This document shows, piece after piece, positions 1 through 64,000 of a stretch of 64,000 bases of DNA. The stretch lies in contig CANQED010000002.1 of NCBI GenBank assembly GCA_947594425.1, forward strand, positions 62,364 through 126,363, in the 5' to 3' direction. The position numbers were made by a program, and so were the translations under genes. The notes under the pieces are model-generated. The model did no database searches and was not told where the DNA came from. It was given only the letters and a program-made list of their open reading frames with translations. Source of the stretch: an uncultured Ruminiclostridium sp. GTDB lineage: Bacteria; Bacillota; Clostridia; Oscillospirales; Ruminococcaceae. Every line of letters begins with the position of its first letter. The first letter of the stretch is position 1.

Positions 1-737
1 TCCGCCGCCGCCTTTACCTCGTCGTGGGCGTTAGATACCGCAAAACCGAGGTCGGCGCTCTTTACCATTTCGGCGTCATTGGGATAGTCTCCCGCCGCGA
101 CCGTGAACCTGTCGGTGTTGTTTGTCACCTCTAGCAGCCTTTTATAGCCGTACGCCTTGCTCACTCCGACGGGGAGCAATTCGTAGAAAAACGGCGCGGA
201 CAGCACGCGATTAGTACCCTCGGCGCAGCATTCGTCGACAAAGCGGCGCAGCCCGTCCATTTTATCCTCGGGATAGGCGAGCAGTACCTTTAGCCAGCCG
301 CCCTCGGGTATCTCGTCGACATCGCAGAATACGCCCTGCACATTCTCGAGCGCCATATGCATACTCTCTACTTCATTATTGGCGGGGACGTACACCTTGT
401 GTTGCTGCAATACTTCTATTCCTATATCGGGAAATTCCCGCATAATAGCCTTTATGTAATCTCTCGCGCGGTAGGTGACCTCGCTCTGCCATAAAAAGCT
501 CTCGGTCTTAAAATCATACACCGCCGAGCCGTTGAATATCACGGCGGGCATTCTTAATGAGAGCTTATCGGCAACGGGCTTTGCCATAGAATAGCCTCGC
601 CCCGTCGCTATGGTAAACGCTCCTCCCGCGTCACAAAATTCATCGATCGACTTAAGGTCGCGCTCGGATATGTTTTTCTTGTCGTCGAGCAGCGTCCCGT
701 CAAGGTCGGTCATAATGATAACCTTGGAAAAATCCAT
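1..737 (-). CDS. Cof-type HAD-IIB family hydrolase; the 3' end runs off the window and the gene is absent from the supplied ORF track
   Basis: Manual minus-strand translation from ATG at 737 gives MDFSKVIIMTDLDGTLLDDKKNISERDLKSIDEF... HAD motif I (DLDGTLL) and motif IV (GDYPNDAEM) are present. The frame stays open to position 1. Confidence 0.75.
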   Translation of the reverse strand, partial: MDFSKVIIMTDLDGTLLDDKKNISERDLKSIDEFCDAGGAFTIATGRGYSMAKPVADKLSLRMPAVIFNGSAVYDFKTESFLWQSEVTYRARDYIKAIMREFPDIGIEVLQQHKVYVPANNEVESMHMALENVQGVFCDVDEIPEGGWLKVLLAYPEDKMDGLRRFVDECCAEGTNRVLSAPFFYELLPVGVSKAYGYKRLLEVTNNTDRFTVAAGDYPNDAEMVKSADLGFAVSNAHDEVKAAA

Positions 738-750
738 TTTGCTCCTACAT

Positions 751-1674
751 CTATATCTTTGTATTTTCAAGGCTTCTGAGCAGCCTTGTAAAATAATCGG
801 GCAAAGGGCTGTCAAACTCCATATACTGCCCGTTCGGGTGGATAAAGCCGAGCCTTTTAGCGTGCAGACACTGCCCGCCCAGCCACTTAGGCTCGCCTGT
901 ACCGTACACCGAGTCCCCCGTCACGGGGTGACCGATATACGCCATATGCACCCTTATCTGGTGAGTGCGCCCCGTCTCAAGCTTTAATCTGAGCAGCGTA
1001 TTCTTACTGTAATTTTGCTCTACAAAATAATGCGTCAAAGCTGGACGCGAATTAAGCTCGGTGACGCACATCCTCTTGCGGTCCGTCTTATGTCTGCCGA
1101 TAGGCGCGTCTACGGTGCCATTGTCGCGGATAACGCCCTGCACTACCGCCATATACTCGCGGGTAAAGCTGTGCTCCTTTATCTGCTCGGCGAGCGTCCT
1201 GTGCGCGTTGTCGGTCTTTGCGACGACTAGCAAGCCGCTCGTGTCGCGGTCTATCCTGTGTACTATGCCGGGGCGCATAACGCCGTTTATCCCCGAGAGG
1301 CTGTCCTTACAGTGATACATCAGCGCGTTTACGAGAGTGCCCGAATAATGCCCCGGGGCGGGGTGTACCACCATGCCCTTAGGCTTATTTACCACTAACA
1401 GCTCGCCGTCCTCGTACACTATATCGAGCGGTATATCCTCGGCATTTATATCCGTTTTTTCAGGCTCGGGGAGAATAATTTCCACCCTGTCGCCGATACT
1501 CAGCCTACAGCTTTTGCGGGCGGGCTTGCCGTTGACACAACAGCCGCCGCTGTCGGCTATTTTTATTACAGCACTGCGCGAAAGTCCCGTATCCTGTGAA
1601 GAGATAAACTTGTCGAGCCTTTCGCCCTCGGCGTCACAAACAAAAGTCAGTACATCCTCCGCGTCGGCGCACAT
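751..1674 (-). CDS. rluD: RluA-family 23S rRNA pseudouridine synthase (RluD-like)
   Basis: 307 aa with an S4-like N-terminus and the catalytic motif HRIDRDTSGLLVVAK. The start overlaps the lspA stop (TGATG). lspA-rluD synteny matches Bacillus. Confidence 0.9.
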   Translation of the reverse strand: MCADAEDVLTFVCDAEGERLDKFISSQDTGLSRSAVIKIADSGGCCVNGKPARKSCRLSIGDRVEIILPEPEKTDINAEDIPLDIVYEDGELLVVNKPKGMVVHPAPGHYSGTLVNALMYHCKDSLSGINGVMRPGIVHRIDRDTSGLLVVAKTDNAHRTLAEQIKEHSFTREYMAVVQGVIRDNGTVDAPIGRHKTDRKRMCVTELNSRPALTHYFVEQNYSKNTLLRLKLETGRTHQIRVHMAYIGHPVTGDSVYGTGEPKWLGGQCLHAKRLGFIHPNGQYMEFDSPLPDYFTRLLRSLENTKI

Positions 1675-2186
1675 CAGCCTTCACCGTCCGTGCTGTCGCT
1701 CTTAGCAGCATGCCTTGCCCTGACCTCTTTTATCTCGTCATACAGCACAAATACCAGCAGCCCTATCGAGCCTACCACTGCGCAAATATCCGCGACGTTG
1801 AACACGGCGAAATTTATCAGCCTAAAGTCGATAAAGTCCACTACCGACCCCGTTATCAGCCTGTCGATAAGATTGCCTACGCCGCCCGCGAGTATAAGCG
1901 CCACGCACCAAATGTACGCGGGCTTTTTAATTCGCTTTGACAGCAGCAGATACAGCATTCCGAGCAATATCAGCGCGGTTATGATGATAAGAAATATCTG
2001 CTTTCCCTCGAGTATGCTGAACGCCGCGCCCGTGTTGCGCTCGTAGGTGATATTGAGCACATTAGTGCCGCCTATCTGTATGACGGGTATAGACTGGTGC
2101 AGGTGCATATTGCTGTCTATAATATATTTTGTAAGCTGGTCAAGACCTATCAGTCCGACTGCCGCCGCAAGAGCTATATATACCAT
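1674..2186 (-). CDS. lspA: Lipoprotein signal peptidase (signal peptidase II)
   Basis: 170-aa polytopic protein with motifs NTGAAFS, GGVGNLIDR, VVDFIDF and FNVAD. Confidence 0.9.
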   Translation of the reverse strand: MVYIALAAAVGLIGLDQLTKYIIDSNMHLHQSIPVIQIGGTNVLNITYERNTGAAFSILEGKQIFLIIITALILLGMLYLLLSKRIKKPAYIWCVALILAGGVGNLIDRLITGSVVDFIDFRLINFAVFNVADICAVVGSIGLLVFVLYDEIKEVRARHAAKSDSTDGEG

Positions 2187-2245
2187 TGAGTGAAAAATCC
2201 TTTCAGTGCCAAAACTATGCGGAAGTATGTAAAGCGAATATCCTA

Positions 2246-3178
2246 TTATTGCTTTCCGAATTCAAGCGGCTCGTGCAGCTCGTGCAGCTCTGAGGTCTTT
2301 TCGTCGGTGAGCTTGAAAAGTATCGAGTCGGTCTTTTTAGCGTCCTCGTGCTTTTTGTCCTCGGGTTTCTTTTCCTCGTGCTTCTTTTCCTCGGGTTTGG
2401 GCTCTTCGGGCTTTTTCTCCTCGGGCTTAGGCTCTTCGGGCTTCTTTTCCTCGGGCTTGGGCTCGGGCTTCTTTTCCTCGGGCTTAGGCTCGGGCTTTTT
2501 CACCTCGGCGGGCTTAGGCTCTTCGGGCTTCTTAGCAAAAGCGCTGTCGGCGGGCTTGCGGCTCTCGACCTCTTTTGCGGTGTTTATCACAAACTCGTTC
2601 TCGCACTGAGCGGGGATATTCTTGATATACTCGATATGCACGTTATAGGCGGCGAGTATCTTCTCGGTAAACTCGCTGACCTCTTTTCTTGTGCGCTGTA
2701 AAACTATCTGCTCTCTCTCGGTCTGCTGCTTCATTATGGTATGTATCTCGTCGGCCTTGCCGTTAGCCTCGTCGACTATGCGCTTAGCCTCCGCCTTAGC
2801 GTCCGCGAGCGTCTTGTCAGCCTCCGCCCTTTTCTTGGCGGAATAATCGTCCGCGTCCTTTTTGGTCTTTGCGGCCGCGTCATTAGCCTCTTTATTTATC
2901 TTTGCCGCCTCTTCCTTGGCCTCGTTTACTACGGCTATACCCTGCTTTTTAGCGATAAGCAGAGCGTCGCGCAGAGCGTCCTCGTCGTTGCGGTATTCTC
3001 TTATTTTGGCGGCAAGCACCTCAAGCTTTTTCTCAAGCTCGGCGTTTTCGTTCTCGAGCTTTTTATACTCGACGGATACGTCGCGCAAAAACTCGTCTAC
3101 CTCCTCGGCCTTATAGCCTCCGCCGAGCTTTGCTTTCTCAAAGGTCTTTGTTACGATATCTTTAGCATTCAACGCCAA
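2246..3178 (-). CDS. divIVA: DivIVA-domain cell-division protein with a C-terminal Pro/Glu/Lys repeat tail
   Basis: N-terminus MALNAKDIVTKTFEKAKLGGGYKAEEVDEFLRDV followed by a long coiled coil. It follows sepF-ylmH as in Bacillus. Confidence 0.85.
   Translation of the reverse strand: MALNAKDIVTKTFEKAKLGGGYKAEEVDEFLRDVSVEYKKLENENAELEKKLEVLAAKIREYRNDEDALRDALLIAKKQGIAVVNEAKEEAAKINKEANDAAAKTKKDADDYSAKKRAEADKTLADAKAEAKRIVDEANGKADEIHTIMKQQTEREQIVLQRTRKEVSEFTEKILAAYNVHIEYIKNIPAQCENEFVINTAKEVESRKPADSAFAKKPEEPKPAEVKKPEPKPEEKKPEPKPEEKKPEEPKPEEKKPEEPKPEEKKHEEKKPEDKKHEDAKKTDSILFKLTDEKTSELHELHEPLEFGKQ
2333..2536 (-). repeat. In-frame tandem low-complexity repeat (PEPKPEEKK units) inside divIVA
   Basis: The DNA shows reiterated ttcctcgggcttaggctcttcgggcttctt-type units. 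The protein reads KKPEPKPEEKKPEPKPEEKKPEEPKPEEKKPEEPKPEEKK. Confidence 0.8.
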
Positions 3179-3189
3179 ATACCTCCTTG

Positions 3190-3945
3190 TTATATATACT
3201 TCTTCACTGTTATATGAAGACTGCCTTTTCTTCCTTCGCTGTTTATCTCGTCAAAGACAAACTTTCCTACGCCGCGCACCGAGATTTTGTCCCCCGCCTT
3301 AAGTCTGTGGTCAACGTCGGTGCATACGACGGAATTTACCGTCACTCTCTGCGGTCTTATATACTTTTCTACCGCGTTATTGCGCCCGTGTCCCGCTAAA
3401 TGCCCCACCATAGTGTCAAGCCTAAGCGACGACACCGACAGCCTCAGCAGCTGAAATTTTCTCTCGGGTATAGGCGCGTTTACGCCTATTTCGGCGCGCA
3501 CACCTATGCCGCCTATCTTAGTCACCGTATCCGCTACAAGCGGTATCACGGCACTATACAGATAGGCTATCGCCTTATCCTCATAAAGATATATGTCGCC
3601 TATAGTGTCGCGCTCTATCCCCACCGATATTAGCGTGCCGAGCACGTCCCTGTGCGTTATCCTGTCCTTTTGCCCTAAGGTAAAGGTCACCGCCCCTATC
3701 GGGAATATGCCGTCGTCTATGTCCGACATTTCGCTCGGAAGCAGTCCTATACACGCACGCTCATAATCGAGATTAGCTTCTCCGCCGAATAGGCGCAATT
3801 CTACCCCGTGCGGCATTTTGACGCGCTTTAGCAATGCCTGCTCGCTGTCGGTAAGGAATTTTGTAAAGTACGGTCTGCCCGTCCTTGCACAGCGCTCGGC
3901 GGCGTCTTCTAAATACGCCGCAAGCTGCTTATCGTCTGACGACAT
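3190..3945 (-). CDS. ylmH: YlmH-like S4-domain RNA-binding protein
   Basis: N-terminal FTKFLTDSEQ motif and a C-terminal S4 fold (RLDTMVGHLAGHGRNNAVEKYIRPQRVTVN). It lies between sepF and divIVA. Confidence 0.75.
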   Translation of the reverse strand: MSSDDKQLAAYLEDAAERCARTGRPYFTKFLTDSEQALLKRVKMPHGVELRLFGGEANLDYERACIGLLPSEMSDIDDGIFPIGAVTFTLGQKDRITHRDVLGTLISVGIERDTIGDIYLYEDKAIAYLYSAVIPLVADTVTKIGGIGVRAEIGVNAPIPERKFQLLRLSVSSLRLDTMVGHLAGHGRNNAVEKYIRPQRVTVNSVVCTDVDHRLKAGDKISVRGVGKFVFDEINSEGRKGSLHITVKKYI

Positions 3946-4391
3946 CAGCCGAGATCGTCAAATATATCTTCGCCCGAGATGTTGCTTATCTCGTCGATAA
4001 AGTCACCCGATATATCCACATTAAACGGTGCGAGCACATATGTGGTATCGCCTATTCTCTTAAGCTCGCCGTCGGTGATATAGCTTACGCCGCCGAGAAA
4101 GTCGATAAGGCGGTTGGCGATATCCTTATTTGTGTTGCTGAACATAAGTATTACGGTATTCTTGTTTTTATAAAGCTCAGCTATCTCCGCAGCGTCGCTG
4201 TACTTTTTCGGTCTGCTGACTACTAAGTGCAGGGTGGTGCTTGCGTTATAGGTGAATACCTTTCCGCTCGACGCGGGAGTACGGGGCGCCTCGGGCATTT
4301 TTTCGCGCTCGGTCGCTTCTTCCTCGTAGCCCTCCTCGTCCTCGGGGTCCTGCCACTTCTTGGATAAGTTTTTCAGTCCTTCAAAAGCCAT
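3945..4391 (-). CDS. sepF: Cell division protein SepF
   Basis: 148 aa with the SepF core VVSRPKKYSDAAEIAELYKNKNTVILMFSN...LIDFLGGVSY. Synteny with yggS and ylmH supports the call. Confidence 0.85.
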   Translation of the reverse strand: MAFEGLKNLSKKWQDPEDEEGYEEEATEREKMPEAPRTPASSGKVFTYNASTTLHLVVSRPKKYSDAAEIAELYKNKNTVILMFSNTNKDIANRLIDFLGGVSYITDGELKRIGDTTYVLAPFNVDISGDFIDEISNISGEDIFDDLG

Positions 4392-4406
4392 TTTTAAATT
4401 CCTCCG

Positions 4407-5132
4407 TTAAATATTATAGTTTCTGTAACCGAACAGGGCGCTGCCTATCCGAATTATTGTCGAGCCGTATTTTATCGCGGCGGCATAATCCGCGGACATC
4501 CCCATAGAAAGTACATCCATTTTGCTAAGTGCGTGGCATTTTATCTTCAGCTCGTTAAAAAGCTCCTGCGTCCTTGCAAAATATATCTCGTTTCCTCCGG
4601 GCGGGGGTATTGTCATAAGCCCCCTTATATTTACATTCCGAAGCTCGGCTGCCGCGCTTGCGGTATCGAAAAGCGCGTCGGGCGTAATTCCGCTCTTGCT
4701 CTCCTCGCCGCCGATATTTACCTCCAGAAGTATATCCATTGTCAGCTTATGCTCGATAGCGCGCTTATCTATCTCCTGCGCCGCCTTTAGCGAGCCGACC
4801 GAGTGTATCATACTCACCTTGTCTATGATGTATTTTATCTTATTTGTTTGGAGTGTGCCGATAAAATGCACCTCGGAGCTTTTGGAATAGCTCTCGTATT
4901 TGCTCAAAAACTCCTGCACGCGATTTTCCCCGAGCAGGTCTATACCGAGGCTCTCGGCATAATTTATCTTCTCGACGGGGACAGTCTTTGTCACCGCCAT
5001 TATATTTACCTTGTCGGTGCGCCCCGCCTTATCCATAGCCTCGACGGTATTATACCGTACAGCCTTGAGATTTTGCTCTATCTCCTTAAAGCCTGTCTGC
5101 TCGGCAGGCAAGTCACAGCACTTTTCCGTCAT
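4407..5132 (-). CDS. yggS: YggS/YlmE-family pyridoxal-phosphate homeostasis protein
   Basis: Motifs AVTKTVPVEKI, LGENRVQE and HFIGTLQTNK. I prefer ATG 5132 (MTEKCC...) over the track start 5213, whose extra codons overlap the upstream gene. Confidence 0.85.
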   Translation of the reverse strand: MTEKCCDLPAEQTGFKEIEQNLKAVRYNTVEAMDKAGRTDKVNIMAVTKTVPVEKINYAESLGIDLLGENRVQEFLSKYESYSKSSEVHFIGTLQTNKIKYIIDKVSMIHSVGSLKAAQEIDKRAIEHKLTMDILLEVNIGGEESKSGITPDALFDTASAAAELRNVNIRGLMTIPPPGGNEIYFARTQELFNELKIKCHALSKMDVLSMGMSADYAAAIKYGSTIIRIGSALFGYRNYNI

Positions 5133-6336
5133 ACAGGTTCTTGCCCTCCACAATGATACTGTCATACAGCGAAAGATAGCCCTGCATACCCGTGGTGTCC
5201 TTTGCGATAACATAGTCCTCGCCGGGGTACACCTCGACTATGCGCCTAAATTCGGCGGTCGAGCCGTTCTTTATGTACACGCCCATATTGTTGTCATCGT
5301 CAAAATGTATCGCGTCCGCCGATATCCTTATGCCGCTGTAATTTTCGAGCGACATCCTGAACCGCTCGGTGCGCTTAGCCGTGACCGACTGGGTGAGTAT
5401 ATCCGAGGAAAATATCACCACGCTGTTGCCACTGTCGGTCTTATTTACCTTCTCTACATACACTCTTACGGGGACGACCGACGCCCCCGCAGTAAGCGTC
5501 ACATAAGTCCCCTCTTCAAGCACTGCCGCCGCCGTGTCGGAGTCTATCACCGCCGCTAACATCCAGCTGTAGCTGTCTATCATCTTGCCGATAACGCCGT
5601 TAGACGCGCCGTCCTTAGCGCCGGTGTTAATGATCTCGTTTATTCTTTTTTCGGTAAGCTCTTCTGCGGTATCAAAAGTAAGCTCGCTCTCATAGCCGTC
5701 CACCGCGCTGACAAAATACCCGCTCTCCTCGGAGACTATGCTCTGCACGTCGGTGCTTAATTGCTGCTCTAAGCTCTGCTCGGTATTTTCGAGAGTGGTT
5801 ATCACGGAAGAATAGTCCTCGTTTTTGCCTTTAGCCATATCGCGCTTGCTCTGGAGATTGAGCAGCTGATATTTTATCTCTCCCGCGGCGGTATAATCCT
5901 TATTGTATATCGCCTTTATCAGCTCGCTGTGCTTTTCGTAAATAAGGCTGTTAAAGACCTCTATCTGAGAATTATCCGTCCCCGCTAAGCTCTGAGCGTC
6001 CTTAAGCGACTCTATGCGCTTATTCAGCGCGCTTATGCGGTTTTTGACCCTTATGTCCTCGGCGTTTTGATATACGTTTGCGATAACGCTGTTCTTGCCG
6101 AGCTTAGAGCCGTCGGGATGTGCGTATTGCAATACTCCGTCCACGCTGCTTTTGACGGTATGCTCGCTTCTGATAAACACACCGTCAAACATCAGCGCGT
6201 CCTGAGACTCGTACAGCATTGCGACCTCCGTCCTTATGCCGTTTTCATTGCGTACCGCAAACTGACTTATTATGGTTATCACCAGAAATATCGCCAAAAG
6301 CACGGCGATTATCTTAGTTGTCCCCGATCTGTCCAT
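5113..6336 (-). CDS. HlyD/membrane-fusion-like protein (N-terminal TM, coiled coil, beta-barrel tail)
   Basis: 407 aa with one N-terminal TM (IIAVLLAIFLVITIISQF), a central heptad-rich region and a C-terminal beta-rich region. The family assignment is by general resemblance only. Confidence 0.5.
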   Translation of the reverse strand: MDRSGTTKIIAVLLAIFLVITIISQFAVRNENGIRTEVAMLYESQDALMFDGVFIRSEHTVKSSVDGVLQYAHPDGSKLGKNSVIANVYQNAEDIRVKNRISALNKRIESLKDAQSLAGTDNSQIEVFNSLIYEKHSELIKAIYNKDYTAAGEIKYQLLNLQSKRDMAKGKNEDYSSVITTLENTEQSLEQQLSTDVQSIVSEESGYFVSAVDGYESELTFDTAEELTEKRINEIINTGAKDGASNGVIGKMIDSYSWMLAAVIDSDTAAAVLEEGTYVTLTAGASVVPVRVYVEKVNKTDSGNSVVIFSSDILTQSVTAKRTERFRMSLENYSGIRISADAIHFDDDNNMGVYIKNGSTAEFRRIVEVYPGEDYVIAKDTTGMQGYLSLYDSIIVEGKNLYDGKVL

Positions 6337-6339
6337 ATA

Positions 6340-6588
6340 TTATTGCTGCTCTTCTCCCTTGTCAAAAGCGTCGAGTATCGACACGGGCCTTAGCGGCGTT
6401 ATCGTCGATATTGCGTGCTTATAGATAAGATTTTGCTTCCCGTCGGTATCGAGTATGACGGTATAATTGTCAAAGCCCTTTACCATTCCTTTGAACTGAA
6501 AACCGTTGGTGATGTATATCGTCACCGGTATTCTTTCCTTTCTCGCCTGATTTAAAAAAACGTCCTGTAAATTGATTTCCTTTGCCAT
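6340..6588 (-). CDS. hfq: RNA chaperone Hfq
   Basis: 82 aa with Sm motifs [26 protein letters not shown] and IYKHAISTI. It sits downstream of miaA. Confidence 0.95.
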
Positions 6589-6799
6589 GGCCGTGACCTC
6601 CTTAAAATCGACATATTCTGTCCGGCTTTTACTTTTACGTCTTTTGGCGTAAAGTCCCTTTTCCCGTGTATACCGTGACGGGCTTTTTATTTTAGGCGGG
6701 AATAAAGCCCCCGCCAGATAGGGCGTCAGCGTTTTGGCGCTGTTTCAGGTTTGCTCGGGGCGCGTGCATAAAACTCCCCACTCTATATTGTAACATATT

Positions 6800-7744
6800 T
6801 TAATCGGAATTTCTACAGGTTTTTATATAATTTTTTGCTTTTATTAAAATTTCTTCAAAATCGACGGTTCGGTCGGCGTGTATTTTGTATATTTTCTCAT
6901 TTCTGTTAAACCATGTAAGCTGCCTTTTGGCGTATCGCCTTGTTTCGCGCTTAAGCCTGTCTATGCACTCTGCTAAAGGCTCTTCGCCGTCAAGATAAGG
7001 CTTAAGCTCCTTATACCCTATCGCCTGTGCCGCCGTGGGATAGTCGTCGTGGGAGAAAAACTCCCTCGCCTCGTCAACAAGCCCGCGCCGTACCATATCG
7101 TCTACGCGGCTGTCTATCCTGCGGTATAATTCCTCGCGGTCATAGTCTATCATAATATAGCACTTAATATACGGCGAGGGCGCTTTGCGGCTCTCTCTTT
7201 GCAGCTCGGTCATGGTCCTGCCGCTTATTTTATATACCTCAAGAGCCCGTATTATCCGCGAAAGATTATTCGGGTGCAATCTTTTTGCGCAGTCGGTGTC
7301 TACATTATTCAGCATATCGAGCAGGTACTGCCCGCCGCGCTCTTCGGCTATGGCTCTTAATTCCTCGCGGTACTTAGGGTCGCTCCCACCGTCAGCGTCA
7401 AAGGTGATATTATTATTTACCGAGTCGATATACAATCCCGTCCCGCCGCAAAGTATCGGCTGGCGTCCCCGCGCGGCTATATCCGCTATTTTTTCCTTGG
7501 CCAGCATAACATAATCCGCTACCGAAAATTTTTCTCTCGGGTCAAGAAAGCCTATCAGATGGTGCGGCACGCCGAGCATTTCTTCCTTGTCGGGCTTTGC
7601 TGTGGCTATGCCGTACCCCTTATATACCTGCATAGAGTCGGCGGATATAACCTCTCCGTCAAGGTCCAGAGCGAGCCGCGCGGCTAAAGCCGTCTTGCCG
7701 CTCGCGGTAGGCCCGCATACCGTGATAAGAAACTGCCCCGCCAT
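6800..7744 (-). CDS. miaA: tRNA dimethylallyltransferase
   Basis: P-loop GPTASGKTALA and DSMQVYKGYGIATAKP. mutL-miaA-hfq synteny supports the call. Confidence 0.95.
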   Translation of the reverse strand: MAGQFLITVCGPTASGKTALAARLALDLDGEVISADSMQVYKGYGIATAKPDKEEMLGVPHHLIGFLDPREKFSVADYVMLAKEKIADIAARGRQPILCGGTGLYIDSVNNNITFDADGGSDPKYREELRAIAEERGGQYLLDMLNNVDTDCAKRLHPNNLSRIIRALEVYKISGRTMTELQRESRKAPSPYIKCYIMIDYDREELYRRIDSRVDDMVRRGLVDEAREFFSHDDYPTAAQAIGYKELKPYLDGEEPLAECIDRLKRETRRYAKRQLTWFNRNEKIYKIHADRTVDFEEILIKAKNYIKTCRNSD

Positions 7745-7745
7745 A

Positions 7746-9662
7746 TCAAGTCCTCATAAACAGGTGCTCTATCTTACTCTTGGGCAGTACGGTCATAACA
7801 GGTCTGCCGTGCGGGCAAAATCTTATCGCCTTGTCATTGTACACCCTGCGAGCGAGCACCTCAAGCTCGGTGATGTCGGTATGATCGTTAGCCTTTATCG
7901 CGCTGCGGCACGCCATAGTGTGCAGCATATCGTCAAACAGCGCGCCCTTTTGCCCCGTGCCGCCGAGCACTAGCCTATCCGCTATATCGCATACCACCTG
8001 CTTTGGGTCATCGGTGATGATGCTCGGCATGGCGGTTATCTCTACGGTCATATCGTCGGCAAACACAAGCTCTACCCCCGCCTGCTCGACATACTCGTAA
8101 TATTCGCTCAGCGCGTTATATTCCTCGGCGGAGAGCTTTACCTTTACCTCGTCCATAAGCAGCTGAGAGGTCTGGCTGAACTCGGCTTTAAGCCGTTCAA
8201 AGCGTATGCGCTCGTGAGCGGCGTGTTTGTCTATCAGTATAAGTCCCTCTTCCGCCTCGCAGATGATATAGGTCGCGGCGTATTCGCCTATGACGCGTAT
8301 ATTCTTTTCCTGCTCGGGCTGCTCGGGCACAATAGCCTTTGTGACATTGCCCGAAAAGGCGCTTACTCGCAGATATTCTTCGGGAGGCTCGGGCGGAGGC
8401 GGTATCTCAGCCGCAACGGGCTCGGCGGGGGTAACGACCGTCGGCTCTTTTTCTAACGGCTTTCTCGGGAGTAACCCCGACGCGCGCGCCTCTCCTCCGT
8501 CGTGAAAGGCGGGCGGCTTTCTTACCTCGCCGTATACGGTCTTTACGTCTATATCCGCGTCGGGCAGCTTTTGTTGAGCGGGAGCGGGGACGTTCATATA
8601 TGCGGTGCGCTCGAAATATTTTTTAGGCGAGTAGTCGTCCTCTTTTTTCGCGGGCTCGCTTACTGCGGCGCTCTCGCTTAACAGCAGGGCGTTCTTTGTC
8701 GCTAAATACACCGCGTCGAACACCGCCTTTTCATAAGCGAACCTGACCTCGGTCTTAGCGGGGTGGACATTGACGTCCACCATATCGGCGGGCATATTTA
8801 TATTCAGCACGCAGGCGGGGTATCTCCCCGTCATAACGGTATTGCGATAGCCCTCCTCGAGCGCTGCCATACAGGTCGTGCTCTTTATATACCGTCCGTT
8901 TACGAAAAACATCTGCATTGCGCGGCTTGCGCGGCAAAACAGCGGCGAGCAGACAAAGCCCTCTATCGTGATATTATTGTAGGAATAGTCCGCCTTTACG
9001 AGCGAGTCGGCAAACTGTCTGCCGTACACCGCCCTTATCGCCGAGAACCTCGAGCCGTCGCCCGTCGTTACGCGCACGTTCTTATTATCTCGTATAAATC
9101 TAAAGGATATCTCGGGCTTGGATAAGGCGAGCTTATCGACAAGCGCCGATATAAAGTTGCCCTCGGACACGTCCTTTTTCAAGAATTTCAGCCGCGCGGG
9201 GGTATTATAAAACAGGTCGCGTATAACTATCGTCGTACCCTCGGGGCAGCCGCAGCGCTCGTGCAGCTTTTGCTCGCCGCCCTCGATAACGATCCTGCCG
9301 CCTAATTCGTCCCCCGCCTGCCGCGACATCATCTCTACCCGCGCTACCGCCGCGATAGACGCGAGCGCCTCACCGCGAAAGCCGAGCGTGCCTATCGCCA
9401 CAAGGTCGCCGCCGTTATGTATCTTGCTGGTCGCATGACGCAAAAAGGCGGTCGGCAGCTGGTCAAAGGCTATTCCGCAGCCGTCGTCGGTAAGCCGCAT
9501 ATAGCTTATGCCGCCGTTTTTTATTTCAATTGTGATATGCTTTGCTAATGCGTCGGCGGAATTTTCTATAAGCTCCTTTATCACCGAGGAGGGGCGCTCT
9601 ATCACCTCTCCCGCGGCGATAAGCTCCGCTACGCTCTTATCAAGCAGTCTTATCGTCGGCAT
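7746..9662 (-). CDS. mutL: DNA mismatch repair protein MutL
   Basis: GHKL N-terminus AAGEVIERPSSVIKELIENSADA and C-terminal ACRSAIKAND / FCPHGRP. The start is set at ATG 9662 (MPTIRLLDK), 10 nt after the mutS stop. Confidence 0.95.
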   Translation of the reverse strand: MPTIRLLDKSVAELIAAGEVIERPSSVIKELIENSADALAKHITIEIKNGGISYMRLTDDGCGIAFDQLPTAFLRHATSKIHNGGDLVAIGTLGFRGEALASIAAVARVEMMSRQAGDELGGRIVIEGGEQKLHERCGCPEGTTIVIRDLFYNTPARLKFLKKDVSEGNFISALVDKLALSKPEISFRFIRDNKNVRVTTGDGSRFSAIRAVYGRQFADSLVKADYSYNNITIEGFVCSPLFCRASRAMQMFFVNGRYIKSTTCMAALEEGYRNTVMTGRYPACVLNINMPADMVDVNVHPAKTEVRFAYEKAVFDAVYLATKNALLLSESAAVSEPAKKEDDYSPKKYFERTAYMNVPAPAQQKLPDADIDVKTVYGEVRKPPAFHDGGEARASGLLPRKPLEKEPTVVTPAEPVAAEIPPPPEPPEEYLRVSAFSGNVTKAIVPEQPEQEKNIRVIGEYAATYIICEAEEGLILIDKHAAHERIRFERLKAEFSQTSQLLMDEVKVKLSAEEYNALSEYYEYVEQAGVELVFADDMTVEITAMPSIITDDPKQVVCDIADRLVLGGTGQKGALFDDMLHTMACRSAIKANDHTDITELEVLARRVYNDKAIRFCPHGRPVMTVLPKSKIEHLFMRT

Positions 9663-9672
9663 TGTCTTACCT

Positions 9673-12267
9673 CTACTTGAGCATGTTTTTAAGCTCCTCA
9701 AGCTTTGCGTATGCCTCTCTCGGGGACATATCGTCCAGCTCTAGCCGCTTTATCTCGTTTATAACATTCTGTCGGGCGGTAGCCTCAAAGTCTATCTGCC
9801 CGCCCTCTTCCTCGGCGCGCAGCTTAAGTTCATGCTGTGCCTTAGGAGCTGCCTCCATGTCGGAGAGTATCTGCCTTGCGCGAGAAAGCACCTTTTGCGG
9901 CACTCCCGCGAGCTTTGCCACCTCTATGCCGTAGCTGTTGTCCGTTCCGCCCTCGACTATCTTATGCAAGAACTGTATATCCTCGCCCTTTTTCTTTACC
10001 CTTACGCTGTAATTGCGCACGCCGTCGAGCTCGCTCTCCATTGAGATAAGCTCGTGATAGTGCGTGGCGAACATCGTCTTGCAGCCGATAGCCTTAGAGC
10101 TGATATACTCGGCTACCGCCTTAGCTATCGACATTCCGTCAAAGGTAGAGGTGCCTCTGCCTATCTCGTCGAGTATGACAAGGCTGTCGCGGGTCGCGTT
10201 TTGGAGTATCTCCGCCACCTCGTTCATCTCCACCATAAATGTAGACTGCCCCGCGCTTAGATCGTCGCTCGCCCCTACGCGGGTAAATATCTTGTCGACT
10301 ATCCCTATACGCGCATACGACGCGGGGACAAAGCAGCCTATCTGCGCCATAAGCACTATCACGGCGGTCTGGCGCATATACGTCGATTTACCCGACATAT
10401 TGGGCCCCGTTATTATCATAAGGCGGCTGCCCGCCGTGTCAAGATAGGTATCGTTAGGGGTAAAAAGCACCTCGTTTACGGTCTTTTCCACCACGGGGTG
10501 ACGGCCGTCCTTTATCTCTATAACGCCGTTAGGCGCTATCACGGGGCGGGTATAATTATTCTCCGCCGACACCCGCGCATAGCTGCACAACACGTCAAGA
10601 TTTGCTATCGACTCTGCGGTCAGCTGTACCTCGCTCAGCCTCTCGGCGATAAATTCTCTGACAGCGGCGAAAAGCTCCGCCTCGAGTGCAAGTATCTTGT
10701 CGTTTGCGCCGAGTATCTCGCTTTCTATCTTCTTCAGCTCGTCGGTTATGTATCTTTCGCCGTTAGTAAGGGTCTGGCGGCGAATATACCTATCGGGCAC
10801 CATAGATATATTGCCCTTAGATACCTCGATATAATAGCCGAATACGCGGTTATACCCCACGCGCAAATTCTTTATACCGGTAGCCTCGCGCTCTCTTTGC
10901 TCTATTTTGGAAAGCAGCTCTTTTCCGCCGCCGGTTATATCTCTTAATCTGTCGAGCTCTTCATTATAGCCCGCCTTGATATATCCCCCGTCCTTAGTAA
11001 GCGCGGGAGGGTCGTCCGCTATCGCCCTTTCGGTAAGCTCGGCGATATCCTTAAGATCGCTTATCTTTTTATTTAGGCTCTTTATCAGCGCGGCGGACAG
11101 CTTGCCTATATCCTCTTTTAACCTCGGTATCGCGCGGCAGGTCATCCCCATAGCGTATATGTCTTTAGGCGAGGCGGTCTTATATATCACCCTTGTCATA
11201 AGCCGCTCAAGGTCGTATACCCCGTCAAGGTCGTCCTGTATATCGTACAGCACCGCCGAGTTATCGATAAGCGACTGCACCGCGTCGTGCCGCCTAATTA
11301 TCGCGGCGGCGTCGGTAAGCGGGCGCTCTATGCATTGTCTTAATCTGCGCCGCCCCATACCCGTTACGGTCTTGTCGAGCACCCACAATAGCGACCCGCG
11401 CTTTTCTTTAGAGCGCATTGTTTCTGTCAGCTCAAGGTTGCGCCGCGCGTTAAATCCTAGCTCCATATACTCCGCGCCGCTGTGCACATTGAGTTTTACA
11501 AAGCGCTTAGCTCCGCTGCGCTGTGCATTTTTGAGATAAGCTAGCAGGGCGGAAAGCGCGCGCACCGCGTTTTCTTTTCCGTCAAGCCCTATATCGGATA
11601 TGCTGCCCGAAAACTGCTCGGTGACTGATTTCTCGTCATAATCAAACGCGTCCTCCTCGAGCTGCTCCGCCGAGCATTTGACAAACCGTGTGCGGATAAA
11701 ATCATACACGGGCTTTGCCTTTAACAGCTCAAAATTAAACAGCAGCTCTACGGGGGTATACCGTGAGAACTCGTTTATTATATCGTCGTATTGCTTTTTG
11801 CCGTTGGGCTTTTCAAAGGCGTGCACCTCTCCCGTCGAGATATCGGCAAAGACAAGTCCCGCGCCGCTTTCGCCGAAATATATGCAGGAGATATAATTGT
11901 TTACGCCCTCTTCGAGCATGGACGCCTCTATCACCGTACCCGCGCTGACGAGCCTAACTATATCCCTGTCTACAAGCCCCTTAGCGAGCGCGGGATCTAC
12001 CGTCTGCTCGCATACCGCGACCTTAAAGCCCTTGTCTATCAGCCGCTTAATATAGCCCTCGGCGCTGTGGTGCGGCACCCCGCACATAGGAACGCCCGCC
12101 CTTTGCGTCATAGCAAGTTCGAGCTCTTTAGAGCCTATCAAAGCGTCGGAGTCAAACATCTCGTAAAAATCGCCGAGCCTGTAAAAAAGGATATAGTCCT
12201 CGTATTTCTTTTTGATATCGAAATACTGCTCCATCATCGGGGTCAGCTTTTCGGTCTTGTCCGCCAT
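9673..12267 (-). CDS. mutS: DNA mismatch repair protein MutS
   Basis: 864 aa with MMEQYFDIKKKYEDYILFYRLGDFYEMF, Walker A GPNMSGKST and DEIGRGTSTFDG. Confidence 0.95.
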   Translation of the reverse strand: MADKTEKLTPMMEQYFDIKKKYEDYILFYRLGDFYEMFDSDALIGSKELELAMTQRAGVPMCGVPHHSAEGYIKRLIDKGFKVAVCEQTVDPALAKGLVDRDIVRLVSAGTVIEASMLEEGVNNYISCIYFGESGAGLVFADISTGEVHAFEKPNGKKQYDDIINEFSRYTPVELLFNFELLKAKPVYDFIRTRFVKCSAEQLEEDAFDYDEKSVTEQFSGSISDIGLDGKENAVRALSALLAYLKNAQRSGAKRFVKLNVHSGAEYMELGFNARRNLELTETMRSKEKRGSLLWVLDKTVTGMGRRRLRQCIERPLTDAAAIIRRHDAVQSLIDNSAVLYDIQDDLDGVYDLERLMTRVIYKTASPKDIYAMGMTCRAIPRLKEDIGKLSAALIKSLNKKISDLKDIAELTERAIADDPPALTKDGGYIKAGYNEELDRLRDITGGGKELLSKIEQREREATGIKNLRVGYNRVFGYYIEVSKGNISMVPDRYIRRQTLTNGERYITDELKKIESEILGANDKILALEAELFAAVREFIAERLSEVQLTAESIANLDVLCSYARVSAENNYTRPVIAPNGVIEIKDGRHPVVEKTVNEVLFTPNDTYLDTAGSRLMIITGPNMSGKSTYMRQTAVIVLMAQIGCFVPASYARIGIVDKIFTRVGASDDLSAGQSTFMVEMNEVAEILQNATRDSLVILDEIGRGTSTFDGMSIAKAVAEYISSKAIGCKTMFATHYHELISMESELDGVRNYSVRVKKKGEDIQFLHKIVEGGTDNSYGIEVAKLAGVPQKVLSRARQILSDMEAAPKAQHELKLRAEEEGGQIDFEATARQNVINEIKRLELDDMSPREAYAKLEELKNMLK

Positions 12268-12290
12268 TATTTATCGCCTTTCACTTGGCT

Positions 12291-12698
12291 TTAGCCGCAG
12301 CCATGGCAGGTGCTGCAAGAGCCGCTGCACGCGGTATAGTCGCAGGTGTCGGGGTCCTCGCCGTTTACGCATAGAGAAATTATGCCGTTTACTTCATTGA
12401 CAAGCTTATCCATACCCTGCTTTGCCATTGTATAGTCCGCCATATGCTCATTGGACATGACCAGAGTATAAAGGCGCTGCATCTCCTTATTAGCCTCGTC
12501 GAGCTTTGCCTTGTCCTGCTCCTCGGGGCTCTTGCTCATCTCAAGTCCGACCTGCTGTCTTTTTAGGTTGAACTCGCCGATAAGCTGCTGTAATTCTTCG
12601 TCTGCGTCGTTGGCGAGCTTTGCGCGGTTATATTCTATATAACGCTCGTCCGCCTGTATCGCCTTTCCTAACTCTCTTGCTGCTTTTATTGCGTCCAT
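12291..12698 (-). CDS. YlbF/YmcA-family (UPF0342) protein with a Cys-rich C-terminal tail
   Basis: 135-aa helical protein (AARELGKAIQADERYIEYNRAK...) ending in CVNGEDPDTCDYTACSGSCSTCHGCG. It lies between miaB and mutS. Confidence 0.7.
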   Translation of the reverse strand: MDAIKAARELGKAIQADERYIEYNRAKLANDADEELQQLIGEFNLKRQQVGLEMSKSPEEQDKAKLDEANKEMQRLYTLVMSNEHMADYTMAKQGMDKLVNEVNGIISLCVNGEDPDTCDYTACSGSCSTCHGCG

Positions 12699-12738
12699 TT
12701 TTATTCTCCTTTATATTTGCGGCGTTAAGCCGTGTATT

Positions 12739-14118
12739 TTACTGTATAAGCTCTCCCTCTACCGCCCACGGCATAGCGCCGGTTATCTTTACCTTGACGA
12801 ATTTTCCTATGCAATCGTCAGGGCCCGTAAACCGCGTTATAATGCTCTGCCTGCTGTGACCGGTGAGGTACTCGGGCTTGTTCTTATCCCTGCCCGAGCA
12901 AAGCACCTCAAAGGTGCCGCCGATATACCTTTGATAATTTTGCAGTCCTATCTCGCCCTGCACCTCTAACAGCTCGCGCATCCACGCGCCCTTTTCTTTA
13001 TCGCTTACGGGGTCGGGGAGGAGCGCCGCCTTAGTCCCCTCGCGGCGGCTGTAGATAAAGGTGTACGCCATATCAAAGCGTATCTTCTTCATAAGCTCTA
13101 ATGTCTTAGAAAAGTCCTCGTACGTTTCCCCCGGAAAGCCGACTATTATATCGGTAGTAAGCGACAGGTCGGGTATCCTCGCCTTAGCGTATTCGGCGAG
13201 GGCGGTATAGCTCTCCACCGTATAGTTGCGGTTCATAGCCTTTAATATCCTGTCGCTGCCGCATTGCACGGGGAGATGTATATGGTGCTCGATATGTCTG
13301 CTGTCGGCTATGGTGTCTATCAGCTCGTGCGTGCAGTCCTTAGGATGGCTTGTCATAAAGGTTAGCTTATATTCTCCGTCTATATCGTCGAGCATTTTAA
13401 GGAGTGCCGCAAAGCTTACGCCGTGCTCTTTGCCGTAAGAATTTACATTCTGCCCGAGCAGCATAATTTCCTTATACCCGTCGGCGATAAGCTCCTTTAC
13501 CTCGTCATACACGGCCTTAGGAAGACGCGAGCGTTCCCTTTTTCTCACATACGGCACTATACAGTAGGTGCAAAAATTATTGCACCCGTACATAATAGGG
13601 ACGTACGCCTTTATTTTATCCTCGCGCAGGACGGGGATATCCTCGCTTATCTCCTCGCCGCCGTCAAGGTATGTGCCGCCCGTGTTTTGCGTCAGCTTTT
13701 CGTATATCAGCCTCGGAAGCTCTCTCGCGGCGTTGGTTCCGAATATTATATCAACTAAAGGAAAAGACGCGCGCAGCTTGTCGGCGATATGCCGCTGCTG
13801 GGTCATACATCCTCCGACCGCTATGATAAGCGAGCGGTTGTGCTCTTTAAGCTTTTTCAGCGCGCCGACATTGCCGAATACCTTGTCCTCGGCGTTTTCT
13901 CTTACGGCGCAGGTGTTGAGCAATATAAGGTCGGCGTCGGCGGTATCTGAGGTAAACTCGTACCCCATAGCCGCAAGTATGCCCTTAAGCTTCTCGCCGT
14001 CGCTGACATTTTGCTGGCAGCCGTAGGTATGTACGTACGCACTCGGCCTTTTTCCCGCGCTCTCAAAATACAGGCGGGCAGATCTCACATAACTGTCAAA
14101 GCTGTCAGACATATCCAC
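12739..14118 (-). CDS. miaB: tRNA-i6A37 methylthiotransferase MiaB
   Basis: 459 aa with an N-domain (TYGCQQN), a radical-SAM motif (CNNFCTYC) and a TRAM-like C-terminus. Confidence 0.9.
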   Translation of the reverse strand: MDMSDSFDSYVRSARLYFESAGKRPSAYVHTYGCQQNVSDGEKLKGILAAMGYEFTSDTADADLILLNTCAVRENAEDKVFGNVGALKKLKEHNRSLIIAVGGCMTQQRHIADKLRASFPLVDIIFGTNAARELPRLIYEKLTQNTGGTYLDGGEEISEDIPVLREDKIKAYVPIMYGCNNFCTYCIVPYVRKRERSRLPKAVYDEVKELIADGYKEIMLLGQNVNSYGKEHGVSFAALLKMLDDIDGEYKLTFMTSHPKDCTHELIDTIADSRHIEHHIHLPVQCGSDRILKAMNRNYTVESYTALAEYAKARIPDLSLTTDIIVGFPGETYEDFSKTLELMKKIRFDMAYTFIYSRREGTKAALLPDPVSDKEKGAWMRELLEVQGEIGLQNYQRYIGGTFEVLCSGRDKNKPEYLTGHSRQSIITRFTGPDDCIGKFVKVKITGAMPWAVEGELIQ

Positions 14119-14216
14119 GACCTCCCGTCAAAGCAAAATTACCCATATATAGTAGTCCATTTTATATTATACTACACTCCGTACAAAATATCAAGTGAAT
14201 TTTACATCTATTTTAC

Positions 14217-14245
14217 TTGCCATACGCAAAACAATATTGTATAAT
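14217..14245 (+). promoter_or_regulatory. Sigma-70-type promoter for the GTPase-NYN gene
   Basis: TTGCCA (14217-14222), 17-nt spacer, TATAAT (14240-14245) with an upstream TG. The SD GAAGGTG follows and the ATG is at 14267. Confidence 0.55.
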
Positions 14246-14266
14246 GTAAATAGAGAAGGTGTGCGT

Positions 14267-16855
14267 ATGAAAGAGCTTGGCAATTTTAAAAAGAGAATAG
14301 TTATCGGTATGGCGGCGCACGTCGACGCGGGCAAGACCACCCTTTCCGAGGCGCTGCTTTTTCACGCGGGAGAGATACGCAGGCGCGGCAGGGTCGACGA
14401 CGGTGACTCATATCTTGACACCCACCCGACCGAGCGGTCGCGCGGCATAACCGTATTCGCCCACTGCGCGAGGTTATCCCTCGGCGACAGCCTTTATACC
14501 CTGCTCGATACGCCGGGACACGCGGACTTTTCCGCCGAGACAGAGCGAGTATTGCAGGTTCTCGACTATGCGGTACTTGTCATAAGCGGGACGGACGGCG
14601 TGCAAAGCCACACCGAGACTATATGGCGGCTGCTTGACAGCTATAATATCCCCGTCTTTATATTCGTAAATAAAACCGATATGGCGGGCTATGATAAGGA
14701 CGCGGTCATGAACAGCCTTAATAATAGGCTCGGCGAGGGATTTATCGATTTTACCGATACCGCGTCCGAGGCGTTCTTTGAAGAATGTGCTATGAATGAC
14801 GACGACGCCGCCGAGCAATTTCTCGACAAAGGAAAAATAGACGATATAGTTATCGCGAGGGCGGTCGGCCGCCGCGGGATATTTCCCTGCATATTCGGCT
14901 CCGCGCTCAAAATGCAGGGCGTAGACAAGCTTGCCGAGCTGATAGAGAGGTTCACCCTATCGCCCGAATATTCGGACATATTCGGCGGGAGGATATACAA
15001 AATATCCGAGGACAAGGGCAAGCGGCTGAGCCTGTTAAAGGTGACGGGCGGCGCTCTGCGCGTCCGCGACAGCATAACCTACACCGCCAAAAACGGCGAA
15101 TTAATGACCGAGAAGATTAGCGAGCTGAGATTATACTCGGGCAGCAAATACGAAACCGTCGACTGCGTCCCCTGCGGCGTTATCTGCGCCGCCGTCGGGC
15201 TGTCCGACAGCCGCGCGGGCATGGGGCTCGGATACGAGAGTGGGCTAACGGAGCCGCTTCTCGAGCCTGTTATGACCTACTCGGTAGAGCCGCCCGAGGG
15301 CGTAGACAAATACACCCTCTTACAGCAGCTAAAGCAGCTCGAGCAGGAAGAGCCCGCGCTTAATGTACTAAGCACGCCGTTCGGCATATCGGTAAGGCTA
15401 ATGGGCGAAATACAGCTTGAGATACTGCGCGGTATGATAGAAGAGCGCTTTGGCATAAAGGCGCAATTCGGCACCGGAAAGGCGGCATATCTCGAAACGA
15501 TATCCGACACCGTCGAGGGGGTCGGACATTACGAGCCGTTAAAGCACTATGCCGAGGTGCATTTATTGCTCGAGCCATTGCCGCGCGGGTCGGGGCTGGT
15601 GTTTGATACGCTTTGCAGCGAGGAGCAGTTAGAGCGCAGCTATCAGCGGCAGGTTTTAAGCATATTAAAGGATACCACCCACCTCGGGGCGCTGACCGGC
15701 TCGCCGATAACGGATATTAAGATAACGCTTTGCAGCGGAAAGGCGCATATAAAGCACACCGAGGGCGGGGATTTTGCCCAAGCGGTACGGCGCGCCGTAC
15801 GGCAGGGACTGCGCACCGCAAAGAGCGTATTGCTCGAGCCGTATTATGATTTTACCCTTATACTCCCGTCGGAATATTCGGGGCGGGCTATTGTGGATAT
15901 ACAGCAGATGAACGGCGAATTTTCCCCGCCCATCACCGAGGGCGAAAACTCGGTGATAAAGGGGCACTGCCCCGCCGCCGCAATGAGCGGCTATCAGCGG
16001 CAGCTGACGGCATATACAAGGGGGAGGGGCAGACTCTTCTGCTCGTTCGGCGGATATACCGAGTGCGCCGACCCCGACAAAATTATCGCCGAGATAGGCT
16101 ATGACCCCGACAAGGACACCGAGAACTCCGCAGACTCGATATTCTGCTCGCACGGGGCGGGAGTTTTAGTAAGATATGACAAGGTAAAAGAGCATATGCA
16201 CCTGCCCTCCTGCCTTAAAGCTGCAAAGGAGGAGGAAGAGCGCATATCCGCATACCGCCGCGCAGAGAGCTTTGCCCAAAGAGCCGCGACCGACAAGGAG
16301 CTAATGGAGATATTCGAGCGCACCTACGGCAAAATTGACCGCGACCCGCGAAAGGCAATGGCTCCCGTGCCCAAACCCCCTACATACAAAAGCCGCGCCG
16401 CCGTGCGTATGGGTCCCGAGTACCTGCTTGTAGACGGGTATAATATCATCTTCGCGTGGGACGAGCTTAAAACTATCGCCGAGCAGAGCCTTGACGCGGC
16501 GCGCAGCCGTCTTATAAACATAATGTGCAGCTATCAGGGCTATCGGCAGTGCGAGCTTATCCTCGTATTTGACGCATACAAGGTCCCCGGCGGCACCCGC
16601 ACGATAGAAAGGGCGGGCGGCATATCCATAGTCTACACCAAAGAGCAGGAGACCGCCGACTCTTATATCGAAAAGACCTCGCACGTCCTCGCCAAAAACT
16701 ACCGCGTGCGCGTCGCCACCTCCGACGGCGCTGAGCAGGTAATAATCCTCGGCAGCGGCGCGCTGAGAGTCTCCGCCTCGGAGCTGTACGCCGAGGTCAA
16801 GGACGCCGAAAAGGCAGTCAGAGAGTATATAGAAAAGCTGAGGAGAGAGGTGTAG
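14267..16855 (+). CDS. Fusion protein: TetM/EF-G-like translational GTPase plus a C-terminal YacP/Rae1-type NYN ribonuclease domain
   Basis: G1 AHVDAGKT, G2 RGIT, G3 DTPGH, G4 NKTD and G5 SAL, with domains II-V collinear with TetM. A charged linker follows. From about 16418 the NYN motifs appear: LLVDGYN, VFDA, ETADSYIE, VATSD. The start is set at ATG 14267 (MKELGNF) after the SD. Confidence 0.8.
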   Translation: MKELGNFKKRIVIGMAAHVDAGKTTLSEALLFHAGEIRRRGRVDDGDSYLDTHPTERSRGITVFAHCARLSLGDSLYTLLDTPGHADFSAETERVLQVLDYAVLVISGTDGVQSHTETIWRLLDSYNIPVFIFVNKTDMAGYDKDAVMNSLNNRLGEGFIDFTDTASEAFFEECAMNDDDAAEQFLDKGKIDDIVIARAVGRRGIFPCIFGSALKMQGVDKLAELIERFTLSPEYSDIFGGRIYKISEDKGKRLSLLKVTGGALRVRDSITYTAKNGELMTEKISELRLYSGSKYETVDCVPCGVICAAVGLSDSRAGMGLGYESGLTEPLLEPVMTYSVEPPEGVDKYTLLQQLKQLEQEEPALNVLSTPFGISVRLMGEIQLEILRGMIEERFGIKAQFGTGKAAYLETISDTVEGVGHYEPLKHYAEVHLLLEPLPRGSGLVFDTLCSEEQLERSYQRQVLSILKDTTHLGALTGSPITDIKITLCSGKAHIKHTEGGDFAQAVRRAVRQGLRTAKSVLLEPYYDFTLILPSEYSGRAIVDIQQMNGEFSPPITEGENSVIKGHCPAAAMSGYQRQLTAYTRGRGRLFCSFGGYTECADPDKIIAEIGYDPDKDTENSADSIFCSHGAGVLVRYDKVKEHMHLPSCLKAAKEEEERISAYRRAESFAQRAATDKELMEIFERTYGKIDRDPRKAMAPVPKPPTYKSRAAVRMGPEYLLVDGYNIIFAWDELKTIAEQSLDAARSRLINIMCSYQGYRQCELILVFDAYKVPGGTRTIERAGGISIVYTKEQETADSYIEKTSHVLAKNYRVRVATSDGAEQVIILGSGALRVSASELYAEVKDAEKAVREYIEKLRREV

Positions 16856-16903
16856 GTTTAGCGTTTCCCCCTGACCCCCTTTCAAAAACTTTTGGTATAT
16901 ACT

Positions 16904-17006
16904 TTTTTTGGGTGGAAAAATCCTAAGGCGCTGCGCCTTTTAATTCGTTTAATACTGCGAAAAATAAACCGTGGACTGAAATCAATCCACGGTTTGCTGT
17001 ATTCAC
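16904..17006. repeat. Dispersed double-hairpin intergenic repeat, copy 1
   Basis: tttgggtggaaaaatcctaaggcgctgcgcctttt...actgcgaaaaataaaccgtggactgaaatcaatccacggtttgctgtattcac. Paralogous copies lie at 37197, 57067 and 58841. Confidence 0.75.
16958..16995 (-). terminator. Rho-independent terminator of the LRR-FN3 gene
   Basis: Minus strand reads AAACCGTGGA-TTGATTTCAG-TCCACGGTTT followed by ATTTTT. Confidence 0.75.
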
Positions 17007-17015
17007 TTTGATTTT

Positions 17016-19289
17016 TTACTTAGTCTTTACGGTTATCGTCTTGTATCCGCTGTAGAGCGCTGTCTTTCCGCTCATCTTGTATGTCTTTACGCGGAATGCG
17101 TAGGCGGTCTTTGACTTAAGCCCCGACTTTTTGAACTCAACGGTGGAGTTCTTGGATATCTTGCCCGCTCTCTTCCAAACGCCGTTGACTTTCATCTCTA
17201 CGATATACCCATCGGCGGAAGTGTTCTTATTCCACGTCAGGCGGACTGCATTCTTAGCGGAAGCTTTCAGCTTCAGCCCTGCCACGGCGGAGGGGTTAGT
17301 GCGTACCGATATAGTCTTAGTTGCGCCGTACAAAGCGGTCTTGCCCGACATCTTGTAGGCCTTAACGCGGAAGGTGTACGCGGTGCCGGCTTTGAGCTTG
17401 GACTTCTTGAATTCAACGGTGGAATTCTTGGTTATCTTGCCGACACGCGTCCAAGCGCTGCCGCTCTTCATCTCGATTATGTAGCCGTCGGCGGAGGTGT
17501 TCTTTGTCCATGTGAGGCGCAATGCGTCGGCCGCGCGAGCCTTGAGCTTCAAGCCGCTTATTGCGCTCGGGTTGGTGCGGGCGGATATTGTGGTATAGCC
17601 GCTGTAGAGGGCGGTCTTGCCGTTCATCTTGTACGCCTTAATGCGGAACGTGTAAGCCGTGCCCGCCTTGAGCTTCGATTTCTTAAACTCAATGGTGGAG
17701 TTTTTCGTTATCTTGCCGACGCGCGTCCAGCTGTTACCGCTCTTCATTTCTATTATGTAGCCGTCAGCGGATGGGTTCTTTGTCCAAGAGAGGCGCAGAG
17801 CGTCGGCGGCGCGGGCTTTGAGCTTAAGTCCGGTGACGGAGGAGGGGGCGGTGGGGTTGTAATTGTAGTGGATAGTGGCGCTCAGCAACTCTTCGTTAAC
17901 CTCATCAATAGAGATTTTATCCCATTGTGCTTTAGAGCCGGTGTAGTAGATGTCAGTAAACTTCCAACAACCATATAAGATGTTTTGTTGTATATTTGTC
18001 ACACTTTCCGGTATAGTTAGTGAAACAAGGCCTGTGCAATTAAAAAAGGCATTTGATTTTATACTCGTCACACTGTCTGGTATGGTTATCGAGATGAGGC
18101 TTGTGCATTCATTAAAAGCACAATCTCCTATACTCGTCACGCTGTCGGGTATTGTTACCGAGGTAAGGCTTGAGCAGCCGGAAAAAGCCCAATCTCCTAT
18201 ACTCGTCACACTGTCGGGTATATCTATTGATGTGAGACTTGAGCATTCTGTAAACGCACCACTGCCTATGCTCTTTACGCTGTTGGGTATTTTGATTGAA
18301 GTAAGACTTGAGCAATATGTAAAAGCTGAACCTCCTATATTTATCACAGTGTCGGGTATACTTATTGATTTCAGGTTTGAACATTCATAAAACGTATAAT
18401 CTGCTATCCCAAAAGTGCCATCTTTTATTATTGCGGTTGTTGCATCTTCATTACAGCCGATTACCCACTTTCCTGCATACCTTACATCAGATGATTGATT
18501 ATCAAAAAAAGGAGTATTTGTAAATGCGTATCTTCCAATACATGACACACTGTCAGGTATATTAATTGAGGCGAGACTTTCACAAGAATCAAAAGCTTCA
18601 TATCCTATAATTGTTACTTTGTCAGGTATTTTTATAGAAGAAAGGTTTGAACAATATTCAAAAGCGGCATCACCTATGAAAATCAGACTGTCAGGAATGA
18701 AAATAGAAGTAAGGTCGGCGCAATTCTCAAAAGCGCTATCTGCTATCCCTACAGTTCCATTTGCTATTGTTGCTGACGATGTATCTTCATCACAATCAAC
18801 CGCCCAATTTTCAACATACTTAACTGTAGTTGTCTGGCTGTCAAGAAGCGGCGTGTGCGTAAACGCATCAGAGCCAATATCTTCTACACTGTCGGGTATA
18901 TTTATTGAAATAAGGCTTGAGCAGTTATTAAAAGCTTTACCTGCAATACTTATCATGTTGTTCGATATGCTTACCGATGTAAGATTTGAACAATTCTCAA
19001 AAGCACCAGCTTCTATATACGTCACACTATCGGGAATATTTATTGACTTAAGTGATGAGCAATTGTAAAAAGCGCTCATCCCTATACTCGTCACACTTTT
19101 CCCGTCTAAAGTCGATGGTATGAGTAATTCTTCTGCGTTTCCCATATACCGGAATATTTTTACAGTCCCGTCGCCGAGCACGTTGTACATATAATCCCCG
19201 CTCGTTTCCGCTCCCGCGCAGACGGTTATCGCGCACACCGCGAGCAAAGCCGCCGCGAGGGATATGAGCCCCGCAAATAACTTCTTCAT
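17016..19289 (-). CDS. Secreted BspA-type leucine-rich-repeat protein with a C-terminal triple FN3 module (family member A)
   Basis: Signal peptide MKKLFAGLISLAAALLAVCAITVCAGA from ATG 19289 after GGAGG. There are about 23-aa LRR units (IPDSVTSIGxxAFxxCxSLTS) and three roughly 92-aa FN3-like units. The protein ends ITVKTK. Confidence 0.85.
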   Translation of the reverse strand: MKKLFAGLISLAAALLAVCAITVCAGAETSGDYMYNVLGDGTVKIFRYMGNAEELLIPSTLDGKSVTSIGMSAFYNCSSLKSINIPDSVTYIEAGAFENCSNLTSVSISNNMISIAGKAFNNCSSLISINIPDSVEDIGSDAFTHTPLLDSQTTTVKYVENWAVDCDEDTSSATIANGTVGIADSAFENCADLTSIFIPDSLIFIGDAAFEYCSNLSSIKIPDKVTIIGYEAFDSCESLASINIPDSVSCIGRYAFTNTPFFDNQSSDVRYAGKWVIGCNEDATTAIIKDGTFGIADYTFYECSNLKSISIPDTVINIGGSAFTYCSSLTSIKIPNSVKSIGSGAFTECSSLTSIDIPDSVTSIGDWAFSGCSSLTSVTIPDSVTSIGDCAFNECTSLISITIPDSVTSIKSNAFFNCTGLVSLTIPESVTNIQQNILYGCWKFTDIYYTGSKAQWDKISIDEVNEELLSATIHYNYNPTAPSSVTGLKLKARAADALRLSWTKNPSADGYIIEMKSGNSWTRVGKITKNSTIEFKKSKLKAGTAYTFRIKAYKMNGKTALYSGYTTISARTNPSAISGLKLKARAADALRLTWTKNTSADGYIIEMKSGSAWTRVGKITKNSTVEFKKSKLKAGTAYTFRVKAYKMSGKTALYGATKTISVRTNPSAVAGLKLKASAKNAVRLTWNKNTSADGYIVEMKVNGVWKRAGKISKNSTVEFKKSGLKSKTAYAFRVKTYKMSGKTALYSGYKTITVKTK

Positions 19290-19305
19290 TTTAAACCTCC
19301 TATAA

Positions 19306-19334
19306 TCAAAAAGTGCGCAGCCGAAGCCGCGCAC
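19306..19334 (-). terminator. Intrinsic-terminator-like hairpin inside the 5' leader of gene A (candidate attenuator)
   Basis: Minus strand reads GTGCGCGGC-TTCG-GCTGCGCAC followed by TTTTTGAT. It ends a few nt before the SD (19296-19300). Confidence 0.6.
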
Positions 19335-19359
19335 CGAAAAATGCAAAGCTCCGATTGCT

Positions 19360-19460
19360 GCGACACAACTTTCGTCCTCTACAAATTTGTACGAAAAGAG
19401 CCTGCACTTTTACCGTAAAGCAAAAGTGTATTTTGTAGAGGGAATATTAAGTTGTGTCGC
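19360..19460 (-). promoter_or_regulatory. Long composite stem-loop at the 5' end of the gene A leader
   Basis: GCGACACAACTT...CCTCTACAAA pairs with TTTGTAGAGG...AAGTTGTGTCGC. This encloses an inner hairpin CACTTTT/AAAAGTG. The structure starts about where the promoter's transcript should begin. Confidence 0.55.
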
Positions 19461-19466
19461 AATTTT

Positions 19467-19495
19467 ATTTTACCATACCAAGGAGTTGTTGTCAA
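19467..19495 (-). promoter_or_regulatory. Sigma-70-type promoter of gene A
   Basis: Minus strand reads TTGACA (19495-19490), 17 nt, TAAAAT (19472-19467). Confidence 0.6.
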
Positions 19496-19550
19496 TAATT
19501 TCTGCAAATTATTGACAATATATTTTATTCAAAAGGCTTGCTAAAGCACA

Positions 19551-19579
19551 AACCGTGGACTGAATTTCAATCCACGGTT
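19551..19579 (-). terminator. Family hairpin downstream of gene B (weak U-tract)
   Basis: AACCGTGGA-TTGAAATTCAG-TCCACGGTT followed by TGTGCTTT. This is the same hairpin found after genes A and C. Confidence 0.5.
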
Positions 19580-19600
19580 CGCTGTATTCACTTTGTTTTT

Positions 19601-22318
19601 TTACTTAGTCTTTACGGTTATCGTCGTATATCCGCTGTACAGCGCGGTCTTTCCGCTCATCTTATACGTCTTAACTCTGAACGAGTATGAGGTATTAGAC
19701 TTAAGCCCCGACTTCTTAAACTCCACGGTAGCATTGCTTGTTATCTTGCCTACCCGTACCCAAGAATTGCCGCTCTTCATTTCGATTATGTATCCGTCAG
19801 CACTTGTATTCTTAGTCCATGCGAGACGCACCGCGTCCTTAGCGGAAGCTTTGAGCTTTAAGCCCGATACCGCGCTCGGGTTGGTACATGCGGAGATGGC
19901 GGTGTACCCGCTGTAGAGCGCGGTCTTGCCGCTCATCTTGTAGGAGCGAATGCGAAAATCGTAAGCCGTGCCCGCTTTAAGCTTCTCGACGCGGTACTCG
20001 GTGGTTGAGTTATTAGCAAGCTTTGCTATACGTACCCACTTAGTGCCGTCCTTGCGCTCTATTATATAACCGTCGGCACTCGTGTTCTTTGTCCACGCGA
20101 GCCTTAGCGCGTCAGCTGCACGACCTTTCAGGTTTAAGCCTGTCACCACGGAGGGGTTAGTGCGTGCGGAAATCGAGGTGTACCCGCTGTAGAATGCGTC
20201 CTTGCCGACCATCTTGTAGGCTTTTATTCTGAATGAGTAAGCTGTGCCTGCCTTTAGTCCGGCTTTTCTAAACTCGACGGTGGAGTTTTTCGTTATCTTG
20301 CCAACGCGAACCCACTTGCTGCCGTCTTTCATCTCGATTATGTAGCCATCAGCGGTGGTATTCTTAGTCCAAGCTATGCGCAGAGCGTCGCTCGAGCGGC
20401 CTTTGAGCGCTAAGCCCGACACCGCAGGAACGGTTTTCTTAGCTATATAATTCTTATAGCTGTAGCCGCATACCGAGCAAGTGTACTCGGTATAGCCCTG
20501 CGTTGTGTAGGTCGGGGCGACCGTCTTGGTGGTATAAGTGTGCGCCTTCTTGGGGATGACCGCGGTCTCTTTATGGCCGCAGCCCTTGCAGGTAAGCTGC
20601 TTTTGCCCCTCCTTAGCGCAGGTAGGCTGTGTGATTATCTTTTCCTCAAAGTCGTGCGCTACTTTAATGGTAAACTTCTTTTCCACCGAAGGGTTATATA
20701 CGGGTCTGATGGTAATTGTCGCCGTTCCGGGCTTTAGCGCGGTCAGCATAAAGTCGAGCCCCGTGCCGCCTACGCGCAATACGCTCGCGTCCGAGGAGAA
20801 CGCCTCAAAAAGCTTATTTGCTCCGTCGGGCAACGCAAGATTGAAGTTCTGCCTGTCCTCTACGTCAAATGTAGTAGGAGCCTTTGTACTGTAGCTTGTG
20901 CCTGCGGCGGACGTGCCCGTCTCCCACCAAACGGTGAAATCGGTCGCTACCTTTTCGGTAAAGATCTGCGAGCATTTTTTGCACTTTAATGTCGCGGTGT
21001 CGCCCGATACGCTCTTCAGCTCGAGCTCGTGGCCGTATTTTAAGCTTGCGCTCTTTGCCGCCCTATAGCTCGAAAGGTCTATGGTGTAAAAATCCACCGT
21101 GGCGCTGTCCCAAACATACCACACAAGCTTGCCGCCGCTTACCACAGGCGCGCAGTCCGAAAGGTGCCCCGTAAAGCTGCTTATAGAGCCGACTTTATTG
21201 CCCTTACCGTCAATTCGGGTATAATAAACCGTATCGCCGCGCTCCCAGAGCACCATATAGCTGTCCGTGCTTAATCTTACGAGATGGGGAGTGGTCGCGC
21301 CGTCCTTATAGGCGCTGCCGCTGTATGAGGTAAGCTCAGTCACCTTGACCGCGCCCGTCGTCTTATCGGCGACGCTGACATATATATTTCTGGCGTCGCT
21401 GCTGCCGCTGAGATCTGTCTTGCTTCCGACAACGATATACGAGCTTGAGGATATTTCAAATCCGCCAACGGTAACTCCCGTATAATTATCCCCTACTTCT
21501 CCGGGGATAGACAGCATGGTTATCGTGCTGCACTGATTAGAGTAGGTGGGGGTAAATTTGCCGCCCGCCGCGCTTGTGGGGTACTTTATCAGCACCACGG
21601 ACCTCGGATATGCGTCGCCGTGGTCTACGGCTACTATCTTGCCGTTTTCGGTCTTGACAAACTGATTGAACGAGTGGCTGACATAACCGTATTTCACATT
21701 CATAACATCGGTGTAAGAATCGGTCACGGTCATACTGTCTGTATCATACTCTATCGTGACGTTGGCCTGATGGCCGCTGTACATCTCGTGGCAGGTGCGC
21801 ACTATGAGGTACTTGCCCTCCTCGGTGATACGCGCGCTGCCCGCGTCAAAGGGCACGGTGGTATTGCAGTTGTACAAGCCTACGGATCTTACCCTTGTCC
21901 AGTCCTTAGTGTATTTAGTAAGGCGATAGCACTCTACGTTGGCACTTTGACCGGGGTTAGTCTGTCCGGTCAAAAGATAATAGTTAGACGAGGTCTCATA
22001 AAACGCTCCGAATATCGGCAATTCCGCGCTGATAAGCTTTTGCGAGGTGCAATTGAAGTTCTTGTCAAAATACTCGACGAAAACCTCCTTGCCGGTCGCC
22101 TGCACCCTCATAAATGTGCCGTCCGACCTTGCCGACAGATACGAATTTACCGTACCCGACCAGTTGTGTCTGTATCCGGGATATTCCTGAGCGGATACAT
22201 TGCTGCCCGTATAATATGTACAGGGCGTTGTCGCGGCGGACGCCGCTATTGCCGCAGTACACATCGCGCCGACGGATATTATGACCGCCGCAGCCTTTTT
22301 AAGCAGTGAGATACTCAT
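19601..22318 (-). CDS. Secreted multidomain protein: beta-rich (propeller-like) N-domain, Big_2-like domain, Cys4 ribbons and a C-terminal triple FN3 module (family member B)
   Basis: Signal peptide MSISLLKKAAAVIISVGAMCTAAIAASA. The Big_2-like segment is LTALKPGTATITIRPV. CKGCGH...CSVCGY ribbons follow, then three FN3 units ending ITVKTK. The SD AAGGAGGAAG lies 19 nt after the mreB stop. Confidence 0.8.
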   Translation of the reverse strand: MSISLLKKAAAVIISVGAMCTAAIAASAATTPCTYYTGSNVSAQEYPGYRHNWSGTVNSYLSARSDGTFMRVQATGKEVFVEYFDKNFNCTSQKLISAELPIFGAFYETSSNYYLLTGQTNPGQSANVECYRLTKYTKDWTRVRSVGLYNCNTTVPFDAGSARITEEGKYLIVRTCHEMYSGHQANVTIEYDTDSMTVTDSYTDVMNVKYGYVSHSFNQFVKTENGKIVAVDHGDAYPRSVVLIKYPTSAAGGKFTPTYSNQCSTITMLSIPGEVGDNYTGVTVGGFEISSSSYIVVGSKTDLSGSSDARNIYVSVADKTTGAVKVTELTSYSGSAYKDGATTPHLVRLSTDSYMVLWERGDTVYYTRIDGKGNKVGSISSFTGHLSDCAPVVSGGKLVWYVWDSATVDFYTIDLSSYRAAKSASLKYGHELELKSVSGDTATLKCKKCSQIFTEKVATDFTVWWETGTSAAGTSYSTKAPTTFDVEDRQNFNLALPDGANKLFEAFSSDASVLRVGGTGLDFMLTALKPGTATITIRPVYNPSVEKKFTIKVAHDFEEKIITQPTCAKEGQKQLTCKGCGHKETAVIPKKAHTYTTKTVAPTYTTQGYTEYTCSVCGYSYKNYIAKKTVPAVSGLALKGRSSDALRIAWTKNTTADGYIIEMKDGSKWVRVGKITKNSTVEFRKAGLKAGTAYSFRIKAYKMVGKDAFYSGYTSISARTNPSVVTGLNLKGRAADALRLAWTKNTSADGYIIERKDGTKWVRIAKLANNSTTEYRVEKLKAGTAYDFRIRSYKMSGKTALYSGYTAISACTNPSAVSGLKLKASAKDAVRLAWTKNTSADGYIIEMKSGNSWVRVGKITSNATVEFKKSGLKSNTSYSFRVKTYKMSGKTALYSGYTTITVKTK

Positions 22319-22337
22319 ACTTCCTCCTTATATAGCT

Positions 22338-23354
22338 TTATTTATACCGATAGATGGATATCTTTTCAAAGCCGTCCAGCAGCTCGTCGGTGTAATCGAA
22401 AGCTTTCTGCACGCCTCTTGCCACACATTCTATCGGGTTATCCGCCATTTTGCACGGTGCGCCGACCGTCTCGCTGATAAGCTCGGCAAGCCCTTTGAGC
22501 ATTGCTCCGCCTCCGGTAAGAATTATACCGTTAGTGAGTATATCTCCGACAAGCTCGGGAGGAGTAGCCTCGATTACCTCCTTTACCTTGTCGACTATTT
22601 CCATAACATGGTCTATAAGAAATTCTTTCATATCAAGGTCGCTTATCTCCACGCTTTCGGGAAGTCCCTTGATAAGATGTCTGCCCTTAACGACTATCTT
22701 TTTGCTGCCGTCGGGGTCGTATACGTTTGCTATCTCTTTTTTAGCCTGCTCGGCGGTCTTTTCGCCGATAAGTATCTTGTATTTTTGCTGTACGCCCTTT
22801 ATTACCGCGGCGTCGAATTTATTTCCCGCCATTTTGAGCGAGCAGGACTTTACTATCCCGTTAAAGGACGCTACGGCTATATCCGCCGTGCCGCCGCCTA
22901 TATCCACGACCATAGTGCCGTTAGGCTTTGATATGTCCACACCCGCGCCGAGCAACGCGGCGATAGGCTCTTCTATAATATACACCTTGCGCGCCCCCGC
23001 GGACAGCGCCGCCTCTACCACCGCGCGGTTTTCAACGTCGGTGACGGAGGAGGGCACGCAGAGTATTATCCTCGGCTTCATTATCCTGCCCATTACCTTG
23101 CGGATAAACTCCACTATCATAGCCTCGGTCATCTCGTTGTCAGAGATAACGCCGTCTTTCAGCGGCTTTACCGCGACTATGTATTCGGGCGTCCTGCCTA
23201 TCATCTTATACGCCTCGGTGCCTACCGCGAGTACGGCGTGCTTTTTCTTGTCATAAGCCACCACCGAGGGCTCGTTTACTACTATTCCTTTGTTTCCTAC
23301 AGTGATTATCACGTTGGCTGTGCCAAGATCAATACCGATATCGGTCATTGCCAT
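22338..23354 (-). CDS. mreB: Rod-shape-determining actin homologue MreB/Mbl
   Basis: 338 aa with IGIDLGTAN and DIGGGTADIAV actin-fold motifs. Confidence 0.93.
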   Translation of the reverse strand: MAMTDIGIDLGTANVIITVGNKGIVVNEPSVVAYDKKKHAVLAVGTEAYKMIGRTPEYIVAVKPLKDGVISDNEMTEAMIVEFIRKVMGRIMKPRIILCVPSSVTDVENRAVVEAALSAGARKVYIIEEPIAALLGAGVDISKPNGTMVVDIGGGTADIAVASFNGIVKSCSLKMAGNKFDAAVIKGVQQKYKILIGEKTAEQAKKEIANVYDPDGSKKIVVKGRHLIKGLPESVEISDLDMKEFLIDHVMEIVDKVKEVIEATPPELVGDILTNGIILTGGGAMLKGLAELISETVGAPCKMADNPIECVARGVQKAFDYTDELLDGFEKISIYRYK

Positions 23355-23357
23355 AAT

Positions 23358-24698
23358 TTAATTTCCTTTCCGTCCGTCGGATATATCCGACTCGGTTTTC
23401 AAATACTCCAAAAGCTCCCGCTTGCTGTTCGGTACTTTTCCCTCCGCCGCGCCCATAAGCATATAGCGCAGCGCTTCTCCTATCCGCTTTCCCTCATATC
23501 CTAAAGATATAAGGTCGCCGCCCGTGACGGCAAGCTCTTTTAATGTAAGCGCGGGCTCTTTAGCAAAAAACTCCCTCGCGTGCTGTTCGAGCTGCCTAAA
23601 CATATCCGCCTCGTAGATATACTCGGGCGCTTTGCCCATATTATCATATATATGAACGTTTATCAGCTCAAAAAACCTCTGCTCGCCGTATTTTGCGGCG
23701 GCCTTGCGAAAATACCGCTCGCTGTCGTTCATAACAACGCCGTGATTTTTCACCAAGAACAGCACTTCGTCTCGTATTTTATTGGAGAAATGCAGCCGTG
23801 CGAGCACCCGCCTCGCTATATCCGCGCTGATATCCGCGTGACCGTAAAAATGCCCCACGCCGTCTTTCATAAAGAACGCCTTCGGCTTGCCTATGTCGTG
23901 GAGCAGCATAGTCAGCCTGTAAACAAGCTCTTTGGGCGCCGCGCACATAGCCGCGACGGTATGCCCGTACACGGTCTTGTCATGATACTTTGTATGCTGC
24001 ACAAATCCCACACACGGCGCAAGCTCGGGGACAGCCGTGCAGATAACGTCGGAGTACTCCTCCATTATCTCCGCGCATTCTCCCGTGATTATGCCGCACA
24101 GCTCGTCGCGTATCCGCTCCGCAGAAATATTATCCAGCAGCCGCTTATTATTGTGCACCGCCTCGGCGGTCCTTTCGTCGAGCCGCCAGCCGTACCTCGA
24201 GGCAAATCTCAGCGCGCGCAGTATCCTCAGCGCGTCCTCCTTAAACCTCTCGTCGGGCTCGCCGACCGCGCGTATAACGCCGTTTTTGACGTCCTCGCGG
24301 CCGCCGAAAGGGTCGATTATCTCCCCGTCTAAGCCGCACGCCATAGCGTTTACGGTAAAGTCCCTGCGGGCAAGATCGTCTTTTAGCTCAGCGGTAAAGC
24401 TGACGCTCTCGGGTCTCCGACAGTCGAGATATTCGCCGTCTATTCGATAGGTGGTTATCTCGACGGGCTCGCCGCCGATAACTACGCCGACCGTGCCGTG
24501 CTTTAGTCCCGAGGTGATGATGTGCCGCTCGCCAAACGCCGATATTACCTGCTGCGGCTTTGCCGAGGTGGTTATGTCGTAGTCTTTCGGCTGCAGTCCG
24601 AGCAGGCTGTCTCTGACGCAGCCGCCGACCGCGTATGCCTCATAGCCGAGCTCGCTAAGCCTGCCTATGACCCTTGCGATATGTGCGGGCAGCTCCAC
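23358..24698 (-). CDS. cca: CCA-adding tRNA nucleotidyltransferase with HD domain
   Basis: GGCVRD, RDFTVNAMA and HD motif LLHDIGKP. GTG start. The stop lies 3 nt before the mreB ATG. Confidence 0.88.
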   Translation of the reverse strand: MELPAHIARVIGRLSELGYEAYAVGGCVRDSLLGLQPKDYDITTSAKPQQVISAFGERHIITSGLKHGTVGVVIGGEPVEITTYRIDGEYLDCRRPESVSFTAELKDDLARRDFTVNAMACGLDGEIIDPFGGREDVKNGVIRAVGEPDERFKEDALRILRALRFASRYGWRLDERTAEAVHNNKRLLDNISAERIRDELCGIITGECAEIMEEYSDVICTAVPELAPCVGFVQHTKYHDKTVYGHTVAAMCAAPKELVYRLTMLLHDIGKPKAFFMKDGVGHFYGHADISADIARRVLARLHFSNKIRDEVLFLVKNHGVVMNDSERYFRKAAAKYGEQRFFELINVHIYDNMGKAPEYIYEADMFRQLEQHAREFFAKEPALTLKELAVTGGDLISLGYEGKRIGEALRYMLMGAAEGKVPNSKRELLEYLKTESDISDGRKGN

Positions 24699-24721
24699 TT
24701 GCCGTCACCTCGCTTTCCGAC

Positions 24722-24753
24722 TAAAAACAATATCCGCCGCACGGCGGATATTC
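24722..24753 (-). terminator. Rho-independent terminator after tuf
   Basis: Minus strand reads GAATATCCGCCG-TG-CGGCGGATATT followed by GTTTTTAG. Confidence 0.85.
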
Positions 24754-24838
24754 AGCGGCAAACAGCTCTACTGCTGCTTTAAGCTGAACACCTGCCGAAT
24801 GAGCGGCGGATATCTGAATGTTGATTATTTAAGAAAAA

Positions 24839-26041
24839 TTATTCGTTGATCTTGGTAACGACGCCCGAACCAACAGTTCTGCCGCCCTCACGGATAGCGA
24901 AACGAAGACCCTCTTCGATCGCGATGGGGGTGATAAGCTCAACGTCCATAGTTACGTTATCGCCGGGCAGGCACATTTCTTTGTCTGCGGGAAGAGTGAT
25001 AACGCCGGTAACGTCGGTAGTTCTGAAGAAGAACTGGGGTCTGTAGTTAGAGAAGAAAGGAGTATGACGTCCGCCCTCTTCTTTCTTCAGTACATAGACC
25101 TGACCCGAAAACTTCTTATGAGGATGGATCGAGCCGGGCTTGCAAAGTACCTGTCCACGTTCAACCTCGGATCTCTGTACACCACGGAGCAACGCGCCGA
25201 TGTTGTCGCCTGCCTGAGCAAAGTCGAGCAGCTTGCGGAACATCTCGATACCGGTAACGACGGTCTGCTTAGGCTCGTCTACAAGGCCTGTGATCTCTAC
25301 GGTGTCGTTGAGGTTAAGGATACCACGCTCAACTCTGCCGGTAACAACGGTGCCGCGTCCCGAAATGGTCATCGTATCCTCGATAGGCATAAGGAACGGA
25401 AGATCAGCCTTGCGGTCGGGAGTGGGGATGTACTCGTCAACAGCGTTCATAAGCTCGAGTATGCAAGCATACTCGGGAGCGTTGATGTCCTTGCTGTCAG
25501 AATCAAGAGCAACCTTAGCCGAACCGCGGATAACGGGTATCTCGTCGCCGGGGAAGTCGTGATCGCTAAGGGTCTCACGGATATCCATCTCAACGAGGTC
25601 GAGCAGCTCGGGATCGTCTACGTCGTCGCACTTGTTGATAAATACGACCATAGCGGGAACGCCTACCTGGTGAGCAAGCAGGATGTGCTCCTTAGTCTGA
25701 GCCATAGGACCGTCTGTACCTGCAACAACGAGGATAGCGCCGTCCATCTGAGCCGCGCCGGTAATCATGTTCTTGATGTAGTCAGCATGGCCGGGGCAGT
25801 CAACGTGAGCATAGTGACGCGCGTCGGTCTCATACTCTACGTGTGCGGTGTTGATAGTGATACCACGCTCTCTCTCCTCGGGAGCCTTGTCTATCATATC
25901 ATAAGCCTCAAACTTTGCCTGACCCTTAAGAGCGAGCACCTTGGTGATAGCTGCGGTAAGAGTGGTCTTGCCGTGGTCAACGTGACCGATAGTACCAATG
26001 TTTACGTGGGGCTTGGTACGTTCAAATTTTTCTTTTGCCAT
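24839..26041 (-). CDS. tuf: Elongation factor Tu
   Basis: 400 aa with [18 protein letters not shown] and NKCD. Confidence 0.98.
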
Positions 26042-26092
26042 TGGATTGTTCCTCCTTTAATTATGTGTAGTATTCCGTACACCTCACTTGAT

Positions 26093-26121
26093 ATTGTAAC
26101 AGAAAACCGTTAAAAATACAA
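26093..26121 (-). promoter_or_regulatory. Candidate internal promoter ahead of tuf
   Basis: Minus strand reads TTGTAT, 17 nt, TACAAT with an upstream TGT. Confidence 0.45.
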
Positions 26122-26176
26122 GTGTTTTTTTAGATTTTTTAATATTTTTTTAAGCGGCGGCAAATTGCCGTAAAAA

Positions 26177-28255
26177 TTATTCCTTGCCGCGCTTATTGAT
26201 TATGCCGTCCGCAATGGACTTGGGCACCTGGATATAATGGCTGGGCTCCATTACATACTGACCGCGTCCCTGTGTCTTAGAGCGCAGGTCGTTGGAGTAG
26301 CCGAACATCTCGGACAGCGGAACGAAAGCGTTTATCTGCTTTATGCCGTTCCTGTCGTCCATACCCTGTATCTCGCCGCGGCGTGAGCTCAAGTCGCCGA
26401 TAACGTCGCCCATATATTCCTCGGGGACGGTAACGACTACCTTCATTATAGGTTCGAGTATTACGGGGTTAGCCTTGCGGCAAGCCTCTTTAATAGCCAT
26501 AGAGCCCGCTATCTTAAACGCCATTTCGGACGAGTCTACCTCGTGGTAAGAGCCGTCGTACAGGTCTACCTTAACGTCTACGGTCTGATAGCCCGCGAGA
26601 ACGCCCGACTCGAGCGCGCCGCGTATACCTGCGTCTACCGCGGGGATATACTCCTTGGGTATAGCGCCGCCGACAACGCTGTTGGTAAACTCATAGCCCT
26701 TGCCCGACTCGTTGGGATAAACGTGCAGCTTAACGTGACCGTACTGACCTTTACCGCCCGACTGACGCGCGTACTTGGTGTCCACGTCGGCGGGAATGGT
26801 GATAGTCTCTTTATATGCGACCTGCGGAGCGCCTACGTTAGCCTCTACCTTAAACTCGCGCAGCAGTCTGTCTACGATTATCTCAAGGTGAAGCTCGCCC
26901 ATGCCCGCGATGATGGTCTGACCCGTCTCGTCGTTGGTGTAGGTCTTGAATGTGGGGTCCTCCTCCGCAAGCTTTGCAAGCGCGAGAGCCATCTTCTCCT
27001 GACCTGCCTTGGTCTTGGGCTCGATAGCAAGGTCGATGACCGGCTCCGGGAACTCCATAGACTCAAGTATTACCGGGTGCTCCTCATCGCAAAGAGTATC
27101 GCCCGTGGTGGTATTCTTTACACCTACGGCGGCGGCGATATCACCGCAGTAGCATATCTCAAGGTCCTGCCTGTGATTTGCGTGCATCTGAAGGATACGA
27201 CCTATGCGCTCTTTCTTGTCCTTAGTGGCGTTTAGCACGGTGGTACCCGTGGATATGGTACCCGAGTATACTCTGAAGAAGCAGAGCTTTCCTACAAAGG
27301 GGTCGGTAGCTATCTTGAACGCCAAAGCCGAGAACGGCTGGTCGTCGCCCGCGTGCCTTTCTACCTCTTCGCCCGTCTCGGGGTTAGTGCCCTTTATAGC
27401 GGGTACGTCGAGAGGCGAGGGCATATAGTCGATTATAGCGTCGAGCAGCTTCTGCACGCCCTTATTTCTGTAAGAGGTGCCGCAGACAACGGGAACTATC
27501 TCGTTATCTATGGTAGCCTTACGCAGAACTCTCTTTACCTCTTCGGTGGAGATCTCCTCGCCCTCAAGGAACTTGTCCATAAGCTCCTCGTCCTGCTCGG
27601 CGACCGCCTCCATGAGCTCGTCGTGATACTTCTGGGCAGTTTCTTTCATGTCCTCGGGGATCTCCTCGACACGCATATCCTTGCCCAGATCATCGTAGTA
27701 AATATCGGCGTTCATCTCGATAAGATCGATAATGCCTCTAAAGCTGTCCTCGGCGCCGATAGGGAGCTGAATAGGAACGGCGTTGCATTTAAGCCTGTCC
27801 TTCATCATGCTCACAACATTGTAAAAGTCCGCTCCCATAATGTCCATCTTATTTACATATGCCATTCTGGGAACTCTGTATTTGTCCGCCTGACGCCAAA
27901 CCGTTTCCGACTGGGGCTCTACACCGCCCTTAGCGCAGAAAACCGTGACCGAGCCGTCAAGCACTCTCAGCGAACGTTCGACCTCGACAGTGAAGTCAAC
28001 GTGGCCGGGAGTATCGATAATATTGATCCTGTGCTTCTTCCAGTAGGCTGTGGTAGCGGCCGAGGTTATCGTGATACCTCTTTCCTGCTCTTGAGCCATC
28101 CAGTCCATCGTCGCAGCGCCGTCGTGCACCTCGCCGAGCTTGTGGTTTATACCTGTATAAAACAGTATACGCTCGGTGGTGGTAGTCTTGCCCGCGTCGA
28201 TGTGAGCCATTATACCAATATTACGGGTCATCTCGAGAGATACATCTCTACCCAT
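26177..28255 (-). CDS. fusA: Elongation factor G
   Basis: 692 aa with [20 protein letters not shown] and NKMD. It sits in the str-operon order. Confidence 0.98.
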
Positions 28256-28274
28256 ATTTCCTCCGTCTGTCAGA

Positions 28275-28745
28275 TCACCACTTGTAATGAGCGAAAGCCT
28301 TGTTGGCTTCTGCCATTCTGTGGGTGTCGTCTCTCTTCTTGCAAGCTCCGCCCTGACCGTTCAGAGCGTCGAGAATTTCGTTTGCAAGTCTTTCTTTCAT
28401 TGTTTTTTCGTTTCTCTGTCTGCTGTAAAGGGTTATCCACCTAAGACCCAAGGTCCTCCTTCTTTCGGGGCGGACCTCCATAGGTACCTGATAAGTAGCA
28501 CCGCCGACGCGGCGTGCCTTTACCTCTAACTGAGGCATAATGTTCTCCATTGCCTCTTCAAATGCTTCGAGAGCGCCCTTGCCCGACTTCTCGGCTACTA
28601 TTTCAAATGCGCCGTATACTATCTTCTGGGCTACTCCCTTTTTGCCGTCAAGCATGATGTTGTTGATAAGTCTTGTTACCAGCTGCGAACCGTACAAAGG
28701 GTCCGGCAGTACCTCACGCTTGGGAACGTTACCTCTCCTTGGCAC
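28275..28745 (-). CDS. rpsG: 30S ribosomal protein S7
   Basis: GTG at 28745 is preceded by AAGGAGGGAAG and gives [20 protein letters not shown]. The track's longer start adds a non-conserved extension. Confidence 0.95.
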
Positions 28746-28921
28746 TTTACTTCCCTCCTTCATAAGAAAATGAAAATCATAGGTACTCGAAAGCATTCAA
28801 CTTCCGCCGCTGCCGCAGAGAATACCGCCCGCACCTATTATATATAAGTGCCTTGGCATAAACGTCGGGAATACCCGACGCTGTATATATCTCCACGCAT
28901 CGTGGTCGGTTATCTTAAACT

Positions 28922-29347
28922 TTACGATTTTTTACCCGCCTTCGGACGCTTTGCGCCGTACTTGCTTCTGCCCTGCATTCTTCCGTCAACGCCCTGAGCG
29001 TCAAGTGTTCCTCTTACGATGTGGTAACGCACACCGGGGAGATCCTTAACACGTCCGCCGCGGATAAGAACAACGCTGTGCTCTTGCAGCTTGTGACCGA
29101 TACCCGGGATATAAGCGGTTACTTCAAAACCGTTGGACAGTCTTACTCTGGCTATCTTTCTCATAGCGGAGTTAGGCTTTTTCGGGGTCGCGGTACGTAC
29201 TGCGGTGCATACGCCTCTCTTCTGAGGTGACGGCAGGTCTGTCGTCTGCTTTTTGAGCGTGTTCATGCCCTTTTGCAGTGCGGGAGCCTTCGATTTCTTC
29301 TCGTGAACGGCTCTGCCCTTACGAACCAATTGGTTAAAGGTTGGCAA
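28922..29347 (-). CDS. rpsL: 30S ribosomal protein S12
   Basis: 141 aa with a TTG start, [12 protein letters not shown] and KKPNSAMRK. Confidence 0.97.
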
Positions 29348-29429
29348 AATTTACACCTCCTTATAATATTTACTTGGCGCTTTAGCGATATTTCCCGCTT
29401 ATGTGAAAATATTCTGCGCGCATTTTATT

Positions 29430-29458
29430 ATTATATACAAAAAAACGGTAATTGTCAA
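29430..29458 (-). promoter_or_regulatory. Sigma-70-type promoter of the rpsL-rpsG-fusA(-tuf) operon
   Basis: Minus strand reads TTGACA (29458-29453), 17 nt, TATAAT (29435-29430). Confidence 0.65.
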
Positions 29459-29518
29459 GTTTTTGAGAGTTTGGCTCAAAAATTTGTAGCAATTACCGCT
29501 TTTTGCTTAAATCAAAAC

Positions 29519-33094
<3,576 letters not shown>

Positions 33095-33144
33095 TGTACA
33101 GACCTCAATTCTTTATAAGATTAACTTTTCGAGCAAGCCTTAAC

Positions 33145-36100
33145 TTATTCGTTGTAATCGTCGTCGTCGGCATCTTCTAATTCGTCGATGTCGTCCTCGT
33201 CATCCTCAAAATCGATGTCGTCCTCAAAGTCGTCATCGTCCTCTTCGTCGTCGGCGTAAAAGTCCTCGTCGTCCTCGACGTCGCGGGTGATGAACGCGTC
33301 GTCAAGCGAGCCCTCCTCGACAACGTATTCAAAGTTGTCGTCGCCCGCCTGAAGTCCGATATCGTCGTCGTCTTCAAAGGTGTGCTTTAGGTCTATCTCG
33401 TTATGATCCTCGTCAAGCACGCTGATGTCAAGACCGAGCGCCTGAAGCTCTTTGATAAGCACCTTAAAGCTCTCTGGAACGCCCGCCTCGGGGACGGGAT
33501 CGCCCTTTACTATAGCTTCATAGGTCTTAACGCGTCCGTCTATATCGTCGGATTTTACCGTCAGTATCTCCTGCAAGGTGTACGCCGCGCCGTAAGCCTC
33601 GAGCGCCCACACCTCCATCTCGCCGAAACGCTGACCGCCGAACTGCGCCTTACCGCCTAACGGCTGCTGCGTTACGAGAGCATAAGGACCTGTTGAACGT
33701 GCGTGTATCTTATCGTCTACAAGGTGATGCAGCTTAAGATAATACATATATCCCACGGTTACGGGGCTGTCGAACTTCTCGCCCGTACGCCCGTCTATAA
33801 GCTGGGTCTTTGCGTCGGGGTTCATAGGTATCTTGGAGAAATCTATCCTCGGGCTGTCCTTATCGGGATAGTCCGCCCTTATCTTCTCCGCCTCGGCAAA
33901 GCATTCTCTTATATCCTGCTCGTGCGCGCCGTCAAATACGGGGGTCATTATCTGCCAGCCTAATGCCTTGCACGCATAGCCGAGGTGTACCTCGAGCACC
34001 TGACCGATATTCATACGCGACGGAACGCCGAGGGGGTTGAGCACGATGTCAAGCGGCGTGCCGTCGGGTAAGAACGGCATATCCTCCTGCTTTAATATGC
34101 GTGATACGACGCCCTTATTTCCGTGTCTGCCCGCCATTTTATCGCCGACGGAGATCTTTCTCTTCTGCGCGATATAGCAGCGTACGACTTCGTTTACTCC
34201 GGGGCTCAATTCTTCGCAGTTCTGACGGGTGAACACCTTTACGTCCACGATAATTCCGCTCTCGCCGTGAGGAACGCGCAGGGAGTTGTCCCTTACCTCT
34301 CTTGCCTTTTCGCCGAATATCGCGCGCAGCAGTCTTTCTTCTGCGGTAAGCTCGGTCTCTCCCTTAGGAGTTACCTTACCGACAAGGATATCTCCCGCCT
34401 GCACCTCCGCGCCTATGCGGATAATGCCGCGCTCGTCGAGGTCTTTAAGCGCGTCCTCGCCGAGGTTGGGTATATCTCTCGTTATCTCCTCGGGACCGAG
34501 CTTTGTATCTCTGCACTCGAGCTCGTATTCTTCTATATGGATAGAGGTAAATGTGTCGTTGTATACGAGTTTCTCGCTTATCAGGACAGCGTCCTCGTAA
34601 TTGTAGCCCTCCCACGTCATAAAGCCTATCAGCGCGTTTTTGCCCAGCGAAATTTCGCCCTGCGAGGTGGCGGGGCCGTCGGCGAGCACGTCGCCGACCT
34701 TTACCTCCATGCCCTTTTCGACAGCGGGCTTTTGATTTATGCAGGTGCCTTGGTTAGAGCGCTTGAATTTTATGAGCTTATACTTATGCTCTTGACCGTT
34801 TTTGTCGGTGACGATTATCTCGTCCGCCGTCACGGAGGTCACAACGCCGTCCTCCTTAGCGAGCACAACAACGCCGGAATCTATCGCCGCCTTGTACTCC
34901 ATACCGGTGCCGACTATCGGGTTCTCGGTTATCATCAGCGGCACAGCCTGACGCTGCATGTTAGCGCCCATAAGCGCACGGTTAGCGTCGTCGTTTTCCA
35001 AAAACGGTATCATTGCGGTAGCCACGGACACCACCATCTTAGGCGAAATATCCATATAGTCTACCTTTTCGCGCTCGACCTCGAGTATCTCCTCGCGGCA
35101 GCGCGCGTTTACACGCTTTCTTGCAAAGCGGCCCTGCTCGTCGAGCGGCTCGTTAGCCTGAGCTACGATATAATTGTCCTCGACGTCGGCGGTCATATAA
35201 TGAACCTCGTCGAGCACCACACCCGTCTCTTTATCCACCTTGCGGTAGGGCGCTTCGATAAAGCCGTACTTGTTTATCTTTGCAAAGGACGCAAGATAGG
35301 ATATAAGTCCTATATTCGGTCCTTCGGGGGTCTCTATAGGACACATACGCCCATAGTGCGAATAGTGTACGTCGCGCACTTCAAATCCCGCGCGGTCACG
35401 CGAAAGTCCGCCCGGACCGAGCGCGGATAATCTTCTCTTATGAGTAAGCTCCGCGAGCGGGTTATTCTGATCCATAAACTGCGATAACGGTGACGAGCCG
35501 AAAAACTCTTTTATCGCCGCTACCACGGGTCTTATATTTATCAGCGAATTAGGCGATACCTTATCGGGCTCCTGTGACTGCAGTCCCATACGCTCGCGTA
35601 TAACTCTCTCCATACGCGCAAAGCCTATGCGGAACTGGTTTTGCAGCAGCTCGCCGACCGAGCGTATACGCCTGTTGCCGAGGTGGTCTATATCGTCGAC
35701 CTCTCCCACGCCGTCGCACAGATTGATAAAATAGCTTACCGACGCGAAAATATCGTCAAGCGTGATATGCTTAGGCAGCAGCCTGTCAAGATTATTGCGG
35801 ATACCCTCTTTTATGCCCTCCTCGTCGGACGCGCCCTCGAGTATCTCCTGAAGTACCTTAAAGCTTACCTTTTCGTTTACGCCGAGCTCCTCGGGGTCGA
35901 TGGTGTCGGGGATATATCCCTTTATATCCACCATACCGTTGCCTATTACCTTTACCTCTTTATCCTCGGCAAAGATAACGCACTCCATAACGCCTGCCTG
36001 CTCTATCTCGGCAGCCTTATCGGCGGTTATAAATTCGCCCGCGTCGCAGAGCAATTCGCCGGTGGAGGGGCTTATTATCGGAGCGGCAGCCTTTCTGCCC

Positions 36101-36975
36101 GCTATTCTCGCGCTTACTCCGAGCTTTTTATTGTATTTATAGCGGCCGAACCTCGCAAGGTCGTATCTCCTCGCGTCAAAGAACAGCGAATTTAAGTGGT
36201 TCTGCGCGCTCTCTACCGTAGGCGGCTCCCCGGGGCGCAGCTTTCTGTACACCTCGAGCAATGCCTCTTCGGTGTTCTTGGTGGTGTCCTTATCGGTCAC
36301 GGTCTGCACTATCAGCGGTTCTTCGCCGAAAAGATCGGTAAGATCGCTGTCGCTCGATATCCCGAGCGCGCGCATAAGCGTGGTCGCGGGTATCTTTCTG
36401 TTCTTGTCTATGCGGACATAGAATATATCGTTAGAGTCCATTTCGTACTCCAGCCACGCGCCGCGGTTGGGGATAACGGTGGAATGGAACAGCTTTTTGC
36501 CCGATTTATCATAATCAAAGCCGAAATACACGCCCGGAGAACGCACCAGCTGCGACACGATAACACGCTCCGCGCCGTTTATCACAAAGGTGCCCGAGTC
36601 GGTCATAAGCGGAAAATCGCCCATAAATATCTCGTTTTCCATGACCTCGCCGGTCTCGGTGTTTCTCAGCTGTGCCTTTACTCTAAGCGGAGCGGCGTAA
36701 GTAACGTCACGTTCCTTGCACTCTTCTATAGTATATTTCGGTTCTTCGTCCAGCCTGTAGTCAACAAAGCTCAGCACAAGCTTGCCGTTTGCGTCGGTGA
36801 TAGAAGAAATATCGTTGAATACCTCTTTTATTCCCTCTTTCAAAAACCAGTTATAGGAATCCTTTTGGATCTCTATAAGGTTAGGCATCGGCTGCACCTC
36901 ATTGATCTTGGAAAAACTCAGACGGGCATTCCTGCCCAGCTTTACCTGCTTGACATTCACCATGGGCTTTACCAC
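33145..36975 (-). CDS. rpoB: RNA polymerase beta subunit with a roughly 75-aa polyacidic C-terminal extension
   Basis: 1276 aa with [15 protein letters not shown] and other beta signatures. The tail is [12 protein letters not shown]...[35 protein letters not shown]. The start could instead be the ATG at 36963. Confidence 0.97.
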
Positions 36976-37104
36976 TCCTTCAATTTACTCGCCGTGATAG
37001 CGCTAAACTCTCTCAAAACCGTTCGCCGTGCGGGTTTGCCCCTTAGGAAAACCTGTCCCGAAAACAGTTCAAACGCATATCAGTCCATTATGATACAGTA
37101 TATT

Positions 37105-37133
37105 ATTTTACCATAGAGGGAAAGGTTTGTCAA
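37105..37133 (-). promoter_or_regulatory. Sigma-70-type promoter of rpoBC
   Basis: Minus strand reads TTGACA (37133-37128), 17 nt, TAAAAT (37110-37105). This leaves a leader of about 130 nt. Confidence 0.6.
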
Positions 37134-37196
37134 TACTTTTGCGCAAACTTTTTTATTTTTTTAAAATATGTAAAATTACGCGCCGCATTTTGGCGG

Positions 37197-37298
37197 CTTT
37201 TTTGTGGGGAAAGCCTAAGGCTCTGCGCCTTTTACTCCGTTATATATTGCGAAAAAATAACCGTGGACTGAATTTCAATCCACGGTTTGCTGTATTCA
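37197..37298. repeat. Dispersed double-hairpin intergenic repeat, copy 2
   Basis: cttttttgtggggaaagcctaaggctctgcgcctttt...attgcgaaaaaataaccgtggactgaatttcaatccacggtttgctgtattcac. Confidence 0.75.
37251..37288 (-). terminator. Rho-independent terminator of gene C
   Basis: Minus strand reads AACCGTGGA-TTGAAATTCAG-TCCACGGTT followed by ATTTTTTC. Confidence 0.75.
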
Positions 37299-37306
37299 CT
37301 TGTGCA

Positions 37307-39772
37307 TTATTTTGTCTTTACGGTTATCGTCTTTGTAGCACCATACAAAGCAGTCTTGCCCGACATCTTATACGCCTTAACTCTGAACGTATAAGAGGTC
37401 TTTGACTTAAGGCCCGACTTCTTAAATTCAACAGTAGAATTTTTCGTTATCTTGCCCGCACGCTTCCAAACGCCGCCCACTTTCATCTCAACGATATAAC
37501 CGTCAGCGGAAGTGTTCTTGCTCCACGCGAGCCTAACTGCGTTAGATACAGCGGCTTTAAGCCTAAGCCCGCTTATATTGCTCGGCTTAGTGCATGCGGA
37601 TATGGTCTTATAGCCGCTGTAGAGCGGAGTACTGCCGACCATATTATATGTACGGATGCGGAAATTGTAGGTGGTGCCTGCCTTAAGCTTAGCTATGCGG
37701 TACTCGGTGGTGGAGTTCTTAGTGATTTTTACCACGCGCACCCACTTGCTGCCGTCCTTGCGCTCGATTATGTAACCGTCGGCGCTGGTGTTCTTAGTCC
37801 ACGAAAGGCGGAGTGCGTCGCTTGAACGACCTTTAAGCTTTAAGCCGCTTACCGCGGAGGGATTGGTAGTCCACGAGCCCGATTTGTACGCGCTGTAAAC
37901 CGCCGTAGAGCCTACCATTTTATAAGACCTTACACGTATCGAATACTTAGTAGAGGGCTTTAGACCGTTGACGGTGTATGCGCTTGTGGCCTTGCTGGAT
38001 ATCTTTGCGGCTCTTGTCCACTTGCCGCCGACGTTCTTTTCTACTATGTAGCCGTCCGCGGTGTCGGTAGGCGTCCACTTAATGGTAAGCGTCGACGAGC
38101 CTCTGCTGCTGAGAGCTATTGCGGCCACGTCCACGGGCTTTTTATTGATTACAGTGACATTGCATACGGCGGTCTTGCCGCTGGTGGTCTTTGCTCTTAT
38201 GGCGGCAATGCCCTCTTTCTTAGCGTAGATTATGCCCGAGCGGCACTCGGCCACATCATTGTCGCCGCTGGTCCAGGTCACGCCGTCGTTTGAATTTGAG
38301 GGGGATACAGTCGCGTCGAGCACAAGCTCTTCGCCGACCTCCAAGATAGCGGAGGTCTTATTAAGCTTTATCGAGGTGGCAGGGACAGCGGTGCGAAGCG
38401 AGTATGATATGTTGTTATCCTTAGCGTATGCGAGCGCGTCAGAGCCGGGGAAGCAATACATGTGGACGTTGTTAGAGCCGTCAAACAATGTATTTGTATC
38501 CGGCATGGTCCCATAACCAAAATAAGCTGATGTAATATTACCGCAATCAGCAAAAGCAGCACTACCATCCCAATAATTTGAGCCCCAAGAATCAACAGTA
38601 CTCGGTATTGTTACGGATGTTAAACCGCTTTTTCTAAACGCCTGATATCCTATAAAATAAAGTCTTTTGCCAAGGTTTATTGATGTAAGCGAAGAACAAT
38701 TTCTAAAACAGCTTTCTCCTATTTCGAGAAGATCGCCCTTGACAGTAACCTTTGATAGTGCTTCGTCATCAAGGAAAGTGTCTGTATACAGATACTTTAC
38801 ATTAGCACCTAATGTTACATTTGTAAGACTTGGACAGTTACTTAATGCTCCATCACATACTGTTTCGGAATTAACAGTGGCTGTTGTCAACAGATCACAA
38901 TCACAGAAAGTGTTGCTTTCCAGTGTATTAGAATTAACTGTTACTGATGTAAGCTTATCGCAATCTCTAAAAGCGGAACTGCCTACCCAATAATTTAAAC
39001 CCCAAGTAGTAACAGAACTCGGTATTGTTACTGATTTTAATCCGCTATTTCGAAATGCTTGAGAACCAATATAAGTTAACTTGCTGCCAAATGCAAATGA
39101 AGCGAGCGAGGAACAGTTTTCAAAGCAGTTTTCTCCTATTTTGAGAAGACTGCCTTTAACAGTAACCTTTGATAATGCTGCGTCATTAATAAAAACTTCA
39201 TCATTCAGATTCTTTACTTTAGTACCTAATGTTACAGTTGCAAGACTTGCGCAATCTTTAAACGCGCCATTGTCTATTGTTTCAGAATTTACCGTGACGG
39301 TTGTCAACTTATCGCAATTGTTAAAAACGTTATCTGCCAAAAAATTAGAATTAACAGTTGCTGATGTAAGATTATCACAATCTTTGAATGTAGAACAACC
39401 GTTCCAATAATTTGAGCCCCACGTGGTAACAGTACTCGGTATAGTAATAGACTTTATATCAGTTCCGGCAAATGCCATGGAGCCGATATACTTTACCGTG
39501 CTCGGTATAACTACCGAATTAAAGCTGTCACTGTCTTGAAAAGCCGCTTCGCCTATACCGCTTACTGTTTTCCCCGCTATTTTAGAGGGTATAGTCAGCT
39601 TATCGGTAAATCCGGTATAGCCGGTAACATATACAGTGTTATCGTCCTGCACCTCATACTGCCAGTAGCCCGAGGTCAGCTCCTCAGCTCCCGCGCAGAC
39701 GCTTATCGCACCGACCGCAAGCAGTCCCGCCGCAAGGGATGTGATCCCCGCAAACAATTTCTTTAACTTCAT
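37307..39772 (-). CDS. Secreted LRR protein with a Big_2-like domain and a C-terminal triple FN3 module (family member C)
   Basis: The start is set at ATG 39772 (MKLKKLFAGITSLAAGLLAVGAISVCAGA) after GGAGGA. It has BspA-type LRRs and a Big_2-like segment (AILEVGEELVLDATVSPSN...). Three FN3 units end ITVKTK. Confidence 0.85.
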   Translation of the reverse strand: MKLKKLFAGITSLAAGLLAVGAISVCAGAEELTSGYWQYEVQDDNTVYVTGYTGFTDKLTIPSKIAGKTVSGIGEAAFQDSDSFNSVVIPSTVKYIGSMAFAGTDIKSITIPSTVTTWGSNYWNGCSTFKDCDNLTSATVNSNFLADNVFNNCDKLTTVTVNSETIDNGAFKDCASLATVTLGTKVKNLNDEVFINDAALSKVTVKGSLLKIGENCFENCSSLASFAFGSKLTYIGSQAFRNSGLKSVTIPSSVTTWGLNYWVGSSAFRDCDKLTSVTVNSNTLESNTFCDCDLLTTATVNSETVCDGALSNCPSLTNVTLGANVKYLYTDTFLDDEALSKVTVKGDLLEIGESCFRNCSSLTSINLGKRLYFIGYQAFRKSGLTSVTIPSTVDSWGSNYWDGSAAFADCGNITSAYFGYGTMPDTNTLFDGSNNVHMYCFPGSDALAYAKDNNISYSLRTAVPATSIKLNKTSAILEVGEELVLDATVSPSNSNDGVTWTSGDNDVAECRSGIIYAKKEGIAAIRAKTTSGKTAVCNVTVINKKPVDVAAIALSSRGSSTLTIKWTPTDTADGYIVEKNVGGKWTRAAKISSKATSAYTVNGLKPSTKYSIRVRSYKMVGSTAVYSAYKSGSWTTNPSAVSGLKLKGRSSDALRLSWTKNTSADGYIIERKDGSKWVRVVKITKNSTTEYRIAKLKAGTTYNFRIRTYNMVGSTPLYSGYKTISACTKPSNISGLRLKAAVSNAVRLAWSKNTSADGYIVEMKVGGVWKRAGKITKNSTVEFKKSGLKSKTSYTFRVKAYKMSGKTALYGATKTITVKTK

Positions 39773-39853
39773 GATTTTCCTCCGTTCTTCCATAATTTGG
39801 AAAATTTTCGCACGTGCGGCATTTACTGCCGCAACTGCTAATTGTACACTAAA

Positions 39854-39882
39854 ATAATAGCACAACTTACTTGAGTTGTCAA
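39854..39882 (-). promoter_or_regulatory. Sigma-70-type promoter of gene C
   Basis: Minus strand reads TTGACA (39882-39877), 17 nt, TATTAT (39859-39854). Confidence 0.6.
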
Positions 39883-39903
39883 TACTTATGCAAGGGAGGC
39901 TTT

Positions 39904-40065
39904 ATTTATTTTTTCGCTGAGGGGTGCGCCGAGGTGGTGTTTGTGGTCTGTATGCCCTCGATAGCGACCGTGTGCGGGCTTATACACGGGCGGAGGGCGG
40001 CAGGGGTGGTGCGGGTGGGAGACGTGTACCAAACAAAAGTTTAGCAAATGTGCGAAAAAATAAAT
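39904..40065. repeat. Perfect 14-bp inverted repeat enclosing a 134-nt G-rich block
   Basis: atttattttttcgc (39904-39917) is the exact reverse complement of gcgaaaaaataaat (40052-40065). The enclosed segment carries GGGCGGAGGGCGGCAGGGGTGGTGCGGGTGGG. Confidence 0.7.
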
Positions 40066-40617
40066 GAAACTTGCCTTGCTACGTGCAGCGATGCGGCGGT
40101 GTACATCTGTACTCATTTACCAGCCCGCAGAAGTGCGTAGATTGCCACGGGGTGCGCCGTTGAGACAGGTGCAGCAAGTGGCTGTATCCCCGCCGCTTGT
40201 ACTCCCCGCCGAGCCGCCTCCCTCAGCCTCACCCTGCCCGTTTTCCCGCTCCACAAGCGGGTTCAGCGCCGCCGAGCTTCGCCTCGTGCATAGCCCCGCC
40301 CAATGTCGCCGCACCCGTTCTTTTGCTTGCCGTCCCGCACTCCCTCACCCCGCCGCAGAGCAAAAATCACCCTCCCTCCCGTGCCGCAATTCCCCTACTC
40401 TAAAATGTCCTATAATGTGTGCGATATTTCTCGCAAATTGCGACTACTTATACAGACGTTAGTCGCACCTAACATTCCTACACGCACAGACATTCGCGAA
40501 TACATTTACAGAATTTCGCCCCGTTTTTCTACATATATATTCGCTCCGAAAGGCTCTAAAAATGTAATCGAATATATTTTAAGAAAGTTGAGCGTCATAT
40601 TTTTTGTACTATGCTTT

Positions 40618-40741
40618 AATATTCACTGTTTTCCTCGCCGCTCTCTACCTGTATGTTTCCATAAATGTCACTCTATGCGTGCGCAGATCGTATCATTTTT
40701 CCCACAAAAAACGCAAAGCCCAACATACCGTTGAGCTCAAC
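40618..40741. repeat. About 125-nt intergenic repeat, copy A (the partner is at 61918-62040)
   Basis: The two copies share ...ttcact.tttt.ctcgc.gct...aaatgtcactctatg.gtgcgcaga...ttttccca.aaaaa...aaagcccaacata.cgttgagct. By-eye identity is about three quarters. Confidence 0.7.
40705..40738 (-). terminator. Second terminator hairpin, part of the 125-nt repeat
   Basis: Minus strand reads GAGCTCAAC-GGTAT-GTTGGGCTT then TGCGTTTTTTG. Confidence 0.6.
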
Positions 40742-40742
40742 A

Positions 40743-40779
40743 TGCAAAAACCGTGGACTGAATTTCAATCCACGGTTCC
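40743..40779 (-). terminator. Rho-independent terminator at the end of the MoxR operon (family hairpin)
   Basis: Minus strand reads AACCGTGGA-TTGAAATTCAG-TCCACGGTT followed by TTTGC. Confidence 0.75.
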
Positions 40780-40796
40780 CCTTACTTTTAAAATAA

Positions 40797-42119
40797 TCAC
40801 CTATACAGATCTTCTATCAAACTATTCATCTTATCCCCCGCCTTAGGTTCTGCGTCAGAGTACCTAAGCCGCGAATACTGCCCCGATATCTCCTCGATAT
40901 CGCACTGACCCATATACACCTGCTTTGCCTCGTCCGTCTGCTGCTCTACGGTAAACGACGGGGTCAGTCTGCGGCTGTGCTTACTAAGCCACATAAGATA
41001 CAGCCTGTAGCCTATGCGGTACTTTGTCTTGGGGTCCTTTTCTTTTTTATAATCTTTCAGCAAAGCCGAGGGCGACTGCTTTATCTCTCGCTCGGTGCGC
41101 TGTGAGATATGCTCGTACCTGTCGGCGTAATTTTCCTCCTGCATAGTATTTTCCACTACGGAGAACTTGCCGAACAGCTTAGCCGCCACCGCCTTAAACA
41201 GTGCGACGATCTTCTTTCTGAGCAAAATCACAGCCACTACCGCAATTACAAGCACGATATATATAAGATAATCCCTGCCCTGTCCGTCCATGCTGAACAG
41301 GCTGCCGAGCTCAAGCGTATTGTCCCCCTGCTGCGCAGGCGCGCTGTACATCTTTATATTATTGAGCAAATCGTCGATAAGCCTGCCCGTAGTCACAGCG
41401 AGCCACCTAAGCCCCGACGCTATCGGGTCTTTAAGCAGCAGCAGCAAAAGCGCCGCGCCGCAGACGACCCCGATAAGTCCCGCGTTGAACTTTCTCAGTC
41501 CGCGCGGCACTATCAGGCTTATGCTCTTTCTGCGCCCGACTTGGGTATCGATGTTAGCTTGATTTATAAGCAGCACGGTCAGCATAGCGGTTATTATCAG
41601 CTGATAGGCGGCCGCCGTGCGGCACACGGACATGACCTCTATATCCTCTTGCTGCACCGCCGCGAAGATAACGCACACAAAGCATTCTACTATAAACATC
41701 CCGAGCCATACGGGAGTATACACCTCGCTGTAGCCCGTGCCTTTAAGCTTTATGCCTAAATAATACCACAGCATTATCGCGGGCAGCAAGCCAAGCGTTA
41801 AGGTAAAGCCGTTAAACTTGTCCCCCGCGCCTATGCTCCCCGCGACGGGTATAAAGATAAGCCACAGCACGAACAGCAGCACCGCTCCCGCCGCTATCAA
41901 TATATTTACGCCGAATACCTTTTTAGGCGAGACCTGCGCCCGCCTTAAGGTGCAAAGAAAATACCCGCCGGTTATCGGTATAACAGACAGTGCGAAATAA
42001 ACTATGTATCTCAGTATATTTATATTGCGGAACGCCGCGGCGTCGGCAAGCATCATCAGCGGCAAGGGCAGCACAAGCATTACCGCCGCGGCAAGTATCT
42101 TAAGCGCTCTGCTCCTCAT
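40797..42119 (-). CDS. Polytopic membrane protein with a DUF4129-like C-terminal tail and no transglutaminase core
   Basis: Multiple TM segments, then a cytoplasmic tail ...LTPSFTVEQQTDEAKQ...ISGQYSRLRYSD. The start is set at ATG 42119, which forms an ATGA overlap with the upstream DUF58 stop. Confidence 0.65.
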   Translation of the reverse strand: MRSRALKILAAAVMLVLPLPLMMLADAAAFRNINILRYIVYFALSVIPITGGYFLCTLRRAQVSPKKVFGVNILIAAGAVLLFVLWLIFIPVAGSIGAGDKFNGFTLTLGLLPAIMLWYYLGIKLKGTGYSEVYTPVWLGMFIVECFVCVIFAAVQQEDIEVMSVCRTAAAYQLIITAMLTVLLINQANIDTQVGRRKSISLIVPRGLRKFNAGLIGVVCGAALLLLLLKDPIASGLRWLAVTTGRLIDDLLNNIKMYSAPAQQGDNTLELGSLFSMDGQGRDYLIYIVLVIAVVAVILLRKKIVALFKAVAAKLFGKFSVVENTMQEENYADRYEHISQRTEREIKQSPSALLKDYKKEKDPKTKYRIGYRLYLMWLSKHSRRLTPSFTVEQQTDEAKQVYMGQCDIEEISGQYSRLRYSDAEPKAGDKMNSLIEDLYR

Positions 42120-43246
42120 GACGCCTCCCCCAAATTCCATCTGAACGAAAACCTCGACACCGCGAGATAATTATACCCCTCCGCCTCATCGGTATTGCCG
42201 TCGGTGTAAAACACGACGTTCCTGCCCACAGCGGCGGCTTTATCGGCAAAAGCCCTCATATCATCGTCTATATACGATGTAACTATAATTATATCCGTAA
42301 ACCCCGTCGGGTTTATTTCATCGAGAAAATCCGCAAAGCCGTCGGAGCAGCTGTCCGACAGCTCGGCGAGCTTTAATAAGAGCGGCAAAAGCTGCTCGTC
42401 GGTGCTTATCATATCGCTGACGCAGCGCCCATGCCCGCCGTTGGTGGCAAAAGCCGCCGACCCGCCGCTCTTTACGGCGTTTTCGACAAGCCTTACCGAG
42501 ATCTTTATAAACGCCTCAAGGTCGCGTATATCCACGCAGGTAACGGGATACACCTCCCTGCGCTGCATATTCATAAGCACAAGAGTCTTGTTTGAGGTGG
42601 AATATTCGTTGGTGCAGACGTACAGCTTGCCCTTAGAGGCGGTATGTTTCCAGTGTATGCGGTTTAACGGCTCGCGCCCGCTGTACTCTTTCGCCCCGCT
42701 GATGATAAACGGGTCCTCGTTTATAAATCTGCGCACCGTGGTCTCGCCGATAGGCTCGGTAAAAGAAAGCGGCGCGTCCTCCCCGTCGAGCGCGGTAGGC
42801 AGTACTGTGACGGTAATGTCCACCTGCTGTGAAAACGAATGCGATATTATCCCGAGTATATCCGTCGCGGTTATCACCGTGCGGTCAAAGCTGAACACCC
42901 CGCGCTTAAGGCACTTTATCCGCCGTGTACGGATACAGCGGCGCTTTGGCGGCAACGAAAACACCCCGGGTATAAAGCTGCTGTCATTGCCGACAGTTTG
43001 CGCGGCCGAGTCCTTTTTAAAAAAGGCGAGCCATTTAGACGCGGACAGCTCGGTCTTTATCCACGGCAAAGGGAAAAGCCGCCTGTTCTCTATGACCTCG
43101 ACAAGCTCGAGCGTTTCGCCCTCGTAAACGGTGGTCTTATCCGTCGATACGGAATAATATATCCCCTTGACGGCGTATTTTTTGAAAATAATGACCTGCG
43201 CCGCAAGAACGACCCCGATTATGAGCAATATAGCTACAAGCTCCAT
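42116..43246 (-). CDS. DUF58-family (vWA-like) protein, module 2
   Basis: N-terminal TM and the signature AKEYSGREPLNRIHWKHTASKGKLYV. It directly follows the MoxR ATPase. Confidence 0.8.
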   Translation of the reverse strand: MELVAILLIIGVVLAAQVIIFKKYAVKGIYYSVSTDKTTVYEGETLELVEVIENRRLFPLPWIKTELSASKWLAFFKKDSAAQTVGNDSSFIPGVFSLPPKRRCIRTRRIKCLKRGVFSFDRTVITATDILGIISHSFSQQVDITVTVLPTALDGEDAPLSFTEPIGETTVRRFINEDPFIISGAKEYSGREPLNRIHWKHTASKGKLYVCTNEYSTSNKTLVLMNMQRREVYPVTCVDIRDLEAFIKISVRLVENAVKSGGSAAFATNGGHGRCVSDMISTDEQLLPLLLKLAELSDSCSDGFADFLDEINPTGFTDIIIVTSYIDDDMRAFADKAAAVGRNVVFYTDGNTDEAEGYNYLAVSRFSFRWNLGEAS

Positions 43247-43247
43247 A

Positions 43248-44192
43248 TCATATCCTCTCGGTGGGGACTGGCACTTTCTCTACTATGCTGTGTATTATTT
43301 CTTCTTTAGCCGAGGCGCTGTCGCGCATTACCGCCGAGCGGCATATTATCCTGTGACATGCGGCATATGGCACTACGTATTTCACATCGTCGGGGGTGAC
43401 ATAATCTCTCCCCCTTAACGCGGCGCGTGCCTGCGCGGTCTTTTTCACCGCGATAAGCCCTCTTGTGCTGAGTCCGAGCTTAATATCCGAGGAGGTCCTT
43501 GTCGCCTCTCCTATATCCGCGATATACCCGCGCACCGCGTCGTTTACCTTTATCATATCGACGAGCGCCGACATCTCGATAAGCTCCTTTACATCGGTGA
43601 CGGGCTTTAGGCTGTCTACTGGGTGAGCGGCTCTGATATTGTCGAGCACCTCTATCTCGGTCTGCCTGTCGGTGTACCCTACGCTAAGCTTTATCAAAAA
43701 GCGGTCAAGCTGCGCCTCGGGCAAGGGGTATGTACCCTGCGTTTCTATCGGGTTTTGCGTTGCTATTACTATAAAAGGCTTAGGCATGGCAAAGCGCGAG
43801 CCGTCTACGGTAGTCTGCTTTTCCTCCATACACTCGAGCAATGCCGACTGGGTGCGCGGCGTGGCGCGGTTTATCTCGTCGGCAAGCAGGATATTTGCGA
43901 ATATGGGGCCGGGTCTGAACACAAATTCCTGCTTTTTCATATCAAAAAAATGTATGCCCGTTATATCCGACGGCAAGAGGTCTGGGGTAAACTGTATGCG
44001 GTTAAACCTGCCGCTGATACTTTTTGCGAGTGCCTTTGCAAGCACGGTCTTACCCGTGCCCGGGACGTCCTCGAGCAGTACGTTTCCTCCCGCGAGTACG
44101 GCTGTAAGCACAAGGTCGATGACCTCGTCCTTTCCCTTTATAACCTTAGAAATATTATCGCGCAGCCTGCCTGCGTATTCTTGTACCGTCAT
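43248..44192 (-). CDS. MoxR-family AAA+ ATPase, module 2
   Basis: 314 aa with Walker A EDVPGTGKTVLA, Walker B ILLADEINRA and ATQNPIETQGTYPLPEAQLDRF. Confidence 0.92.
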   Translation of the reverse strand: MTVQEYAGRLRDNISKVIKGKDEVIDLVLTAVLAGGNVLLEDVPGTGKTVLAKALAKSISGRFNRIQFTPDLLPSDITGIHFFDMKKQEFVFRPGPIFANILLADEINRATPRTQSALLECMEEKQTTVDGSRFAMPKPFIVIATQNPIETQGTYPLPEAQLDRFLIKLSVGYTDRQTEIEVLDNIRAAHPVDSLKPVTDVKELIEMSALVDMIKVNDAVRGYIADIGEATRTSSDIKLGLSTRGLIAVKKTAQARAALRGRDYVTPDDVKYVVPYAACHRIICRSAVMRDSASAKEEIIHSIVEKVPVPTERI

Positions 44193-44193
44193 A

Positions 44194-45123
44194 TTATTTC
44201 TTTTGCTCCTTTTTGCTGTTTGCTATCTCGTTTATTATCATATCTATCTTCTGCTCGGCGTCCTCGTCAGAGAGCTGGCAGGTGCCGACGTTTACCCGTC
44301 CGCCTCCGCCGTACCTCGACACAAGCTCGCCTATATCGACCGTGCTGGTGCGGTTAAATACCGAGTACCCCACAGCGACGGACACGCCTTTACCGCCCCT
44401 GCCCCTTACTATCCAGACGGAGATATTCTGCTCAGGATAAAGGGTGTATATCAAAAATCTGTTTCCGGCGTATATCGGGTCAGCGTCGCGCAGGTCGGTT
44501 ATGATAACGTCGCCCTTAGTTCTCGTATGGGCGCGCACCATATCTATAAACAGCCTGCTCTGCTCGGCGTAAAGCTCCGCGCGCTCTTTAACGTCGGGCA
44601 TGGCGAGTATCTCCTCGGCGGTCATCTGCGAGCAGCATATAAGCAGCTTTTCCATAAGCTGATAATTGCTTATCGTAAAGTGCTTAAATCTGCCGAGCCC
44701 CGTGCGCGGGTCCATAAGAAAGCCGAGCAGTATCCACCCCTTAGGGTCGAGCACCTCTTCTTCGGTAAGGTCGGCGCTGTTTACCTTGTCCACCGCGAGC
44801 ATAAGCTCGTCAAAGTTGGGAAAGCGCTCTTTACCTCCGTAATAATCGTATATTATCCTCGCGGCGCTCGGCGCTATGCGCCCCTCGCCCATATATTCGC
44901 CCTCGTACCTTAATCTGTCGAGCTCGGTCGGGTGATGGTCGAACCAAAGCCCGCAGCCCTTAGCATACGGCAGATTGGCGAGCACGTCGTCCTTGCCCAC
45001 GGGTATAAGTCCGTCCTGCATATCCTTAGGGTGAACAAACATCCAGCTGTCTATCACCCCCGCGCTGAGCAAAAGCGCGCCGCAGACAAGACCGTCAAAA
45101 TCCGATCTGGTTATCAATCTCAT
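44194..45123 (-). CDS. DHH-superfamily phosphoesterase (NrnB/exopolyphosphatase-like)
   Basis: Motifs SDFDG and FDHHP. The C-terminal GGGGRVNVG sits where the DHHA1 GGGH motif normally lies. Confidence 0.7.
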   Translation of the reverse strand: MRLITRSDFDGLVCGALLLSAGVIDSWMFVHPKDMQDGLIPVGKDDVLANLPYAKGCGLWFDHHPTELDRLRYEGEYMGEGRIAPSAARIIYDYYGGKERFPNFDELMLAVDKVNSADLTEEEVLDPKGWILLGFLMDPRTGLGRFKHFTISNYQLMEKLLICCSQMTAEEILAMPDVKERAELYAEQSRLFIDMVRAHTRTKGDVIITDLRDADPIYAGNRFLIYTLYPEQNISVWIVRGRGGKGVSVAVGYSVFNRTSTVDIGELVSRYGGGGRVNVGTCQLSDEDAEQKIDMIINEIANSKKEQKK

Positions 45124-45156
45124 ACTTGTTCCTCCCTTTGCCGCATAATTTTATCC

Positions 45157-47937
45157 TTACAGCTTTATCTTAAGATATGTTTTCTTTATCCGCCCGCACG
45201 AATTCATAACAAGGCGGTACAGCATATCGGTGTACTTAAGCACCGCAGCGCGTTCGTCCTCGGTTATCTCCCCTAAAGAGAATTCCGCCTTTTCTATAAT
45301 GAGCATTATCTGATACAGATTGCCGCTCATATTGCTTATCTTCATAAGCTCGTCCGTCCTGAGCGCAAACTCCATAGGCAATTCTCCCTGCCTCGGGGCA
45401 AGGTCTGTAACGCCGAACAGCTTCATTATAAACTCGTGCATTTCCTTTACAGCGTCGTTGGTCGGTCTTTTTGCAAAGCGCTGACGGCGGCGTTTTTCTT
45501 TATTATCTATATGTTTAAAGAACATATGCACGGCTATAATCAGCGCTATTGCGATAACTATCGCAAGGACTATGCCTATAAGCAGCGGGTCTAATCTTCC
45601 GCCCTGTCCGATAATCCCGCCCACAGACTGGGACGCGTCGGGCTCGGTCTGCTCGGTCGTGGCGACAGTAGTCTCGATCTCGGGAGTGGTAGCGGCGGTA
45701 TCATAAGTAGTGACCTGCACCACTTCGGTGGTCTGGGCGGCAGTGGTCTCAACAGTAGTGGTGGCGGGCGGCTCTGTCTGCTCGCCGGGATCGGTCTGCT
45801 CGGACGGGTCCGTCCACGTCGACCCCGTCGGGTCAAACATCAGCCATCCCAAATTAGGGAAGTACGCCTCTACCCAAGCGTGCAGATTGTTTTCAAGCAC
45901 ATAGCTCTCATACATCCCCGAGTCGGTGTTGTATTCGCCCTGCCCTACGGCAAAGCCGGTAATATACCTCGCGGGTATGCCGTGCTCTCTGAGCGCTAAG
46001 GTCATAGCGCTCGCGTACAAAGCGCAGTGCCCCTTTTTGGTCTCGTTAAGAAATCTTCCGAGTATCGTATTCTCCGCATTGCTCGAATTATCCTCGGTAA
46101 GCGAATATTCGTAATTATTTCTCAGGTATTCGCTCAGCGCATAGGCATAAGCATAGTCCGACATCCTCGTGCCGTACTGCTCGGCAAAATTCTCATTAAG
46201 CGTCCTGATATTGTCAAGCTCGCTGTCGGGTATGCTCATATACATATCATAAACGTATCTTGTATACTCGCTCTTATCCCTTATATACCGCTCGGCCTCC
46301 TCGGGCGAATAGTTAAGCTCGGTCATGGTCTGCTTAAGCTCTTCGTCGCTCGGTACGACATCCGCCGCAATATTCATAAGCGAACCGCTTACGGGGATAA
46401 CGAAATTGCTCTCGAATATCTGCATCCAGTCCTTTTTATCCGCTATCCTGATAACGCTGTCGCCGTAATAGTTAAAGTCCTGCTCGCGCAGATATTTGCC
46501 GTTGGCGGGCATATACGGCTTAAAGACGATATTGGTATTCTTAAGATACTCTACCCTGAGATAATTATTATTAGTCAGCCTTGACGAAAGCGAGCGGCTG
46601 TCCACCGAATTGTAATGGTCCTCCTTATACGCTGTCTCATCATACGGCGAAAGGGTGTATGTATCATTGCCCGCCGACACCGCAAATCGGTACAGCTGTA
46701 TCATCATCTCGCTGCTGAAGCTGTCGGATACGTCGTATCCGTCCTTGGCGATATATTCGTTTGTATCGGCTATGCGCTGTATGCTCTCCCAGCTGTCGCC
46801 CTGAAAATTGACCCCTATATCGCCGATAAGATATATCGGCTGCTCGGTGTCCGAATATACATGCAGTATCTGCTCTCTTCCGCTAGACGGGGGAGAATTG
46901 AGCTCTATGCGATTATTGATAAAGAAATTGTCGTCGGAAAAATATCCGCTGAATATGCTGCCCGAGTCCCCCGACACGATATTGGAAAAGCACTCTCCGA
47001 GGTCGTGAAAAGCCCGTACCGTATAATCCACCGCGTCCTTAAGGTCTAAAAACGAGCTGCCCGGGAACAGCGACTGCGAGCCGAACGCCACGGCTAACGC
47101 GAGCACCCCCGCTATTAGCCCCGTGATATAGCTGCCGATACTGCCGCTAGTTCCCTCGTATGCGCGTATTATTGCGGATGGGGCGCGGCTCTCCTCGGGT
47201 GCGTCGGACTTTTGCCGCTTGCTCTTTTTGACGGGCTTTTTTCTGTCGGGCTCGGCGGTCCTTTCGGCGGCGGATATGGCGTACATACCGATAAGCCCCG
47301 CTATAAGCAGCAGCAGATACGGGTTATAATCCGCCTTTTCGGCGATTATCCCCGGGACATAAAGCAGGGCTATAAACACCGTCAGCGCACCGACGCGCAT
47401 ACGCTTTACACAGCATAGCGTGACTATCAGCGCGACGAGCGCGGATATTATGAACATAGCTATATTCTTATCGCTTATATAGTCCTGCGTCTGGGTCAAA
47501 AACGCGTGGCTGTCGGCGGGGACATACCCGAGCGTAGACAGCAGCCTGCTGTCGAGCTGTATAAGCATATGGTCGCGCAAAAGCTCCACCGCGTCGTTTA
47601 TCGGCTTTTGGCAGAAAAAGTATATATTAGCCCCTATCAATGCCAAAACGGGCAGCGCGTATCTTTTCTTTATCAGCGTAAGCACGGCAAAAAACGCCGT
47701 ACCGAAAAGTACGGTCTGCTCCGCCGCCGTGCCGAACGTATACGGTATCGCGTACACCCGCGTAAAATTCATCAGTATACCGAATGTAAACAGATACGTC
47801 AGCGCTAACTTTATCGCGAGAGCCGACAGGATATTGACTTTTTTCTTTCCCGTGCTGCCGACAAGCACCGTAGCCTCGGCACGGGCTTTTTTCTTATTAT
47901 CTTTCTTAGTCGTTTTCAAGGCGTTACTCCGTATCAT
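45157..47937 (-). CDS. Transglutaminase-like membrane protein with a Thr/Pro-rich linker and a DUF4129-like tail
   Basis: 926 aa with an N-terminal TM bundle. The Cys-His-Asp core is GHCALYAS, HAWVEAY and FDPT. A TTVETTAAQTTEVVQVTT linker and a late TM follow. The start forms an ATGA overlap with the upstream DUF58 stop. Confidence 0.85.
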   Translation of the reverse strand: MIRSNALKTTKKDNKKKARAEATVLVGSTGKKKVNILSALAIKLALTYLFTFGILMNFTRVYAIPYTFGTAAEQTVLFGTAFFAVLTLIKKRYALPVLALIGANIYFFCQKPINDAVELLRDHMLIQLDSRLLSTLGYVPADSHAFLTQTQDYISDKNIAMFIISALVALIVTLCCVKRMRVGALTVFIALLYVPGIIAEKADYNPYLLLLIAGLIGMYAISAAERTAEPDRKKPVKKSKRQKSDAPEESRAPSAIIRAYEGTSGSIGSYITGLIAGVLALAVAFGSQSLFPGSSFLDLKDAVDYTVRAFHDLGECFSNIVSGDSGSIFSGYFSDDNFFINNRIELNSPPSSGREQILHVYSDTEQPIYLIGDIGVNFQGDSWESIQRIADTNEYIAKDGYDVSDSFSSEMMIQLYRFAVSAGNDTYTLSPYDETAYKEDHYNSVDSRSLSSRLTNNNYLRVEYLKNTNIVFKPYMPANGKYLREQDFNYYGDSVIRIADKKDWMQIFESNFVIPVSGSLMNIAADVVPSDEELKQTMTELNYSPEEAERYIRDKSEYTRYVYDMYMSIPDSELDNIRTLNENFAEQYGTRMSDYAYAYALSEYLRNNYEYSLTEDNSSNAENTILGRFLNETKKGHCALYASAMTLALREHGIPARYITGFAVGQGEYNTDSGMYESYVLENNLHAWVEAYFPNLGWLMFDPTGSTWTDPSEQTDPGEQTEPPATTTVETTAAQTTEVVQVTTYDTAATTPEIETTVATTEQTEPDASQSVGGIIGQGGRLDPLLIGIVLAIVIAIALIIAVHMFFKHIDNKEKRRRQRFAKRPTNDAVKEMHEFIMKLFGVTDLAPRQGELPMEFALRTDELMKISNMSGNLYQIMLIIEKAEFSLGEITEDERAAVLKYTDMLYRLVMNSCGRIKKTYLKIKL

Positions 47938-49160
47938 GCTCTGTTGTACAGCGCTATGGCTTGGTTGAGCGAGCCCTTGACGTCGTTTTTATTAATGCTC
48001 CACAACTCTATCCCGCGCATATTGGATATTGCCTCGGCAAGCTCTTTTTGCTGCTGAGATCTCATAGGCGGATCTATCAGTACCACCTTTATTTTTTTAT
48101 TATTAAACAGCTCTATCTCGCTTATCCTTTTGATAAATTCCACCCTCAGCTGAGAGGTCAAAAAGTACACCTCGCCCGCGTCTACGGGTATATCGCTTAC
48201 GCTCTGGGCTATGTCCTCGGGCAAGAATATCTCGGTCTGCCGAGGAAGCTTGCTAAGCGTATCGTACAATACCGAAAAGCTGTCGTCGTCCGTCGCGGTA
48301 AAGCTCTCGCACCTCTTGTCGGCAGAAGAATACCACAGATTTATGCACGGACGCTTGTCCGCTATAAGCGAAAGGTCGAGCGCGAGCATTGCCTCTATTA
48401 TGCAGTCGGCGTACTCGTAATTGTCCTCCTCAAACGGGAAATAGCCGTTTAGGTCGGCGAGCAGTATCGCGGTGCCTCCGGCGCTGCGCTCGAACTGCTT
48501 TACCATCATTTTGTCGAGCTTAGCCGACATCTTCCAGTGTATGTGCTTTACCGAGTCGGCGGGCTGATATTCTCTCACATTGACAAAGGTATTCTTGTCG
48601 AGCGCGAACTTGCTTTGCGACGCGGTCTCGGTGTCGCTCTCCTCGGTGGAGAGAATGGGCTCTATCACAAGCTTACGCGGAAGTATCACAAAATCCTCAT
48701 AGCGGTTAATTTTCTTTTTAAGGCAAAACAGCTTAAGGCAGTCGTACACCGCTATTTTCTCCACACCCGACTTATATGTACCGAGCAATTTTATCGGGGC
48801 GGTAAAATTTACGGTGATAGTAGAAAACGGCGGCACGGACAGCAATATATTCTGATATTCAAAATTATTCTTCGGCTTAAAAGGAAAGCGGCAAAACATA
48901 CCTATCGGCGACAGCGGCATTAAAAATCTGTTGGATAGCTTTACCGTTATCGAGGTGGGGTCGTTTTTCATAACGATCGTATCACGGTATATTATGCTGA
49001 CCTTAAACGCCGCTTTTGATACTAAAGCGAGCAGCAGCGACACGATAGGCAAAAACACCGCCACCAAAAACAGCACCGTTGTCAGCTTGCTGCGATATGC
49101 TAACAGCATTACGGTACATATGACCAAAACCGAGAGATATAATATCCTGTACTTTTTCAT
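47934..49160 (-). CDS. DUF58-family (vWA-like) protein, module 1
   Basis: Two N-terminal TMs and the signature REYQPADSVKHIHWKMSAKLDKMMVKQFE. The start abuts the MoxR stop with no gap. Confidence 0.8.
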   Translation of the reverse strand: MKKYRILYLSVLVICTVMLLAYRSKLTTVLFLVAVFLPIVSLLLALVSKAAFKVSIIYRDTIVMKNDPTSITVKLSNRFLMPLSPIGMFCRFPFKPKNNFEYQNILLSVPPFSTITVNFTAPIKLLGTYKSGVEKIAVYDCLKLFCLKKKINRYEDFVILPRKLVIEPILSTEESDTETASQSKFALDKNTFVNVREYQPADSVKHIHWKMSAKLDKMMVKQFERSAGGTAILLADLNGYFPFEEDNYEYADCIIEAMLALDLSLIADKRPCINLWYSSADKRCESFTATDDDSFSVLYDTLSKLPRQTEIFLPEDIAQSVSDIPVDAGEVYFLTSQLRVEFIKRISEIELFNNKKIKVVLIDPPMRSQQQKELAEAISNMRGIELWSINKNDVKGSLNQAIALYNRA

Positions 49161-50120
49161 TTATTCGCCCTTAAACGGAGGCTTAACAGACTTCATGACC
49201 TCGCTGATAACATAATTTACATCTATATGCTTTACCTTTGCCTCCTGCGTAAGGTGTATCCTGTGCGGCAATACATAATATGACATAGTGCTTATGTCCT
49301 CGGGGGTGACATAATCTCTGCCGTTCATAAACGCGCAGCTCTGTCCCGCCCTCATAAGCGACAGCGACGCACGCGGGCTGGCTCCGAGAGCGGCAAAAGG
49401 ATGGCTGCGCGTAGCGCTGACTATATCCACTATGTACTTATATATCGCGGGGTCGATATGCACGGCCTTTACCGCGGCTATGCACTGCATTATATCTTCT
49501 GTCGAGCATACGGGCTGCACCTCGTCTATCGGGTTGCTCTCTTTTCTGCTGTACAGTATCATCATCTCGTCTTTAGCCGAGGGGTAGCCCACCGACATCT
49601 TTATCAAAAAGCGGTCGAGCTGAGCCTCGGGGAGAGGATATGTGCCGACATAGCCGACCTCGTTCTCGGTGGCTATTACCATAAACGGCTGAGGCAGCAA
49701 ATGCTCTGTGCCGTCTACCGTCACTCTCTGCTCCTCCATGGCCTCGAGCAGCGCCGACTGGGTCTTCGGCGAGGTGCGGTTTATCTCGTCCGCGATAAGT
49801 ATATTCGTCATAATAAGTCCCGCACGATACTCAAAGCGGTCGCTCTCCTTGCTGTACATAGTAAAGCCCGTTATATCCGACGCCATAACGTCGGGAGTAA
49901 ACTGCACCCTGCGGCACTTAAGCGAGGTAGCCTTAGACAAAGCGGTGGCGAGCGTGGTCTTGCCCGTGCCGGGAACGTCCTCGATAAGCACGTGCCCCCC
50001 GGATATAAGCGCCATTATCAGCAGCATAATAACGTTGCTCTTGCCGACAATGACCTTTTCTACCTCGGCGACCAGCTTTTTGATCATTTCATACAATTGT
50101 TCTGTGTTGTTGTTTTCCAT
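49161..50120 (-). CDS. MoxR-family AAA+ ATPase, module 1
   Basis: 319 aa with Walker A EDVPGTGKTTLA, Walker B ILIADEINRT and ATENEVGYVGTYPLPEAQLDRF. Confidence 0.92.
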   Translation of the reverse strand: MENNNTEQLYEMIKKLVAEVEKVIVGKSNVIMLLIMALISGGHVLIEDVPGTGKTTLATALSKATSLKCRRVQFTPDVMASDITGFTMYSKESDRFEYRAGLIMTNILIADEINRTSPKTQSALLEAMEEQRVTVDGTEHLLPQPFMVIATENEVGYVGTYPLPEAQLDRFLIKMSVGYPSAKDEMMILYSRKESNPIDEVQPVCSTEDIMQCIAAVKAVHIDPAIYKYIVDIVSATRSHPFAALGASPRASLSLMRAGQSCAFMNGRDYVTPEDISTMSYYVLPHRIHLTQEAKVKHIDVNYVISEVMKSVKPPFKGE

Positions 50121-50182
50121 CTTTTCATTCAGCCCTATGGGCTTCTCTCCTTATTTGTTTTATAAAAGGTAATACCTTTTTA

Positions 50183-50211
50183 ATTATAACAAACGTAAAC
50201 AAAAAAATCAA
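50183..50211 (-). promoter_or_regulatory. Sigma-70-type promoter of the seven-gene MoxR operon
   Basis: Minus strand reads TTGATT (50211-50206), 17 nt, TATAAT (50188-50183) with an upstream TGT. Confidence 0.55.
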
Positions 50212-50325
50212 CCGTTTTTAACAAATATGCTGTCAAATGCTCAATAAATATCGCGCGGATGTTGCGTTTTTCTTTAAAATATGTTAAAATTGCGGTATCC
50301 GGTAAATAATAAGGAGGCTTATATC

Positions 50326-50799
50326 ATGCTCAAAAAGATACTCTCGCCGCAAACCTGCGCTAAGTGCAGGGTCTGCTGTGTCTTCGACCGCAGCGATATA
50401 TGGGAGATACCCGTTATCTCCGACGAGCTTAAAAGCAAGCTGAGCGGCAAGGCGGAATTTGTCGAAAGGGACGGGGTGTGCACCTTTGCTATGCCGTTTA
50501 AGGACGGCGAGGAGCTTGTCAGCTGCCCTATGCTGACCGGCAGCGGCTGCGCGCTCGGCGACGACAAGCCTTTTGACTGCAAGGTGTGGCCCTTTAGAGT
50601 TATGCGGCTCGACAAAAGCACCGTGGGCATAACCGTGTCCCCCGTGTGCGAGCATATCTCAAGCTTGCCGCTGAGCACACTCTGCGAATTTTTACAAGAG
50701 GGCTTAGCGGAGGAGATGTTCGATAAGGCACGGCTCTGCCCCGAGATAATAAAGCCGTATCAAGAGGGGTATCCTATTTTGCGGATAAAAAATATGTAA
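50326..50799 (+). CDS. YkgJ-family CxxCxxCC cysteine-cluster protein
   Basis: ATG 50326 follows AAGGAGG. The protein reads MLKKILSPQTCAKCRVCCVF... with further conserved Cys residues (CPMLTGSGCALGDDKPFDCKVWPF). Confidence 0.7.
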   Translation: MLKKILSPQTCAKCRVCCVFDRSDIWEIPVISDELKSKLSGKAEFVERDGVCTFAMPFKDGEELVSCPMLTGSGCALGDDKPFDCKVWPFRVMRLDKSTVGITVSPVCEHISSLPLSTLCEFLQEGLAEEMFDKARLCPEIIKPYQEGYPILRIKNM

Positions 50800-50801
50800 T
50801 A

Positions 50802-50840
50802 CAAAAACCGCCACACCTTTTGGCGTGGCAGCTTTTGCTT
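50802..50840. terminator. Bidirectional terminator between ykgJ-like (+) and the DUF378 gene (-)
   Basis: acaaaaaCCGCCACaccttttggcGTGGCAGcttttgctt, a hairpin flanked by an A-run and a T-run. Confidence 0.6.
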
Positions 50841-50847
50841 AATGGGA

Positions 50848-51078
50848 TCAGTTATTCGAGCGGTTTGTTTCGCCCGATGTTTCGACCAGCTCGTTGCGCT
50901 TGAAAAACAGCGATATACACCATATCGCCGAGAGCGCGACGATTATATAAAGTATCCTGCTTATAACGTTGTCGCTTCCGCCGAATGCCCAAGCGATAAG
51001 ATCAAACTGAAACAGTCCCACAAGACCCCAGTTTATACCGCCTATAAGCAATATGAAAAGAGCGATCTTATCCATCAT
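50848..51078 (-). CDS. DUF378-family small membrane protein
   Basis: 76 aa with ALFILLIGGINWGLVGLFQFDLIAWAFG, typical of DUF378/YuzA-like proteins. Confidence 0.75.
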   Translation of the reverse strand: MMDKIALFILLIGGINWGLVGLFQFDLIAWAFGGSDNVISRILYIIVALSAIWCISLFFKRNELVETSGETNRSNN

Positions 51079-51278
51079 AGCCTTTTACCTTCTTTCTTTG
51101 TCGCAATTGTTTTTTGCATATCGGACAGCCGTTTTGATAAACTATCCCTATGTATTATGGTCTTTCTTTTACGATTTATTCATCTGTAAAATTTGCATAG
51201 AAAATAAATTTTGAGTTAAAAATATTATTGCAATTTTTACAAAAGAACGGATTTTTTTGAAAAAAGGCAAAAAAGGTG

Positions 51279-51307
51279 TTGACAAATTCTTCGTATTCGT
51301 GTAAAAT
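51279..51307 (+). promoter_or_regulatory. Sigma-70-type promoter of the tRNA cluster
   Basis: TTGACA (51279-51284), 17 nt, TAAAAT (51302-51307). A leader hairpin GTCGGAC-GAGAG-GTCCGAC lies at 51321-51339. Confidence 0.65.
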
Positions 51308-51346
51308 ATAATATTGTCAGGTCGGACGAGAGGTCCGACAAGATGT

Positions 51347-51422
51347 GGAAGTTTAGCTCAGCTGGGAGAGCATCTGCCCTACAAGCAGAGGGTCATAGGT
51401 TCGAGCCCTATAACTTCCACCA
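51347..51422 (+). tRNA. tRNA-Val (anticodon TAC) with C at position 33
   Basis: Hand-folded cloverleaf. Acceptor GGAAGTT/AACTTCC, D arm GCTC..GAGC, anticodon stem TCTGC/GCAGA, loop CCTACAA, T arm ATAGG-TTCGAGC-CCTAT, discriminator A, encoded CCA. Confidence 0.85.
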
Positions 51423-51426
51423 ATAC

Positions 51427-51503
51427 GGCCTGGTAGTTCAGTTGGTTAGAACGCCGCCCTGTCACGGCGGAGGTCGTGGGTTCGAGTCCCATCCAGGTCG
51501 CCA
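51427..51503 (+). tRNA. tRNA-Asp (anticodon GTC)
   Basis: Acceptor GGCCTGG/CCAGGTC, anticodon stem CCGCC/GGCGG, loop CTGTCAC, T arm GTGGG-TTCGAGT-CCCAT, encoded CCA. Confidence 0.9.
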
Positions 51504-51519
51504 TTTTTATGCTTTTTCT

Positions 51520-51595
<76 letters not shown>

Positions 51596-51600
51596 AATAT

Positions 51601-51676
51601 GCGGATTTAGCTCATCCGGTAGAGCGCCACCTTGCCAAGGTGGAGGTAGCGAGTTCGAGCCTCGTAATCCGCTCCA
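51601..51676 (+). tRNA. tRNA-Gly (anticodon GCC)
   Basis: Acceptor GCGGATT/AATCCGC, anticodon stem CCACC/GGTGG, loop TTGCCAA, T arm GCGAG-TTCGAGC-CTCGT, encoded CCA. Confidence 0.9.
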
Positions 51677-51773
51677 TTTGCGTCGTGGAAATATCCGCGG
51701 CGTTTTTATTTTAGCATACGGGAGACGAAAAAAATCACGACCGCAGAGATTTCCCCTGCGGCCGTTTGTGTTG

Positions 51774-53486
51774 TTATTCGTTATTAAATATAATATTATC
51801 GAGCTTCCAGCTGCCGTCTACATACCTTGCTGTGCAGGTCTTATCGTAGTAGAAGAATTCCATGCCGTCCTTAGGCGGGTTATTGTTCTCGACGTCGGCA
51901 TAATGCCAAATAAACGTGCACGTATCCTCCGTGCTCTCGGTTATCTCTATATACGACCGCGCGATAAACGGGTCGCCGCTCCAAATAGGAAATATAGTGG
52001 GGTCGCAGTACATATCGCCGTCTTTCTCGGCAAGCATAGGGAGCGGCTCGGTGATACTGTCGGCAGGAGGATAGCGCTCGGCAAAGAACAGATCGACCGT
52101 ATCGCGGTCATAGGTATCGTACATCAGATCATATATGCTCTGAACGTCCTTAAAGCACGTCGAGGTAAACTGATAATACGTATGCTCCCATAAAAACACG
52201 TCCTCGTCTATATTGTCAAATACCTCCCTATAGCCGTAGACCTTAGACCAGTCGATCTTGATAAGCTTGTCGCCGTGCTGATAAAACGTCTCAAAGCATA
52301 ACCTGTTCTTATCCATAAGCGCGGGGATAGCCTTTGCGGGGTCTTTTTGCGAGGTGTCGGCGTTTATTATCTCATCGAGCTTTAACATTCCCTCCTCGCG
52401 AGAATCGAGCGCTATCCAGCTTTCGGGCACTTTTTCGTCGTCCTTATATACCCTGCCCGCGGGGAACGGCGGCTCCTCGGTGGGGTCTAAATATATATCG
52501 GGCAGTTCGCCGCCGCGGTATAATTTAATAATATCAAAGGTCTTGCCGCTATCGCTTTCCGCAGAAAAATCATCAAGCTTAAATCCCCCGTCCTCTAAGA
52601 GCGAAAGCGTATAGTATAAATAGCACCTGTCGATTTTTCCCTCCGATTCGGTCATATCGCAAAGCACCTTTATATATGCCTTACCCTCCCTCTCATAATA
52701 ATCCTTGACATAAAGCCGTGGCTCGTCATTGAACGGCTCGGTGCCGTCGCCCACATAGCAAAATCTGTATACCGCCGAGTCTTTCTCCCACATATACCGC
52801 GACATACCGTAACGCTCGTCTATCTTGCTTATAAACTCGTCGGTAAAATATTTTGAGCGCTCGGCTGTCAGCTTTTCGATAGTATTTACCGCCGAGCCGG
52901 TGTACCTTATCACCGTATAAGCGTCATCACTTTGTCCGCTTTCTTCCTCGAATTTTTTAAGAATATCCTCGGGTATCTCTTCCGCGCCCAAAAGCATACG
53001 CTGAAATTCGTACTCGGTGTCCTTATACAAAAGGGGTATATTCTCTATCTCATAGCTTTCGTTGAAGAATACAAACGCCGCCTCGGTGTAATTGTCGCAA
53101 AGATCGATCATCACCTGCTTTTGCGAGTTGTTAAGCTTGATAGAAGCGAGTGTGTCGGTATCGGCGGGGGTAGTGACCGAGCTGTCGGCCGAATTAGAAG
53201 GTTCGATATAGTCGGGCGCGCTGTCGCTTGTCTCATAAGCGGTGTTTCCCACGCCCGAGGTATCGCTGTCGGTAAACTGCACACCGATACCGCCGTGCAG
53301 GGCGTTTATTACCGATATTACAGCCGTTGCGAGCACAGCCGCCGCGCATACCGACGCTAAGGATAATATTATATGCTTTCTGCGTACTTTCTTCTTATCC
53401 TGCTCGGTGATAAAGCCTATCAATTCGTCGGTGTAGCTCTCGTCTATGCCGTCTAACGCTTTAATGAGATATTCCTTGTCCGTCAT
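51774..53486 (-). CDS. Putative anti-sigma factor: single-pass membrane protein with a large extracytoplasmic domain
   Basis: 570 aa with a short cytoplasmic N-terminus, one TM (ILSLASVCAAAVLATAVISVI) and an ectodomain of about 480 aa of unknown fold. The start forms an ATGA overlap with the sigma gene stop. Confidence 0.6.
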   Translation of the reverse strand: MTDKEYLIKALDGIDESYTDELIGFITEQDKKKVRRKHIILSLASVCAAAVLATAVISVINALHGGIGVQFTDSDTSGVGNTAYETSDSAPDYIEPSNSADSSVTTPADTDTLASIKLNNSQKQVMIDLCDNYTEAAFVFFNESYEIENIPLLYKDTEYEFQRMLLGAEEIPEDILKKFEEESGQSDDAYTVIRYTGSAVNTIEKLTAERSKYFTDEFISKIDERYGMSRYMWEKDSAVYRFCYVGDGTEPFNDEPRLYVKDYYEREGKAYIKVLCDMTESEGKIDRCYLYYTLSLLEDGGFKLDDFSAESDSGKTFDIIKLYRGGELPDIYLDPTEEPPFPAGRVYKDDEKVPESWIALDSREEGMLKLDEIINADTSQKDPAKAIPALMDKNRLCFETFYQHGDKLIKIDWSKVYGYREVFDNIDEDVFLWEHTYYQFTSTCFKDVQSIYDLMYDTYDRDTVDLFFAERYPPADSITEPLPMLAEKDGDMYCDPTIFPIWSGDPFIARSYIEITESTEDTCTFIWHYADVENNNPPKDGMEFFYYDKTCTARYVDGSWKLDNIIFNNE

Positions 53487-54037
53487 AATAATCCCTCCTT
53501 AATAAGCTGTTCCTTTAGCTTTTCTCTAAGCCTTGATAATCTTACAGACGCCGCGTTCGGCGTAATGCCGAGCAGCCTCGCCGCGTCGGATATGCTGTAC
53601 CCGCCCCAGTATCTTAACATAAACAGCAGGCGGCTGTCCTTATTAAGCTCGGCGAGAAAGGCGTTTATCGCCGCCGAAAGCTCCCGCGCGTCGAGCTCAT
53701 CCTCGGTACGCACCTTTGACGGCACGCACTCCGACAACTCGTCGAGCGAGGTGTCGTATTCGCTGTTTCTTACTGCGGCGGTGTTTTTACGATAGCGCGA
53801 CAAAGACTTATTGCGCGCTATCCTCCCGACATATGCCGAAAGGCGGGTAGGGCTCTCGGGCGGTATGCTGTTCCACACGCTTAGATACGTATCGTTTACG
53901 CACTCCTCCGCGTCCTCGCGGCTTTTCAGCACGTTGTACGCTATACTGCGGCACAGCGAGCCGTATTTTTTATTAAGCGCCGCGACCGCCTCCTCGCTCC
54001 TGTCGAAAAACAGCTTGATTATATCCTTATCCTCCAT
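53483..54037 (-). CDS. ECF-type sigma-70 family RNA polymerase sigma factor
   Basis: Region 2 (DAEECVNDTYLSVWNSIP) and a region 4 HTH (YSISDAARLLGITPNAASVRLSRLREKL). The start is set at ATG 54037 (MEDKDIIKLFF). Confidence 0.85.
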   Translation of the reverse strand: MEDKDIIKLFFDRSEEAVAALNKKYGSLCRSIAYNVLKSREDAEECVNDTYLSVWNSIPPESPTRLSAYVGRIARNKSLSRYRKNTAAVRNSEYDTSLDELSECVPSKVRTEDELDARELSAAINAFLAELNKDSRLLFMLRYWGGYSISDAARLLGITPNAASVRLSRLREKLKEQLIKEGLL

Positions 54038-54098
54038 TCGTATCACCGTCCTTATCGCTGTATTTCCCCTCATATATGTAGACGCAAATTATGTCTTA

Positions 54099-54127
54099 AT
54101 CTTACATTATGTCTTGCAAAAAGTCAA
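54099..54127 (-). promoter_or_regulatory. Candidate promoter of the sigma/anti-sigma operon
   Basis: Minus strand reads TTGACT (54127-54122), 17 nt, TAAGAT (54104-54099). It is overlapped by the 12-mer CTTACATTATGT. Confidence 0.45.
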
Positions 54128-54163
54128 CTTCGCGGCGATATTCTTTCAATTCGCGCGGAGATA

Positions 54164-54192
54164 TTGAAAAATCCTAATAGATGTGGTATACT
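54164..54192 (+). promoter_or_regulatory. Candidate promoter of the PP2C-HATPase gene
   Basis: TTGAAA (54164-54169), 17 nt, TATACT (54187-54192). It is overlapped by a second copy of CTTACATTATGT. Confidence 0.5.
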
Positions 54193-54226
54193 TACATTAT
54201 GTAATATTACTTACAGGAGGCATATT

Positions 54227-57061
54227 ATGATATTCAGGCTTATACTTACCGCATTGTATAACGCTATTCTTGCGGTGGGGATATATGTGATAGACAAAAA
54301 GACCCCGTTCGGCAAATTGCCCGAGATGAAAAAGCAATTCTTTATCGGCATACTGTTCGGGCTTATGGCGTCCTTTGCGAGCCTGCCTGTAGGCGGGGTG
54401 GATATAGGCGACGGCACGATAATGAACGTGCGCGACGCGGCGCCGCTTTGCGCGGGGCTGATATTCGGCTCGCCCGCGGGAGTTATCGCGGGACTTATCG
54501 GCGGCGTGTTCAGGTACGTGTCGGCGTTTTTCGGCTTTACGGGGACGTACACGCAGGTAGCCTGCTCGGTATCGACCGTGCTTGCGGGACTTATCGCGGC
54601 GGGGCTGAGAAAGTTTATGTTCGACGACAAAAAGCCCGGCTGGGGGTACGGTATCGGTATAGGCATGATCTGCGAGGTCATACATATGCTTATGATATTC
54701 TTCACTAACGCCAACGACCCCGAGACAGCGTTCGGCTTTGTCAAGGTATGCTCGCTTCCTATGATGCTGTGCAACGGCTTTTCGGTGGGCGCGGCGGTGT
54801 TTGTTATCTCTATTTTAAGCTCTGGCAGAGTGATAAAGAAAAGGGATACTAAGCATATCTCCCGCACCTTTCAGATGTGGCTGCTGCTGTGCATAGTGGT
54901 AGCCTACGCGATAACGGGGACATATACTTATGTACTGCAAAGTGAGATGTCCTATAACGACACCTCATCGGTGATAATCACCAATATAGACGACGTGGCG
55001 CAGGACATAACCGATACCTCGGACGAAAATCTTCTTACTAAGGCGCAGCAGATAAAGACCGAGTACACCTCGGTATTTGATAAGAGCAAACAGTATCTCC
55101 AAAATTTGGCGGGGAAATACGGCGTAGCGGAAATCTCCGTCATAGATAATAACGGCATTATCACAAATTCGACCGTAGACGATTATATCGGCTTTGATAT
55201 GAGCAGCGGCGAGCAATCCAAGGAATTTATAGACCACTTTAACGCGGGGGATGAATACTTTATACAAGAGTACCGTCCGCAGTCCTTTGACTCCGAGGTA
55301 TGGATGAAGTACGGTGCGGTGGCGCTAGACGACGGCGAATTTTTACAGGTGTGCTATGACTCGGCGGAATTTACCGCCGACATTAACAGCACAGTCGCAA
55401 AGATAGCGAAGAACCGCCATATAGGAAATGACGGCTTTGTACTGATATGCACCGAAAACGGCGACGTGGTGAGCGAGGGCGGCCTCTACAGCGGCAAGAA
55501 CCTCTCCGATGTGGGCGAAATAATGACCACCTCTGACAACGCCGAGGACAGCATATTCAATATGAAGCTTGACGGCAAGGATTATATGTGCGCATACGAA
55601 TACGCCGAGGGCTATTTTATCGTAGGCGCGATACCTAAGGACGAGGCGCTGTTTATGCGGGATGTTTCGGTATATCTAAGCTCGTTTATGGAGCTTATCA
55701 TATTCGCGATACTGTTCTTGCTTGTATACTTCCTTATCAAAAAGATAGTTATAGACAATCTTACTAAGGTAAACGCGGCGCTCTCGCAGATAACCGACGG
55801 CAATCTTAATGTAAAGGTCGAGGTCCGCGCAAATGAAGAATTTGCCTCGCTGTCCGACGATATAAATATGACGGTGACGACGCTAAAGCGCTATATCGCC
55901 GAGGCGGCGGCGAGGATAGACGCCGAGCTCGAATTTGCAAAGCAGATACAGCATTCCGCGCTGCCGTCGGTATTTCCTCCCTACCCTAACAGAAATGATT
56001 TTGACATATACGCGCATATGATAACGGCAAAAGAAGTCGGCGGAGATTTTTACGACTTTTATCTGCTGGACGAGAACACCGTGGCTTTTCTTATAGCGGA
56101 CGTATCGGGTAAGGGCATACCCGCCGCGATGTTTATGATGAAAGCGAAGACGATAATCAAAGACCTCGCCGAGAGCGGGCGCGAGGTAAACGACATATTC
56201 ACCGAGGCTAACGCAAAGCTCTGCGAGAACAACGAGGCGGGTATGTTCGTCACCGCGTGGATGGCTATCGTCGACCTTAAGACGGGGCTAATGAGCGTCG
56301 CGAACGCGGGACACAATCCCCCCGTTATACGCCGCGCCGACGGCAAATTTGCCTACGAAAAAATGAGAGCGGGCTTTGTGCTCGCGGGCATGGAGGGCAT
56401 TAAGTACAAAAAGACCGAGATACAGCTTTATCCCGGCGACCGCATATTCCTCTACACCGACGGCGTGACCGAGGCTACCGACGCAAACGAGCAGCTTTAC
56501 GGCGAGGACAGACTGCTTAATATACTCAATTCGCTTGACGGAAACGCCGATGTAAAGACCGTCTGCGAGGAGGTACAGCGCGACGTGGACGGCTTTGTCG
56601 ACGAGGCGCCGCAGTTCGACGACATCACGATGGTAAGCTTTAAGCTTAATTACATCATAAGCGATCAGAAGATAGTATTTATCCCGAGCCGGGACGCGGC
56701 GCAGGCGGTCGCGGAGTTCTCCTCCCGCCTTACCTCAAAGCTTGACGCTCTGCCCAAAATATCAAGCAAGGTAAGCATAGCGATAGACGAGATAGCGTCT
56801 AATATCATAAACTACAGCGGCGCATCCATAGCGGAGATATCCTGCACGATAGAAAACAGTATGCTCACACTCCGCTTTGAAGATAACGGCAGAGAATACG
56901 ACCCGACCACAGCCGAGGACCCCGACATCACCCTCTCCGCCGAAGAACGCAGCATAGGCGGCTTAGGCATATTTATGGTAAAGAAAATGGCGGAGAGCAT
57001 GGAGCACACCTACCTCGACGGCAAGAACAAGCTTACGATAGTGATGAAGTTAGCGCCGTGA
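54227..57061 (+). CDS. Membrane sensor phosphatase: 5TM LytS/YhcK-type domain, extracytoplasmic domain, HAMP, SpoIIE/PP2C phosphatase and a C-terminal RsbW/SpoIIAB-like HATPase
   Basis: ATG 54227 follows AGGAGG. 5TMR-LYT motif MNVRDAAPLCAGLIFGSPAGVIAG. HAMP segment LSQITDGNLNVKVEVRANEEFASLSDDIN. PP2C segment EVGGDFYDF...IADVSGKGIPAAMFM...LYTDGVTEA. HATPase segment AIDEIASNIINYS...GGLGIFMVKKMAE. Confidence 0.85.
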   Translation: MIFRLILTALYNAILAVGIYVIDKKTPFGKLPEMKKQFFIGILFGLMASFASLPVGGVDIGDGTIMNVRDAAPLCAGLIFGSPAGVIAGLIGGVFRYVSAFFGFTGTYTQVACSVSTVLAGLIAAGLRKFMFDDKKPGWGYGIGIGMICEVIHMLMIFFTNANDPETAFGFVKVCSLPMMLCNGFSVGAAVFVISILSSGRVIKKRDTKHISRTFQMWLLLCIVVAYAITGTYTYVLQSEMSYNDTSSVIITNIDDVAQDITDTSDENLLTKAQQIKTEYTSVFDKSKQYLQNLAGKYGVAEISVIDNNGIITNSTVDDYIGFDMSSGEQSKEFIDHFNAGDEYFIQEYRPQSFDSEVWMKYGAVALDDGEFLQVCYDSAEFTADINSTVAKIAKNRHIGNDGFVLICTENGDVVSEGGLYSGKNLSDVGEIMTTSDNAEDSIFNMKLDGKDYMCAYEYAEGYFIVGAIPKDEALFMRDVSVYLSSFMELIIFAILFLLVYFLIKKIVIDNLTKVNAALSQITDGNLNVKVEVRANEEFASLSDDINMTVTTLKRYIAEAAARIDAELEFAKQIQHSALPSVFPPYPNRNDFDIYAHMITAKEVGGDFYDFYLLDENTVAFLIADVSGKGIPAAMFMMKAKTIIKDLAESGREVNDIFTEANAKLCENNEAGMFVTAWMAIVDLKTGLMSVANAGHNPPVIRRADGKFAYEKMRAGFVLAGMEGIKYKKTEIQLYPGDRIFLYTDGVTEATDANEQLYGEDRLLNILNSLDGNADVKTVCEEVQRDVDGFVDEAPQFDDITMVSFKLNYIISDQKIVFIPSRDAAQAVAEFSSRLTSKLDALPKISSKVSIAIDEIASNIINYSGASIAEISCTIENSMLTLRFEDNGREYDPTTAEDPDITLSAEERSIGGLGIFMVKKMAESMEHTYLDGKNKLTIVMKLAP

Positions 57062-57066
57062 GAGAG

Positions 57067-57150
57067 GGTGGAAAAGCCTAAGGCTCCGCGCGTTTTGCGG
57101 CGCTGTATAATGCAAAAAATAACCGTGGACTGAAATCAGCCCACGGTTAT
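57067..57150. repeat. Dispersed double-hairpin intergenic repeat, copy 3
   Basis: gggtggaaaagcctaaggctccgcgcgtttt...aatgcaaaaaataaccgtggactgaaatcagcccacggtta. Confidence 0.7.
57113..57150. terminator. Bidirectional terminator between the PP2C gene (+) and gene D (-)
   Basis: AAAAAA-TAACCGTGG-actgaaatcagc-CCACGGTTA-TTTGTGTTTATTT, with U-tracts available on both strands. Confidence 0.75.
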
Positions 57151-57201
57151 TTGTGTTTATTTAGTTTTAGCGGTTATGTAAACCGAGCCGATTTTCAATT
57201 A

Positions 57202-58704
57202 TCATCGTCTGCCCGTGCCGCCGCAGGTCTTGCAGCGTCCGCCGTTGCAATATTGACACGTCCTGCTTCCGTGGCAGCCTTGGCAGTCTACCCAGCCGCT
57301 GCCGCCCATACCGTAGGTAGGCACGCTCATTCCGCCTCTGCCGTGGCATACCTGGCAAAGGTTGGTGCCATGGCACATATTGCACAGTCCCGTGCCGCCG
57401 CATACTAAGCAGGTCTGTATCATCGGCAGACCCGAGCTTCCCGAACCGGAACCGCCGGAGCTGCCGCCGGAGCTGCCGGAACCCGAGCTGCCCGAACCGC
57501 TGCTCGTGGTGGGCTTTGTACCCTTTCCGTCACAAGCAAAGCACTTGCCGTCCTCACAGTACGGGCAAATGCCTGTGCCGCTGCAGTTGGGGCACAAAAG
57601 GAATGTCCCGTAAGACCATACTCCGCCTTCTCCGAAGCACACACTGCATTTGGCAGTGCCCGAGCATAAAGTACACTTTCCATCGCCCTTGCAGATAGTG
57701 CAAGTTTCGTAAACAGTGGTCGTTGAACTGCCGGTCGTGCTGCCGGTGACAGTCTTATACCCGCTGTACAGCGCGGTGCTGCCGCTCATCTTGTACGCCT
57801 TAACGCGGAACGAATATGACGTGCCCGCATTAAGCCCGGCTTTTCTAAATTCGACGGTGGAGTTCTTAGTTATCTTGCCTACTCTCGTCCAAGTGCTGCC
57901 GCTCTTCATTTCGATGATGTAGCCGTCGGCCGAGGTGTTCTTCGTCCACGCAATGCGCAGAGCGTTATTAGCCTTACCTTTGACCTTAAGTCCGCTTATC
58001 GCGCTCGGGTTAGTGCGCGCGGAAATGGTCGTGTACCCGCTGTAGAGCGCGGTGCTGCCGCTCATCTTGTACGCTTTAACGCGGAAAGAGTATGCGGTAC
58101 CGGCCTTAAGCCCCGCTTTTCTAAACTCGACGGTGGTATTTTTGGTTATCTTGCCTACGCGCACCCACTTGCTGCCGCTCTTCATCTCAACGATATAACC
58201 GTCGGCCGAGGTGTTCTTCGTCCACGCAATGCGCAGAGCGTCGGCCGCGCGTCCCTTTAGCTTAAGTCCGCTTATCGCGCTGGGGTTAGTGCGCGCGGAT
58301 ATGGTAGTGTACCCGCTGTACAGCGCGGTGCTGCCGCTCATCTTGTACGCTTTAACGCGGAAAGAGTACGCTGTACCGGCCTTAAGCCCCGTCTTTCTGA
58401 ACTCAACGGTGGTGTTTTTGGTTATCTTTCCTACTCTCGTCCAAGTGCTGCCACTCTTCATCTCGATTATGTAGCCGTCGGCCGAGGTGTTCTTGTTCCA
58501 CCCAATGCGCAGAGCGTTGACAGCACGGCCTTTAAGCTTTAAGCCGCTTACCGCCGTGGGCTTCGAGGTGGTCGCGATGGCCATTATCCCGCTGTTAGCC
58601 GCAGCTTTCGCGCCGCCGTCAAAGACTGTATCCGCCCCCGCGCCGACGCTGACTACACACATCACAACGGACATCAGCGCCGCGATTATCTTCTTAAATC
58701 GCAT
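57202..58704 (-). CDS. Secreted protein: N-terminal triple FN3 module followed by two Gly/Ser-linked blocks of six CxxC (DnaJ-like CxxCxGxG) motifs (family member D)
   Basis: Signal peptide MRFKKIIAALMSVVMCVVSVGAGA and three near-identical 92-aa FN3 units. CTICKGDGKCTLCSGTAKCSVCFGEGG...CPNCSGTGICPYCEDGKCFACDGKG follows, then a GS-linker. The protein ends CLVCGGTGLCNMCHGTNLCQVCHGRGG...CQGCHGSRTCQYCNGGRCKTCGGTG. Confidence 0.85.
   Translation of the reverse strand: MRFKKIIAALMSVVMCVVSVGAGADTVFDGGAKAAANSGIMAIATTSKPTAVSGLKLKGRAVNALRIGWNKNTSADGYIIEMKSGSTWTRVGKITKNTTVEFRKTGLKAGTAYSFRVKAYKMSGSTALYSGYTTISARTNPSAISGLKLKGRAADALRIAWTKNTSADGYIVEMKSGSKWVRVGKITKNTTVEFRKAGLKAGTAYSFRVKAYKMSGSTALYSGYTTISARTNPSAISGLKVKGKANNALRIAWTKNTSADGYIIEMKSGSTWTRVGKITKNSTVEFRKAGLNAGTSYSFRVKAYKMSGSTALYSGYKTVTGSTTGSSTTTVYETCTICKGDGKCTLCSGTAKCSVCFGEGGVWSYGTFLLCPNCSGTGICPYCEDGKCFACDGKGTKPTTSSGSGSSGSGSSGGSSGGSGSGSSGLPMIQTCLVCGGTGLCNMCHGTNLCQVCHGRGGMSVPTYGMGGSGWVDCQGCHGSRTCQYCNGGRCKTCGGTGRR
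57745..58572 (-). repeat. Three tandem 276-nt coding repeats (FN3 units) in gene D
   Basis: The string acccgctgta recurs at 57759, 58035 and 58311, an exact 276-nt period. Long near-identical flanks surround each occurrence. Confidence 0.85.
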
Positions 58705-58788
58705 AATGCATCCTCCATTCTGCCATTATTTGGCATAAAATTTCACGCTTGCGGCATCTTTCCGCCGCATCTCAATCTTTACATTATA

Positions 58789-58817
58789 ATATTAGCACAA
58801 CTTGCTAAAATTGTCAA
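58789..58817 (-). promoter_or_regulatory. Sigma-70-type promoter of gene D
   Basis: Minus strand reads TTGACA (58817-58812), 17 nt, TAATAT (58794-58789). Confidence 0.6.
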
Positions 58818-58840
58818 GGGTATGCAATGTATGATATTTG

Positions 58841-58926
58841 CTTTTTGGGGAAATCCTAAGGCACTGCGCCATATATTAAGTTCTATACTGCGAAAATAAG
58901 CAGTGGACAAATTAGCCGCCGTTATT
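58841..58926. repeat. Dispersed double-hairpin intergenic repeat, copy 4 (degenerate; overlaps the permease stop codon)
   Basis: ctttttggggaaatcctaaggcactgcgcc...atactgcgaaaataagcagtggacaaattagccgccgttatt. Confidence 0.6.
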
Positions 58927-60493
58927 TGTCATAGCCGTCCACCCCTTTCCTGAAAAGCTTGCACGAGAACTTGTAGGAAAGATAGTATATCGCCACACAC
59001 AATATCAGAGCAAAACCGATACAGAGCATCATATTATCGCTGATTTTTCCGCCCATTACTTCGGAAAACCACTTCATAAGTTCATCCTTTACAGGGTTTG
59101 GCAGATTTTCCAATGAGATCACCAGTATAGTTGAGATACCGAGCATAAGCGCCGTCTTGATATAGCTGCCCTTTTTCTGCCCGAAACGGATCATAAAAGG
59201 GATATCCAAAGCACATATTGCCAGCAGCAGGAAAAAGATCGCAAGGTAAAGATTGTTTAGATTTGAGTTTTCTTCTCCTGTTATTACATGGTACAGCGTA
59301 TCATAAATGCCGCCGGCAAATATTGAGCTTGCCATGAACAGCCCGTTCATTGCAAAGGCTAAGAAGTATTTGTAATATATACTCCCCCTTACCCCCTGCG
59401 GCGTGCTTACTATGAAATACGCATAGAGCTTGCGGTCATCTCCGCCGAAAATGCCTGCGATCAGACTGCTTGCGACATATGCTCCTATGGCGATCATCAG
59501 AAAACGAAATATCACGTTTTCGCCGTCGGCGAGAACATCGGAAAAGGCAGGCTTATTTTCACCGGTGACTGCCATCAAATACAGTATCATGTAATTGAAC
59601 ACCAGCAGGATAAGAGGCAGCAGGGTGGTCAGGATAATACATGACCGGTTCTGCTTCAGTTCCTTATACAAAAATCCTGTAGGATAGTTGTGGGTGTCGG
59701 AGAGTGTCCCCTTTTCCTGTATCTGTGCTTTGGTATTGTCTTTACCTTTCGAATATGCCGACCGCATACAGCTTTTTATCACGAGATAATCCGCAAAAAG
59801 CAGCACTATACAAAGAGGTATTAGCCAAATGAGCATTTTGCCGTTCAGTGTATCAAGCAGCTTATACAAGGGAAAGCTTTCAAAAGAAAAAAGAATATCC
59901 TTTATCTTGCCGAAAAATATCGCCCCGATAACTATTATGACACCCAACGTACCAAGTCCGAGCCGCTGCACGGAACTGTTTATCTGCGCTATGCTTCTTG
60001 AACGCAGGATAAATCTGTCGCTGACGATATTATACAGTGCGGCGGCAGCGAAAATTATTGCATATATGCTTACGAACGACAGGGAAAATCCGATCCCTCC
60101 TACAGCACAGTATACCGCCGTAAAGCCCAGTCCTGCCGCCATAAGCGGGAGCGTCAGACCGCAGTTGACGGTCAGCGTTATGAGCGCACGGTCTTTCGGC
60201 TCGATAGGCAGGGTATAGGAATATGTGAGCCAGTTGGTATTTATGTCTTGTTTCAATATATCCGTATGCATATTCCCCGACAAAACAGCTACTGCGCCAA
60301 GGGAGAGTGAAGCGCTGACTATCAGAGAGATAACACTTGTTTCGTTCAATTCCGGGTCTGATGCTGTTATGCTGATACCAACAGCAAAAAACAGTCCGAA
60401 TATGGTCAATAAGACAGCTTTTATAATAATATTTTTTCGGGAAGCACGCAGTTCACGGAAAAGCAGGGACTTGAATTTTGCCATTACTGCCAC
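58922..60493 (-). CDS. ABC-2-type transporter permease (large, about 12 TM)
   Basis: 523-aa highly hydrophobic protein. It overlaps the ATPase gene by 10 nt and shows a GntR-ATPase-permease operon layout. Confidence 0.7.
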   Translation of the reverse strand: MAVMAKFKSLLFRELRASRKNIIIKAVLLTIFGLFFAVGISITASDPELNETSVISLIVSASLSLGAVAVLSGNMHTDILKQDINTNWLTYSYTLPIEPKDRALITLTVNCGLTLPLMAAGLGFTAVYCAVGGIGFSLSFVSIYAIIFAAAALYNIVSDRFILRSRSIAQINSSVQRLGLGTLGVIIVIGAIFFGKIKDILFSFESFPLYKLLDTLNGKMLIWLIPLCIVLLFADYLVIKSCMRSAYSKGKDNTKAQIQEKGTLSDTHNYPTGFLYKELKQNRSCIILTTLLPLILLVFNYMILYLMAVTGENKPAFSDVLADGENVIFRFLMIAIGAYVASSLIAGIFGGDDRKLYAYFIVSTPQGVRGSIYYKYFLAFAMNGLFMASSIFAGGIYDTLYHVITGEENSNLNNLYLAIFFLLLAICALDIPFMIRFGQKKGSYIKTALMLGISTILVISLENLPNPVKDELMKWFSEVMGGKISDNMMLCIGFALILCVAIYYLSYKFSCKLFRKGVDGYDK

Positions 60494-61371
60494 TCCCTTT
60501 CTTCTTTGTGAACATAGTAGAGCGTGATGTCGTCAAGGCTTGCGGGGTCGACAGGATATTGCTTATACTTATAGGCACTGTTCTCCCTGTCGCAAAGCAT
60601 GACCTCTGCGCCGAAATTATTTAACCGCACGCTTACGATATCGCCGCTGTCGATTTCATTCACCTGTTCCTTACTGCATTTAAGGATACCGTGTTTTTCG
60701 ATAAGCTCGTCTTTATAGCCCGTGAGCAAGATCTTTCCTTTGTCTATGAATGTCACCATATCGGCGATTTTTTCAAGGTCGCTTGTAATGTGCGAGGACA
60801 TCAGGATAGAACGCTCACCGTTTTGCAGATACTCCTGGAAAATATGGAGAATTTCGTCACGCACCACCGGATCAAGACCCGTGGTCGCCTCGTCCATTAT
60901 CAGCAGCTCGGCATTATGGGAAAGGGCGCAGGCGATCTGCAATTTCATCTTCATACCCTTTGAGAATTGCCCTATCTTCTTTTTCAGCGGCAGCCCGAAG
61001 CGTTTGATATACTGTTGATAGACAGAATTATCCCATTCCTCATAAAGCCCCTCGAATATGCGTGCCATGTCCTTTGCGCTAAAGACATCATGGAACGGCA
61101 GCTCGTCAAACACCACAGCGATGTGATTCTTTATCTCCTTTTCATGCTGCAGATGGTCAAGCCCTAACAGACTAATCTCGCCTTCATCTATATTTGTGAT
61201 GTTCAATATACTGCGGATAGTGGTGGTCTTACCTGCACCGTTCTGCCCGATAAAGCCCATGATACAGCCTTTTGGCACGCTGAAGCTCACTCTGTCAAGG
61301 GTAAAGCCCTCATAGCGCTTTGTAACGCCTTTTATCTCAATAGCATTTTCGTATTCGGTCATGTTAGTCAC
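60484..61371 (-). CDS. ABC transporter ATP-binding protein
   Basis: Walker A GQNGAGKTT, signature-like FSKGMKMK and Walker B LLIMDEATTGLD. Confidence 0.92.
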   Translation of the reverse strand: MTNMTEYENAIEIKGVTKRYEGFTLDRVSFSVPKGCIMGFIGQNGAGKTTTIRSILNITNIDEGEISLLGLDHLQHEKEIKNHIAVVFDELPFHDVFSAKDMARIFEGLYEEWDNSVYQQYIKRFGLPLKKKIGQFSKGMKMKLQIACALSHNAELLIMDEATTGLDPVVRDEILHIFQEYLQNGERSILMSSHITSDLEKIADMVTFIDKGKILLTGYKDELIEKHGILKCSKEQVNEIDSGDIVSVRLNNFGAEVMLCDRENSAYKYKQYPVDPASLDDITLYYVHKEEREWQ

Positions 61372-61738
61372 CTCCGTTTACAAGGTCGAGAAGTTCGTGA
61401 AGCTCCTCCATAGTAACGCCCGCCTTGCGTGCCGCGTCACCTGCCTTTATTAGCAGAGACTCGATATGCTTTAGCTGTTCTTCACGATAGATCTCTAAAT
61501 TCTGTGCCTTGACGAACGAGCCTTTGCCGGTATAGCTTTCGATAAACCCGTCACGCTCCAGTTCCTCATAGGCACGTTTTGTGGTCATAAAGCTGATACG
61601 GAGTTCTGTGGCAAGCACGCGCATAGAGGGCAGCATTTCGCCCTCTTTCAGCTTTCCCTCCATTATCATAGTCTTGATTTGGTTTGCGATCTGTAAATAG
61701 ATCGGTTCGCCGTTTGAATTGCTGATGTTGATATTCAT
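61364..61738 (-). CDS. GntR-family (YtrA-like, short) transcriptional regulator
   Basis: ATG 61738 follows AAGGAG. The wHTH reads LPSMRVLATELRISFMTTKRAYEELERDGFIES. The track's longer start would run through the promoter. Confidence 0.85.
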   Translation of the reverse strand: MNINISNSNGEPIYLQIANQIKTMIMEGKLKEGEMLPSMRVLATELRISFMTTKRAYEELERDGFIESYTGKGSFVKAQNLEIYREEQLKHIESLLIKAGDAARKAGVTMEELHELLDLVNGGD

Positions 61739-61823
61739 TAAGTGTACACTCCTTGAAGATATCCGGCTCTCTAAGCATTTGCAACTACCGAGAAAGTCAA
61801 ATTGTATAGCCTCAATATATACA

Positions 61824-61852
61824 ATTATAGCGGAAGAGTTACAAAATGTCAA
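61824..61852 (-). promoter_or_regulatory. Sigma-70-type promoter of the GntR-ABC operon
   Basis: Minus strand reads TTGACA (61852-61847), 17 nt, TATAAT (61829-61824). Confidence 0.6.
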
Positions 61853-61917
61853 GGGGTTTTGAAAAAAATTTTATTAGCTGTGTTTTTTGCAGTAGATGTG
61901 AGGCAATTTGTTTGCTG

Positions 61918-62040
61918 TAATTTTCACTATTTTTCTCGCTGCTTTCGGATTGCACGTTTTCACAAATGTCACTCTATGAGTGCGCAGACGGCGTAAATTT
62001 TCCCAAAAAAAGAAAGCCCAACATAACGTTGAGCTTGCAA
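61918..62040. repeat. About 125-nt intergenic repeat, copy B (the partner is at 40618-40741)
   Basis: See copy A. It includes the glyQS terminator hairpin plus about 90 nt of conserved downstream sequence. Confidence 0.7.
62004..62036 (-). terminator. Rho-independent terminator of glyQS
   Basis: Minus strand reads AAGCTCAAC-GTTAT-GTTGGGCTT followed by TCTTTTTTT. Confidence 0.8.
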
Positions 62041-62056
62041 TTTATCAGTGTATCGA

Positions 62057-63436
62057 TCAGAAACTTATCTTATCCGAGATATAATCCTTTACCTTATCCA
62101 TAGGTATTCTCTCCTGCTGCATACTGTCGCGGTCGCGGACGGTAACACAGCCGTCGCTCTCGCTGTCAAAGTCGTAGGTCACGCAATACGGCGTACCGAC
62201 CTCGTCTTGGCGGCGATAGCGCTTTCCGATAGAGCCTGTCACGTCATAGTCGGTCATAAAGGACTTAGACAGGTCGGCGCACAGCTTTTCGGCGCCGTCG
62301 GACAGCTTTTTGGAGAGCGGGAGCACAGCAGCCTTATACGGAGCTATCGCGGGGCTGAGATGGAGTACCGTCCTGACGTCGTTCTTCTCGGCGTCGATGA
62401 CCTCTTCGTCGTATGCCTCGCACAGCAGAGCGAGCACCGTTCTGTCAAGCCCGTAGGTCGACTCTATGATATAGGGGATAAACTTCTCGTTTGTGTCGGG
62501 ATCGAGGTATTCCTGCTTTGTGCCGCTGTACTCCTGATGTCTTGTCAGGTCAAAATCGGTGCGGTTATGCGTGCCGTTTATTTCGCCCCAGCCGAACGGG
62601 AACAAGAACTCTATATCGCAGGCTGCCTTTGCATAGTGCGCGAGCTTCTCGTGGTCGTGGAACCTTAAATGCTCCTCCGGTATCCCGAGATCCTTAAAGT
62701 AATTAAGTCCGTACTGCTTAAAATAATCATACAGCCCGGTATCGTCGCCCTCTTTGCAGAATGTCTGGAACTCCATCTGCTCAAATTCTATCGTGCGGAA
62801 AGTAAAGTTGCCGGGGGTTATCTCGTTTCTGAACGCCTTGCCTATCTGCCCTATAGAGAAAGGCAGCTTTGCGCGCATGGTGCGCTGGACGTTGAGGAAA
62901 TTAACATACTCGCCCTGCGCGTTCTCGGGTCTGAGATAGATAACGCTCTTTGAGTCGTTGGTCACTCCGCGGAATGTCTGGAACATAAGGTTGAACTCGC
63001 GTATCTCGGTAAAGTTATGCTTGCCGCAGTGGGGGCAGGGTATCGAGTGCGCCTTAATGTACTCGAACATCTCTTCCTTAGTCATGCCGTCGGCGTGAGC
63101 GTTAGGGTCAAAGTCGTCGATAAGGTTATCGGCGCGATGACGCATTTTGCACTCTTTACAGTCGAGCAAAGGATCGGAGAAGCTGGCGACGTGTCCGCTC
63201 GCCTCCCACACCCTCGGGTTCATAAGAATATCCGCGTCCACCTCGTAGCTGTTGGGGCGCTCTTGTATAAAACGCTTGCGCCAAGTGTCCTTGACGTTAT
63301 TCTTCAGCCTTGCGCCGAGCGGGCCGTAATCCCACGTATTCGCAAGTCCGCCGTAAATTTCACTGCCGGGAAAGATAAAGCCTCTGTTTTTGCACAGAGT
63401 GGTTATTTTCTCCATTGATTTCTCGGTGTTGTTCAT
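62057..63436 (-). CDS. glyQS: Glycine--tRNA ligase (dimeric class II GlyQS type)
   Basis: 459 aa with RGFIFPGSEIYGGLANTWDYGPLG and class II core motifs. Confidence 0.95.
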   Translation of the reverse strand: MNNTEKSMEKITTLCKNRGFIFPGSEIYGGLANTWDYGPLGARLKNNVKDTWRKRFIQERPNSYEVDADILMNPRVWEASGHVASFSDPLLDCKECKMRHRADNLIDDFDPNAHADGMTKEEMFEYIKAHSIPCPHCGKHNFTEIREFNLMFQTFRGVTNDSKSVIYLRPENAQGEYVNFLNVQRTMRAKLPFSIGQIGKAFRNEITPGNFTFRTIEFEQMEFQTFCKEGDDTGLYDYFKQYGLNYFKDLGIPEEHLRFHDHEKLAHYAKAACDIEFLFPFGWGEINGTHNRTDFDLTRHQEYSGTKQEYLDPDTNEKFIPYIIESTYGLDRTVLALLCEAYDEEVIDAEKNDVRTVLHLSPAIAPYKAAVLPLSKKLSDGAEKLCADLSKSFMTDYDVTGSIGKRYRRQDEVGTPYCVTYDFDSESDGCVTVRDRDSMQQERIPMDKVKDYISDKISF

Positions 63437-63505
63437 AAAAAAATTCCTTTCGGTAAAAATAGGGTGATACTGATACCGCCGGCGCTCTCACGTCGGCGGA
63501 AAAAA

Positions 63506-64000
63506 TCACAGCTTTTCTATCCAGCCCATATCGTCGGGCAGCTTTCCGTACTGCATACCCGTCATGGTGTCGTAAAGTCTTTGAGAGATATCGCCTATCT
63601 TGTTGCCGTTTATCTCCATTACCTTATCGCCCCACTTAAGATGGCCTACGGGTGAAATAACGGCGGCGGTGCCGGTGCCGAATACCTCGTCGAGCTTTCC
63701 TGCGTCGTATGCGTCGGCTATCTCTTGGATGGTTATGCGGCGCTCGGTGACCTTAAGCCCCCACTTTTCGCAAAGAGCGATAGCGGACTTTCTGGTAATG
63801 CCCGAGAGGATAGAGCCCTGCAGCATGGGAGTAACTACCTCGCCGTCGATAACGAAAAATATATTCATCGCGCCGACCTCTTCTATATACTTTCTCTCCA
63901 CGCCGTCGAGCCATAAAACCTGCGAATAATCCTGCTTGTGCGCCTCGTCCTGACCCGCGAGCGACGCTGCATAGTTGCCGCCCGTCTTGGTAAAGCCCAT
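63506..64000 (-). CDS. ilvE: Branched-chain amino acid aminotransferase, C-terminal part (the 5' end is outside the window)
   Basis: [30 protein letters not shown] and [12 protein letters not shown]. The ATG at the window edge is coincidental. Confidence 0.85.

Follow-up and report, generated by a model that had tools for sequence, protein, structure and literature searches.

In the window, the whole 64,000-nt stretch of DNA that was analysed, positions 14267–16855 of the plus strand hold a single unbroken open reading frame that joins an EF-G-like GTPase to an NYN nuclease (Table 1), with its stop codon at 16853–16855. Translation from the ATG at 14267 gives 862 amino acids and translation from an in-frame GTG upstream, at 14195, gives 886; the ATG is favoured because of the Shine–Dalgarno sequence that precedes it. 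The first-pass annotation had described a gene with its own promoter, convergent with a surface-protein gene and outside the translation operons. We agree on each point: a promoter-like site is predicted upstream, a BspA-LRR/Fn3 surface protein is encoded downstream on the minus strand (17016–19346), and the gene neighbourhood places the fusion gene outside the translation operons, with canonical fusA (26177–28255) and tuf both elsewhere within the same window. Two GC-rich hairpins in the spacer between the convergent genes are probable terminators. The scan assigned both to the minus strand, and on the plus strand a weak T-rich run follows the first. The fusion gene is chromosomal and solitary, with no flanking family in more than 7 of 80 loci, and neither a mobile-element context nor a tet(M)-type leader peptide was found around it. 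From its sequence context, the gene appears to have a housekeeping character.

Table 1. Features of the fusion gene and its immediate surroundings, in window positions
Feature	Position	Strand	Basis
Promoter-like site TTGCCA, 17-nt spacer, TATAAT	14217–14245	+	11/12 consensus matches; predicted from consensus match alone
Shine–Dalgarno GAGAAGG, 7 nt 5′ of ATG	14253–14259	+	Sequence reading
Complete coding sequence, GTPase–NYN fusion protein, 862 aa + stop	14267–16855	+	Open reading frame; Pfam; relatives with same architecture
G domain, aa 9–228, G1–G5 and catalytic His85	14291–14950	+	Pfam GTP_EFTU, E=1.5e-47; motifs invariant in alignment
Domain II, aa ~241–322	14987–15232	+	Weak Pfam GTP_EFTU_D2/EF-G_D2, sub-gathering; modelled β-barrel; collinear with EF-G
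Domain III, aa 333–402	15263–15472	+	Pfam EFG_III, E=1.4e-06
Domain IV, aa 407–519	15485–15823	+	Pfam EFG_IV, E=4.4e-19
Domain IV tip loop GKAHIKHTEGGDF, aa 491–503	15737–15775	+	Invariant in alignment; clade signature H[T/S]xGGDF
Domain V, aa 521–601	15827–16069	+	Pfam EFG_C, E=2.1e-19
Conserved C-terminal module of GTPase clade, aa 603–645 (...IGYDPDKDTENSADSIFCSHGAG...MHL)	16073–16201	+	Invariant residues in alignment
Tether, aa 646–718	16202–16420	+	Structure model, pLDDT 37–59
Fusion-specific conserved helix DKELMEIFERTYGKI, aa 676–690	16292–16336	+	Invariant E678, L679, I682, F683, E684, T686, Y687, G688
Rae1/YacP-type NYN endoribonuclease domain, aa 719–862; acidic D723, D769, D798, D820	16421–16852	+	Pfam NYN_YacP, E=6.5e-49; 5MQ8/5MQ9, E=1.3e-26
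Two GC-rich hairpins (16925–16939 and 16966–16995) in 160-nt spacer of convergent genes	16925–16995		Terminator scan

The N-terminal 645 residues read as an intact translational GTPase of the EF-G family. All motifs listed in the first-pass annotation were located (AHVDAGKT 17–24, RGIT 59–62, DTPGH 81–85, NKTD 135–138 and SAL 212–214), the catalytic His85 is kept after DxxG, and four Pfam models (GTP_EFTU, EFG_III, EFG_IV and EFG_C) match along the body. Among 321 full-length relatives, the GTPase motifs are retained in 93–99%. The H[T/S]xGGDF tip of domain IV is present in 92.5% of these 321 fused proteins and in all 117 unfused relatives. Domain V is followed by a conserved module that is modelled as a helix, a β-hairpin and a helix at a pLDDT of about 75–82; it matched no Pfam family at E<0.1, and it forms the native C terminus of 116 of the 117 unfused Lactobacillaceae relatives.

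The GTPase belongs to a subfamily of its own, separate from EF-G and from the tetracycline ribosomal protection proteins (RPPs), and the earlier label 'TetM-type' has to be given up. Identity to genuine Tet(M), Tet(O), Tet(W) and Tet(S) is about 29%, with a mean of 28.6% to the RPP clade, and the TetM/W/O/S model of NCBIfam scores 262 against a cutoff of 1100. In the Tet proteins, loop III of domain IV carries a Y-S-P-V motif whose Pro509 contacts C1054 of 16S rRNA and displaces the drug (PMC8161019, PMC4750697). Tet(M), Tet(O) and Tet(W) have GLYYSPVSTPADFR at this loop, and the fusion protein has SGKAHIKHTEGGDFA in the same alignment columns; the tip loop of Table 1 sits where Tet(M) has YYSPVSTPADF in an alignment with Tet(M), Tet(O), Tet(W) and EF-G. 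The YSP[VI]S motif was found in 0 of 117 unfused relatives. The C-terminal helix of Tet proteins, RPNSRIDKVRxMFxK, is likewise absent from the fusion protein, which has the 43-aa FCSHGAG module in its stead. In the tree, the RPP clade and the clade of fused and unfused proteins are each supported at 100/100. EF-G proper was rejected as an identity: the TIGR00484 score of 272 bits is below the cutoff of 659, the G′ insertion is 75 aa rather than 143 aa in the EF-G alignment, and the genome has its own fusA.

These results bear on the idea, floated by Atkinson 2015, of a protein that protects ribosomes from tetracycline or another antibiotic and carries its RNase as an accessory. The public annotation, which reads 'TetM/TetW/TetO/TetS family...', points that way, as do the Tet-like overall length and short G′ and the fact that tet_protect (NF012153) is the best NCBIfam model at 376 bits. 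That score nevertheless falls well short of the cutoff of 775, loop III with its Pro509 is missing, as is the C-terminal helix needed for function, and the gene is chromosomal and of a separate clade, with neither mobile-element context nor leader peptide; we regard this reading as extremely improbable.

The C-terminal 144 residues form a domain whose catalytic residues are intact and whose similarity to Rae1 is that expected between orthologues. The motif-for-motif correspondence with Bacillus subtilis YacP/Rae1 claimed earlier is confirmed: the NYN_YacP match (aa 720–858, profile positions 1–141 of 166) scores 166.5 bits against a cutoff of 24.6, the four motifs are in place (LLVDGYN 720–726, VFDA 767–770, ETADSYIE 795–802 and VATSD 816–820), and this tail matches the B. 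subtilis crystal structures 5MQ8 and 5MQ9 over its full length. Two of the acidic residues, D723 and D798, are invariant in the alignment and correspond to D7 and D81 of B. subtilis Rae1, of which the D7N D81N double mutant is inactive in vivo (PMC10351889). The acidic motifs are retained in 84–100% of the 321 full-length relatives. Identity is 45.7% to B. subtilis Rae1 and 44.4% to Clostridioides difficile YacP, which are themselves 41.7% identical. The fused domain lacks the basic C-terminal extension of about 27 aa found in standalone Rae1; the tail beyond the last catalytic motif is 42 aa here, with medians of 40 aa in fused and 69 aa in standalone proteins. The lost extension is consistent with targeting having moved to the GTPase.

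Between the two enzymes, the first-pass annotation saw a charged, Pro-rich linker of about 70 aa. Such a stretch is present, but it is not a plain spacer, since the folded module 603–645 precedes it and a conserved helix lies inside it. The tether consists of a long charged helix (649–673, low confidence), the conserved helix, and a disordered Pro/Lys-rich segment (692–715). The conserved helix occurs in 69% of 321 members by a strict pattern and is absent from unfused relatives, whose sequences end earlier. Across 212 relatives, the distance from FCSHGAG (aa 626–632, within the C-terminal module) to LLVDGYN has a median of 90 aa and an interquartile range (IQR) of 88–94; in the window protein it is 87 aa. 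The tether of about 90 aa is thus length-constrained yet largely flexible. Its low pLDDT, the disorder at 692–715 and the held length suggest, as far as the model goes, a functional reach rather than a rigid dock. The tether also bears on whether the halves cooperate at all. They might have been joined merely for stoichiometry or co-regulation and act independently, as would suit a linker that is largely disordered or of low confidence and two halves that occur and work separately in other lineages, B. subtilis Rae1 having no need of a GTPase. Such an uncoupled fusion is, however, hard to square with an architecture that has persisted across 595 or more species and, at 50% identity, 150 or more clusters, with the tight tether length and the invariant fusion-specific helix, and with an NYN domain that has lost its standalone-type extension; we consider it distinctly unlikely.

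The fusion is not an accident of one assembly. The architecture across the junction was inspected in the best 120 clusters at 90% identity, the best 150 representatives at 50% identity and the best 80 of at least 595 species genomes. All three sets have the same collinear architecture, which rules out a frameshift or assembly join and upholds the single polypeptide described at first. Surveyed more widely, proteins of this architecture make up more than 150 clusters when grouped at 50% identity and occur in at least 595 species genomes, with hosts in Oscillospiraceae, Ruminococcus, Faecalibacterium, Lachnospiraceae and Monoglobus, and the fusion is a single-copy core gene over whole orders of Clostridia. 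The order GTP_EFTU, D2, EFG_III, EFG_IV, EFG_C and NYN_YacP on one polypeptide makes the window protein a member of the TetM-like–NYN_YacP family, fusions of which were recorded by Atkinson 2015 (BMC Genomics 16:78) in 'ten species' and by Matelska 2017 (NAR 45:6995, PMC5499597) as 'TetM-NYN_YacP fusion proteins' in 'some Clostridia'. Both papers noted the architecture and counted the GTPase among the Tet proteins, and neither settled the function. The first-pass statement that no protein of this architecture is characterised therefore stands as to function, since no functional study of any family member was found in the literature, but not as to the architecture itself.

This distribution is also relevant to a shut-off device of the abortive-infection or toxin type, activated by phage or stress and cleaving RNA globally on ribosomes. 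Ribosome-dependent RNases are common as toxins, and the Rae1 literature speculates on collision nucleases acting against phage mRNA. A single-copy core gene in housekeeping surroundings across Clostridia orders argues the other way; the protein matched no PADLOC defence model, and no conserved antitoxin, immunity or sensor neighbour was found in 80 loci. We judge this role very unlikely.

Lactobacillaceae have the same GTPase without the NYN domain, together with a standalone Rae1. These unfused proteins of 640–665 aa, annotated variously as EF-G or TetM or as 'translation factor GTPase family protein' (for example, WP_049770576 from Ligilactobacillus salivarius pHN3), are 44.5% identical to the fusion protein over residues 6–645. 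They share the H[T/S]xGGDF tip, the FCxHGAG C-terminal module and the clade (100/100 bootstraps), and differ in ending about 22 residues past the module, with neither tether nor NYN domain. In a neighbour-joining tree rooted on a single EF-G, they nest within the fused radiation; this suggests that an NYN domain, having become redundant, was lost secondarily. A directly rlmB-adjoining NYN gene is present in 11 species of Bacilli and Peptostreptococcales, and the canonical cysS–mrnC–rlmB–yacP–sigH cluster was seen in C. difficile, Latilactobacillus curvatus and Levilactobacillus zymae. No rlmB-adjacent NYN gene was found in genome fragments, taken from a plasmid collection, of Monoglobus (which bears the fusion), Vescimonas and Subdoligranulum (Oscillospirales/Monoglobales), and the fusion is the only NYN match among the Monoglobus fragments. 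From these three genomes, covered as fragments, the fusion appears to take the place of standalone rae1 in fusion-bearing Clostridia.

What the nuclease might do is best approached through Rae1. The earlier reading took Rae1 to act in the A site and proposed an RNase delivered into the decoding centre. A-site cleavage has since been withdrawn by the laboratory that had proposed it, and the cut is now mapped to the rear of the stalled ribosome, 12 nt upstream of its A site; delivery into the decoding centre is therefore no longer the best reading. Rae1 acts on ribosome collisions and feeds tmRNA, and the collided member of native B. subtilis disomes is a rotated, hybrid-state ribosome.

We propose that the fusion protein is an mRNA endonuclease of the Rae1 type that carries its own module for targeting ribosomes: the GTPase would dock at a ribosome that has stalled or collided, and the nuclease on its tether would cut nearby mRNA and so lead to rescue; we put the probability of this reading at about 0.5. 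The GTP-bound body would dock on the factor-binding site of a ribosome unable to proceed, most plausibly the trailing one of a collided pair, which is rotated, in the hybrid state, and a natural but blocked substrate for an EF-G-type factor, or alternatively a stalled ribosome with an empty A site. Domain IV would place its invariant tip towards the decoding centre, although the conserved tip could have a decoding-centre function of its own unrelated to positioning the nuclease. The tether would allow the NYN domain to reach mRNA at its entry into the docked ribosome, which in a collided pair means the mRNA that bridges the two, just behind the leading ribosome, where free Rae1 cuts. Cleavage would truncate the mRNA and pass the ribosomes to trans-translation, and GTP hydrolysis on the sarcin–ricin loop would free the factor, limiting its dwell time and, we propose, conferring specificity. 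The fusion would stand in for the standalone rae1 gene in these Clostridia. We infer the substrate, the ribosome state and the GTP dependence, and the argument from reach draws on general ribosome geometry from the literature and the low-confidence linker model. Because B. subtilis Rae1 works without such a GTPase, Rae1 action does not in general require one.

The same docked arrangement would also suit a nuclease that cuts rRNA or ribosome-bound tRNA, rather than mRNA, from a GTPase on the 70S ribosome or a subunit, whether for maturation or for ribosome inactivation or turnover in starvation or sporulation. The earliest proposal for the YacP-type NYN domain, based on its linkage to rlmB and mrnC, was a part in rRNA/tRNA maturation; several rRNA elements lie within reach of a factor-site anchor, and many host lineages sporulate. 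Translation-dependent mRNA cleavage is, however, the only experimentally defined activity of the NYN_YacP family; the fused domain is no more distant from Rae1 than Rae1 orthologues are from each other; a long flexible tether would be odd for a site-specific rRNA cut near the anchor; and a fusion that seems to replace standalone rae1 should share its function. We hold an rRNA or tRNA target to be rather unlikely.

More boldly, the GTPase subfamily with its H[T/S]xGGDF tip and FCxHGAG module might be devoted to sensing ribosomes that have stalled or collided, as a partner of Rae1 that acts in cis in Clostridia and perhaps in trans in Lactobacillaceae, a suggestion we make tentatively. Were it true, it would amount to a GTP-gated bacterial no-go decay in which the nuclease is physically delivered by an elongation-factor mimic, the fusion would be the Rosetta stone for an unrecognised pathway, and the subfamily would be mis-named TetM/EF-G in thousands of gut-bacterial genomes. 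The unfused relatives are a predicted translation factor of food and probiotic bacteria. Among dominant gut commensals (Faecalibacterium, Ruminococcus and Lachnospiraceae), the fusion itself is a core gene.

Two practical points follow. First, a 2026 CART preprint attributes the lack of a structure of Rae1 on the ribosome to the transience of its binding; with a natural, GTPase-tethered Rae1, GDPNP or a His85 mutation could hold the protein on ribosomes or disomes, which would make Rae1 ribosome recognition directly approachable by cryo-EM. Second, the family lacks all tested defining sequence features of Tet proteins, so resistome surveys based on names can over-count tet genes. The public label is widely 'TetM/TetW/TetO/TetS family tetracycline resistance ribosomal protection protein'.

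Relative to the 2015 and 2017 descriptions, the window gene is a member of the same family, with identical domain order and from Clostridia; new here are the far larger family (at least 595 species), the placing of the GTPase in a separate non-RPP clade with its own signatures, and the assignment of the unfused Lactobacillaceae proteins to that clade. With Tet(M), Tet(O) and Tet(W), the protein shares the five-domain EF-G-like body, the short G′, the intact GTPase centre and, presumably, the ribosome binding site, and it differs in lacking the YSPVSTP loop III and the C-terminal helix and in not residing on mobile elements. EF-G is the closest solved fold (Foldseek E=1.7e-52) and has the same G motifs and domain IV tip His (the EF-G H573/H583 position), but identity is 26.6%, the domain IV loops differ and the C-terminal module is extra.

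With B. subtilis Rae1, the protein has in common the NYN_YacP fold, about 142 collinear residues, the four acidic motifs and probably the task performed on ribosomes that have stalled or collided. Rae1, a free protein of about 170 aa whose gene adjoins rlmB, binds the ribosome transiently and bears the basic extension, whereas the fused domain has no extension, is joined by its tether to a GTPase of 645 aa and comes from an unrelated locus. In eukaryotes, the mRNA endonucleases Cue2 and NONU-1 act on stalls and collisions in one pathway with Hbs1–Dom34, of which Hbs1 is a rescue GTPase, and Escherichia coli has SmrB, an mRNA endonuclease that is likewise triggered by stalls or collisions. We know of no characterised system in which a nuclease and a translational GTPase form one polypeptide; if the proposed model is true, this would be the first translational GTPase joined to a quality-control nuclease, and a bacterial counterpart of the logic of Hbs1/Dom34 plus Cue2. 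The SMR fold of SmrB, Cue2 and NONU-1 is unrelated to the NYN fold of the fusion, and what these systems and Hbs1–Dom34 would share with it is the proposed logic: sense the stall or collision, cut the adjacent mRNA and pass the ribosomes to rescue.

Both parts of the fusion are encoded by one unbroken ORF of 862 codons (window 14267-16855, +), confirming the single-polypeptide claim of the first-pass annotation, and the motifs listed there all lie where it had placed them. Pfam finds GTP_EFTU (aa 9-228, 1.5e-47), EFG_III, EFG_IV (4.4e-19) and EFG_C (2.1e-19) in the EF-G-like body, where domain II is weakly detected, and the C-terminal part matches NYN_YacP, as predicted (aa 720-858, 6.5e-49). 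The final 142 residues align with the Bacillus subtilis YacP/Rae1 structures 5MQ8 and 5MQ9 (E = 1.3e-26) without notable gaps, with D723, D769, D798 and D820 aligned to Rae1 D7, D53, D81 and D104; in vivo, Rae1 carrying both D7N and D81N has no catalytic activity (PMC10351889). At 45.7% identity to B. subtilis Rae1 and 44.4% to Clostridioides difficile YacP, a pair sharing 41.7%, the fused domain is as Rae1-like as bona fide orthologues are.

Features of the fusion gene, its protein and the surrounding window
Feature	Position	Strand	Remark
Upstream genes: MiaB-like radical-SAM enzyme, YlbF/YmcA homologue, mutS			divergent from the fusion gene
Promoter-like TTGCCA-17-TATAAT	14217-14245	+	consensus match, putative
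Shine-Dalgarno-like GAGAAGG	seven bases before ATG 14267	+	sequence read
Conserved small fold (helix, hairpin, helix)	aa 603-645		pLDDT ~75-82; native C-terminus of GTPase clade
True tether	aa 646-718		long charged helix of low confidence, conserved helix, disordered stretch
Fusion-specific invariant helix DKELMEIFERTYGKI	aa 676-690		within tether
Disordered Pro/Lys-rich stretch	aa 692-715		pLDDT <50
NYN domain	aa 719-862		pLDDT ~80-88
BspA-LRR/Fn3 surface protein	17016-19346	-	convergent with the fusion gene
tuf	24839-26041	-
fusA	26177-28255	-
Two small ORFs, probably rpsG and rpsL	28275-28796, 28922-29347	-	by position
Two large ORFs, probably rpoC and rpoB	29519-33094, 33145-36975	-	by size and position

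The architecture is not rare. In an exhaustive HMMER scan of 1.84 billion representatives of 50%-identity clusters, the best 150 representatives all scored E ≤ 1e-181, and nearly all were 830-1000 aa long and matched end to end at 40-57% identity; at the 90% level, the five-plus-one domain layout recurred in all of the best 120 clusters (120/120), whose proteins are 803-905 aa long. The phylogenetic survey proposed in the first-pass annotation, run with one genome per species, finds relatives in at least 595 species, of which the best 80 genomes all carry full-length fusions. The hosts of these 80 are Oscillospiraceae, Ruminococcus (including R. flavefaciens), Faecalibacterium prausnitzii, Intestinimonas, Flavonifractor, Anaerotruncus, Acutalibacteraceae, many Lachnospiraceae, one Peptostreptococcaceae MAG and Monoglobus; annotated copies occur in Agathobacter rectalis and Monoglobus pectinilyticus. 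Collinearity across the junction in hundreds of independent sequences rules out a frameshift or assembly artefact. The 6.7-kb contig CAVEPP010000094.1, from a bin labelled Alloprevotella sp. (Bacteroidota), carries a full-length fusion (52% identity); the likeliest cause is contamination of the bin with Clostridia DNA, not gene transfer.

The fusion is best described as catalogued but uncharacterized, because its architecture was noted by Atkinson 2015 (BMC Genomics 16:78) and Matelska et al. 2017 (PMC5499597), the latter reporting 'TetM-NYN_YacP fusion proteins' in 'some Clostridia' with a role called unclear, and a search of open-access papers and bioRxiv found no functional study after 2017. 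Nor do recent Rae1 papers mention a GTPase-NYN fusion. The earlier statement that no characterized protein of this architecture was known to its author therefore agrees with the search as regards function; the architecture itself was on record.

Among non-fused relatives, a 644-aa Ligilactobacillus salivarius protein comes closest (44.5% identity over residues 6-645), and a search with it retrieved a chromosomal family of 640-665 aa across Lactobacillaceae, annotated variously as 'elongation factor G', 'TetM...' or 'translation factor GTPase family protein'. These unfused members carry an H[T/S]xGGDF domain IV tip (117/117) and an FCxHGAG module (116/117), past which they stop after a median of 22 residues (n = 117), and the loop of the tetracycline ribosomal protection proteins (RPPs) occurs in none of the 117. 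Fused and unfused proteins group together with 100/100 support in a bootstrapped neighbour-joining tree (47 fused bodies and 25 unfused proteins, with Tet(M)/(O)/(W) and an EF-G outgroup), apart from an RPP clade that is itself supported 100/100; every replicate (100/100) recovers the unfused proteins as monophyletic, and none (0/100) the fused ones. Identity between fused and unfused proteins (45.5%) equals that among the fused (44.5%), and on this and the tree, made by a distance method with a single outgroup, the Lactobacillaceae form seems to have lost its NYN domain secondarily. On the L. salivarius pHN3 megaplasmid (L004:4536-6926), the unfused GTPase gene is divergent from an extra rpsN (ribosomal protein S14) and a 'putative metal homeostasis protein'; two further Lactobacillaceae species (loci L094 and L096) did not show this arrangement, so it may be coincidence. 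Two neighbourhoods of unfused relatives were unrelated to one another. In a single case, Levilactobacillus zymae (L096:8027-8621), a YafQ-toxin/RelB-antitoxin pair lies directly downstream of the unfused GTPase gene; YafQ is a ribosome-dependent mRNA interferase.

Judged by its sequence, the GTPase of the fusion is not a TETRACYCLINE protection protein, and the 'TetM'-type label of the first-pass annotation is wrong. Among NCBIfam models tet_protect fits it best, but the score of 376 bits falls short of the curated 775; with the EF-G models, too, it stays below the cutoffs. Identity is ~29% to annotated Tet(M), Tet(O), Tet(W) and Tet(S) and 31% to TetB(P). A seven-way alignment places SGKAHIKHTEGGDFA of the fusion opposite GLYYSPVSTPADFR, which Tet(M)/(O)/(W) have in common in domain IV loop III, and an unrelated module opposite their C-terminal RPNSRIDKVRxMFxK. 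The elements of Tet(M) shown to be important are loop III residues L505, S508, P509 and V510, with Pro509 against 16S C1054, and the C-terminal helix (PMC8161019, PMC4750697). On four tested features (the tet_protect score, the domain IV loop, the C-terminus and the separate clade in the tree) we reject a genuine RPP, and that the fusion truly protects against antibiotic is a reading to which we give almost no credence. Members of the clade are nevertheless named, inconsistently, 'TetM/TetW/TetO/TetS family tetracycline resistance ribosomal protection protein', 'elongation factor G', 'GTP-binding protein', 'NYN domain-containing protein', 'translation factor GTPase family protein' and 'Tetracycline resistance protein TetM from transposon Tn916'. 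Since the tested RPP features are all absent from the clade, name-based counts of resistance genes would be inflated.

The two parts are joined by more than the linker first described: its disordered Pro/Lys-rich stretch exists, and the segment also includes the folded C-terminal module of the GTPase and the invariant helix. The module belongs to no Pfam family (at E ≤ 10 only noise was returned, SGS and Cas3-like_C_2, both at E > 0.1), and a Foldseek search with the whole fusion model was dominated by EF-G and thus uninformative on it. From FCSHGAG (aa 626-632) to LLVDGYN, in the NYN domain, the distance is 87 residues in the fusion and a median of 90 across 212 relatives (IQR 88-94, range 73-206). 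A tether that is flexible yet constrained in length suggests a required reach; that the two activities were fused merely for co-expression seems to us improbable.

The distribution of standalone Rae1, the free NYN protein encoded beside rlmB, was surveyed by combining tblastn searches for NYN and RlmB in a collection of plasmids and chromosome fragments. The NYN gene directly adjoins rlmB in eleven Bacilli/Peptostreptococcales species, and C. difficile, Latilactobacillus curvatus and Levilactobacillus zymae have it in the order cysS-mrnC-(thyX)-rlmB-NYN-sigH. The rlmB record lacks an NYN gene in fusion-bearing Monoglobus, in Vescimonas and in Subdoligranulum, a result for that record only; downstream of rlmB are a YmdB-type phosphoesterase and then pgeF in Monoglobus, and a 718-aa hypothetical protein in Vescimonas. 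With rplK as anchor, neither sigH nor rlmB lies upstream in Monoglobus and Agathobacter, and the comparison therefore uses the rlmB anchor. The sole NYN match in any Monoglobus record of the collection is the fusion, and each of 80 fusion loci holds exactly one NYN domain (80/80). Lactobacillaceae with the NYN-less GTPase retain standalone Rae1; in Levilactobacillus zymae the two co-occur at species level, in different assemblies. In this small sample, with incomplete Clostridia genomes, fusion and standalone rae1 are thus complementary, an apparent replacement of the latter. Many PLSDB 'plasmid' records (NZ_OY7257xx / OY7258xx, NZ_CP143948.1, NZ_CP1496xx-CP1497xx) are evidently chromosome fragments, carrying rplK, rpoBC, fusA and rlmB of Monoglobus, Agathobacter, C. 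difficile, Collinsella and Subdoligranulum, a caveat for plasmid-based statistics.

The fusion gene is a solitary chromosomal gene of housekeeping type. Clustering of the ORFs within up to 10 kb either side of the gene at 80 loci gave no flanking family that recurs at more than 7 of them, and so no conserved operon partner; a 71%-identical homologue sits between type IV pilus genes and an M20 peptidase. Here the downstream neighbour is the convergent surface-protein gene, as first annotated. A defence or toxin device is a very remote reading of the fusion, for which a PADLOC search returned no match.

Upstream, at 12291-14118 (-), the YlbF/YmcA-family gene (Com_YlbF, 1e-22) lies directly downstream of the MiaB-like methylthiotransferase gene and upstream of mutS, an order that we take to resemble the ymcB-ymcA...mutS arrangement of B. 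subtilis. YlbF/YmcA proteins in B. subtilis are RNase Y cofactors; no link between this gene and the fusion gene was found. A translation/transcription cluster spans 24839-36975 (-), and upstream of the presumed rpoB a surface-protein gene replaces the usual rplL/rplJ, so that synteny with Bacillus and C. difficile breaks. Because of this break after rpoB, the canonical rae1 slot, searched by fusA-tuf-rpoBC synteny, is not within the window. The convergent surface protein and the product of 37307-39865 (-) are paralogues, both secreted, of the BspA type with LRR_5 repeats and ending in three Fn3 repeats; in the former the Fn3 units are near-identical tandem copies and the 5′ LRR part falls in a stretch of low GC (0.36-0.42 against ~0.52 elsewhere) at roughly 18.0-19.7 kb. 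At 54164-57061 (+), an unusual phosphatase-kinase fusion of 965 aa, possibly a partner-switching regulator, links a 5TMR-LYT membrane sensor to a SpoIIE-type PP2C phosphatase and, at its C-terminus, an anti-sigma-kinase-like HATPase_c_2 domain. A 926-aa transglutaminase-like (TgpA-type) membrane protein is encoded at 45157-47937 (-), in a same-strand gene run (40797-50120).

How might such a protein act? The first rationale, that Rae1 acts in the A site, is outdated, as that model rested on docking and has since been withdrawn. A 2026 preprint (CART) reports that collision-induced tmRNA tagging requires Rae1 and that structures of Rae1 on the ribosome are lacking because binding is transient. 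Native B. subtilis disomes pair a non-rotated stalled ribosome with a collided one in the rotated/hybrid state. From this literature and the anatomy of the protein we propose, with a probability of about one half, that the GTPase docks on a blocked ribosome, the tethered NYN domain reaches mRNA and GTP hydrolysis releases the factor. The GTPase body would bind the factor site, most simply of the rotated trailing ribosome, an EF-G-type substrate unable to translocate. The ~90-residue tether would then let the NYN domain reach mRNA entering the bound ribosome, going by general ribosome geometry; in a disome, the target would be the mRNA that bridges the two ribosomes, just behind the leading one, where Rae1 cuts, and GTP hydrolysis would free the factor. 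Of all this, the architecture, the intact active sites, the clade, the properties of the tether and the distribution are shown, and the state of the ribosome, the position of the cut, the RNA substrate and the part played by GTP are inferred. That the nuclease is instead directed at rRNA or tRNA we consider unlikely, if less so than the other alternatives.

The fusion is real and biologically interesting, though its architecture has been known since 2015/2017. This analysis adds the size of the family, a GTPase clade distinct from the others, with signatures of its own and nested unfused Lactobacillaceae members, the length-constrained tether, the fusion-specific helix, the truncated NYN tail and a standalone rae1 that appears to have been replaced. 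As a naturally tethered Rae1, the fusion is chiefly of value because it could render ribosome recognition tractable; it also corrects a widespread resistance-gene mis-annotation.

Finally, because the window holds the organism's own fusA and tuf, the fusion is an accessory factor. It keeps the catalytic His85 and all G motifs, which are invariant in 43 relatives and present in 93-99% of 321, with a G′ insertion about half the size of that of EF-G. Compared with standalone proteins (109 from Lactobacillaceae), fused NYN domains are ~27 C-terminal residues shorter, and the tail past the last catalytic motif has a median length of 40 rather than 69 aa and a net charge of -1 rather than +4.

Follow-up and report, generated by a model that had tools for sequence, protein, structure and literature searches.

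The window analysed here is a stretch of 64,000 nucleotides from an uncultured Ruminiclostridium sp., and it contains four genes, A to D, that encode secreted proteins with a triplet of FN3 units (Table 1). A search with the PF00041 profile found three FN3 stretches in each of A-D (E 1e-24 to 3e-28), with scores of 84-98 bits that lie above the gathering cut-off of 25. The units repeat with a period of 276 nt, or 92 aa. An initial annotation of this DNA had proposed four open reading frames with an FN3 triplet of ~92 aa per unit, and the positions, the PF00041 matches and the 92-aa period all agree with that description; the four genes lie on the (-) strand. It had also placed the triplet at the exact C-terminus of three of the four proteins, where it would end in ITVKTK directly before the stop codon. 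This is the case for A, B and C, which end in ...TITVKTK-stop, but not for D, in which a Cys-rich tail comes after an N-terminal triplet, so that the stalk (the FN3 triplet) does not form the C-terminus.

Table 1. Coordinates, strand and architecture of the genes A-D and of the associated non-coding features in the window.
Feature	Position	Strand	Description
3' element of A	16904-17015	-	intrinsic terminator hairpin AACCGTGG..CCACGGTT and T-run, 16966-16995; second small hairpin, 16925-16939
Gene A	17016-19289	-	signal peptide; BspA-type LRR head, aa 28-477; FN3 triplet, aa 478-757 (nt 17019-17858)
Terminator hairpin after B	19551-19579	-	hairpin-only copy of the 3' element
Gene B	19601-22318	-	signal peptide; beta-propeller head, aa 30-470 (nt 20909-22231); putative Big_2-like region and CxxC ribbons, nt 20444-20908; FN3 triplet, nt 19604-20443
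3' double-hairpin element after C	37197-37298	-	
Gene C	37307-39772	-	signal peptide; LRR head; Big_2; FN3 triplet, nt 37310-38149
Non-coding repeat upstream of C	39773-40760	-	~1 kb; one of 7 genomic copies
Promoter within repeat		-	-35 at 39877-39882; -10 at 39854-39859
Inverted-repeat arms in 1-kb repeat	40052-40079 and 39888-39917		28 bp
3' double-hairpin element after D	57067-57150	-	same element despite an unrelated C-terminus
Gene D	57202-58704	-	signal peptide; FN3 triplet, nt 57745-58572; Cys-rich CxxCxGxG tail, nt 57205-57744

The heads that precede the triplet differ between the proteins, as had been claimed. The head of A matches LRR_5 (PF13306) with 362 bits (E 1e-109), and Pfam profiles recognise LRR_5 (223 bits) and Big_2 in the head of C; neither B nor D has an LRR_5 match above the gathering score. 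The head of B gave no match in the Pfam scan, and its AF2 model (pLDDT 87.9) is a beta-propeller according to Foldseek. The CxxC ribbons of B can be read directly in the sequence, but the Big_2 domain that had been assigned to the same protein is one that we infer from a homologue alone.

The FN3 modules had been described as nearly identical, and they are not. The units in the window share 53-85% protein identity (38-45% for the outlier C1, the first unit of C) and 47-83% DNA identity. The AF2 model of the triplet of A (pLDDT 97.4, pTM 0.84) consists of three tandem FN3 domains with ~7 strands per unit, and AF2 together with Foldseek identifies the tandem seven-strand beta-sandwich of the FN3 fold. 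Foldseek matched the triplet to fibronectin FN10-12 (6xay) with a TM of 0.77, and the heparin-binding FN12-14 segment of fibronectin (1fnh) was also among the matches. In the model ITVKTK belongs to the third FN3 as its strand G, the final beta-strand, which stops 2 residues short of the stop codon. The arrays of relatives end in species-specific peptides such as SVSGKTAAK, ISGKTTK, VNGTTNK and KIKK. Because ITVKTK is the last strand of an FN3 domain and relatives end differently, it is not a universal sorting motif, and the earlier view of this peptide as a conserved sorting terminus is not supported. A sorting or processing signal that is recognised by a dedicated secretion or attachment enzyme, comparable to the T9SS CTD or to a sortase substrate, would suit the C-terminal beta-sandwich, whose end is identical throughout the species. 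However, besides the two points just given, the hydrophobic segment is absent, the Pfam and NCBIfam scans returned no match to Por_Secre_tail, to a TIGR04183-type CTD or to another sorting-signal model, and the host is a Firmicute; we consider such a signal very improbable.

Across the 2.6-Mb genome 27 open reading frames carry the FN3 module, so the pattern seen in A-D can be explained by paralogy rather than by chance. The array lies <=4 residues from the stop codon in 24 of the 27 members and is internal in the other three (D, C5_144737 and C14); the terminus ITV(K/R)(T/A)K is present in 22. Arrays usually have three units and sometimes 4-5, and the head types include BspA-type LRR, beta-propeller, GH5, papain-like peptidase and others. 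LRR_5 arrays form the heads of A, C and ~16 paralogues, and these heads weakly resemble streptococcal LRR adhesins (NF047961, 123 bits vs an equivalog cut-off of 1250). The family is also expanded in many uncultured Oscillospiraceae/Ruminococcaceae MAGs, with dozens of members in related genomes; the relatives that bear it are all uncultured MAGs, and their habitat is the gut. The array is terminal in most of 91 open reading frames from ~10 other MAGs and in 77 of 77 in the wider clade. A search of the literature on BspA plus FN3 in Ruminococcaceae found no relevant work. This is a lineage-expanded family of Sec-secreted modular proteins with a variable head on a constant stalk.

The DNA identity among 22 stalks is 60-82% (median 70%) with no near-identical tracts, which argues for old duplications and domain shuffling. 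Recent gene conversion was considered and rejected, as no pair of stalks exceeds 82% DNA identity. LRR-headed and non-LRR-headed members are as alike in their stalks (median identity 71%, maximum 86%) as LRR-headed members are among themselves, and the FN3 units group by their position within the array across paralogues; both observations point to stalk and terminator as a heritable cassette on unrelated heads. The initial annotation had offered cassette-like duplication or gene conversion of the 3' end, and only the first half survives: as judged from sequence comparison, stalk plus terminator is an old cassette, joined to different heads and spread via duplication and domain shuffling. The conservation that had been noticed past the stop codon and into a hairpin is present, but it is not tied to ITVKTK ends, since the conserved 3' hairpin is also found behind D and behind several unrelated genes. 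At the Rfam gathering threshold the window contains four tRNAs only, and neither the 3' double hairpin nor the 1-kb repeat upstream of C was matched. Each of the 7 copies of this repeat lies upstream of an LRR-FN3 family gene, and in the copy at C the 28-bp arms enclose a segment of 135 bp. The repeat is absent from the 60 other genomes of the genus that were searched, and the pattern of its inverted-repeat arms hit 47 loci in a metagenome scan, all of them chance matches with no similarity outside the pattern. A search for a family-specific promoter motif mostly picked up strong sigma-70 promoters of a generic kind, with an extended -10, and we claim no regulon.

No LPXTG/NPxTG sorting signal and no C-terminal TM segment is present in the 27 members, and their maximum 19-aa hydropathy past the signal peptide is <=1.53. 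Pfam and NCBIfam gave no match at E<0.01 in A-D to SLH, CWB2, choline-binding, LysM, GW/SH3, WXL, SLAP or other wall-binding domains; the scan covered A-D, and in 21 of the remaining 23 members the FN3 array is itself the C-terminus. The absence of a standard anchor (LPXTG, SLH, choline-binding, C-terminal TM), as first read from the sequence, is borne out by these profiles and by inspection of motifs and hydropathy. The whole genome has no SLH and no CWB2, and its sole dockerin (Dockerin_1, absent from A-D) sits in an unrelated 2591-aa protein. Lipoprotein anchoring was rejected by inspection: the signal peptides (...AVCAITVCAGA|E) have Val at -1 of both Cys, which leaves no lipobox, and they carry an AGA signal-peptidase-I site. 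The genome does encode 3 sortases and ~15 large proteins with NPxTG, a TM segment and KKRKK, but none of these proteins is a family member. In other lineages, the head of B has homologues with a dockerin, SLH or FN3 at the C-terminus, and the GH5 head of a paralogue has homologues with CWB2, SLH or dockerin. Many GH5 homologues have no additional module, so the module in this slot need not be an anchor. SLH is absent from the family-rich genomes (G000, G009, G016, G017, G023) and the family from SLH-rich genomes of the same order, a complementary distribution that is confounded by phylogeny, with neither module present in many genomes of the genus.

The stalks are strongly basic. Their pI is 9.6-10.6 in the 27 members (10.0-10.6 in all but two) and their net charge is +31 to +49 per triplet, or about +14 per unit, a charge that increases toward the C-terminal unit (t3 +10.8, t2 +12.5, t1 +13.8). 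The heads are acidic (pI 4.1-5.6) in 22 of 26 members and near neutral (7.1-7.7) in four. An alignment of 233 units has 11 columns with at least 60% K/R per 92-aa unit, and these positions are kept across species at an overall identity of 40-60%. The mean charge is +10.3 per unit in the 91 open reading frames from other MAGs and +19.5 per unit in the 77 terminal arrays of the wider clade. In short, these secreted proteins carry at one terminus a repeat region that is strongly basic. A genome-wide scan for highly basic 280-aa windows gave an output that was confounded by spurious Arg-rich open reading frames in the wrong frame.

FN3 in bacterial proteins is usually a spacer and is often the linker in bacterial hydrolases. 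The triplet might likewise be a mere spacer or solubility module of freely secreted proteins, with the basic charge a quirk of the lineage, and the variable terminal peptide and the GH5 homologues with no additional module would fit this. However, a spacer at the extreme C-terminus would join nothing, the 11 K/R positions per unit persist where overall identity falls to 40-60%, and the stalk is conserved above the heads (68-70% vs 40%); this explanation is unlikely.

We prefer to read the cationic FN3 triplet as a candidate non-covalent, charge-based wall-retention stalk, analogous to the CBM37 of Ruminococcus albus, and we assign this a probability of roughly 0.45. Retention at the surface gains indirect support from the conserved polycationic charge, from the replacement of the triplet by dockerin, SLH or CWB2 in homologues of two of the heads and from a sortase system that the family does not use. 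The protein would be exported by Sec, with a usually acidic head followed by a rigid FN3 rod at the C-terminus. After secretion, non-covalent and mainly electrostatic contacts would hold the rod on anionic glycopolymers in the wall of the producing cell, and the head would thereby be displayed outward. The ligand may be a teichoic-acid-type polymer or another acidic wall polysaccharide; an anionic wall polymer is plausible because the genome has two TagB/TagF-family genes. The architecture, the modelled fold, the charge, the lack of anchors and the module replacement are observed, and from them we infer both the retention and its ligand. The rod would serve the function for which other Firmicutes use SLH, CWB2, dockerin or sortase anchoring.

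A cationic rod could equally bind extracellular anionic targets. The FN3 array would then be an adhesion module for mucin glycans that are sulfated or sialylated, for pectin, for extracellular DNA or for the surface of another bacterium, and the proteins would be released or bridging rather than retained on the wall. The same charge data apply to this possibility, and it agrees with the likeness to the heparin-binding FN12-14 fold, with the gut habitat of the organisms and with LRR heads that faintly recall streptococcal adhesins. We nevertheless hold it to be improbable, as a stalk common to functionally unrelated heads (GH5, peptidase, LRR) better fits a shared role in localisation and the same slot in homologues holds modules (SLH, CWB2, dockerin) that bind the cell's own surface. 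The position-specific unit subtypes kept among paralogues, the rigid rod that was modelled (pTM 0.84) and the ~15 large NPxTG-anchored proteins would also be compatible with docking onto a cell-bound protein scaffold, for example a sortase-anchored giant protein, in the manner of cohesin and dockerin. But no candidate receptor or co-varying partner was found, the charge is more conserved across species than any sequence motif, and the family is scattered among housekeeping genes with no scaffold gene linked, which makes docking of this kind quite unlikely.

If wall retention by the cationic rod is taken as a starting point, a wider proposal can be made, though only tentatively. Polycationic C-terminal FN3 arrays may be an unrecognised class of non-covalent envelope anchors in a broad clade of uncultured gut Oscillospirales, replacing SLH, CWB2, dockerin and sortase for ~1% of gene products, and in this species the 1-kb inverted-repeat element upstream of seven members may act as a phase-variation switch. 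Little is known of how surface display of adhesins and enzymes works in the abundant uncultured gut Clostridia, and the textbook anchors are missing from most secreted proteins of many of them. The recognised wall-binding domains do not include FN3 (PMC5817068). If the rod is an anchor, another domain type would be added to the wall-binding modules of Gram-positive bacteria, thousands of hypothetical proteins catalogued as "FN3 domain-containing" would have their architecture explained, and a simple tag for surface-proteome prediction in such organisms, possibly also for surface display, would be available.

Several known systems can be compared with the stalk. The R. albus CBM37 is a C-terminal module that fixes many enzymes to cell-wall carbohydrate, and R. 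flavefaciens orthologues use dockerins (PMC4081043). Like the FN3 stalk, CBM37 is a lineage-restricted C-terminal module that is found on dozens of secreted proteins with varied heads, is often in tandem, takes the place of a dockerin in relatives and involves no covalent anchor (PMC4081043). The two differ in that their folds and sequences are unrelated, that wall binding was demonstrated for CBM37 and is proposed for the stalk, and that the heads are mostly LRR on the stalk and CAZymes on CBM37. Since the stalk is FN3 by profile and by fold, the comparison is functional only. The stalk proteins share LRR_5 heads with BspA-type LRR proteins (PF13306) such as streptococcal LrrG/HupY, which carry an LPXTG anchor that the stalk proteins do not have. 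The Lactobacillus S-layer wall-binding domains (SLAP) and the Listeria GW modules are tandem repeats of very high pI at one end of the protein, with teichoic or lipoteichoic acids as their presumed ligands. The stalk has the same very high pI and the same tandem repeats at one terminus of a secreted protein but no relationship to these regions in sequence or fold. The canonical FN3 profile and fold and the extended three-domain layout are shared with eukaryotic FN3 rods (fibronectin FN10-12 and FN12-14, titin), with identities of 14-26%. The stalk differs from these rods in being bacterial and secreted and in having a strong positive charge on every unit, and the heparin-binding segment of fibronectin provides a precedent for a cationic FN3 surface that binds a polyanion.

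The four window genes A-D (see table) each encode three consecutive 92-aa FN3 units with a DNA period of 276 nt, and Pfam fn3 matches three stretches in each protein (E 1e-24 to 3e-28), which confirms the four ORFs of the initial annotation; all lie on the minus strand. The differing heads described there also stand, by LRR_5 and Big_2 profiles in A and C and by AF2 and Foldseek in B. A, B and C end in ...TITVKTK followed by the stop codon, and in D the triplet lies directly behind the signal peptide with the Cys-rich tail after it. The term "nearly identical" was too strong for the units, which are pairwise 53-85% identical in protein (only 38-45% for the first unit of C) and 47-83% in DNA, the terminal units of A, B and C being mutually closest (73-78%). 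With an HMM built from the twelve A-D units, a family of 27 proteins was found among the six-frame ORFs of the whole 2.6-Mb assembly (G000), in which the window is contig C2:62364-126363. The finding is real and the family is larger than had been described. The FN3 array ends at most four residues from the stop codon in 24 of the 27 proteins, and 22 end in ITV(K/R)(T/A)K, 16 of which combine an LRR head with the conserved signal peptide MKKLFAGLISLAAALLAVCAITVCAGAE. Among the remaining heads are two enzymes of family GH5, a peptidase of the papain type, one head with HExxH and one that joins a transglutaminase-like domain to LRR; giant Cys-ribbon proteins also belong here. Many members occur as tandem pairs. 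The family is dispersed between core genes, in the window rpoB/rpoC, fusA, tuf, mreB and the gene for the CCA-adding enzyme, so it is not a mobile island.

Coordinates of the features discussed (entries without a contig are window positions; contigs are those of the G000 assembly)
Feature	Location	Strand	Description
Gene A	17016-19289	minus	signal peptide, BspA-type LRR head (LRR_5, E 1e-109), FN3 triplet
Gene B	19601-22318	minus	signal peptide, beta-propeller head (aa 30-470), FN3 triplet
Gene C	37307-39772	minus	signal peptide, LRR_5 + Big_2 head, FN3 triplet
Gene D	57202-58704	minus	signal peptide, FN3 triplet, 180-aa CxxCxGxG-rich tail (57205-57744)
Terminator repeat	16904-17006, 19551-19579, 37197-37298, 40749-40777, 57067-57150		window copies
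Leader of A	19290-19466		upstream of A
1-kb upstream repeat	39773-40760	minus	window copy
Inverted-repeat arms	40052-40079, 39888-39917		28 bp, window copy
1-kb repeat	C21:24949-25873, C5:157918-158841, C1:285246-286167		G000 copies
1-kb repeat	C12:74646-75570, C2:16138-17045, C8:2191-3043		further G000 copies
Partial copy of 1-kb repeat	C2:193520-193760		outside the window
Sortase genes	C21:16448-19409		three in tandem
D-type protein	C14:35667-38900		FN3 array + CxxCxGxG repeats

The B head had no match in Pfam or NCBIfam. Its alignment-based AF2 model is an all-beta propeller (pLDDT 87.9, pTM 0.86), and the top Foldseek matches are 7- and 8-bladed propellers (TM about 0.5). The domain has >6,000 homologues in Clostridia, with FN3, dockerin, SLH, Big_2 or LRR tails, and is a member of a large uncharacterised surface-domain family. 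In non-LRR members a Cys-ribbon linker, GKHTYxxKVVAPTYTAEGYTxHTCSVCGYSYKDTYT, is conserved directly before the triplet (aa 560-625 in B, where it has no Pfam match, and before the stalks of the paralogues C2_177, C2_188269, C6_24198, C7_95232 and C12_75495), and the giant members carry many copies of it. In D and in a second secreted G000 protein, DnaJ-like CxxCxGxG zinc-finger repeats come after the FN3 array, and this architecture is kept at L007, a locus of a rabbit-gut MAG.

When 233 units are placed in a tree, paralogues from a single genome cluster by array position and not by gene, with the terminal units all together, the second units all together, and so on, which indicates that the triplet is passed on as a block. 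Stalks of non-LRR heads are nested among those of LRR heads (between-group identity median 71%, maximum 86%), and the LRR heads are ~40% identical to each other versus 68-70% for the stalks; one stalk has thus been shuffled onto unrelated heads. Gene conversion of the 3' ends, which had been proposed, is unsupported: the DNA of 22 stalks is 60-82% identical (median 70%) with no long near-identical tracts, and nothing points to recent conversion. The conservation past the stop codon was seen again, and the 3' flank belongs to the stalk cassette. It contains a 12-bp hairpin, AACCGTGG...CCACGGTT, and a T-run, together a canonical intrinsic terminator, with a second small hairpin, AAGGCGCAGCGCCTT, behind it in most copies. 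The same hairpin is present 3' of D and of at least three unrelated genes, and about 17 sites were found genome-wide, mostly 3' of family genes; it is therefore a dispersed terminator repeat and does not single out the ITVKTK end. The AACCGTGG/CCACGGTT stem is invariant in 16 copies with a compensatory change in one pair only, and the repeat is kept by sequence rather than covariation.

Upstream, a ~1-kb non-coding region is common to seven LRR-FN3 genes including C. Its copies are 78-96% identical in DNA, above the coding stalks, with no consistent ORF across copies, no Rfam match and no copy in 60 other genomes of the genus. At the end of the region is a strong promoter (TTGACAAC, a spacer of 17 nt, TGnTATTAT), and just upstream of the -35 element 28-bp inverted-repeat arms surround about 135 bp. 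A partial copy, which drives a non-family secreted protein, retains the arms and promoter around an unrelated C-rich interior, so the arms are more conserved than the DNA they enclose. A metagenome scan for the arm pattern gave chance matches only. The repeat may act as a switch for phase variation or as a platform for regulation. The leader of A is 80% identical over 255 nt to that of the paralogue C5_144737 (upstream of C5:144737), and both end in a GC-rich hairpin and T-run right before the RBS. This places a putative terminator inside the leader, which suggests attenuation or antitermination control of both genes.

The initial annotation found no standard anchor, and this holds: no LPXTG/NPXTG signal and no hydrophobic segment behind the signal peptide is present in any of the 27 proteins, and profile scans of A-D gave no match to SLH, CWB1, CWB2, LysM, GW, WXL, dockerin or the T9SS CTD. 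Lipoprotein anchoring was rejected, as by inspection the signal peptides are not lipoboxes. The genome-wide look for a sortase that had been proposed found three genes, and about 15 large proteins end in NPxTG, a hydrophobic segment and KKRKK. Covalent anchoring thus exists and serves proteins other than the FN3 family. The NPxTG set (NPxTG rather than LPxTG) includes giant proteins of up to 5,645 aa.

It had also been proposed that the FN3 triplet with its conserved ITVKTK terminus is the only candidate for wall attachment or sorting; the sorting-motif part finds no support. The AF2 model of the A triplet (pLDDT 97.4, pTM 0.84) places LYSGYKTITVKT in the last beta-strand, two residues short of the end of the chain, and TISARTNP is the internal counterpart of ITVKTK. 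ITVKTK is therefore the G strand of the terminal FN3; as a sorting motif it is neither added on to the fold nor conserved throughout. A stalk search returned >1,700 proteins, whose annotation goes no further than "fibronectin type III domain-containing protein" or hypothetical and which come from MAGs labelled "Ruminococcaceae bacterium", "Eubacterium sp." and "Ruminiclostridium sp."; 79 loci of species-representative genomes are all from uncultured gut Oscillospiraceae or Ruminococcaceae (>15 each in UBA11449 and UBA6413). Within the genus the distribution is patchy, with abundance in genomes G009, G010, G011, G016, G017 and G023 and absence from many others. In relatives the array is again the exact C-terminus and the final residues are species-specific: SVSGKTAAK in UBA11449 and UBA6413, ISGKTTK in HGM13344 and CAMEKZ, VNGTTNK in RGIG4199 and SIG529, and ...KIKK in the wider clade. 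A C-terminal FN3 that acts as a sorting signal is highly improbable.

Charge persists despite sequence divergence. Every stalk has a pI of 9.6-10.6 and a net charge of +31 to +49 per triplet (+21 in one member), and the heads are mostly of pI 4.1-5.6. The mean per unit is +10.3 in 91 ORFs from other MAGs and +19.5 in 77 C-terminal arrays of the broader clade. Among the 233 units, 11 alignment columns are at least 60% K/R and only three are acidic, and the charge climbs toward the C-terminal unit (+10.8, +12.5, +13.8). The best-supported mechanism, to which we give a probability of roughly 45%, is that charge retains the rod non-covalently on anionic glycopolymers of the wall. The secreted rod would be held on the wall by charge and the head displayed outward, and an anionic polymer made by TagB/TagF-family activity (two glycerophosphotransferase genes in the genome) is a possible ligand. 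By profile and modelled fold the rod is canonical FN3, and its closest Foldseek neighbours are extended fibronectin fragments, with the heparin-binding FN12-14 segment among the matches; a rod that serves as an adhesion module for external polyanions is judged unlikely.

Homologues of the B head (48-52% identical) carry C-terminal dockerin (P0130, P0139, P0147), SLH (P0154, P0160), Listeria-Bacteroides repeats or cationic FN3. The GH5 head of the paralogue C1_282116 has a homologue (P0246, 56% identical) with three C-terminal CWB2 repeats, and others carry SLH (P0284, P0285, P0288) or dockerin (P0290). In homologues of two unrelated heads the slot of the rod is thus filled by modules known for surface attachment. 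Many GH5-head homologues have no extra module, and a mere spacer in released proteins is as unlikely as the adhesion role. Docking of the rod to a protein scaffold is less likely still. The whole genome has a single dockerin and lacks SLH and CWB2, SLH matches number 0-3 in family-rich genomes, and the family is absent from SLH-rich genomes of the order, a distribution consistent with functional equivalence, though phylogeny is a confounder. From these comparisons and the charge, all of them computational evidence, we infer surface retention by the stalk, with substantial indirect support and a concrete candidate mechanism.

Basic wall-binding regions are known from Lactobacillus S-layer proteins and Listeria GW modules, and the rod is alike in principle although a member of neither family. 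A published list of Gram-positive wall-binding domains does not contain FN3 (PMC5817068). In R. albus, CBM37 is a lineage-restricted C-terminal module common to dozens of secreted proteins that binds cell-wall carbohydrate and occupies the place of the dockerins of its relatives (PMC4081043). The FN3 rod, although not a CBM37 member, is like it in its proposed mode of action.
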